Position numbers and translations under genes: made by a program. A stretch of 34,208 nt of DNA from a virus (Duplodnaviria; Heunggongvirae; Uroviricota; Caudoviricetes), in IMG/VR virus record IMGVR_UViG_2778261511_000013; one strand, given 5' to 3'. The notes beneath the pieces were generated by a model. That model had not been told where the DNA came from. It ran no database searches and worked only from the letters and a program-made list of their open reading frames with translations. This document shows, piece after piece, positions 1-34,208 of this stretch. Positions within the stretch are counted from its first letter, which is position 1. Every line of letters starts with the position of its first letter.

Positions 1-705
1 TCATATTAGAACCTCCCCGAGTAAACATTCCCAACGAAATTTCTTCAGTTTATATATTTCTAAATTATCCCTAATTATTCCATCCTGCTTTGCTTTATCG
101 GCCCAACGATTATGAGGATGTACAGTCCCAACTAACTGCCACCCAGCACCTTTTAAAGATGCGCCTGTTTCACTGCTTAGAGTATAGGTAATAATTTTTT
201 CTCCTCCCATCATTTTCCAGATTGTGCTACATCGACTAATCAGAAAGGAGCAAGTTCCTTTTGGAGATTTGTCACTGACACATAATCGTGTAATCTCTGC
301 CGTCACACCATCCATGTACGTTGCAGATACGGGATTTCCAACTATCGCTACACCAACCAATTCATCAGAATCTATGTGGTAGGCAGCTATAGCCCATCTG
401 CCCGAATTCCTTGACGTTGGTCGATGGTGTCGATGATAAATAGAAACAAATTCATTTGCTTTTTTTATCGTTATAGGTTTTACATATAGTAACTTCGCCA
501 AAATCCACACCTTGTAACATGATGGTAATATCATTACAACAATACAAAACTTATTGATTTTTAACAACCAATTATAATGCCTAACCCCCATAGCACTACT
601 TATCTTGTCTTCAAAAATCAGCTCGCATCCTGCACAGTTCAGCGCATTACGTTGTAGATCTGTGTTCTGGTCATTTGTTGACACACGTACATAGCCAATA
701 AGCAT
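1..705 (-). CDS. chimeric ORF: invertase N-terminus (~36 codons) fused in frame to an unrelated domain with GNAT-acyltransferase-like motifs (possible Mom-like modification enzyme or toxin)
   Basis: Open frame from ATG at 705 (SD CAGGGAG 8 nt upstream) to TGA at 3..1. Residues MLIGYVRVSTNDQNTDLQRNAL...IFEDK match the Hin/Gin/Pin serine-recombinase N-terminus, then similarity stops. Downstream ...ELVGVAIVG...RLCV..KSPKGTCSFLISRC...TYTLSSETGASLKGAGWQLVG resembles GNAT motifs. AT-rich linker at about 480-600. Confidence 0.4.
   Translation of the reverse strand: MLIGYVRVSTNDQNTDLQRNALNCAGCELIFEDKISSAMGVRHYNWLLKINKFCIVVMILPSCYKVWILAKLLYVKPITIKKANEFVSIYHRHHRPTSRNSGRWAIAAYHIDSDELVGVAIVGNPVSATYMDGVTAEITRLCVSDKSPKGTCSFLISRCSTIWKMMGGEKIITYTLSSETGASLKGAGWQLVGTVHPHNRWADKAKQDGIIRDNLEIYKLKKFRWECLLGEVLI
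598..705 (-). pseudogene. DNA invertase (Hin/Gin/Pin-family serine recombinase) N-terminal remnant; catalytic core and HTH absent
   Basis: Only about 36 aa including the YVRVST motif with the nucleophilic Ser are retained; no recombinase sequence follows. Confidence 0.6.
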
Positions 706-759
706 GGTAGATCTCCCTGACAAAAGCAGGGATGATGCCATTTGCTCGTTATTTCTACA

Positions 760-785
760 TTTTCATAAACGTTGGTTTGGGAGAA
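760..785. repeat. invertase crossover site (hix/gix-like 26-bp dyad), one boundary of the invertible tail-fibre segment
   Basis: TTTTCATAAACG-TT-GGTTTGGGAGAA; 20/26 identical to the reverse complement of the site at 2591-2616; resembles hixL TTCTTGAAAACCAAGGTTTTTGATAA as I recall it. Confidence 0.65.
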
Positions 786-1238
786 GGTTCGGCATTACCC
801 GTTGGTGTGCCTGTTCCGTGGCCTTCCGCCACTCCGCCAACAGGCTGGCTAAAATGCAATGGTGCGGCTTTTTCTGCTGAAGAATACCCGGAACTGGCAA
901 AGGTTTATCCGACAAATAAATTGCCTGATTTACGCGGTGAATTTATTCGTGGCTGGGATGACGGACGTGGAGTGGATGCCGGGCGACAATTATTATCTTC
1001 ACAGGGGGATGCAATAAGAAATATTGAGGGATTCGCAGATGGCGGAATCGGTATGTCTTTTGATGCAATCAGAGGGGCTTTTTACGATGCAGGAACACGA
1101 TCAGCGAGAATGCCGAATAACACAACTACTATAGACAAAACCGATGACCTTGGATTCGACGCCTCTCGTGTCGTGCCAACAGCTAATGAAAACCGTCCAC
1201 GTAACATCGCCTTTAATTATATTGTGAGGGCTGCATAA
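786..1238 (+). CDS. alternate tail-fibre C-terminal (variable) cassette, silent in the current orientation
   Basis: Frame is continuous through the crossover site (..NVGLGE|GSALPVGVPVPWP..); contains ..GWLKCNGAAFSAEEYPELAKVYP.., typical of Mu S / P2 H-type fibre C-termini; no independent start or SD; stop overlaps the Tfa start (TAATG at 1236-1240). Confidence 0.6.
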   Translation, partial: GSALPVGVPVPWPSATPPTGWLKCNGAAFSAEEYPELAKVYPTNKLPDLRGEFIRGWDDGRGVDAGRQLLSSQGDAIRNIEGFADGGIGMSFDAIRGAFYDAGTRSARMPNNTTTIDKTDDLGFDASRVVPTANENRPRNIAFNYIVRAA

Positions 1239-1831
1239 TGAAACCTGTTTTTGATGAAAATGGGCTGGCTACAGTGCCGGGTGATATGCGTTGTTTTTAT
1301 TATGATGCAGTAACGTCTGAATATACGGGCTGGTCTGATGAATATATTAATACTGGCGTAAGTATGCCCGCCTGTTCCACTGGTATTGACCCGGGCGAAT
1401 ACATTCCGGGGAAAGTGGCAGTATTTACGGGTAAGGGATGGAGCCATGAAGAAGACCACCGCAATAAGACTGTTTACTCAATCGAAAATGGCGCAGCTGT
1501 TACAGTGGATTATATCGGTGCCATCAAAGACGGTTATGTCACGATTTCAGCGTTAACGCCATACGATAAATGGGATGGTGAGAAATGGGTGACAGACACT
1601 GAGGCACAACACAGTGCCGCAGTAGACGCGGCAGAAGCACAGCGCCAGTCACTGATTGATGCAGCAATGGCTTCCATTAGTCTGATTCAGCTGAAATTAC
1701 AGGCCGGGCGGAAACTGACGCAGGCAGAAACAACCCGGCTTAACGCTGTGCTGGATTATATTGACGCGGTGACGGCAACAGATACCAGCACAGCGCCGGA
1801 CGTCATCTGGCCTGAACTGCCGGAGGCGTAG
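1238..1831 (+). CDS. tail fibre assembly protein (Tfa) for the alternate fibre cassette
   Basis: 197 aa; C-terminal ..LNAVLDYIDAVTATDTSTAPDVIWPELPEA matches the Tfa family signature; follows the fibre cassette. Confidence 0.75.
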   Translation: MKPVFDENGLATVPGDMRCFYYDAVTSEYTGWSDEYINTGVSMPACSTGIDPGEYIPGKVAVFTGKGWSHEEDHRNKTVYSIENGAAVTVDYIGAIKDGYVTISALTPYDKWDGEKWVTDTEAQHSAAVDAAEAQRQSLIDAAMASISLIQLKLQAGRKLTQAETTRLNAVLDYIDAVTATDTSTAPDVIWPELPEA

Positions 1832-2243
1832 GCCATTCAATATCTGGCGCACCGGAAGTATCGACCAGTTCCAGTGCGTCCAGATAATCCAGCCACAAAT
1901 TATATTGCGCCAGTTCCTCACCTTTCAGGCGACCAATCGCCGCTTTACCAGGCCATTGCTTACTGTTTATGTATTCGTTGACCTGATTAATCAATTGCTG
2001 CTTTTCCAGTTCGGCTGCGGCAATTTGTTCCTCATGAGTTGGCGGTGGAATATCAATCCATGCAGGCATTCCGTCGATGACACCTCTGTATTTTCCTTCT
2101 GGTGCTTCCTTCATAAATTCGGCGGCAACAGTGTCGTCAATTTCGATTCCATCATCGGGCCATTCACCGGATTCCTGATAAGCGATTTTAAGCTCCACAG
2201 GGAAAAACGCATTTTTATCGGCACTGAAAATATATTTCTGCAT
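1803..2243 (-). CDS. tail fibre assembly protein (Tfa) for the expressed fibre
   Basis: 146 aa; C-terminus ..YNLWLDYLDALELVDTSGAPDIEWPTPP is Tfa-like; convergent with the + strand Tfa as in Mu G and e14 P segments. Confidence 0.75.
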   Translation of the reverse strand: MQKYIFSADKNAFFPVELKIAYQESGEWPDDGIEIDDTVAAEFMKEAPEGKYRGVIDGMPAWIDIPPPTHEEQIAAAELEKQQLINQVNEYINSKQWPGKAAIGRLKGEELAQYNLWLDYLDALELVDTSGAPDIEWPTPPAVQAR

Positions 2244-2245
2244 TT

Positions 2246-2959
2246 CTACCGTCCTATCGAAATATAACTGAATCTGTATTGCTGTGAGATATCACTGGTT
2301 GCCACACGCCACGCTGAATTACTGATATGTTCAAAATTTACAGACAAAACCTGCGGGGCAGGATTCGACGGGTCTGACTGAACGGCATCAGACATAACAC
2401 TGACTGAAACCATCGGCTGATTAGGGAATGGTATAGGGAAGTGTCCACTGATAAAGCGGGTCGTGTTTCCTGAAAAAGTGCCAAACTGAACAATATATCC
2501 ACCTGGTAGCCTGAACCATCCCGAACCAGAAGCGAATGCTCCCATATCCGGTATCTGATTATCTCCTGTGCCCACATCCCTTTTCGCCGCTTCTCCTAAA
2601 CCAAGGTTTTCGAGAGCCGTTTTCACCGTGCCATCCGATTTGATATCGCCAAACGGATTCTTGCGGCTCAGGTATTCAACAGCAAACCCCGATCCCAGCA
2701 ATTCAACAAAACCGGGCAGATCACCATTATCAAGCACATCCCGTTGCGTTTTATCACTTACAAACTGGGCCAGAGCTGCAGCAATAAAGCTGGCCTGCCG
2801 AATAACCTTATTGACTTGCGCACTGGAGGCTTTCCCTGCTGTAAATCCAGATAAAAGCGCGGGCAACGCTTCCCATTCCTCCTGCGATATAACATTGGCA
2901 TTTCGATCCGTTGCAAACGCTTTAAAGTCATTTTTCGCCATCAGAGTAATACTCCCCAT
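2246..2959 (-). CDS. tail fibre protein (constant N-terminal part about 2617-2941, variable C-terminal part 2246-2590)
   Basis: 237-aa ORF downstream of the baseplate genes; crossover site lies within the gene at the GLGE motif; likely start is the ATG at 2941 (MAKNDF..), overlapping the upstream stop (TGATG). Confidence 0.65.
2591..2616. repeat. invertase crossover site (hix/gix-like dyad) inside the tail-fibre gene
   Basis: TTCTCCTAAACC-AA-GGTTTTCGAGAG; inverted relative to the 760-785 site; encodes LENLGLGE in the fibre frame. Confidence 0.65.
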
Positions 2960-3621
2960 GCTCCTACATCAAAACCACTGATGAATTCGTTATCCATATC
3001 AAAACCAAAAAATTTTGAGCCTTCCGATGGGGTTTCCACCGAAGGTGTTTCAATGCCACCCGCCCATACCCCGGCGGCTTTTACTGTGAGATACCCCTGT
3101 TTAATTGCCGCAATTAACTCACGCGATACATCTGAAATATCAGTATCAGGAAAGACCCAGACCGATATCGTCATGTCCTGGTTATCGACTATCTGCATTC
3201 GCAGTCCGGATCCTGCTGTTGCCGCGTCAAGAATTGCCGGAAGCGAATCATTCCGTCCGTCCCAGTTATTAATCGCAATCTTCGCTTTAAGGATGACACG
3301 ATAAGTTTCATCGCTGAGGTACATGTATCCGGAATCAGGATCGTATGGCCCCTGCCATACACCCTGATCATATCCAAGCCCGTCGGTATCCCAGCTGAAA
3401 TAGACACCTGAAATAGGCTGGCTGACAACACGGCTACGTCCGATCCACAATCCCAGAATGTCAAGTTGCACACCAACCGCAGAGTCAATATCAAATGCAG
3501 TAATCAGCCCTCTGGTGGCAGCCGCAACATCAATAAGCGGCCGGGTCATCAGATCAACATGTGCAAGAAATTTAGGTTTGGTGGCGTGGTAGTTCGTGAT
3601 TAGTTCGGTGTATTTGCTCAT
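2941..3621 (-). CDS. baseplate/tail protein (P2 gpI / Mu gp48-like)
   Basis: 226 aa between the baseplate J-like gene and the fibre; position and size; overlaps the upstream stop (ATGA at 3618-3621). Confidence 0.5.
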
Positions 3622-4817
3622 GACTCCACCGTTATAACGATATTTTCCGGGGTACAGGACGCAGATTCGTTGTATCTGATATCAATGTTTGATGACGACA
3701 AAGCCCCCGGGGATTTCCCAATCGTCAGTTCCTGAATATCGTAATAGCGTGCATTCCCGCCACTCACCACGCCAAGATTCGCCGGTGAGTAAATGCGACT
3801 TAAAAGGACCGAATCACCAATCATCAGACTATTGATATAGTCGGAAATAGCCTGCTGGATCTGCTGCCCTATCTGTGAGGTATAACCCGTAAAAACTTTT
3901 AATTTAATCCGGGCATAAACAGGCACATCACTGGAACGCGAAAATTTGATTACATGGGGATTGCCGTATTTATCCGGAACCGTAACGGATGTTGTACCGT
4001 GAGTGGCTGTTCCCTGGCCTTTATTCCCTCTGATAGCCTGAGCAATATCCGTCACATCACCGCCATCCACAATTACAGCAACAGAGTGTGGCGGTAACCC
4101 GTTACCGTCCTCCGAACCATTATCGTTTTCATAGAGTTTGTGGCGGGTTACACCGGTAACATTAGAAACAGCACCATTCAGTGCTTCAAATGGGGTTATT
4201 GATGGCAACGCAACACTTTGCGACTGTCGGATACGTAACTCCGCATCAGTTTCTGCCGGAGTGCCCACAGTAGCCGCAGCAGGATTGGTTACCGAAACCC
4301 AGCCACGGGTTGGCGTATTAATTTCAGTGATAGTTCCAGCCAGCGCCGCCACTGCACCACTGACGGAACATGTTGCGGTCACCATCACTGTACCATCCAC
4401 GCCGACCACCACTGAAGCAGGCAAACGCCATATCACATTATTACTGTCTTTCACGCTGCCATTAATGATGGTTGTTCCGGCAGTTCCTGTAAGAAGCAAA
4501 TCAACCGTAGAGTTCGTCGCGCCTTTACGTGAAATACCATTTATTTTCACGTTACTGGTCAGTGCAGCCCCATAGCCAGTTGCTGGTGAAAAACAGTTGT
4601 AGACAGTTATCGCCATATTATTGGCATCATGAATCGCCAGCGCCATCAGAGCCACCATCTGGCCGTCTTTGCTGTCCGGTTCGAGGTAGGCATCACTGCC
4701 ATAAATCTGCTGAAAATAGCTAATCAGGGTGCTGAGTATCGTCTGATAATCAGGCGCACTGATCCCCTCCGCGGTTACCTTTGCAGATAAACCGAGAGAA
4801 TCAAGGTTCAGAGCCAT
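3618..4817 (-). CDS. baseplate J-like protein (P2 gpJ / Mu gp47 family)
   Basis: 399 aa; size, synteny (W-like, J-like, I-like, fibre) and general resemblance to baseplate J. Confidence 0.6.
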   Translation of the reverse strand: MALNLDSLGLSAKVTAEGISAPDYQTILSTLISYFQQIYGSDAYLEPDSKDGQMVALMALAIHDANNMAITVYNCFSPATGYGAALTSNVKINGISRKGATNSTVDLLLTGTAGTTIINGSVKDSNNVIWRLPASVVVGVDGTVMVTATCSVSGAVAALAGTITEINTPTRGWVSVTNPAAATVGTPAETDAELRIRQSQSVALPSITPFEALNGAVSNVTGVTRHKLYENDNGSEDGNGLPPHSVAVIVDGGDVTDIAQAIRGNKGQGTATHGTTSVTVPDKYGNPHVIKFSRSSDVPVYARIKLKVFTGYTSQIGQQIQQAISDYINSLMIGDSVLLSRIYSPANLGVVSGGNARYYDIQELTIGKSPGALSSSNIDIRYNESASCTPENIVITVES

Positions 4818-5170
4818 TACGCCTCCGATGTAACAGTCGTTATTCCATAAAGAGTGTCGATTTCAGCGGAAAACATGACACGTCGGGTCGTGGTATCCAC
4901 CGTCGTATTGAAAGAGAGGATTGATTTAACGCCCTGCGTTTCGAGGATGCGCTTACGGATCGCCAGGTTGTAGGTTTCCGGCTTCTGCTTACCGAGTACG
5001 GACTGGATCCACGGAGTCCCCTCGGTGGTGTCGAGAAACCATTGCCCATACCACAATTCGAATCGCGTTTTTACCGCCTGCGCCACGGCCTCCGGTGAGT
5101 TAATCAGCCAGGTGTCATCACCGCTGCCAAAGGTGTAATCGCCATCGGCGTCTTCACGTCTGTATCGCAT
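4817..5170 (-). CDS. baseplate wedge protein (gp25/W-like)
   Basis: 117 aa immediately upstream of the J-like gene with ATGA overlap; canonical position. Confidence 0.5.
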   Translation of the reverse strand: MRYRREDADGDYTFGSGDDTWLINSPEAVAQAVKTRFELWYGQWFLDTTEGTPWIQSVLGKQKPETYNLAIRKRILETQGVKSILSFNTTVDTTTRRVMFSAEIDTLYGITTVTSEA

Positions 5171-5922
5171 CAGTTTACTCCGTCGGTATTGCTTCCACCG
5201 CGCTGAACACCACCATGAGTGTGCGTATCATCAATTGGCTTGCCGTTAGCCTTCACGCTACCCAAAAACTCAACAGCACCAGTGATTTTTGAAGCCACAC
5301 CAGAAACCACAGACCCCACCATGCCACCCATCCAGGTTAACAGGCCATGAATGGTTACTTTCTCAGAAAAATCAGCCAGAGGGGCAACCACATCAAGACC
5401 ACCCGGAGCGACAATTTTAATTTTCCTGGTATCAGGATTAAGCTCAAAATAGGTGCTGCCGTCATCACTACGCAACTGTGTGGCACTGGTATTAATACCG
5501 CTAATCTTCCTTGCCTGCGACTGGGGACCGACAATACAAAACGCATCCGATAAATCATGCATTCTGTCATCGACCGGCTCCTGTATCCCGCCGCTCTGCC
5601 ACCAGAAATCAATACAACGATCGGCAAAAATCATCAAACATTCATCACCGGCTTTAACTGGGAACGTTAGCGTGCATCCTCCGCCGCGCGGGAATACCAC
5701 TGGCACATCCACCAGCAATGGGTAATTTTGGGTAATGCGGTTGCCGTCATTATCCTTTTCAACCGAACGGATAGCAGGCTGCACAACTGCCGTCACCGCA
5801 TCAGGATCGAATGACTGAATAATGCCAGGCAAGGCGACACGGATCTGGTTCTTTGTTGTTTCCCGTTCAGATTTGAATGTTTCGGCAAGGTCGCCGCTGC
5901 GGGTCTGGTCAGATACGGCCAT
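5170..5922 (-). CDS. baseplate spike/assembly protein (gpV / Mu gp45-like)
   Basis: 250 aa; Gly/Val-rich C-terminal tip region; position before the W-like gene. Confidence 0.5.
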   Translation of the reverse strand: MAVSDQTRSGDLAETFKSERETTKNQIRVALPGIIQSFDPDAVTAVVQPAIRSVEKDNDGNRITQNYPLLVDVPVVFPRGGGCTLTFPVKAGDECLMIFADRCIDFWWQSGGIQEPVDDRMHDLSDAFCIVGPQSQARKISGINTSATQLRSDDGSTYFELNPDTRKIKIVAPGGLDVVAPLADFSEKVTIHGLLTWMGGMVGSVVSGVASKITGAVEFLGSVKANGKPIDDTHTHGGVQRGGSNTDGVN

Positions 5923-5937
5923 TTAGTAGGCTCCAGA

Positions 5938-5968
5938 AAGCAAAAAACCCGCCTGGTGGCGGGTTTGA
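5938..5968 (-). terminator. rho-independent terminator (likely bidirectional) ending the tail moron
   Basis: Minus strand AAACCCGCC-ACCA-GGCGGGTTT followed by TTTTTTG; + strand stem followed by TTTGATTTAT. Confidence 0.7.
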
Positions 5969-5983
5969 TTTATAAGAACTTCA

Positions 5984-6157
5984 CTAACTATCTTTCTTGG
6001 GAAAAGTTGAAGGCTTGTCGTGATAGCTTTCCGTCATAATTTCGATATCCCCGAAAGGTACTCTAGCCATAATCTCTTGCTCATAGTTATCTAGGAAAGA
6101 GACCTCAGGCTCACTTGGTTTAGGTTGTGGTTCATTTTGGTCTTCTGGACAGGACAT
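5984..6157 (-). CDS. small acidic Pro/Glu-rich protein (57 aa), unknown function
   Basis: Translated by hand: MSCPEDQNEPQPKPSEPEVSFLDNYEQEIMARVPFGDIEIMTESYHDKPSTFPKKDS; ATG 2 nt after the upstream stop; missed by the 60-aa ORF cutoff. Confidence 0.45.
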   Translation of the reverse strand: MSCPEDQNEPQPKPSEPEVSFLDNYEQEIMARVPFGDIEIMTESYHDKPSTFPKKDS

Positions 6158-6159
6158 AT

Positions 6160-6690
6160 TCAAACCTTACTTATTAACATGCACGTTACAGAAATAATAA
6201 AAAATACAAATGACATAACCATCCATCGAAACAACTCATTTACAAACGCTGATTTTTCTTTATGGATTTTCTCGATTCTATCAATAGCCCTACCATACAT
6301 TATCAAATGAAATCTGACTGTGTCATCTCTACTACCCCTCAGAAGAAATTCATGTTGTTCAGGTGTTCGATGCACAGGCATTTTGGGAATATTTCTAAGT
6401 TCCCAACATTTCCATAAATAATAAAAACAAAAAACCAAACATACAAAACATGAACATAGACACAATAGAGACAATCTTGCGGATAGACTAGTCTTTAACT
6501 GTTGTCCCAGCTCAAAGGACCCAAAAACGGCTAATAATGCAGAAATCTCAACACCAAGCACAGCAAGAAGAAAATTAGCTTTGTCCTCTAACCGCCTGTA
6601 TGTTGTCTTAACTTCTTCATACCTGTCTCTCGAGTACGACAAAATCGTATCTACTTCAAGGCCAACAGCCTCATTCCTTTGATTGCACAT
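6160..6690 (-). CDS. three-helix inner-membrane protein (176 aa), unknown function; moron cargo
   Basis: Hydrophobic segments FLLAVLGVEISALLAVFGSF, LSLLCLCSCFVCLVFCFYYLW and VMSFVFFIISVTCMLI; markedly AT-rich compared with flanking tail genes. Confidence 0.6.
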   Translation of the reverse strand: MCNQRNEAVGLEVDTILSYSRDRYEEVKTTYRRLEDKANFLLAVLGVEISALLAVFGSFELGQQLKTSLSARLSLLCLCSCFVCLVFCFYYLWKCWELRNIPKMPVHRTPEQHEFLLRGSRDDTVRFHLIMYGRAIDRIEKIHKEKSAFVNELFRWMVMSFVFFIISVTCMLISKV

Positions 6691-6696
6691 ATTGTA

Positions 6697-7050
6697 TTAA
6701 TCGTCAACCTTCTTACAAGGAAACGAACCTATGATTCTCGGCGCATCCATGCTGTTCTGCAGTAGTTGGACATTCAAGAAACGCGTTTCGGTACCCGGAC
6801 GGCGAATGAACTCGAAACCGTAATTGTTACCGTCTTTGGCTGGCATAAGCCCCATATCCGCCTTCATTCCATTACCGTTGCCGAGCGTTTTGATTTTCTG
6901 GGAGGTAACTGTCTCACCATTAATCCTGAACAATGAATCAGGAATCAACTCTAATTTGTAGCCACCACACTGAAGCGTGACACCGCCAGGATTCGCAGCA
7001 AATGCGAACCCCGGAAGGAAACAGAGTCCAATAACAATCCACTTTTTCAC
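6697..7050 (-). CDS. secreted/periplasmic small protein (117 aa) with cleavable signal peptide, unknown function
   Basis: GTG start with strong SD (GAGGTAGGA); N-terminus (M)KKWIVIGLCFLPGFAFA|ANP has an AxA signal-peptidase I site; two Cys in the mature part. Confidence 0.55.
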   Translation of the reverse strand: MKKWIVIGLCFLPGFAFAANPGGVTLQCGGYKLELIPDSLFRINGETVTSQKIKTLGNGNGMKADMGLMPAKDGNNYGFEFIRRPGTETRFLNVQLLQNSMDAPRIIGSFPCKKVDD

Positions 7051-8117
7051 TATCCTACCTCACGCTGTAAAGACGACGCCGAACGAAGATCCGCCGCACC
7101 GCGCGCTTCGCACATCATATCCATGTACCACGCCTGGCCCCTTGTGTCGCCAGTGTACATAATCCCGCGCACAATATAAACGCCATCCGTTGCGATGCTG
7201 GCAGGCTGCGATATGGTGCCGCTTAGCGTAATATTTCCGTCCGTGTTCTGGTCGGTGATCTGCCCACCAGCCATAGCGATATCGTTGTTCGACAACGCGG
7301 TGCGATATACGGAAGCCTGATCCAGTTGAATGAGCCCATTAACCCGGATGTTCGGATTAATAAGCGCGCGGACGTTTACGCCGTTGCCGATGGTCTGCTG
7401 CGGCATGCCAATAAGCCCGGTAGCGCTGTTGAGCACAATCGCTTCGTGAACATATTCATTATTCACCACCATCTGGCGCTGACCATCCACGAATTGCCAT
7501 GTTGCGCCACATTGCCCGGCTACGTTATCCATTAGATGCCGCGTCATGCCAAAGAGCACCCGCCCCCGGGGGAATACAGTAGCAGGCATTTCAGGCGTCA
7601 GGCCTTCGGTCGCACCTTTGGCTTCGAAGTCTTTCATCAGCGCACGGTTCACATCAGCGACCGTGTAACCGGCAGCCAGCGTCTGTGAGGTTATACTGGT
7701 GGCAAAAGCCAGATCAGTATCTGCTGCCTGAATCAGGACGTAGGAATCAACCGGACTGTCTTTTCCTGTGACCGAGTAGCGAATTTCACCGCTGAAAATC
7801 AGTCCGTAGTTGCGGCCATCTCTCTGGCCCACGTCCGCCGCGTCAACTTCCCGCACGGTCCCTACGTCGCTTGCTGACACCTCCGGCGCGATACCGTCGT
7901 AACCGGCAATCAGACGCACTTTCGAAAATTCCTGCCCGGTGATTCGGTTCACAGTATCTGCCGAGAGGTTATAAATTTTGATAGTCCCTACCCGGGACGC
8001 GCTGCTGATGTTGAACCAGTCGATCGTAAAGGTGACTTTGAAATCACTTAGCTCAATTCCCTGACCGTTCCCGTCCACAAGCTGCAGCTCGAAATGTCTC
8101 ATCCAGTTCTGTGACAT
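7050..8117 (-). CDS. baseplate hub protein (Mu gp44 / P-like)
   Basis: 355 aa; position after the tape measure and small tail proteins. Confidence 0.45.
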   Translation of the reverse strand: MSQNWMRHFELQLVDGNGQGIELSDFKVTFTIDWFNISSASRVGTIKIYNLSADTVNRITGQEFSKVRLIAGYDGIAPEVSASDVGTVREVDAADVGQRDGRNYGLIFSGEIRYSVTGKDSPVDSYVLIQAADTDLAFATSITSQTLAAGYTVADVNRALMKDFEAKGATEGLTPEMPATVFPRGRVLFGMTRHLMDNVAGQCGATWQFVDGQRQMVVNNEYVHEAIVLNSATGLIGMPQQTIGNGVNVRALINPNIRVNGLIQLDQASVYRTALSNNDIAMAGGQITDQNTDGNITLSGTISQPASIATDGVYIVRGIMYTGDTRGQAWYMDMMCEARGAADLRSASSLQREVG

Positions 8118-8119
8118 GC

Positions 8120-8422
8120 TTACTCCGTTGATACCAGTAAATGACTGAGGCCGCCCAGATCAGTTTTCGTGGGATAATCCTGTGTGTTGTCATCGCAGAC
8201 CACCACCAGCTTAAAACCAAGTCCCATACAGGCGTACTGCGCCAGCAGGTCAGCACCAGTGACGAGAGGAATACCGGAGATTACCGGCTCCCCTCTGTCG
8301 TTCTGCAGGTCCATAATCCAGTACAGATCGCGCCATATGATGCTAATCCGCCAGGTAACACCACCCAGGACGATGCTGAACTGCTGGTTGTCCGCTGTCA
8401 GCGGAATTTCCTGAATTGTCAT
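8120..8422 (-). CDS. tail protein (100 aa)
   Basis: Tightly packed ORF in the tail operon. Confidence 0.4.
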   Translation of the reverse strand: MTIQEIPLTADNQQFSIVLGGVTWRISIIWRDLYWIMDLQNDRGEPVISGIPLVTGADLLAQYACMGLGFKLVVVCDDNTQDYPTKTDLGGLSHLLVSTE

Positions 8423-9009
8423 TAGCCGCCCCCCAGTAATGACGCCACGTTACCCGTGATGCTTTTCAGCAGTGAAGTATCTGGAGGCTTGGTGGTTTTG
8501 TTGCCGCTGTTCTGTACCGCCGACGTGCTAGCCCCTTCCTTCATGTTGGTTTTATCCGCGACGGTAATCTGCTGCGTCCGGGAGATAAGGACCTCCCTCA
8601 GGGTGAGGACGGCGGACAGGACGTTTTCGGTTGTCTTGTCCGTCGTCACTTCCAGCGCCCGGATCAACATGTTGCTGTACAGTCGTTTACCGGTTACCAC
8701 ATCGAAGGGGATACGGCTTTCCTGCAGATCCAGTAGCTCCTGATACGTCTGCTGAGGACTCAGGCCGAGCAGGCTGGTAGCCGTCAGATTACTGGCAAAA
8801 TCCAGCAATGCGCCGCCACCGGCGAAACCAACCTCCATCACCACTTCTGACGGTTTTTTATAGGCATGATCAGCGACAGCGGCCCCAACCTCTACCGGAT
8901 GCTCTGTTATTTCAAGCATATCTGTATGCTTCTCTGAAATAACAACACTGGGAACAATCATTCCTATTTTTCTGCTCTGCTGATGAAAAAGTGTAGAGAG
9001 AATATCCAC
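8422..9009 (-). CDS. tail protein (195 aa)
   Basis: Overlaps neighbouring genes by a few nt; directly downstream of the tape measure. Confidence 0.4.
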   Translation of the reverse strand: MDILSTLFHQQSRKIGMIVPSVVISEKHTDMLEITEHPVEVGAAVADHAYKKPSEVVMEVGFAGGGALLDFASNLTATSLLGLSPQQTYQELLDLQESRIPFDVVTGKRLYSNMLIRALEVTTDKTTENVLSAVLTLREVLISRTQQITVADKTNMKEGASTSAVQNSGNKTTKPPDTSLLKSITGNVASLLGGG

Positions 9010-10997
9010 TAACCCACCCTCACCTGATTACTTCGCATGACCTGAGCATTTGCAGACTGTTGCCGACGTGCAACCTCATTACCGACAGCGTGCGGATCTC
9101 CACCACCGTAAATGTGGTAGGTATTTTGCTGGTTAACCTCTGTCATTTTGCCACTAATTCCCGCCACGGCAGCCTTATTAATCAGCTCTCGAGAATAGAT
9201 ATTTCTTCCATTTTCATGCTGGATAATGCTGCTCATCAATGCTGACATGGTTTGCGGATCGCTCATATTCAGGGCAGCCCGGGGATCCACTCCCAGTCGT
9301 TGCGATACAGCCCTGATATACGCAGTTGTGTTGTTATTATCAGACGCAGGTGCCCAGGTAGAGATAATTTTCTCCACACTGTTTATTCCCCGTCCGGCGT
9401 ACAGCATTAACTGACGAGCAAGAGCCCGTAATCCATCAAAAGCAGTTTCAAATCTGGCAAATCGCCCGCCCGGGCGTTCAAGAGAAGCCCCTGCCTGACC
9501 AGCAAAATTAAGGTTTCCCGGATTGTTATTCCGTTCTCCTCGTTTCGTAGCCTGTGCATATTGTTCCGGCTCATCATCACCAAACCAGCCGCGTACCGTC
9601 CGGCCCACACTGCGGGGATCGAATCCCCAGTGCTCTTTAATCCAGTCGGCAGTACTGTTAGCGCTGTCTGTAACCATCGGCATCGCTGACGGATTTTCGC
9701 TGCCCTGATTAAGTATCTGTTTGCCGATGATGACGGCATCAGCCCAGCGGCCATCTTTGATAGCGTTGAGCAGGTCGGCGATCATGTTCAGCATTTTGCT
9801 GAATTCGCCCATCTGGTCGATGAAGTTGCTGAAATCCCACTTCAGGGACCATGATTTTGGGTCAATATTGAGCAGTTTCGCCAGCGCTTTCGCCAGTTCA
9901 TTAACAGACCCTTTCAGGTCACGAACCATCTTCAGCGCGGCATCGACCTCCGGCTTCCACTTGCCCCAGTCAATCAGGCTGTCGCCGCCTTCCTTCCAGG
10001 TCTGATAGTCCTCCCACAGAAGGGCAATCCCCGCCGCCAGCGCGGTAATGAGACCAATCGGCGACATCCAGAACGTACTGTTCAGAATGCGCAGCGCAAT
10101 CGTCAGCGCGCCAAACAGCGAGATGAGCTCCCGCGTTTGCTTATCCAGCGATTGCCACCAGGTGATAAGGCTGGATGTTCCCTCAATTAGCCTGAAGAAC
10201 AGCCGCCCGATGATGTCTCCGATCGCCAGAATGCCTTTTATGGCTTTCGTCAGGGTCTGCTCGATACGAGGGAAGTTGTCCAGGATATGGCGGCGCAGGG
10301 TGTCCAGCGAACCCGCAAGCCCACCCGCAAGATTAGAGCCGATTTTGTCACGGGCCATGCCTGCCATCGCGCCGAACTCGCGCAGGGAGGTCATGAATTT
10401 GTTGGAGCTTCTGGCCGCCTCGTCAGCATTGAAGCCGATAGCTTTCGCCATTGCGCTGTACTGCCCGGAGAACCCCCCCACACCCCGGCGCATCGCCATA
10501 AGGGTATTTTCGTCAATGCCCAGCATCTGCGCATACTGGTTAGCCCGGTAATACGGCATGCTGCTGAGCTTCTGGCCGACGCCCGTAAAGATAGCGGCCA
10601 TGTCGCGCATGTTACCGCTGGCGTCACGGGTCTGTACCCCCAGACGATTCAGAAATCCCTCCGCCCCGGGGTTATTACGGATAAAACGGGCAAGGCTCTC
10701 CAGTGACCCGCGCGCAGCGTCCACGCTGCCGCCAACCTGCGAAACCGCATAGCCAATAGACTGAATTCCCTGGACTGTCGCGCCGGTGCGCTGTGACGCC
10801 CAGTAAAGATTATCCAGGCCGGAGGCGATCTTAGCCGTGAAGGCCACCACGGACAGCGCAGCTCCTTCAACGGCCAGTCCCATTTTGATGACATTTGCAG
10901 TTGTACCGGCGAGGACAGAACCGAACTTTTTCGCTCCTGCATCATCCACACTGAAGCCAAGCGAGACGAGGAAATCTTTAATAGTTTCAGCGTTCAT
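9009..10997 (-). CDS. tail tape measure protein
   Basis: About 660 aa, Ala/Gly-rich with predicted helical and hydrophobic segments; start MNAETIKD at 10997 overlaps the stop of the frameshifted chaperone extension. Confidence 0.75.
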   Translation of the reverse strand: MNAETIKDFLVSLGFSVDDAGAKKFGSVLAGTTANVIKMGLAVEGAALSVVAFTAKIASGLDNLYWASQRTGATVQGIQSIGYAVSQVGGSVDAARGSLESLARFIRNNPGAEGFLNRLGVQTRDASGNMRDMAAIFTGVGQKLSSMPYYRANQYAQMLGIDENTLMAMRRGVGGFSGQYSAMAKAIGFNADEAARSSNKFMTSLREFGAMAGMARDKIGSNLAGGLAGSLDTLRRHILDNFPRIEQTLTKAIKGILAIGDIIGRLFFRLIEGTSSLITWWQSLDKQTRELISLFGALTIALRILNSTFWMSPIGLITALAAGIALLWEDYQTWKEGGDSLIDWGKWKPEVDAALKMVRDLKGSVNELAKALAKLLNIDPKSWSLKWDFSNFIDQMGEFSKMLNMIADLLNAIKDGRWADAVIIGKQILNQGSENPSAMPMVTDSANSTADWIKEHWGFDPRSVGRTVRGWFGDDEPEQYAQATKRGERNNNPGNLNFAGQAGASLERPGGRFARFETAFDGLRALARQLMLYAGRGINSVEKIISTWAPASDNNNTTAYIRAVSQRLGVDPRAALNMSDPQTMSALMSSIIQHENGRNIYSRELINKAAVAGISGKMTEVNQQNTYHIYGGGDPHAVGNEVARRQQSANAQVMRSNQVRVG

Positions 10998-11232
10998 TAT
11001 CCTCTCTCCATTTCTCAATGCGCCGCTGGTTATCCGCTTTTACCGCCAGATGGTCATTCAAGAGAGCAATGTCATACAAATCGACAGAGCCATCTTTAAG
11101 TGCTGTATAGGGAATTAACCCGGCGTCAACCGGATTGAGAAGGTAGGACAGCCCGTCCGGCAGGCTGTTAAACGTCAGCCCTGTTGCAGGCTCTGCGTCG
11201 TGCTGGTAAGGGGTGTAGGCAAAAAATTTCCC
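10987..11232 (-). CDS. -1 frameshift extension of the tail assembly chaperone (lambda G-T analogue)
   Basis: Tandem slippery heptamers G_GGA_AAT and T_TTT_TTG (minus strand 11232-11220) in the zero frame, 17 codons before the chaperone stop; the -1 frame stays open for about 79 codons and ends with TGA overlapping the tape-measure ATG. Confidence 0.55.
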   Translation of the reverse strand, partial: GKFFAYTPYQHDAEPATGLTFNSLPDGLSYLLNPVDAGLIPYTALKDGSVDLYDIALLNDHLAVKADNQRRIEKWREDNER

Positions 11233-11627
11233 AGCGAATCGGCGACCACCCGCGCCACCAGATGAAGCATGACCAGCAAGTCAATATCATCAAACATCAG
11301 TTCGCCCTGGGTAAATACCGGAACCCATCCGTCCATATGACGCCGCGACACCACCGCAAGACAGGGATGAATAATCGCATCGGTGTCATCTTCGGTCAGG
11401 GAAGACAGTTCCTCAGCGATACGCGGGAGCATGGTTTCAAACACCGGTTTTAACTGCTCGAATTTCACGGTGTCGATTTTGCCGTCAGCAGGCAAACGGG
11501 AGCGAATGCTCCCGAAATCTGACATCATTCCCGCCAGTACCGGCAGAAGTTTGCGGGTCACTTTCAGCTGGTCAAAAACGCTGAGTTTTGCCACGCGATA
11601 TTTCACGCCTTTGATTTCGAATTCCAT
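11175..11627 (-). CDS. tail assembly chaperone (zero-frame product)
   Basis: 150 aa between the tube and tape-measure genes; carries the slippery site near its 3' end. Confidence 0.6.
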   Translation of the reverse strand: MEFEIKGVKYRVAKLSVFDQLKVTRKLLPVLAGMMSDFGSIRSRLPADGKIDTVKFEQLKPVFETMLPRIAEELSSLTEDDTDAIIHPCLAVVSRRHMDGWVPVFTQGELMFDDIDLLVMLHLVARVVADSLGNFLPTPLTSTTQSLQQG

Positions 11628-11630
11628 GCA

Positions 11631-12071
11631 TTAAAACTCCCCGAGAACCTGGTCAATCTTGCCGCAGTCAAACACCCACGGCATCGTATTACCGGTTTTA
11701 GCGTTGGCGTTATCCGGTTGTTTCTGGAACGCAACACTGCGTGCCGTGATGATGTCGCCGCTGACCTTGTTGCGGATCACGATAACGTTATTCCCCCATG
11801 TGGCAGAAGACTGGCTCTGTGCGTTATACGCCAGCGACAATTTTTTATTTGTCGATGATGTCTTCAGAAGGTTAACGGTAATCGTCCCGCTTTTATCTGC
11901 ATGGAGACTGTGCATCACTTCGCCATCAGCACCGATGGTCATGGTGTTTTTAGGACCGCCCATCGCAACCACAATCCCCTCTTCAGAACTTGCAGAACCG
12001 TACCCGAGGTCAATCGAACCGGTCGGGCCGGTCAGCGTCGCAGTGACATCCATAAAAGAATAGGTAGACAT
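11631..12071 (-). CDS. tail tube protein
   Basis: 146 aa directly downstream of the sheath-sized gene. Confidence 0.5.
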   Translation of the reverse strand: MSTYSFMDVTATLTGPTGSIDLGYGSASSEEGIVVAMGGPKNTMTIGADGEVMHSLHADKSGTITVNLLKTSSTNKKLSLAYNAQSQSSATWGNNVIVIRNKVSGDIITARSVAFQKQPDNANAKTGNTMPWVFDCGKIDQVLGEF

Positions 12072-12081
12072 TCACTTCCCC

Positions 12082-13227
12082 TTAGCGAACAACGTTAATC
12101 TGTACGTCAGCGTAATGAACCGCGCCTGCAAGTTTTATTGCAGCCTGAATCACCGGAGCCTTACGGGCTTCACGTTCTGATTGTGCCTGTTCATCCAGCG
12201 GCTGGGCGTATACGTAATAACCTTTGGGCAGCGTGTCACCTGATGACAACTGACCAAGGTCGCCACCGTTCCATACGCCCGGAGCAATCAGTCCATTCTG
12301 AACGGCCTGATCCAGTGATTTTTCAACATTTGATAACAGTCGGGTAATACCGGCTTCAGTCTGGGGAACCTTCGTGGTGCTGGTATAAAGCAGGTTATAG
12401 AGGTTGGTCTGCACATAATTCTGTAACCAGTCCAGGCCGTGGCGTTCATCAAAGAAATCGCCGTTAGCCATCACTCCCTGCTGGAGGATAGCTGTATCAT
12501 TCTGGTAGTACACGAACACATTGCAGTTTTTTGCATCAAGTGCCGATGCCTGGCTGACTGTCAGTGTTTCATACCCGACACCCGGCTCCTGCTTAAACTT
12601 GAGCGTAATCGCGGTATTACTGCCATTGAAATTAACCGTGAATGCCCGGCCAAATGCAGATAACGCAGCGTATTTACTACCCGATGAATATTGAATAAAA
12701 CTGCGTGAATATCCGGCGGTTTTCAGTTTTGATGCCAAATCATCGCTGGATGCAGTCTGCAGGCATTTCTCATCGCTTGTCGTAATCGCCAGAATACGGC
12801 TTACAGAAGAGGATTCGATCGCCGCAGCCACTTTCAGCCAGTCTGCATCCGGAATATCTTCATCGTCTGCAATCCCCAGCCCATACCATGAAGTATAATC
12901 GAGCATGGCATTCACAGCCTGCTCCAGCGTCTCAGGCGTGGCCTGTTCGCTGTCTCCCTTCGTTTTCACCCAACGACCAACAAAAACCTCCTGAGGTTTC
13001 GGTGATTGAGAGAAAAACACCTGCGCAGCCTTATATTCTGGTGATTCCACGCCAAAATCTTTTCCAATATCTTCCGCGGCAGAATAACGGCGAATGCGCT
13101 CACTTACCGGAATGATTGTGGACGGGCCGAGAATGAGTAATGCACCAAAATTTCGCCCTGATGCTGCACGCGGCGACATGATCACATCAACATTAACAAC
13201 GTTTGATACAGGCAAGCCCTGTGCCAT
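12082..13227 (-). CDS. tail sheath protein (putative)
   Basis: 381 aa preceding the tube gene in a tail with J/W/V baseplate genes, which implies a contractile tail. Confidence 0.45.
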
Positions 13228-13230
13228 AGC

Positions 13231-13839
13231 TTAATCTCCGAAAAAGATGACTGGTGCTTCCACCAGCGATTTAATACCGTACTCGCGCACAACCTTCCGG
13301 CGCAGACGCACCGTCATATCGTAGCGGCGGACCCATTGCTGATTAATAAGTTCAGGGAAGGGAGTCAGACCTGTGTAATCGCCAAGAGACAGCCCCAGCG
13401 CATTCAGTGCTGCGTTGTTCTGCGGTACAGATATACCGTCACGAAACCGGGACGCATACACCATCCCCGCCGGACCATAAAACGAAGCCATACACTCAAT
13501 CGTTTCATGCCGCCAGAGCTGAGAGCCATCATCGGTCTGTCTGGTGAATGCCGGACTGTCATCACCTGACCATCCGATAACCCCAAACGCACACCAGTTC
13601 GTTTCAGCCGGTAGCAGTGGCGGTTGCTCTTTCTGCCAGCGCGGACGAACCATCCCGGCAGACAGACCGGAAACGTTACGCATCCACTGGCTTAACAGCC
13701 TGTCGAGCGCTTCGTCATAATCCGGATCGCCACTGGTTGGTATCAGCCATCCGCGCTCTGTGCTGGTGTTATTGCTCAACCGGAATTCCCCCATCAAACG
13801 GCAGCAACTCACAATGCGCCTGAACGAATCCGGCACCAT
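13231..13839 (-). CDS. neck/tail completion protein (putative)
   Basis: 202 aa between head-tail joining genes and the sheath. Confidence 0.35.
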   Translation of the reverse strand: MVPDSFRRIVSCCRLMGEFRLSNNTSTERGWLIPTSGDPDYDEALDRLLSQWMRNVSGLSAGMVRPRWQKEQPPLLPAETNWCAFGVIGWSGDDSPAFTRQTDDGSQLWRHETIECMASFYGPAGMVYASRFRDGISVPQNNAALNALGLSLGDYTGLTPFPELINQQWVRRYDMTVRLRRKVVREYGIKSLVEAPVIFFGD

Positions 13840-14158
13840 ACGCTGTATACGGGTCGACGAAAGTCACACGATAATCACGGCCCTGATACGTCACGATATC
13901 GGCATCACGGCCAGTCTGTCCCTGCGTCAGTCGCTCAGTCGTCACAATCAGAATTGCACCACTGATTACCTGCCCGGCCTGCATACGACGGTTTTCCAGA
14001 GAGCGATCAACAGTTACGACTCCGGCAAACTGCTTTTTAACTTCGCTGTCGCTGCCGATCCCGTCCTCATCCACCGTTTGCACACGGCGTGTTACCCACA
14101 AATTGAAGTCGCAAAAATCGGGGTCAAAAAGCACATCTGTTACATCAAGAGTCGGCAT
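13769..14158 (-). CDS. head-tail joining protein (putative)
   Basis: 129-aa ORF in the head-tail connector region. Confidence 0.35.
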   Translation of the reverse strand: MPTLDVTDVLFDPDFCDFNLWVTRRVQTVDEDGIGSDSEVKKQFAGVVTVDRSLENRRMQAGQVISGAILIVTTERLTQGQTGRDADIVTYQGRDYRVTFVDPYTAYGAGFVQAHCELLPFDGGIPVEQ

Positions 14159-14699
14159 TTTTATCCCTCACAACATGGGTAATCGCTCTGCGATATTGCC
14201 CGGTGTCAATTAATGGTTTCGCCAGTTCGGTTCCCGGGGATTCGCCAGCAGCACGCCGGGCAAGTTCCAGTGTTGCCCCCTTGCGCCCCCGACGAGCCCG
14301 GGCTTCAACAGTACTGTCAGCAAGCGGCGTAAAGCCGGTAATGGTCATGTAACGCCTGACGCCATTAGCCGCCAGTGTTCCGGCACGGTTGAGTGCGCGT
14401 TCTGCTCCCGCAGCATTACCATCAAGTGCAGCCTGCGCCGCGACTTTGAGCTGCGGCACCGTCTGCTCTTCTGCCGATTTAACGCCGGGAACCAGGTGAG
14501 GTCGTGGCGGGATGTTCTGCTCTGGTGAGCCGTATTCGTTGAGGTAACCGATGCCCGCATTACCAAACGGAACATCATCCCGCCTGCTGTCTTCCGAAGG
14601 GATGCCGACCAGCACATCTTTTTTGGTTAACGACCTGAGCGCATCCAGAATGGCCTTAGCGTTATCCACCCTCGTTGTTACACCGCTTTTGAAACTCAT
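14145..14699 (-). CDS. head-tail adaptor / head completion protein (putative)
   Basis: 184 aa; position. Confidence 0.35.
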
Positions 14700-15103
14700 A
14701 GCTGGCGACCACCTGCACCGAACATCGTGATCAACTGATAAAATTCAGCGCCATATCGGGTGTTATTCCAGAAACCTGCATCAGGATTCAGCGTCGCGCT
14801 GGTGTCATAACTGACGCTTACCTTATCCACGGACTTTGAGGACTGAACACCATTGGTTGAACCGCCCGGACCACCAGCCAGCATCGCCCGACTGTCTGCC
14901 GCCCAGAGCGTCATGTAGTGCGCAACGAACAACCCGGCAAAGTACGGAAACAACTTTTTGCCGGTGACGTTTTCGCTCAGCAGTTCATCGGCCAGATTCA
15001 GACGAAACTGGATTTGCGCTTCGGGATATTTGGCAGGGTCAGCAAACTGCGGGAAGTCGCGGCGAAAATCACTTACCGCTGGCAGACTTTGATTCTTTGG
15101 CAT
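14696..15103 (-). CDS. head-tail connector protein (putative)
   Basis: 135 aa; position after the capsid genes. Confidence 0.35.
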
Positions 15104-15290
15104 TTTTTACCTCGTTACGCGCGTCTGTGGCTTTGCCAACGGATACTTCCGCGTGCGCACGAGTGAACCAGTGCGTGGCAACGTCTTCCTCCACAGCATG
15201 ACGGCCTTTAACAAACTCGCGCCGTGAACCGTCGGGAAGCGTGAGCACAAACGGGGTATGTACGTGTATTACTGCATTATTTTTTGCCAT
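15069..15290 (-). CDS. small head-associated protein (73 aa)
   Basis: SD AAGGATGA precedes the ATG at 15290; immediately downstream of the capsid gene and a hairpin. Confidence 0.35.
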
Positions 15291-15331
15291 CGGGTCATCC
15301 TTAATGGCCCCGCCAGGGGGCCATGTGGCTG

Positions 15332-16273
15332 TTAAATGCCATCAACGTACGAAATGGTTTCTTTGTACACTGGCTCAACCGCACCCAGCTTGCCGTAGTA
15401 AGTGACGATCTGATACAGACCGCGATACTGCACCGGCACGCTCTGAAGCGGAACCAGCGGGTAGCGGACGTATTTTTTATCGTTGGTGTACGCAACCATG
15501 CGATCCTTTTTCCCCACACCACGGCCTTTCAGCCATTTAACCGCGCGGATATTCAGCGGAACACCGTTCTGGTGATAGCTGATGGTGTTGGTCTGAAGAT
15601 ACGTCAACAGGGACTGGTTACCCGCAGATGAAACGATGATGCTGGACAACAGAGCAAACTGCTCAGGCGGGATCAGCAAATCACGCGGAACCACAGAGTA
15701 ACCGGAAGCGGCCCACGCATCAGACAGCACCTGGTTAATGCTTGCGCGGATTTCGTCCGGTGTTGAGGTTGCCCACGTTTTGGCAGCGTTGTTGACAGGC
15801 ACGCCGTCCAGGGTAACAAGGCCTTTCAGGTTTAATGCGGAATCGCCAACATATACCTGTTCATCGTTATCCATCTGCCATTTCAGTTGCATACCGTCAT
15901 ACTTCTGCGTATCAATCGGGCGGCCGACCTGCTGAGCAGCCTGCAATTCTATGACCGTCCAGCCAAGTTCCATCCCCCACAGGTTCAGCGGGTTACCGGA
16001 TTTGCCGATATCCACGTTCACGCCAGCAATAGCGGTTGAGTCTTTGCCTACCCAGTTTTTGCCATTCGGATTTGCACCAGTACCCGCAGCGGCGAAGCTG
16101 GTATTCGTCCAGCTGGAAATGTCATCTGCGATAGAGACATCTTCACGCAACTGAATATCGCGGGTCCAGGTGTACCCCACCAGTGGCAGGTTCAGCGTCT
16201 GGTCGAGTCGCTCCAGCTCCCCGATGAGAAAGGCACCAGAGCTGTCAACGGTTGCCTGATCAAAAGTAATCAT
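15332..16273 (-). CDS. major capsid protein (putative)
   Basis: 313 aa following the protease/scaffold and decoration-like genes; followed by a GC hairpin at 15302-15320. Confidence 0.55.
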   Translation of the reverse strand: MITFDQATVDSSGAFLIGELERLDQTLNLPLVGYTWTRDIQLREDVSIADDISSWTNTSFAAAGTGANPNGKNWVGKDSTAIAGVNVDIGKSGNPLNLWGMELGWTVIELQAAQQVGRPIDTQKYDGMQLKWQMDNDEQVYVGDSALNLKGLVTLDGVPVNNAAKTWATSTPDEIRASINQVLSDAWAASGYSVVPRDLLIPPEQFALLSSIIVSSAGNQSLLTYLQTNTISYHQNGVPLNIRAVKWLKGRGVGKKDRMVAYTNDKKYVRYPLVPLQSVPVQYRGLYQIVTYYGKLGAVEPVYKETISYVDGI

Positions 16274-16284
16274 TCGTCTGTTCC

Positions 16285-16791
16285 TTAAATCTTCCAGGAA
16301 ATTTCTGCATTGCCGTCAGCATCACCGGCACCTGTGAATTCAGCGTTGGTCAGCACCACGTTTTTGCCACTGACTGACGTGGACATGAATCCACCCAGCG
16401 GCACTTTGATGGATTCATCAGTGGAGACGACAACGTATACCGGGTCGCCTTTTTTGATGGTGCTGGCATCAAAATCAGAACCGAGATTAACGGTCACGTA
16501 GCCACGCTTCATGGCGTCGCCCGGGAAGTTCTTGCCAGTCCCCACCTGGCGAACCATGTCCGGCTGCGAAGTGGTCGGATAAGGGCGCACGTAGATCCCC
16601 TTCACCTTGTCTGCGGTATCACCATCTGCCAGCGGCACGAAAAAACCGTCATCATCGTATTTACCAGCCAGGCCATAGGCAGCGAAGGCGTTATCGGATT
16701 TAAGGACCACCGGTTCGACGGTTAAGTCCTGCGGGCGAGAGACAGCCCCGGCAATGCCAACAGGCATCCGGTACAGAAATACATTATTCAT
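16285..16791 (-). CDS. head structural/decoration protein (putative)
   Basis: 168 aa between the protease/scaffold and capsid genes. Confidence 0.4.
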   Translation of the reverse strand: MNNVFLYRMPVGIAGAVSRPQDLTVEPVVLKSDNAFAAYGLAGKYDDDGFFVPLADGDTADKVKGIYVRPYPTTSQPDMVRQVGTGKNFPGDAMKRGYVTVNLGSDFDASTIKKGDPVYVVVSTDESIKVPLGGFMSTSVSGKNVVLTNAEFTGAGDADGNAEISWKI

Positions 16792-16794
16792 TTT

Positions 16795-18015
16795 TTACCC
16801 TTTACGGTTTGCCCAGAATTCAGCGTTTTGTTTGTTCAGGGAAGCGATACTGGTCATGCCCATGTTTAGGCGCTGTGCATCGCCGGTGGTGGCGCGGGTG
16901 TTTCGCCCTTTGGCAATCTCAGACACGGCATTAAACGCCATGTCGACCGATTGTTTCGGCAATTTGCGGATATCCGCATCACCGACTATCTGGCGAACCA
17001 GCGTTTTGTCAGCAGAAGCCAGAACCTCGCGTTTGAACGCGGTCGGTTTCATCTTACGGCTCAGATCGATACCCGGAACGATAACTTCGGCACGCCAGGC
17101 TGAGTCACCAGTAATCGTGGTTTCCTCTTCATCGTCCTCGCCGTCACCGGTTGGATTATCGTCAGGCTTATTATCGTTATCGCCCGTCGCATTTCCTTCC
17201 AGCTTAGCCAGCAGGGATTTCAGTAATGTTTTGAGGTCATCATCACTGTCGCCGGTAGGACCTCCGCCCATCTCTGGTGCTTTGTCCGGTAGTGGTTGCT
17301 GCGGGGACAGGTTGATGTTGAGATTAACGCCCTGCGGCAAATCCCCCTCATCTCCTGTAACCGATGCGGGAGCCGACTCCACCAGTTCGTTCATGGTGTC
17401 GGCATCTCCTGTCTTGATGGCTGCACGCATGCGGTTCCACCAGTTTTTCTTTTGATTTGCCATTGTGTCTCTGTCTCCAATTGCACAACGATTTCCGGCT
17501 CTGCCTTTGGGGACAAGAGCCACATGGTTTCCGGTAATATCGACCTGCTCGGCTTTACCTGGCTCGGTCTGCTCATACTCCGCGTCATAGCCGCACGACA
17601 CTTCGCGCAGGCCATCTTCGATAAGCTGAATGGCGCTTTCGTCTTTGACGATAAGGTCAGCCAGCATCAAATCAGACTGCTCACCCGTCCCGCGCCGGAC
17701 ATTCTGGAGGTGCCCGACAGCAAGCTCTTTCCAGTTCTCGGGATTTACCAGCCGCACATTCCCGTTTTCATCTTCAGGATGCAGGATCGTGATGCTCATC
17801 CCTTCGAATGAGGCAAGCGTGGCCGGATGGAATACCTGCTCAGGAGAACGTGTGACGACTATTTCACCGAACTTATCGGGTTTCAGTTTTGGCAGGTCAT
17901 CAGCACCATAGAGCTGCTTACCTGTTCGTCCTATCGGCACGTCTTTGCACAGCAACGAGCCGTCAGCCAGCTGATAGCGGGTTTCCCCCAGCCGGGTATT
18001 GAAAAAATATTTCAT
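16795..18015 (-). CDS. head maturation protease / scaffolding protein (putative fusion)
   Basis: 406 aa; globular N-terminal part followed by a long acidic, low-complexity, helix-prone C-terminal region typical of scaffolds. Confidence 0.45.
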   Translation of the reverse strand: MKYFFNTRLGETRYQLADGSLLCKDVPIGRTGKQLYGADDLPKLKPDKFGEIVVTRSPEQVFHPATLASFEGMSITILHPEDENGNVRLVNPENWKELAVGHLQNVRRGTGEQSDLMLADLIVKDESAIQLIEDGLREVSCGYDAEYEQTEPGKAEQVDITGNHVALVPKGRAGNRCAIGDRDTMANQKKNWWNRMRAAIKTGDADTMNELVESAPASVTGDEGDLPQGVNLNINLSPQQPLPDKAPEMGGGPTGDSDDDLKTLLKSLLAKLEGNATGDNDNKPDDNPTGDGEDDEEETTITGDSAWRAEVIVPGIDLSRKMKPTAFKREVLASADKTLVRQIVGDADIRKLPKQSVDMAFNAVSEIAKGRNTRATTGDAQRLNMGMTSIASLNKQNAEFWANRKG

Positions 18016-18029
18016 GTGTTACCTGCGAT

Positions 18030-18803
18030 TCAGGCGGGATAAGAATGGGAGGAGGGAAAAACGATTTCTTTATAACAGCGACAATTCGGGAGCTCGCCAG
18101 CGTGACCGGTCATGCCATCAAGCGTTGGAGGTTTGCCCCATTCGACAAATTTACCTTCCATTTCCCGATGAGAATGCCTGACGTCACCATCTTCGGCTGT
18201 ACGCCAGATATAACCATTCGAACCAATTGACAGCGCACGTGCCTGATCCAGCGCGCCGGTTGCACGTCCAAGTTCAGTACGGGCAATCAGGTCAGCTCTG
18301 GACTTTGCTATATCACCCGATGCTGCAATTTCTTTAGCAAAATGTTCTGCTCTCCCACCGGTCACAACAGCTTCTATCGCCCGATTCTGGATGTCGTACA
18401 CCCTGTCAGCCGCCTCGAGGGGGAGCGATTTGATGTACTTGACCTGTTCGGCGATGATGGATTGCATCACCTGCCCTGGCGGGGCACTGTTTACCAGATT
18501 GCGTAGCTCACGGCTGATGGTTTTGCTGTGTTTACGCCACTGCTCATCATTCTTGCGCACAATATCGGCGGTAAAGTTTTCCGCGACCTTTGTCGCCCAG
18601 GGGGTGATGATTTCACTGTAGCGTTCCAGCGCCTCAATAATTTCCGTGATACTGTCATTTGAACCATCGTAGTGACCATTTACGATGTCCCCGACCGCCC
18701 GCGCTATCCTGCGTAGGCTGGTTCGATACCGGATTTCCGCCTGACGGTTCCTGCGGTTCGTCATCAGGTTCGCCGATGCCGGGCGGCGCTTCATCTTCGG
18801 CAT
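18030..18803 (-). CDS. head morphogenesis protein (Mu F / SPP1 gp7-like)
   Basis: 257 aa directly downstream of the portal; the ORF overlaps the portal 3' end by about 150 nt, so the true start is uncertain. Confidence 0.5.
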   Translation of the reverse strand: MPKMKRRPASANLMTNRRNRQAEIRYRTSLRRIARAVGDIVNGHYDGSNDSITEIIEALERYSEIITPWATKVAENFTADIVRKNDEQWRKHSKTISRELRNLVNSAPPGQVMQSIIAEQVKYIKSLPLEAADRVYDIQNRAIEAVVTGGRAEHFAKEIAASGDIAKSRADLIARTELGRATGALDQARALSIGSNGYIWRTAEDGDVRHSHREMEGKFVEWGKPPTLDGMTGHAGELPNCRCYKEIVFPSSHSYPA

Positions 18804-20121
18804 TCTCGATGTCCTCGTCGGTAATGGATGCCCCGATGCCGGTTACGTCAGAATTTTCTCGCAAATCAGTCATAGCGGCTTTCAGTGTCATCAGACCATC
18901 ACCCAGCGCTGTACTGATTGCGTTGGTAGTGTTTAACGCCACCGTTGAGCGATCGACATCAGACATTTGCCAGAGCGGGTTAAACTCAAACGTGAAATCG
19001 TCCGGTAGCGGCTTGCCAAGTTCCGAACGATGCATGATGTCCAGTATCCGCCGCACCGGAAGACGTAAACGTCTCTCCTGCAGCGAGCTTACCCGATCGT
19101 AATAGTTGGCAAGGTCTGCATCGCCGGTAGAAAATCCTTTCGGGGACTGTCCGAACAACCGCACCAGTGGGATACCAACAGCGCCACTAATCTGTTCTGC
19201 AAACTGCGAAAGGATGTCATCCAGACCACTGAAGCTGTACTGATGGGTTTCAAACTTATCCCGCGAGTCCATGAGCGTCATGCCTTCATTGCTCTGGAAC
19301 TGTCGAATCAGGTCGATATTCTTCAGCAACGCTTCATACGCAGGACCACCAAGTGCGATAAGCTCGCGTAGCTTCTCCACGCTGTAGGTGCGCAGATGCG
19401 CCTTGTAGACCAGCTGCGCCGCGCCGACAGTAGCGCTGTCGAACGCGGTAAGACGATCCCAGATACGCTCTACAACCGACATTCCCCATTCGTTCTCGGT
19501 CATCTTCTGCTGGAATGGCAGCGTGACGCCATCAAAGCGAATCAGACGACTGTGATGAATGCGCCAGGCAGGAATTCCCGTTGCTGTGGTCACCACATCG
19601 TAAAACTCAGGTTTACCCAGGTCCGGCCCCATATCTTTAATGCGGCGGGTCAGCACTGGGTTAATCATCCAGCGGTCGAGCGGGAGAATGCCCTTAAACT
19701 TGCCTTCTCCAATGGTTTCGAGCCGCAGCGGGGTCATTGGTGCCTGCCCCTCAATCATGATGAAACCCACCGCGCCGCCATAGAGGCGCGACCATTTCAG
19801 CACGTCATTCAGCGCATCCCAGATTTGCAACTCATCCAGTTGTGATTCGAGAATGCCGCGATCTTTTGCATCAATTTCCGAAGTGATGCGAATGCCTTTG
19901 CGGGTCATATCATCTGGGATAGCATCGACCGCTTCGCCGATGATCCAGGACGAACGATAGGACCATTCCACCAGCATGCGGTTACGACTGGTGAAATTAG
20001 CCCGGTAGGTGGATGCTGAGTGCTGGTTAGGTGTCTGCATCCCTACGCGGGCAATAAAATTCTCATAACCATCAGCTGTGGCCTGCGCAGTTCGCCGCAG
20101 GGCTTGTTTGTTTCGTGCCAT
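18655..20121 (-). CDS. portal protein
   Basis: 488 aa immediately after the terminase large subunit (ATGA overlap at 20121); acidic C-terminus. Confidence 0.7.
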   Translation of the reverse strand: MARNKQALRRTAQATADGYENFIARVGMQTPNQHSASTYRANFTSRNRMLVEWSYRSSWIIGEAVDAIPDDMTRKGIRITSEIDAKDRGILESQLDELQIWDALNDVLKWSRLYGGAVGFIMIEGQAPMTPLRLETIGEGKFKGILPLDRWMINPVLTRRIKDMGPDLGKPEFYDVVTTATGIPAWRIHHSRLIRFDGVTLPFQQKMTENEWGMSVVERIWDRLTAFDSATVGAAQLVYKAHLRTYSVEKLRELIALGGPAYEALLKNIDLIRQFQSNEGMTLMDSRDKFETHQYSFSGLDDILSQFAEQISGAVGIPLVRLFGQSPKGFSTGDADLANYYDRVSSLQERRLRLPVRRILDIMHRSELGKPLPDDFTFEFNPLWQMSDVDRSTVALNTTNAISTALGDGLMTLKAAMTDLRENSDVTGIGASITDEDIENAEDEAPPGIGEPDDEPQEPSGGNPVSNQPTQDSAGGRGHRKWSLRWFK

Positions 20122-21743
20122 CAGGCCTGTCTCCCTAGCAGCTCCCAGATGTTCAGGGCTGAATTCATTGGGGCATAGTTGATCATCACCGAGTCGGCAA
20201 GGTTTGGCGATCGGGTTCCATCAGGCTGTTTATCAATAACGATTTTTCCCACACCATTAATGGAATAGGTCGGCTGCGAAAGCTCGATGATGAGTTTATC
20301 TTTGAGTGCCATGCTACTGCTGATTGAGATGATTTCGTCCGGGTTGTAAGCCATACCTTCAACCACGGCGCGCCAGGTATTCTGAAAAAGTTTACGTAAC
20401 CGCCACCAGCTCTGGGCTTTGGCGTTAGCGAAGAAGTCCTTGTTCAGACGTGCGGCTTGCCCGTTGTCCCCGCGAACAGCTTCATCATCTGGATCAAATA
20501 CCGCGCCACTACCTCGAAACGGTGTGGCGAGTATTGACGGTCGACGCGCAACGTTACGCAGTTCGTTGATAGCGCGTGCATCGCCGCGAACGCCAGCGCC
20601 CAGCCCGTCCTCGTCAAAGCGAAACTCTTCGAGGTTGTCCTGTTCGCAAAAACCGAAAACCTTCTCGACGGACTGATAAATGTCACTGCCCACACCGGAC
20701 CATTCCCGCACATTTTCCAGGAGGAAGCCATGACGGGTGGAAAATGCATTTTTGTCCCTGCCTTCGTCGGCGACATCCATCGCGCCAAGTCGTTTGCCTG
20801 TTGGCTGGATACCCAGTTTGATATGTGCATCAACGGCAGCCTGTACCCATTCGGATGGAATCAGGACGCCTTCCGCTGATGCGCTGTAGTTCAGATCAAG
20901 TTCCTGTGCCACCACCACCGGATTATCGATTTTCTCGCATTCCCTGCGATACCACTCTTCATCCTTGCGAGGATCATCCCGCCAGTGGAATGTGAATACC
21001 GGTATCTTCCCGCCATGACGCTTCTGAGCGAACGGGTTCGCCATGCCGTTAACTGAACTCAGGTCAATACGGCAACGCGTCGTTTGTGACAACGCCGCAT
21101 CAATCAGCAGAGGACGCTGAAGGAATGCAGCCTCATCAACCAGATAAAGCGTGGTACGGTCACCACGACCAATATTATCGCCAGCCTCGCCTTTGATAAC
21201 GGCACCAGTTTCAGGAAACTCAACACGCATATATGGCGCGTGCTTCTTCTCGCTCCACGAACCGCGAAACTCTACAGGTAGTGTTTCCACGAACTTGCGC
21301 GCCTTCCAGAACAATGCTTTCGGGTCACCGGTGCTGTCGACGTATTCCTCTTTACGGGAGCCGAAACCGATAACCATTTCTTTGTTGAAGAGACAAAGCG
21401 AGCAGGCCAGTCCGATCGCGGTCCAACTGAGCCCCATTTCACGGGATTTTTCGGTAATACCATTCTCCCTATTGCCCCAGCGTTCCATAATCCAGTGGAT
21501 CCACTCCTCCTGCTTAGGGAAGAGTAAAAACGGAATGGTCACCGGCAGGCCATAATCAATATTACGCGGGTCCGTTGTCATGCCCCAGTCGATGATGAAC
21601 TGAGCCGGGTTGGTTCGGTAAAACTGTTTTAGTGCTGGCAATATTTCAGGGTTCTGGCGAATGCGCTGTAAGCGTTCCATCCGCCATTCAAAAACCATCT
21701 GGTAATCAGGATTTTTAAAATCGAAGGGGAATGGTAACGGCAT
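20121..21743 (-). CDS. terminase large subunit
   Basis: 540 aa; Walker-B-like ..[10 protein letters not shown]..; follows the small subunit. Confidence 0.75.
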
Positions 21744-21745
21744 AC

Positions 21746-22297
21746 TTAGCCCATCATTTTTCTATACGCCTCTGCAGCCTGCTCCGGCGTTAAGTTGGTA
21801 ATTTCTGTTCTGACTGGTCCTCCATCAGCGCCAGTCACTTCATTTTTGACGTTGTCTTTAAACGCCTGAACAGAAACATGACGCCCAAGCAACTCAAGGT
21901 TTTTAACCTTATCAGGCCATTTGATTTTCTTCAGAAGTGCGGCGCTATCTGCGGATACCATCTCCATGACATCCATTCCTGATAGCGTTGTGCGCCATAC
22001 CTTAGGCCAGTCTTTAATGGGTTTTAGATCACCGTTTTGCAGGAGAATGTCGAGCACATCCATCTGGTCGATTTCAATAAGGCGATTAAGTACATATTCT
22101 GCATTAATACCAACAAGATCATTGCGTTGCGCTTTCAGTTCAGCGATTCTGAATTGTATGTCAGGTTTTGACAGGTTTTCGGATGCGGTACGGTTAGCTG
22201 TCTTTGCGCTGTACCCCGCCCGAATAGCCGCTTGCGTGGCGTTTAAATCGATGAGGTACTCGCGACAGAACATTTCTTGCTTGTCGGTGAGTGCCAT
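21746..22297 (-). CDS. terminase small subunit
   Basis: 183 aa with an N-terminal HTH-like region (..[15 protein letters not shown]..), directly upstream of the large subunit. Confidence 0.65.
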
Positions 22298-22316
22298 TGA
22301 TATACCTGAGGAAATT

Positions 22317-22865
22317 ATGAAGTTAGAAGATTTCGCAGCTTATAACCGCCCTCAATCGAAGGTGTCCGATGAGAGGAAATTTCTTGATTACATTCACAGT
22401 CGGAACAGATGGGTTGAGTTTATCAAAAGCATCGATAACGCAAAGCCAGTATCAATTGCCATGAAAAATTCATTCCATAGTCAATGGGTTGAGTCTGGGG
22501 CCTTTATACGTGAAAAGATCAACGACGACTCAATTCTCCTCAAACTATTAACGCTCTTATTGCCAACATATGATGGTGACAGCCTTGTACTTTATCGGGG
22601 GGAAAATAAAGACAGGTTCGATAAAGGGCTCATTGGATTTTGCTGGACAACGGACATTTCAGTCGCCGAGAAGTTTGGTCGTGGATTGAATGCATACAAA
22701 TCACCAGGTTTGCTGTTAAGAGCTGAAGCTCCAGCCTGTTCTATATTAGCTGGCCCCAATGCCCACAGTCGTTATCTTGGTGAAAATGAGTTCACGGTTA
22801 ACCCCTCGCGTCTTTCAAACATAACCGTTATTGAAACCTATCCGGACAACTCTTTTTTCAAATGA
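22317..22865 (+). CDS. AT-rich cargo protein (182 aa), divergent from the terminase; unknown function, weak ADP-ribosyltransferase-like motif pattern
   Basis: ATG at 22317 with SD GAGGAAA; on the opposite strand to all flanking late genes; contains ..LYRGE.., ..CWTTD.. and ..GENEF.. (R / S-T-like / E-x-E); appears AT-rich by eye. Confidence 0.55.
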   Translation: MKLEDFAAYNRPQSKVSDERKFLDYIHSRNRWVEFIKSIDNAKPVSIAMKNSFHSQWVESGAFIREKINDDSILLKLLTLLLPTYDGDSLVLYRGENKDRFDKGLIGFCWTTDISVAEKFGRGLNAYKSPGLLLRAEAPACSILAGPNAHSRYLGENEFTVNPSRLSNITVIETYPDNSFFK

Positions 22866-22997
22866 TGAATAAATAGATGCCCTATACTTCACCCGCCACT
22901 GGTACGCCGTTTCGATGGCCTCCCAGTCCGGTTTTGCCATGAATTTTTCCTCTTAGTGACATTATCGAAGCTCCTTATCAAAGGAGCTTCTGTAATG

Positions 22998-23183
22998 TCA
23001 GTCCCGAACAAACGTAACCTTCGTGTTTGTCGCTCGCCTTACAAGGCGCGCCGCTTCGCGTTGCATTTCATCGATAACTTTTGGCGTCATCGGCTGATGC
23101 GCATATTTACGTTCAATCTCTGCAAAAATCCCGTTCATCGTTTCGCTGTCTGGTGGGATAACTTCAACGTTTAATCGTGCCAT
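22998..23183 (-). CDS. small protein (61 aa), unknown function
   Basis: MARLNVEVIPPDSETMNGIFAEIERKYAHQPMTPKVIDEMQREAARLVRRATNTKVTFVRD; protein-like composition and same strand as the late genes, but no clear SD; a + strand ORF at 22995-23174 with a strong SD overlaps it. Confidence 0.3.
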   Translation of the reverse strand: MARLNVEVIPPDSETMNGIFAEIERKYAHQPMTPKVIDEMQREAARLVRRATNTKVTFVRD

Positions 23184-23442
23184 TAGTTTGTGCTGCCCTG
23201 TTTTTCTCAAAGGTCCTGATATCAGCCTTATCCCTGTTGCACTGTGCTAACGCTGACAACAACGCAACATTCAGGTTAAGGCTGGCTCCCCACGTAAACG
23301 GGTCGGGTAAATCTGGCTGGGGTGTTTCATCCGTCAGACTGGCTGGTAACGGAACGACCGGCACCGACACGTATACCGTTCGCGTATTCGTGCAACCGCT
23401 TAACTGCGCCAGAAGGAACGATACGAACAGCGCAATCATCAT
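23164..23442 (-). CDS. Rz1: o-spanin (Rz1-like outer-membrane lipoprotein)
   Basis: Starts MMIALFVSFLLAQLSGC (lipobox LSGC), Pro-rich; begins inside the 3' end of Rz in another frame and extends beyond it. Confidence 0.6.
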   Translation of the reverse strand: MMIALFVSFLLAQLSGCTNTRTVYVSVPVVPLPASLTDETPQPDLPDPFTWGASLNLNVALLSALAQCNRDKADIRTFEKNRAAQTNGTIKR

Positions 23443-23719
23443 CCGCAACAGCCACTTTGATATCTTCCTGGGTTCTCTGTGACTCCAGTGCGATCTGCTG
23501 TTTTGCATGCTGGTTAGCCTCTATAACTGTATTGATGATTTGCAGAGATTGCAGGACGTTACTGGTAATGGCTGTTGCAGATTCAGCATTTCGTACAGCC
23601 TCATCAGCACGCTCCTTTTCGTGCTGATATTTGCTGTAGTAATGCCCGGCAGACCAGATAAAAGAACCGATGACGGTAACAAAGAAGGCAACAATAACCA
23701 GCTTATATCTCAGCTTCAT
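23327..23719 (-). CDS. Rz: i-spanin (Rz-like), not the lambda allele
   Basis: 130 aa with an N-terminal TM segment (LVIVAFFVTVIGSFIW) and helix-prone periplasmic domain; follows the endolysin. Confidence 0.7.
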   Translation of the reverse strand: MKLRYKLVIVAFFVTVIGSFIWSAGHYYSKYQHEKERADEAVRNAESATAITSNVLQSLQIINTVIEANQHAKQQIALESQRTQEDIKVAVADDDCAVRIVPSGAVKRLHEYANGIRVGAGRSVTSQSDG

Positions 23720-24179
23720 TTACCACCCCACCCGCTTCTTTAAATCGGGCAATCAGGTCACCGATTCTATGTTCATACTGACCGTAACCAGCCCCCGGCA
23801 ACGAAGCCCAGATATTGCTGCAACGGTCGATTGCCTGACGAATATCGCCGCGGTCAATCATCGGTAAAGCGCTACGCTCTTTAATCTGCTGCAGCGCTAC
23901 AGCATCCTGGCTTTCTGGAGAAAAATCTTTCAGGCCAAGTTGCTTGCGGTAGGCATCCCACCAGCGTGAAAGAAGCTGGTAGCGACCGGCTGCTGTTGAT
24001 TTGAGTTTGAGGTTTAGCGTGACAAGTTTGCGAGGGTGATCAGAGTAATCAGTGAATAGCTCTCCGCCTACAATGACGTCATAACCATGATTTCTGGTTT
24101 TCTGCCGTCCGTTATCAGTTCCCTCCGACCACGCCAGCATATCGAGGAACGCCTTACGTTGATTATTGATTTCCACCAT
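23703..24179 (-). CDS. R: endolysin (lambda R-type lytic transglycosylase)
   Basis: 158 aa; [39 protein letters not shown].. matches lambda R as I recall it. Confidence 0.9.
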
Positions 24180-24486
24180 CTTCTACTCCGGCTTTTTTAG
24201 CAGCGAAGCGTTTGATAAGCGAACCAATCGAGTCAGTACCGATGTAGCCGATGAACACGCTCGTTATATAAGCGAGATTGCTATTTAGTCCGGCGAAGTC
24301 GAGAAGGTCACGAATGAACCAGGCGATAATGGCGCACATCGTTGCGTCGATTACTGTTTTTGTAAACGCACCGCCATTATATCTGCCGCGAAGGTACGCC
24401 ATTGCAAACGCAAGGATTGCCCCGATGCCTTGTTCCTTTGCCGCGAGAATGGCGGCTAACAGGTCATGTTTTTCTGGCATCTTCAT
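24163..24486 (-). CDS. S: holin/antiholin (lambda S, class I, dual start)
   Basis: 107 aa; [39 protein letters not shown].. matches lambda S107/S105. Confidence 0.9.
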
Positions 24487-24611
24487 GTCTTACCCACAAT
24501 AAGGGGATTTGCTCTATTTAATTAGGAATAATGTCGATTACTGATAGAACAAATCCAGGCTACTGTGTTTAGTAATCAGATTTGTTCGTGACCGATATGC
24601 ACGGGCAAAAC

Positions 24612-24641
24612 GGCAGGAGGTTGTTAGCGCAGCCTCTTGCC
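24612..24641 (-). terminator. putative rho-independent terminator between the tRNAs and the lysis genes
   Basis: Minus strand GGCAAGAGG-(12 nt)-CCTCCTGCC followed by GTTTTGCC; one mismatch in the stem. Confidence 0.35.
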
Positions 24642-24727
24642 ACCCGCTTTCACGAAGGTCATGCGTAGAATGCCGCAGCGTAACTATCACTGATGAATTC
24701 ATGATAGCCAGTGGCTACGGCTCAGTT

Positions 24728-24804
24728 ATGGTGCTGGTTAACGGACTTGAACCGCTACCCATTCGCTTACAAGGCGACTGCTCTACCATTGGAGCTAAAC
24801 CAGC
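24728..24804 (-). tRNA. tRNA, anticodon UGU by manual fold (tRNA-Thr)
   Basis: GCTGGTT-TA-GCTC-CAATGGTA-GAGC-A-GTCGC-CTTGTAA-GCGAA-TGGGT-AGCGG-TTCAAGT-CCGTT-AACCAGC-A-CCA; perfect 7-bp acceptor stem, good D and T arms, encoded CCA. Confidence 0.7.
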
Positions 24805-24809
24805 ATATT

Positions 24810-24884
24810 TGGCGGGACAGCGTGGACTCGAACCACGATAAGAAGGTTAACAGCCTTCCGTAATGACCTTTATACGACTGACCC
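24810..24884 (-). tRNA. tRNA-like gene, anticodon GUU by manual fold (tRNA-Asn-like), possibly degenerate
   Basis: GGGTCAG..GAAGG-CTGTTAA-CCTTC..CGTGG-TTCGAGT-CCACG-CTGTCCC-G-CCA; good anticodon and T arms, but a T:T mismatch in the acceptor stem and a weak D stem. Confidence 0.45.
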
Positions 24885-24887
24885 AAA

Positions 24888-24930
24888 TAAAAAAAGCCAC
24901 CGTTGCAACTTAAGAGTCACTAACGGCAGC
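24888..24930 (-). terminator. tR'-like terminator downstream of the late promoter
   Basis: Minus strand GCUGCCGUU-(loop)-AACGGUGGC followed by TTTTTTTATTT; long loop, two G-U pairs. Confidence 0.45.
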
Positions 24931-24934
24931 TTAT

Positions 24935-24972
24935 GCGAATAGTGTTGCTCATTTGCTCAATGATGTCAACAC
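24935..24972 (-). promoter_or_regulatory. putative late promoter pR' and Q-utilisation region
   Basis: Minus-strand TTGACA (24969-24964) 17 nt upstream of a weak -10 (AACACT), immediately after the Q stop; canonical lambdoid position. Confidence 0.4.
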
Positions 24973-24975
24973 GTT

Positions 24976-25464
24976 CTATGCTACATGTTTAATTTTCTCT
25001 ACACGTTTCCGGTTTTTAAACGCACTATCCAGAACCGGGTAAATCATAAACAACGAGGCATTGAGGATTTCGTCAACTTCCCGTCGACAGGTTGCGAGCG
25101 ATGGTTTTTGAATGCGCCCGCCGCCCCGGCATAACATCTTGCGAGGTCTTGCGACGCGATGATAGTAAGATGCAATGGCGTGCTTGGAAGAGCCGTGGGC
25201 GTAGTAGCTGAGGAGGATGCCAAAGGCTTTCTTGTCAATGTACATGACGGAATCGACGACCTGAGAAATCAACATTCCATCATCATCATTACACATTGGC
25301 CTTGTCATAACTCTTCCCGGCTCTACGCTCTCCATGAACTTAGCTATTACGCTGCTCATGCGCTTTTCCAGACGACCTGAATAAACCCATGCGCCCCACA
25401 GTTCAAGCCAGCCATTCAGCCACTCGTGCTGTTCTTTGGTGAGGTTTAGTTCTCTTATGCCCAC
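24976..25464 (-). CDS. late antiterminator Q (non-lambda allele)
   Basis: 162 aa at the end of the nin region, directly before the pR'/tR' pair; Cys-containing C-terminal region. Confidence 0.65.
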
Positions 25465-26126
25465 GCGCCTTCTCCCTGTACCTGAATCAATGTGAGATTT
25501 CCGCAGAACACTGCCCCAGTATCGATATACATCTGGTTGGCAAATTTGAGTGGTTTCACTGCTGGCGTATGACCAAAGATAAACGTGTCCGCGCCTTTAA
25601 TTTCTTTAACGATCCCGTCTTGTGAGTTGCTGATTCGTTCGCGGTTCCAGATTACCTGCTGATGATCAACTGGCTTTCCAAATTCGTATTCGTCACAAGG
25701 ATAATCGGCGTGGCAGATGACATATTTTTTACCTTTGCTCACCAGTTCGATGATTAACGGAAGTTCTTCTGCTTTATGGGCAAGAGCTTTAGCCAGAATT
25801 TCTTTGTCGTAATCGAGATTAAAGAACCAGCCACCGCCATTAAGCAGCCAGTGATTAACGTTTCCACGCTCTGATAAGCCATCAATCATCATTTGCTCAT
25901 GGTTTCCACGTACAGCTCTGAACCAGGGGAATGTGATTAATTCCAGGCATTCAACGTTCTCTGCACCACGATCAACCAAATCGCCCACCGAGATAAGCAG
26001 GTCTTTTTTGTTGTCGAATCCAATCGTATCCAGTTTGTTCATCAGGTTCGTGTAGCATCCGTGCAGATCGCCAACTACCCAAATATTTCGGTATTTGCTG
26101 CCATCAATTCTTTCGTAGATATTCAT
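25455..26126 (-). CDS. Ser/Thr protein phosphatase (lambda PP / NinI)
   Basis: [44 protein letters not shown]; metallophosphatase motifs GDxHG, GDxxDRG, GNHE; matches lambda phosphatase. Confidence 0.9.
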
Positions 26127-26734
26127 GCAGCCTCACTTCTGCTGTTTCGCAGTTTTTTAAGTTTCTGTTGATACTCCGCCTTGATGGCCCTGCACTCTTC
26201 GACAGTCCAGCGATGGCGGTTATGGTTTGATTCGATTTCGTCTACTGCTTCCTGCCCGATGCGGTTAATCAGTTCGACGCGATACGGAACGAGATTTCCG
26301 CTTTTGTGCTGGTTGCACACCACGCATTGCTTGTGAATATTGCGTTCATCAAATCGGAGTTGAGGCGCCGCAGCAGTTGTCCGGTAATGCCCGGCATCCC
26401 ACTGAGCAGACGTGAGCGTTCCGCACGAGATACATGGTAAGTCGCGGTCTCTTTCTCTGATGAAGGCGTTTACGGCTTGTTGGGCTTGTTTAATCCAGTA
26501 ACTGCGGGGCTTTAAGGCGAGTTTTCGAATCTTAAGTTTATCTTTCTGTTTCTGCTCCTCTCGTCGTCGTTTCTTCTCTGCTGCCTTTTCCGCTTTTTCG
26601 CGTTCTTTGCTTCGTCGTTCGAGTGCTATCTTGGTTCCACACTCTGGAGAGCACCACCACTGATTGGCGAATGCAGGGTGAAACCATTCCCGACATTCAT
26701 CGTTTTTACATCGTCTTCGCGCTGGTTTAGCCAT
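26123..26734 (-). CDS. ninG: NinG (Rap) recombination-associated protein
   Basis: 203 aa; Cys-rich N-terminus ..[25 protein letters not shown]..; matches lambda NinG as recalled; position. Confidence 0.8.
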
Positions 26735-26897
26735 CGTCTTCTTCCTCGTGCATCGAGCTATTCGGATCGCTCATCAGTTCTGCGCAGCAGTGCTCACACA
26801 CGTGAACTTCCAGCACATGCAGCTTCTGACCGCAGTTAGCGCACGTTAAAGCTCGCTCGACACTTCCTTGTTCGTAACTTCGATTTTGGTCAATCAC
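26727..26897 (-). CDS. ninF: NinF zinc-ribbon protein
   Basis: Hand translation ..[45 protein letters not shown]; GTG start overlapping the NinE stop (GTGA); missed by the 60-aa cutoff. Confidence 0.7.
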
Positions 26898-27076
26898 CTT
26901 GTTTTCCTCGCACGTTCTCTAAGCCACCGGATATCCCACAGGTGAGCCGTGTAATTGAAGGTTTTTACGTCAGATTCTTTTGGGATTGGCTTGCGTTTAT
27001 TTCTGGAGCGTTTCGTTGGAAGGTATTTGCAGTTTTCACAGATTATGTCGGTGATACTTCGTCGCTGTCTCGCCAC
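26894..27076 (-). CDS. ninE: NinE
   Basis: 60 aa; ..[30 protein letters not shown].. matches lambda NinE as recalled. Confidence 0.7.
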
Positions 27077-27216
27077 ACGTCCTCCTTTTCCTGAGGTAGT
27101 GGTAACACCCCTGTTGGTGTTCTTTCACACCGGAGACACCATCGATTCCAGTAAGGCTGTCCTGGTCGAAAGCGATCGTCTTCCTTTCGCTCTCCACATC
27201 GATAACAGTGCTTCAT
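27043..27216 (-). CDS. NinD-like small zinc-ribbon protein
   Basis: 57 aa from ATG at 27216 (ATGA overlap with the MTase stop); [16 protein letters not shown] has two CxxC pairs. Confidence 0.5.
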
Positions 27217-27803
27217 GCGATCACCATTTTGCATGGTTTAATCGCCATGCCGGGAGCCAGTTCAAAATCGGAGTCGCACTGATTTCCCCACATATCCCAC
27301 CCGGTCACTTTGTCGCGGCTAAATAACTCACAGCGCGGCACGTCGCCAAGCAACTTAGCTAACATGTCTCTTACGATCGGTGGTTTTGCACTGTGCTCCA
27401 TTCTCGGTGCGGTAAAGTGCTGGCATATTGAAGCGTCCATTCTCTCAGGTAACCGCCCTCGAACGGCAAACAAGCAATCCTCGCTATTTGCCCGGGTCAT
27501 ATGCCCCATTCCGATCGCACTGTTGCCTTTGTGCTTATTGGTTTTGTGCCAAGTAAAGCCTTTCATAGTCATCAACCTGAATCCCCACGCCTCAATTACC
27601 TTTAGCGCTTCGGCTGGCTGTGTCGGCACCCACCACATCGCTAACAAGCAAGATTCTGGATCCGCTAAATCCCATACTGGCAGTCGGCAAATGTCCTGAA
27701 CATTCATAACATCGTATTTATGTCCAGCACCGCGATTGCCATCGTTGGCTTTGTCGCGATATTGCCAAGGCGGATCTGCGTAAATAAGTTGGTATTTGTT
27801 CAT
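27213..27803 (-). CDS. orphan DNA N6-adenine methyltransferase (DPPW motif; MT-A70/Dam-like)
   Basis: 196 aa; N-terminal ..[10 protein letters not shown].. is the catalytic motif IV of N6-adenine MTases; no adjacent restriction endonuclease; occupies the ninC position. Confidence 0.75.
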
Positions 27804-28240
27804 TCAGTTTTATCTCCCCATCTCGCTTTCCACTCCAGAGCCAGTCGCGCTTCGTCTGACCACTTAACGCCACGCTCTGTACCGAATGCCTGTATAAGCT
27901 CTAATAGCTCCGCAAATTCGCCTACACGCATCCTGCTGGTTGACTGGCCTATTACCACAAAGCCATTCCCGGCAAGGTTAGGAACAACATCCTGCTGCTT
28001 TAATGCTGCGGTAAACACACACTTCCAGCTTTCTGCATCCAGCCAGCGACCATGCCATTCAACCTGACGGGAGACGTCACCTAAGCAGGCCCATAGCTTC
28101 CTGTTTTGGTCTAAGCTGCGGTTGCGTTCCTGAATGGTTACTACGATTGGTTTGGTTGGGTCTGGAAGGATTTGCTGTACTGCGTGAATAGCGTTTTGCT
28201 GATGTGCTGGAGATCGAATTTCAAAGGTTAGTTTTTTCAT
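27800..28240 (-). CDS. ninB: NinB (Orf-family recombination mediator)
   Basis: 146 aa from MKKLTFEIRSPAHQQNAIHAVQQILPDPTKP.., matching lambda NinB as recalled. Confidence 0.8.
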   Translation of the reverse strand: MKKLTFEIRSPAHQQNAIHAVQQILPDPTKPIVVTIQERNRSLDQNRKLWACLGDVSRQVEWHGRWLDAESWKCVFTAALKQQDVVPNLAGNGFVVIGQSTSRMRVGEFAELLELIQAFGTERGVKWSDEARLALEWKARWGDKTE

Positions 28241-28257
28241 GACTTCCCTCTCCCCCA

Positions 28258-28287
28258 AATAAAAAGGCCTGCGATTACCAGCAGGCC
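28258..28287 (-). terminator. tR2-like rho-independent terminator between the replication genes and the nin region
   Basis: Minus strand GGCCTGC-TGGTAATC-GCAGGCC followed by TTTTTATTT. Confidence 0.6.
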
Positions 28288-28313
28288 TGTTATTAGCTCA
28301 GTAATGTAGATGG

Positions 28314-29690
28314 TCATACGTCAGCCCCTTGTGCATATCGCCTGCCACGTGCAGCGGGTGCATTTGATGTTGTGCAAATCTGTCTGGCTTCATCCTGGTC
28401 ACATGCAACAAAGTGTCCGTTACAGAACCGCTGGTAAACCGTACCAAGCGAGCCAAAACGGTTTTTTGTCACAATGATTTCAGCAAATGGCGCGGCGCTA
28501 CTGTTCTCGTCATATACCGCTTCCCTATAGAGCATGATGATTGAGTCTGCGTCCTGTTCAATGCTTCCTGAATCACGCAAATCTGCGTTTGTCGGGCGTT
28601 TGTTTGGTCGCTTCTCAACATCGCGTGAAAGCTGACTCAGGGAGATAACAGGCGTTTTCAGGTCTTTCGCCATCGCCTTCAGGCTTCCTGAGATGTGAGC
28701 AATTGCGAGGTCGTTGCGATCTGCTTTCGGCTTCTCAATCAGGCCAAGATAATCCGCCATGATGAGTGACAGGTTTGGATTTTCCTGTTTGTGCCGTTCT
28801 GCGATTGAGCGTATTTCTTCGACCGATAACCGCGAGGCATCGACTACCCATACATCCAAATCTGCAAGCTGACTCATGCCGTTAGCAACGCGCGCCCAGC
28901 CTTCGTCATCCATCGATGCAGGATTTCGCAGCACGCTAACCGACATCCTCCCGGCGTTGGCAATACTTCGCTCTGCAATCTGCAATGCGCTCATTTCCAT
29001 CGAGAAAATCAATACTCCGCGCCGGACGTCAGAACCAGGAATAACACGACTTGCAACGCCTTCGGCAATCTTCAGCGCCAGTTCGGTTTTCCCCATACCA
29101 GGACGAGCAGCGATTATCACCAGGTCTTCCGCGTTCATCCCTCCGGTGATGGCATCAAGTTCTTCGATTCCGGTCTTCAGGGTATCTGACTCTTCTCCGT
29201 TCCTCAGACGCCTGTCAAGCGTGTCAGTGTAGTCGGTGATGATTTCCCCTAACCGTACAGGTTTTACCTCGTCACGTGGCTTTCTGATGGCTGAAAGACG
29301 CTTTACCAGCTCGTCCATCGCCTGACTCGATGTATCGATGGTTCCGTTCTGAATTGGTTCACGCATTTCATCCATGATTTCCAGCACCAGGCGGCGGTGA
29401 TAGTTATCCGCGACCATTCCGGCATATCCCTTCAGGTTTGCGGCACTCGGGCAGTTTTTGCTGGTCATCAGGATTGACGTGAAATGCTCCTCTCCGCACG
29501 CCTCGGCAACCATCAGCGCGTCGATTAGGTTTCTGTTTCTCGCCTGCTTGCGGATAACCTCGAAGGCTTTCCGGTAGAGCGGAATTGAAAACGCTTCCGG
29601 CTCCAGCGTTGCCAGAACGTCGCTGGCGGTTGGTGTTAATCCACCAATCAGCAGGCCACCGATAACGCTCGCTTCGATATCCTGTTTCAT
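28314..29690 (-). CDS. DnaB-family replicative helicase (P22 gp12-type)
   Basis: 458 aa; Walker A ..[12 protein letters not shown].., RecA-like C-terminal domain; follows the O-like initiator. Confidence 0.8.
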
Positions 29691-30508
29691 GCAATCCCCC
29701 TGTCTGCAAACTTCCCTTCCCGTACCCCCGTTAACGAGTCATCCCTCAGCAGGTAATCAAAATCGGCCGTCCAGCCCGTGTCGTTGTCTCCGAAGTAAAA
29801 CGGCTTGGCCTGATGCACAAACGCCCTGACATACGCTCTGAAACCGTCCACGTTTGGCGTTTTCAGTTGCGGAATGATTTTCTTCAGGCGGCGTTTTCGT
29901 TTCTCGTTGACCGCAACAGCGTGTGGAAGTCTGTCACCGACTTCGGTGTTGTAGGCGTTCAGGAAGGATTCGTAGTCGATTCGTTCTGCCTTGCGACGTT
30001 CAGGTTTAACCTGCCAATCGCCGCCCCCGTTAGGGGGTAAGGGGGTATTTGTATTTATTGTCTTTTGTATATTGTCTTTTGTGTTTAGCTGACTTGGCTT
30101 ATACCCATTAGCCGACTTGGCTAATGTTTTATTAGCTGTTTTAGCTAATGTTAAGCTGTCCTGGCTAATCCACTGAGAAACCACCTTGTTCACTCCGATT
30201 TTCACGCCATCAGCAATGAGGAATTTACGCTCAATAAGCTGGCGCTTGGCAGCGCAAACATGAGTGTGATGAATACCTGTCATGGCTGCTATCTGCGTGT
30301 TTGTGAGTCGATCCATCGGCTTATTGAATCCGTATGTCTTGCGCATGATAGCGAGCATCACCTTCAACTGCCGGACGGTTAAATCAGCCATCAGCAGACT
30401 GTCGGTAATCTCGTTAGCAACGCGCATGAAACCATCTTCGGTATCTGCCACGCGATGCTCCACGACCTCCAGTTGAGGCCTGTAATCAGCTAACTTAACG
30501 ACGCCCAT
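29687..30508 (-). CDS. replication initiator (lambda O / P22 gp18-like) with internal origin
   Basis: 273 aa; N-terminal O-like HTH region; ori iterons and AT-rich tract lie inside the coding sequence (repeat [15 protein letters not shown] in the protein). Confidence 0.7.
30046..30171. repeat. replication origin: four about 20-bp iterons (30085-30171) plus adjacent AT-rich tract (30046-30085)
   Basis: TTAGCTGACTTGGCTTATAC / TTAGCCGACTTGGCTAATGT / TTAGCTGTTTTAGCTAATGT / TAAGCTGTCCTGGCTAATCC, then TATTTGTATTTATTGTCTTTTGTATATTGTCTTTTG; same layout as ori-lambda. Confidence 0.75.
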
Positions 30509-30656
30509 GTTTCACTCCTGCTTTGGCTAGTCTGTAAACACCAACAAGGCGCTCTGCGAACGCCCTATTATTTGCTGCGGCTACCACTAATCCCTCAGGT
30601 GAATCAGGGTGTCGAATCTCTTCTTTTTCCTGGTATTTCTTACGACGTTTTGTCAT
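30489..30656 (-). CDS. small basic protein (55 aa) between cII and the O-like gene
   Basis: ATG at 30656 with SD AGGAG 6 nt upstream; [53 protein letters not shown]; 3' end overlaps the O-like start. Confidence 0.4.
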
Positions 30657-30690
30657 AATTACTCCTGTGGATTGATCCAGTCTTTCTACA

Positions 30691-30972
30691 TCAGGCCTCG
30701 AAGAATTCGCCGTTCTTCGGGGCTTTTTCTTTTGTCAGGTAATCGGCAAGCCGCTTAGTCAATTCAGCCATTTCATCGTCTTCGATTCCGTATTCCAGAA
30801 CAGCAAGCATCATGCTTACCTGCGAGAAGAAACCATTCTTCCATCGGCTTACCTGATATTCAGGAACCCCCATTGCTCGAGCGAATGTCTTCTGCCCCAT
30901 CAGTGCCAGTTTGTTCAGCAAGGCTGACTCGATGCGAGCCGCTTTCTTGCTTTTAGTTGCAATAGTACCCAT
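30691..30972 (-). CDS. cII: CII-like transcriptional activator
   Basis: 93 aa; ..ARIESALLNKLALMG..QVSRWK..FSQVSMMLAVLEYG.. parallels lambda CII; position after cro/nutR. Confidence 0.75.
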   Translation of the reverse strand: MGTIATKSKKAARIESALLNKLALMGQKTFARAMGVPEYQVSRWKNGFFSQVSMMLAVLEYGIEDDEMAELTKRLADYLTKEKAPKNGEFFEA

Positions 30973-31048
30973 AGATAATTTCCTTAATAATTAGATAGAG
31001 TTGGCTTCGCAAAGAAACGCAAAACCATAGAGATTTGTTTCTGGTAAT

Positions 31049-31080
31049 GCCCTTTTTCAGGGCGGGGATGTGTAAGAGCG
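31049..31080 (-). promoter_or_regulatory. nutR (boxA CGCTCTTAC + boxB GCCCTGAAAAAGGGC)
   Basis: Minus strand reads CGCTCTTACACATCCCCGCCCTGAAAAAGGGC just downstream of cro; near-identical to lambda nutR as recalled. Confidence 0.85.
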
Positions 31081-31088
31081 TTAATAAC

Positions 31089-31319
31089 TTAAGCGGACAT
31101 TAATTCAGGCCAGATGCTTTCCCAATCAACCGGATGAAGGTCTTTGCGAGTCACTTCACCATTGCTGAACTTCTCAATCAGAACACAAAGTGCTGCGCCC
31201 AATTCATGATTACGGCTAAGTGCTTTCCTCAAATAGCCGATAGAAGTTCCGCACTTGGTGGCAAATTCTCTCTGCTCTTCCAGTGAAAGGGAGTTCAGAT
31301 ACAAGCGGAGTTCTTCCAT
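31089..31319 (-). CDS. cro: Cro-like repressor (HTH)
   Basis: 76 aa; SD GGAAGGAG; divergent from cI across the operator region; ..CGTSIGYLRKALS.. HTH-like. Confidence 0.7.
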   Translation of the reverse strand: MEELRLYLNSLSLEEQREFATKCGTSIGYLRKALSRNHELGAALCVLIEKFSNGEVTRKDLHPVDWESIWPELMSA

Positions 31320-31329
31320 TTGCTATCTC

Positions 31330-31427
31330 CTTCCCGTTGTTGAATAAGATGAGTTTACCTGTAGGTAAAAAGCAAATCAATACCCATAGGTTATTTACCG
31401 GCAGGTAATCAAAGATAGAATTAAATC
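31330..31427. promoter_or_regulatory. oR/pR/pRM region: three 16-bp operator dyads TTTACCnnnnGGTAAA and divergent promoters
   Basis: Operators at 31354-31369 (TTTACCTGTAGGTAAA), about 31378-31393 (ATACCCATAGGTTAT) and 31394-31409 (TTTACCGGCAGGTAAT); pR -35 TTGATT / -10 TAAACT on the minus strand; pRM -10 TAGAAT (31416-31421) 6 nt before the cI ATG (leaderless-like). Confidence 0.65.
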
Positions 31428-32114
31428 ATGGATAAATACGAACAAAGACGACTAAGGCTGATAGAGATAAGAGACCGATTCTGTAATGGAAAGGCCTCAG
31501 AGTTGGCTCGTCGAATAGAAAGGGAACCATCATACGTTTCCAGAATGCTGTATCCGGAAGGAAAAAGCGGAAAAAAACGCATTGCTGACGATATGATGGA
31601 ACTAATTGAAAAATCTTTTAATCTCCCACGCGGATGGATGGACATGCTTGCAGATGGTAAAGCTGGAGCTACGGACCATCTTGAGTTTGCGGGTAACGTT
31701 CGTGCGGGTTTTGTTCCGGTAATTGGTGAAGCCGTTTTGGGAGTTGATGGCTCAGTGGATATGATTGAATTCAGATCCGGTTGGTTAAGCATCTACAGCG
31801 GCGATAAAGATGCTTACGGTCTGAAGGTTAAGGGTGACAGCATGTGGCCAAGGATTCAGTCAGGAGAATATGTTGTTATTGAACCAAATACGCCAGTACA
31901 TCCAGGTGATGAAGTCTTTGTAAGGACCAAAGACGGTCACAACATGATAAAGATCATGAACAAAACAAGAGACGGTGATTATCAGTTTAGTAGCATAAAC
32001 AGTGATCACCGCCCAATCACTCTTCCTGTTGAAGAAGTTGATAAAATGCATTTTGTTTCAGCTATTGTGAAACACACCAGGTACGTAGACCAGGACGATC
32101 TGCCAAAAGTTTGA
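31428..32114 (+). CDS. cI: CI-type prophage repressor (HTH + LexA/S24 autocleavage domain), not lambda immunity
   Basis: 228 aa; C-terminal ..GDSMWP..(S).. and ..GDEVFVRTKDGHNMIKI.. (Ser-Lys dyad domain); divergent to cro across the operators. Confidence 0.8.
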   Translation: MDKYEQRRLRLIEIRDRFCNGKASELARRIEREPSYVSRMLYPEGKSGKKRIADDMMELIEKSFNLPRGWMDMLADGKAGATDHLEFAGNVRAGFVPVIGEAVLGVDGSVDMIEFRSGWLSIYSGDKDAYGLKVKGDSMWPRIQSGEYVVIEPNTPVHPGDEVFVRTKDGHNMIKIMNKTRDGDYQFSSINSDHRPITLPVEEVDKMHFVSAIVKHTRYVDQDDLPKV

Positions 32115-32128
32115 GGATAAAGCAGCAA

Positions 32129-32425
32129 ATGTTTATACCCGGCATAGTAGTCGCTGTTGTAATCATCTGCTTCATATGGGCAAAGTTATCTCCTGTAAGC
32201 TCTAAGCATACAGCTGAACTCATGAGGAAGAAGAATCTTATACATGAGGCAGAATCGATAATTAAAAAGTTCAAAGGCATGTCATACGACGACATGTCAT
32301 CAGAGCAGATTGCTATGTATAAATGCGCCATTGAGCGCCTTGACTACTTAAACGGACTCAAACCAAAACACACCCCAGTAGAATCAAAATTGCCGCAATG
32401 GCCAAGCAATCCAAATAGCTTCTGA
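32129..32425 (+). CDS. small single-pass membrane protein in the cI operon (rex/sie position), unknown function
   Basis: ATG at 32129 with SD GAGGA; MFIPGIVVAVVIICFIWAKL.. N-terminal TM then a charged about 75-aa domain; followed by a terminator. Confidence 0.55.
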   Translation: MFIPGIVVAVVIICFIWAKLSPVSSKHTAELMRKKNLIHEAESIIKKFKGMSYDDMSSEQIAMYKCAIERLDYLNGLKPKHTPVESKLPQWPSNPNSF

Positions 32426-32435
32426 CATCTCCTTT

Positions 32436-32460
32436 CAGCCCGCAAAGCGGGCTTTTTTAT
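32436..32460 (+). terminator. rho-independent terminator ending the cI operon
   Basis: CAGCCCGC-AAA-GCGGGCT followed by TTTTTTAT. Confidence 0.8.
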
Positions 32461-32477
32461 ATCAATAAAAAAATTAA

Positions 32478-32600
32478 TTACCTGAAAATTCAAGCAGGTA
32501 AACTCTCACATCAATTTTATTTACCCATGGGTATAGACATGAGTTTTACCTGTAGGTATATTTTAAGCCATCAGAAGGACGCACTGACCACCATGAAGGT
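32478..32600. promoter_or_regulatory. oL/pL region with operator dyads
   Basis: TTTACCCATGGGTATA (32520-32535) and TTTACCTGTAGGTATA (32545-32560), plus a degenerate TTACCTG..CAGGTAA element at 32478-32501; immediately upstream of nutL and N. Confidence 0.55.
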
Positions 32601-32602
32601 GA

Positions 32603-32633
32603 CGCTCTTAAAAATTAAGCCCTGAAGAAGGGC
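32603..32633 (+). promoter_or_regulatory. nutL (boxA CGCTCTTA + boxB GCCCTGAAGAAGGGC)
   Basis: Matches lambda nutL as recalled; correct position upstream of N. Confidence 0.85.
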
Positions 32634-32805
32634 AGCATTCAAAGCAGAAGGCTTTGGGGTGTGGTGAAGGGTTCATGGATGGGAATATGTCGCACGTAAA
32701 GCGGCGAGGCCTGCGGAACTATTGCCGAATTGAAGTCGGCCGAAGCAGGTCGAAATGGGTCTCCCACCTACCACACCACCAAAGCTAACTGACAGGAGAA
32801 TCCAG

Positions 32806-33132
32806 ATGGATGCACAAACACGCCGCCGCGAACGTCGCGCAGAGAAACAGGCTCAATGGAAAGCAGCAAATCCCCTGTTGGTTGGGGTAAGCGCAAAACC
32901 AGTTAACCGCCCTATTCTCTCGCTGAATCGCAAACCGAAATCACGAGTAGAAAGCGCACTGAATCCGATAGACCTTACAGTGCTGGCTGAATACCACGAA
33001 CAGATTGAAAGCAACCTGCAACGTATTGAGCGCAAGAATCAGCGCACATGGTACAGCAAGCCACGCAGTGAAATGGGTGTGACTTGTGTTGGTCGCCAGA
33101 AAATGAAATTAGGCAGCAAACCACTTATTTGA
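32806..33132 (+). CDS. N: antiterminator N (lambda-type)
   Basis: MDAQTRRRERRAEKQAQWKAANPLLVGVSAKPVNRPILSLNRKPKSRVESALNPIDLTVLAEYH.. matches lambda N including the Arg-rich motif; the ORF-track start at 32755 is an upstream extension. Confidence 0.9.
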   Translation: MDAQTRRRERRAEKQAQWKAANPLLVGVSAKPVNRPILSLNRKPKSRVESALNPIDLTVLAEYHEQIESNLQRIERKNQRTWYSKPRSEMGVTCVGRQKMKLGSKPLI

Positions 33133-33140
33133 GGTGATAT

Positions 33141-33227
33141 ATGGAAGAAGAATTTGAAGAGTTCGAAGAGCATCCTCAGGATGTGATGGAACAATACCAG
33201 GACTATCCGTATGACTACGACTATTGA
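33141..33227 (+). CDS. tiny acidic ORF (28 aa), MEEEFEEFEEHPQDVMEQYQDYPYDYDY
   Basis: ATG 8 nt after the N stop with SD GAGGTGA; extremely acidic and aromatic; may correspond to the small ORF annotated downstream of N in lambda. Confidence 0.4.
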   Translation: MEEEFEEFEEHPQDVMEQYQDYPYDYDY

Positions 33228-33299
33228 TAAAAATCAATGGTGTGGACAATACGAACGACGGCAATGATTTCCAGAGAACTTGGTAAACAGAACAACAAG

Positions 33300-33325
33300 G
33301 CTGCCTGATGGCAGCTTTTATTTTT
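33300..33325 (+). terminator. tL1-like rho-independent terminator
   Basis: GCTGCC-TGAT-GGCAGC followed by TTTTATTTTT. Confidence 0.75.
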
Positions 33326-33444
33326 GCCATAAAAAACAGAATAAACACTGCTCTGTGTATTCATTCCAACGAGTGAATACACGGAGCAATGTCGCTCGTA
33401 ACTAAACAGGAGCCGACTTGTTCTGATTATTGGAAATCTTCTTT

Positions 33445-33472
33445 GCCCTCCAGTGTGAGGGCGATTTTTTAT
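33445..33472 (+). terminator. second rho-independent terminator before ea10
   Basis: GCCCTC-CAGTGT-GAGGGC followed by GATTTTTTAT. Confidence 0.7.
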
Positions 33473-33490
33473 CTATGAGGATATGAATAG

Positions 33491-33859
33491 ATGTCAAACA
33501 TCAAAAAATACATCATTGATTACGACTGGAAAGCATCAATAGAAATTGAAATCGACCATAACGTAATGACAGAGGAAAAACTTCACCAGATTAATAATTT
33601 CTGGTCAGACTCTGAATACCGACTCAATAAACACGGCTCTGTATTAAATGCTGTATTAATCATGCTGGCGCAACATGCTCTGCTTATAGCAATTTCAAGC
33701 GACTTAAATGCATATGGTGTTGTGTGTGAGTTCGACTGGAATGATGGAAATGGTCAGGAAGGATGGCCTCCAATGGATGGTAGCGAAGGAATAAGAATTA
33801 CCGATATCGATACATCAGGAATATTTGATTCAGATGATATGACTATCAAAGCCGCCTGA
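33491..33859 (+). CDS. ea10: Ea10-like early protein
   Basis: 122 aa, same length and position (N-side of cIII) as lambda ea10; SD GAGGA. Confidence 0.55.
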   Translation: MSNIKKYIIDYDWKASIEIEIDHNVMTEEKLHQINNFWSDSEYRLNKHGSVLNAVLIMLAQHALLIAISSDLNAYGVVCEFDWNDGNGQEGWPPMDGSEGIRITDIDTSGIFDSDDMTIKAA

Positions 33860-33931
33860 GCGCAGCGTTACCGCATACCAATAACGCTTCACTCGAGGCG
33901 TTTTTCGTTATGTATAAATAAGGAGCACACC

Positions 33932-34096
33932 ATGCAATATGCCATTGCAGGGTGGCCTGTTGCTGGCTGCCCTTCCGAATCTTTACTTGAACGAATCACC
34001 CGTAAATTACGTGACGGATGGAAACGCCTTATCGACATACTTAATCAGCCAGGAGTCCCAAAGAATGGATCAAACACTTATGGCTATCCAGACTAA
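33932..34096 (+). CDS. cIII: CIII (FtsH inhibitor)
   Basis: 54 aa by hand translation: MQYAIAGWPVAGCPSESLLERITRKLRDGWKRLIDILNQPGVPKNGSNTYGYPD; SD AAGGAG; matches lambda CIII as recalled. Confidence 0.8.
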   Translation: MQYAIAGWPVAGCPSESLLERITRKLRDGWKRLIDILNQPGVPKNGSNTYGYPD

Positions 34097-34208
34097 ATTC
34101 ACTATCGCCACTTTTATTGGCGATGAAAAGATGTTTCGTGAAGCCGTCGACGCTTATAAAAAATGGATATTAATGCTGAAACTGAGATCAAGCAAAAGCA
34201 TTCACTAA
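34065..34208 (+). CDS. kil: Kil (host-killing / FtsZ inhibitor)
   Basis: 47 aa MDQTLMAIQTKFTIATFIGDEKMFREAVDAYKKWILMLKLRSSKSIH overlapping the cIII 3' end, as in lambda; stop at the window edge. Confidence 0.65.
   Translation: MDQTLMAIQTKFTIATFIGDEKMFREAVDAYKKWILMLKLRSSKSIH

What the first reader, a model, noticed from the sequence alone, without database searches (positions are those of the whole stretch)
32129..32460. Small membrane protein co-transcribed with the cI repressor (rexAB/sieB position)
The gene directly downstream of the repressor, terminated by a strong hairpin, is where prophages place lysogen-expressed exclusion or abortive-infection functions. Here lambda rexA/rexB are replaced by one roughly 98-aa single-pass membrane protein I do not recognise. 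Its expression from pRM in the lysogen would make it a constitutive host-protective factor.
Basis: partly seen in the sequence, partly recalled or inferred. Interest (0 to 1): 0.55.

Follow-up and report, generated by a model that had tools for sequence, protein, structure and literature searches.

The report
Small membrane protein behind cI repressor
A real, conserved but uncharacterised 98-residue membrane-anchored protein sits directly behind the prophage repressor gene, in a slot where related phages carry anti-phage genes, so it is a credible but untested candidate for a new phage-exclusion protein.

Summary
A 98-codon ORF (32129-32425, +) starts 14 nt after the cI stop. It ends 11 nt before a strong hairpin plus T-run terminator (32437-32458), and lies upstream of oL/pL and gene N. 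This is the immunity module of coliphage mEp043, where the gene is annotated "hypothetical" (phrog_10450, unknown function).

The gene is real:
- Relatives at 33-44% identity share its length, start and pattern.
- All 33 close copies examined are intact.
- dN/dS is about 0.1-0.2.

All nine members examined have one N-terminal hydrophobic helix with no K/R before it and 2-6 after. This predicts a short N-terminus outside and a roughly 75-residue two-helix domain in the cytoplasm, with invariant C66 and W91-P92. No Pfam, PADLOC, NCBIfam, PDB or fold match was found.

The family occupies two slots. One is after cI. The other, in P22-like phages, lies between the tailspike or mnt gene and gene 16, where P22 carries sieA. 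Behind related cI genes the same slot holds BstA and other cargo. The protein diverges about five times faster than its cI.

A protective role in the lysogen is plausible by context only. It is not RexAB, SieA, SieB or HK97 gp15. Interest is moderate.

The parts
31355..31408 (.). oR operators (TTACCTGTAGGTA at 31355-31368 and TTACCGGCAGGTA at 31395-31408) between cro and cI
   Evidence: The pattern TTACCNNNNGGTA has 6 matches in the window against 0.15 expected by chance. All lie in the oR or oL regions.
31394..31421 (+). pRM-like promoter, TTTACC-16-TAGAAT. Its -10 ends 6 nt before the cI ATG, so the cI mRNA is probably leaderless as in lambda.
   Evidence: Promoter scan, 9 of 12 matches. The geometry is read from the sequence. 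The lambda analogy is from established knowledge and is an inference.
31428..32114 (+). cI repressor (228 aa) with an S24 autopeptidase domain; mEp043 immunity type
   Evidence: Pfam Peptidase_S24 E 1.4e-17 and phrog_4 repressor. It is 100% identical to mEp043 cI.
32113..32117 (+). GAGGA Shine-Dalgarno-like motif overlapping the cI stop codon, 11-12 nt upstream of the ATG (long spacing)
   Evidence: Read from the sequence and conserved in close alleles.
32129..32425 (+). The 98-aa gene (mEp043_049 homologue; phrog_10450)
32132..32188 (+). Codons 2-20: N-terminal transmembrane anchor (FIPGIVVAVVIICFIWAKL)
   Evidence: Mean Kyte-Doolittle hydropathy 2.53. There are no K/R residues before it and 4 in the 15 residues after it. 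AlphaFold helix 5-20.
32189..32422 (+). Codons 21-98: predicted cytoplasmic domain. Helix 25-47, helix 58-76, and a C-terminal tail with invariant W91-P92 (32399-32404). Invariant residues are M56, C66, A67 and L71.
   Evidence: Alignment A1. AlphaFold2 mean pLDDT 82.5. Charge distribution.
32437..32458 (+). Intrinsic terminator closing the cI-orf unit (tImm analogue)
   Evidence: An equivalent hairpin plus T-run is present in L008, L011 and L015.
32477..32502 (.). Conserved inverted repeat ATTACCTG-N10-CAGGTAAA between the terminator and oL. The arms resemble operator half-sites but the spacing is longer. Role unknown.
   Evidence: Alignment A3. It is flagged as terminator-like on both strands in L011.
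32521..32562 (+). oL operators (32521-32533 and 32546-32558) and pL-like promoter TAGACA-17-TATATT (32534-32562). This is the downstream boundary of the slot.
   Evidence: PL is annotated at the same place in mEp043.

Best explanation
The gene is an accessory cargo gene of the mEp043-type immunity module. It is transcribed with cI from pRM (and from pRE during establishment) and ends at its own terminator.

It encodes a bitopic inner-membrane protein. The extreme N-terminus crosses the membrane once, from outside to inside. A compact domain of about 75 residues (two helices plus a tail) sits on the cytoplasmic face.

The most likely job is protection of the lysogen from other phages at the inner membrane. 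The favoured mechanism is interference with genome delivery (superinfection exclusion), in the manner of HK97 gp15 or P22 SieA. The conserved cytoplasmic domain would be the active part and the variable helix only an anchor.

What is shown: the gene is real and under purifying selection; the operon layout; the family; the two genomic slots.

What is inferred: expression in lysogens, topology, and any anti-phage function or target.
For: Real gene:
- Relatives at 33-44% identity span the full length.
- 33 of 33 close copies are intact.
- dN/dS is 0.11-0.20.

Operon:
- There is a 14-nt gap after cI.
- No terminator or better-than-chance promoter lies between cI and the gene.
- A strong terminator follows it. 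The same layout is seen in L008, L011 and L015.

Topology: all 9 members have 0 K/R before the single hydrophobic helix and 2-6 K/R in the 15 residues after it. All share the conserved Cys (C66); six of the nine have no other Cys in the soluble part.

Which part is conserved: the conserved residues lie in the soluble domain, and the helix is variable.

Context:
- Behind cI homologues of 78-83% identity, the same slot holds BstA (PADLOC E 6.7e-122 and 1.2e-117), IrrE+DUF4411, and other small membrane proteins.
- Published work describes the cI-N interval as a moron hotspot with rexAB and bstA transcribed from the repressor promoter (PMC8585504, PMC7067206).

Second slot: in P22-like phages the relatives lie between the tailspike or mnt gene and gene 16. 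P22 carries sieA exactly there, and those phages lack a SieA homologue.

Fast divergence: cI is 83-85% identical where the small protein is 41-44% identical (dN 0.55-0.60 against 0.10-0.13).

Precedent: HK97 gp15 is a 62-aa protein with the same N-terminal anchor plus helix build, and it blocks DNA entry.
Against: - No experiment exists on this gene, and no paper mentions it.
- No match to any PADLOC, Pfam or NCBIfam model.
- Guilt by position is weak evidence, because these slots also carry non-defence cargo.
- In the cI slot the family was found only with one cI lineage: 29 of 29 loci where cI is at least 97% identical, 3 of 5 at 83-85%, and none at 78% or below. This could instead mean a function tied to that repressor.
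- A mostly cytoplasmic protein is not the obvious design for blocking entry.
- Promoters for the P22-like copies could not be identified.
Confidence: 0.45

Rival explanations
1. It is a non-defence lysogen function. It could be a small membrane-tethered modulator of a host inner-membrane protein (transport, stress or envelope physiology, like many small bacterial membrane proteins). Alternatively it could be a helper of this particular cI/cro switch, affecting establishment, repressor stability or induction.
For: In the cI slot the family is strictly linked to one cI lineage. There is no composition break from cI: GC is 0.40-0.43 on both. It has no promoter of its own. The conserved cytoplasmic domain is well placed to bind membrane-proximal host proteins. 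Nothing resembles a defence protein.
Against: Relatives occur without any adjacent cI, next to the ejection-protein genes of P22-like phages. This argues for an autonomous function. The slot is swapped for BstA and other cargo behind related cI genes, so cI does not need this protein. One allele is a pseudogene in an otherwise intact immunity region. The protein diverges about five times faster than cI, which is unusual for a core regulatory partner.
Confidence: 0.28
2. It is a one-protein abortive-infection or membrane effector. The cytoplasmic domain senses an infecting phage product, and the protein then oligomerises through its helix to depolarise or permeabilise the membrane. This would be RexB-like in outcome.
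For: It occupies the same slot as rexAB and bstA, both abortive-infection systems. It has a membrane anchor plus a cytoplasmic domain. Its fast divergence is compatible with sensing a phage protein.
Against: It has one poorly conserved transmembrane helix and no partner gene. RexB has four transmembrane helices and needs RexA (established knowledge). The helix sequence is the least conserved part, which is unexpected for a pore former. There is no PADLOC hit.
Confidence: 0.15
3. Translation starts at TTG 32111, overlapping the cI stop. This gives a 104-aa protein whose basic N-terminus (MRIKQQ) turns the helix into a signal anchor or signal peptide, placing the domain in the periplasm. That is the usual side for injection blockers.
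For: The TTG overlaps the cI TGA, a coupling arrangement. One automated annotation and some database entries use 104 aa. The SD-to-ATG spacing for 32129 is long.
Against: All diverged relatives begin at M-[FYW]-I-[PS]. In L008 an in-frame stop lies two codons upstream of that start. mEp043 and 6 other copies keep a GTG start at exactly this position. K/R enrichment after the helix holds family-wide.
Confidence: 0.07
4. It is not a functional gene but a chance ORF or decaying remnant. Most RefSeq annotations leave it out.
For: PGAP annotates nothing here in nearly all of the 52 complete E. coli genomes that carry it. One relative is a pseudogene.
Against: The family is conserved across the full length down to 33% identity. 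33 of 33 close copies are intact. There is purifying selection and a confident AlphaFold model.
Confidence: 0.02

Closest known systems
HK97 gp15 (YebO-like moron protein; superinfection exclusion at the inner membrane)
   Same: It is a small prophage-expressed protein with a hydrophobic helix at the extreme N-terminus, followed by basic residues and a helical soluble part. It is closed by its own terminator and is a cargo gene in a lambdoid phage.
   Different: There is no sequence relationship (hhalign probability 1.5%). It is 62 aa rather than 98 aa. gp15 sits in the tail operon with its own promoter, whereas this gene is behind cI without one.
P22 SieA
   Same: It is an inner-membrane, prophage-expressed protein. 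Relatives of the window protein occupy the same slot (between gene 16 and mnt or gene 9) in P22-like phages that lack sieA. SieA's best conserved motif is also predicted to be cytoplasmic.
   Different: SieA is 162-164 aa with three transmembrane helices and the motif FxRYPxEAxxFNK. hhalign probability is 0.7%. The window copy lies in a myovirus-type lambdoid prophage, not a P22-like one.
Lambda RexAB
   Same: It occupies the identical genomic position: after cI, before pL, and closed by a terminator. It is presumed to be transcribed from pRM.
   Different: RexAB is two genes, a soluble RexA and a four-helix membrane protein RexB (established knowledge). Here there is one gene with one helix, and no family match.
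BstA (BTP1 and relatives)
   Same: It sits in the same slot behind homologous S24 cI repressors and ends with a terminator. It is found in that slot in L051 and L086.
   Different: BstA is about 305 aa, soluble, and an abortive-infection protein with a DNA-based self-immunity element. There is no similarity.

Membership tests
phrog_10450 (unnamed phage protein family, function unknown) | Full-length match to the family profile | tested here: met
   E 3.7e-54, residues 1-98 against profile positions 1-98 of 98
Lambda RexAB | Two-gene unit: RexA (about 279 aa, soluble) plus RexB (about 144 aa, four transmembrane helices) | tested here: not met
   There is a single 98-aa ORF between cI and the terminator, with one hydrophobic helix. 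No Pfam or PADLOC hit.
Lambda RexAB | Position between cI and pL, on the cI strand, closed by a terminator | tested here: met
SieB (lambda/P22) | Sequence match to the SieB family, and location in the pL operon downstream of N | tested here: not met
   No Pfam family at E up to 1. The gene lies upstream of pL. Lambda sieB is annotated downstream of N.
P22 SieA | About 160-200 aa, three or four transmembrane helices, motif FxRYPxEAxxFNK (PMC10883804) | tested here: not met
   98 aa and one helix. hhalign probability 0.7% against P22 SieA. The motif is absent from alignment A1.
P22 SieA | Located between genes 16 and 9 of a P22-like prophage | tested here: not met
   The window copy is behind cI in a sheath-and-baseplate prophage. 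The feature is met only by distant relatives in N7, L009 and L016.
HK97 gp15 / YebO | Sequence similarity to YebO-family N-terminal region | tested here: not met
   hhalign probability 1.5%, covering only 16 hydrophobic columns
BstA | Match to the BstA profile (about 300 aa) | tested here: not met
   No PADLOC hit for the window protein, whereas cargo in the same slot in L051 and L086 scores E 1e-117 to 1e-122
Moron (Juhala et al. 2000 sense) | Own terminator | tested here: met
Moron (Juhala et al. 2000 sense) | Own promoter and base composition different from neighbours | tested here: not met
   The only promoter-like site between the pRM-like site and the gene start is a 9/12 match inside cI (31737-31765), no better than chance. 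GC is 0.40-0.43, the same as cI.
Superinfection-exclusion proteins in general | Expression in the lysogen and reduced infection by other phages without cell death | not testable with these tools
   Requires transcript mapping and phage challenge experiments

The most novel reading that the evidence does not exclude
This is the founding member of a new family of single-pass inner-membrane superinfection-exclusion proteins that act from the cytoplasmic face. Different temperate enterobacterial phages install it either behind cI or in the sieA slot next to the ejection-protein genes. Its rapidly evolving cytoplasmic hairpin, with the W-P tail, would bind the incoming DNA-delivery conduit or the host inner-membrane protein that the conduit uses.
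Probability: 0.3. Interest if true: 0.55.

Novelty: new variant of a known kind. Interest (0 to 1): 0.4.

Why it matters
Prophage genes expressed together with the repressor are the most direct way a resident phage changes its host. Only a few occupants of the cI-N slot (rexAB, bstA and a few others) have been studied.

This protein is carried by about 1% of complete E. coli genomes (52 of 5426). The identical sequence was seen on 453 contigs. It also occurs in Shigella, and a diverged allele group (~43% identical) in Cronobacter. Most RefSeq annotations omit it, and some gene callers truncate its relatives.

If it proves to be an exclusion factor, it would add a new, very small protein family acting at the inner face of the membrane. 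It would also give a handle on how phage DNA crosses that membrane. If it proves to be something else, it is still an unannotated lysogen-expressed membrane protein worth adding to annotation pipelines.

Tried and rejected
- Pfam, PADLOC and NCBIfam scans of both the 98-aa and 104-aa versions found nothing significant.
- A PDB sequence profile search found nothing at E up to 1.
- Foldseek against BFVD and PDB gave no hit at E up to 0.001.
- An exhaustive HMMER scan of 1.84 billion representative proteins found only 11 hits. Three of these (P0008, P0012, P0015) are long repetitive proteins with several short matches. I set them aside as composition or repeat artefacts without following them up.
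- The search for related loci failed with the full alignment because no stretch was conserved enough. It found nothing with P0006 in viral contigs, and nothing with the group-2 alignment in one-genome-per-species contigs.
- L008 and L009 gave no match in the E. coli genome set; L016 matched only over its ejection-protein (gene 16/20) segment at about 77% identity, not over the small gene. Their hosts are unidentified, presumably other enterobacteria.
- Promoter and terminator scans around the P22-like copies gave nothing above chance, so their transcription units are unresolved.
- The antisense ORF 32062-32331 (89 aa) was dismissed because it has no support.
- Lipoprotein was rejected: the VIIC context is not a lipobox (-1 is Ile), and the cysteine is not conserved (Phe in P0002).
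- Literature searches on mEp043, the accession numbers and the PHROG id found no paper on this gene.

Full report
**What is there.**
- The right end of the window is a lambdoid early region read in the lambda-leftward direction.
- On the minus strand lie a DnaB-like helicase (28314-29690), an O-like initiator (29687-30508), cII (30691-30972) and a cro-like gene (31089-31319).
- On the plus strand lie an S24-type cI repressor (31428-32114), the ORF in question, and lambda-type N (32806-33132), followed by DUF2528 and cIII.
- The ORF runs from ATG 32129 to the stop at 32423-32425, giving 98 aa.
- It starts 14 nt after the cI stop. GAGGA overlaps that stop.
- An intrinsic terminator follows 11 nt after the ORF: stem 32437-32453, 6 of 7 pairs G-C, then a T-run; -12.6 kcal/mol, z = -3.15.
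- Two operators (TTACCNNNNGGTA) and a TAGACA-17-TATATT promoter lie at 32521-32562. Two more operators and a pRM-like TTTACC-16-TAGAAT lie upstream of cI.
- The operator pattern occurs 6 times in the window against 0.15 expected by chance.
- The -10 of the pRM-like site ends 6 nt before the cI ATG, which is the geometry of leaderless lambda cI (inference by analogy).
'sieB position' is not correct, since lambda sieB is in the pL operon beyond N.

**Identity of the module.**
- The cro-cI-orf-pL region is 98.5% identical to coliphage mEp043. There the ORF is mEp043_049, annotated 'hypothetical protein'.
- It is a full-length member of phrog_10450, function unknown.
- 52 of 5426 complete E. coli genomes carry it, always on the chromosome behind the same cI. 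PGAP leaves it unannotated in nearly all of them.
- The exact protein has been seen on 453 contigs and is named 'hypothetical' everywhere. It also occurs in Shigella; a diverged (~43% identical) allele group occurs in E. coli and Cronobacter.
- No paper in the library mentions the gene.

**Is it a real gene?** Yes.
- An exhaustive HMMER scan of 1.84 billion representatives found a very small family of about eight clusters. A profile search recovered the same set.
- Members are 97-114 aa and align end to end.
- M56, C66, A67, L71, W91 and P92 are invariant. M1, I3, H27, K34, I38, E40, A41, Y64, R70, L74 and L88 are nearly so.
- All full-length members start M-[FYW]-I-[PS].
- In L008 an in-frame stop lies two codons upstream of that start. 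In mEp043 and six other copies the start is GTG at the same position. The start is therefore 32129, not the TTG at 32111.
- Among 33 close copies the 98-codon frame is intact in all.
- Between close alleles dN/dS is 0.11-0.20, like cI at about 0.1.

**Anatomy of the protein.**
- Every one of nine members examined has a single hydrophobic stretch at the very N-terminus (mean hydropathy 1.65-2.88).
- There are no K/R residues before it and 2-6 K/R in the 15 residues after it. All nine share the conserved Cys (C66); three have one additional Cys in the soluble part.
- By the positive-inside rule (established knowledge) this predicts N-terminus out and the remaining 75 residues or so in the cytoplasm.
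- AlphaFold2 with the family alignment gives mean pLDDT 82.5: helix 5-20, helix 25-47, helix 58-76 and an ordered tail.
- Conservation is concentrated in the two soluble helices and the W-P tail. The membrane helix is variable. The helix therefore looks like an anchor and the soluble domain like the working part (inference).

**Where relatives live: position A, directly behind a cI.**
- The examples are L008 (44% identity), L011-L014 (43%; gene callers truncated it to 63 aa, but the full 98-aa frame is present) and L015 (a pseudogene with a stop after codon 33).
- In all of these, a hairpin plus T-run, a conserved inverted repeat and oL/pL follow the gene as in the window.

**Where relatives live: position B, in P22-like phages.**
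- Here the gene lies between the tailspike or mnt side and gene 16, converging on gene 16. The examples are phage N7 ORF14, L009 and L016. L010 has it next to gp7- and gp20-like genes.
- P22 has sieA in exactly this place.
- N7 has an Mnt homologue upstream and no SieA homologue.
- SieA itself is unrelated. It is 162-164 aa with three transmembrane helices and the motif FxRYPxEAxxFNK (PMC10883804). hhalign probability is 0.7%.

**The slot is a cargo hotspot.**
- I fetched 80 IMG/VR loci with cI homologues.
- Of the 29 loci with cI at least 97% identical that extend far enough, all carry the gene. At 83-85% identity, 3 of 5 do. At 78% or below, none do.
- The slot then holds other cargo: BstA in L051 and L086 (PADLOC E 6.7e-122 and 1.2e-117), an IrrE-type peptidase plus DUF4411 pair (L081), a ParA-like ATPase (L090), an SDH-type protease (L053), and other small membrane proteins (L043, L094).
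- This agrees with published statements that the cI-N interval is a mosaic hotspot for accessory loci such as rexAB and bstA, and that bstA is transcribed from the cI promoter (PMC8585504, PMC7067206).

**Rate of change.** Where the neighbouring cI proteins are 83-85% identical, the small proteins are only 41-44% identical (dN 0.55-0.60 against 0.10-0.13). Recent alleles are nevertheless under purifying selection. This fits a protein that tracks a changing partner, or alleles exchanged by recombination. It does not fit a core partner of cI.

**Most likely mechanism.**
- I commit to a lysogen-expressed, membrane-anchored accessory protein that protects against other phages at the inner membrane, most likely by disturbing genome delivery.
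- The supports are position (twice over), architecture and a precedent. HK97 gp15 is 62 aa with an N-terminal helix, then basic residues and a helix, and it blocks DNA entry. It is not homologous (hhalign probability 1.5%). SieA's conserved motif is also on the cytoplasmic side.
- Confidence is 0.45 for a defence role in general and about 0.3 for an entry block specifically.
- The rivals are a non-defence or cI-linked function (0.28), a one-protein abortive-infection effector (0.15), and a periplasmic protein started at the TTG (0.07). A spurious ORF (0.02) is effectively excluded.

**What failed or stayed open.**
- No promoter for the P22-like copies could be recognised.
- The hosts of L008, L009 and L016 are unidentified; L008 and L009 have no match in the E. 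coli set, and L016 matches it only over its ejection-protein genes at about 77% identity.
- Two locus searches found nothing.
- Topology, expression and function are all untested.

**Verdict.**
- The gene is already in databases as a hypothetical protein.
- As a candidate it would be a new variant of a known kind: a small prophage membrane protein in a repressor-linked cargo slot.
- Interest is moderate.

Noticed in passing
window 32477-32502: A conserved inverted repeat, ATTACCTG-N10-CAGGTAAA, lies between the terminator and oL. Its arms look like operator half-sites but with 10-nt spacing instead of 4. It is conserved in L008, L011 and L015, and in L011 it scores as a terminator-like hairpin on both strands. 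It could be a third, atypical operator or a second or bidirectional terminator.
   Followed up: partly
RefSeq E. coli loci L005 and L006; L011-L014: PGAP leaves the 98-aa gene unannotated in almost all of the 52 complete E. coli genomes that carry it. Other gene callers truncate the group-2 allele to 63 aa even though a full 98-aa frame with the conserved start is present.
   Followed up: yes
L015 4875-5168: One allele is a pseudogene: there is a stop after codon 33, and the remaining 55 codons continue from a downstream ATG. The surrounding cI, terminator and pL are intact.
   Followed up: partly
L051 3350-4267; L086 3045-3965; L081 3254-4881: Behind cI homologues of the window repressor, the same slot carries BstA in two loci and an IrrE/M78 peptidase plus DUF4411 pair in another.
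   Followed up: yes
window 1-741 (-): A 246-aa ORF matches a DNA-invertase N-terminus at residues 13-49 and a Mom-like DNA-modification protein at residues 73-217. This is an odd fusion or remnant at the tail-fibre end of the prophage.
   Followed up: no
window 24729-24884 (-): Two tRNA genes (Thr-TGT and Asn-GTT) lie between the Q antiterminator gene and the lysis genes.
   Followed up: no
window 33919-33977 and 33932-34096: The lambda cIII thermoregulator RNA element (Rfam RF01804, 88.5 bits) overlaps the start of a lambda-type cIII gene.
   Followed up: no
window 3618-13227 (-): The prophage has a tail sheath, baseplate hub and wedge, and a 669-aa tape measure with a C-terminal lytic-transglycosylase/endolysin-like region. 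It is therefore a lambdoid-regulated myovirus, not a lambda-like or P22-like virion.
   Followed up: partly
L043 3309-3710; L003 (Sf101) 2538-2942; L094 2997-3155: Other unrelated small proteins of unknown function occupy the cI-downstream slot in related phages: 133 aa and 52 aa with clear hydrophobic segments (L043, L094), and a 134-aa Sf101 protein whose hydropathy was not checked. Small proteins may be a recurrent type of cargo here.
   Followed up: no
P0008 and P0012: Two proteins of about 1300 aa gave 5-8 repeated short matches to residues 18-71 at E 1e-8 to 1e-11. This is probably coiled-coil or repeat composition, but it was not examined.
   Followed up: no
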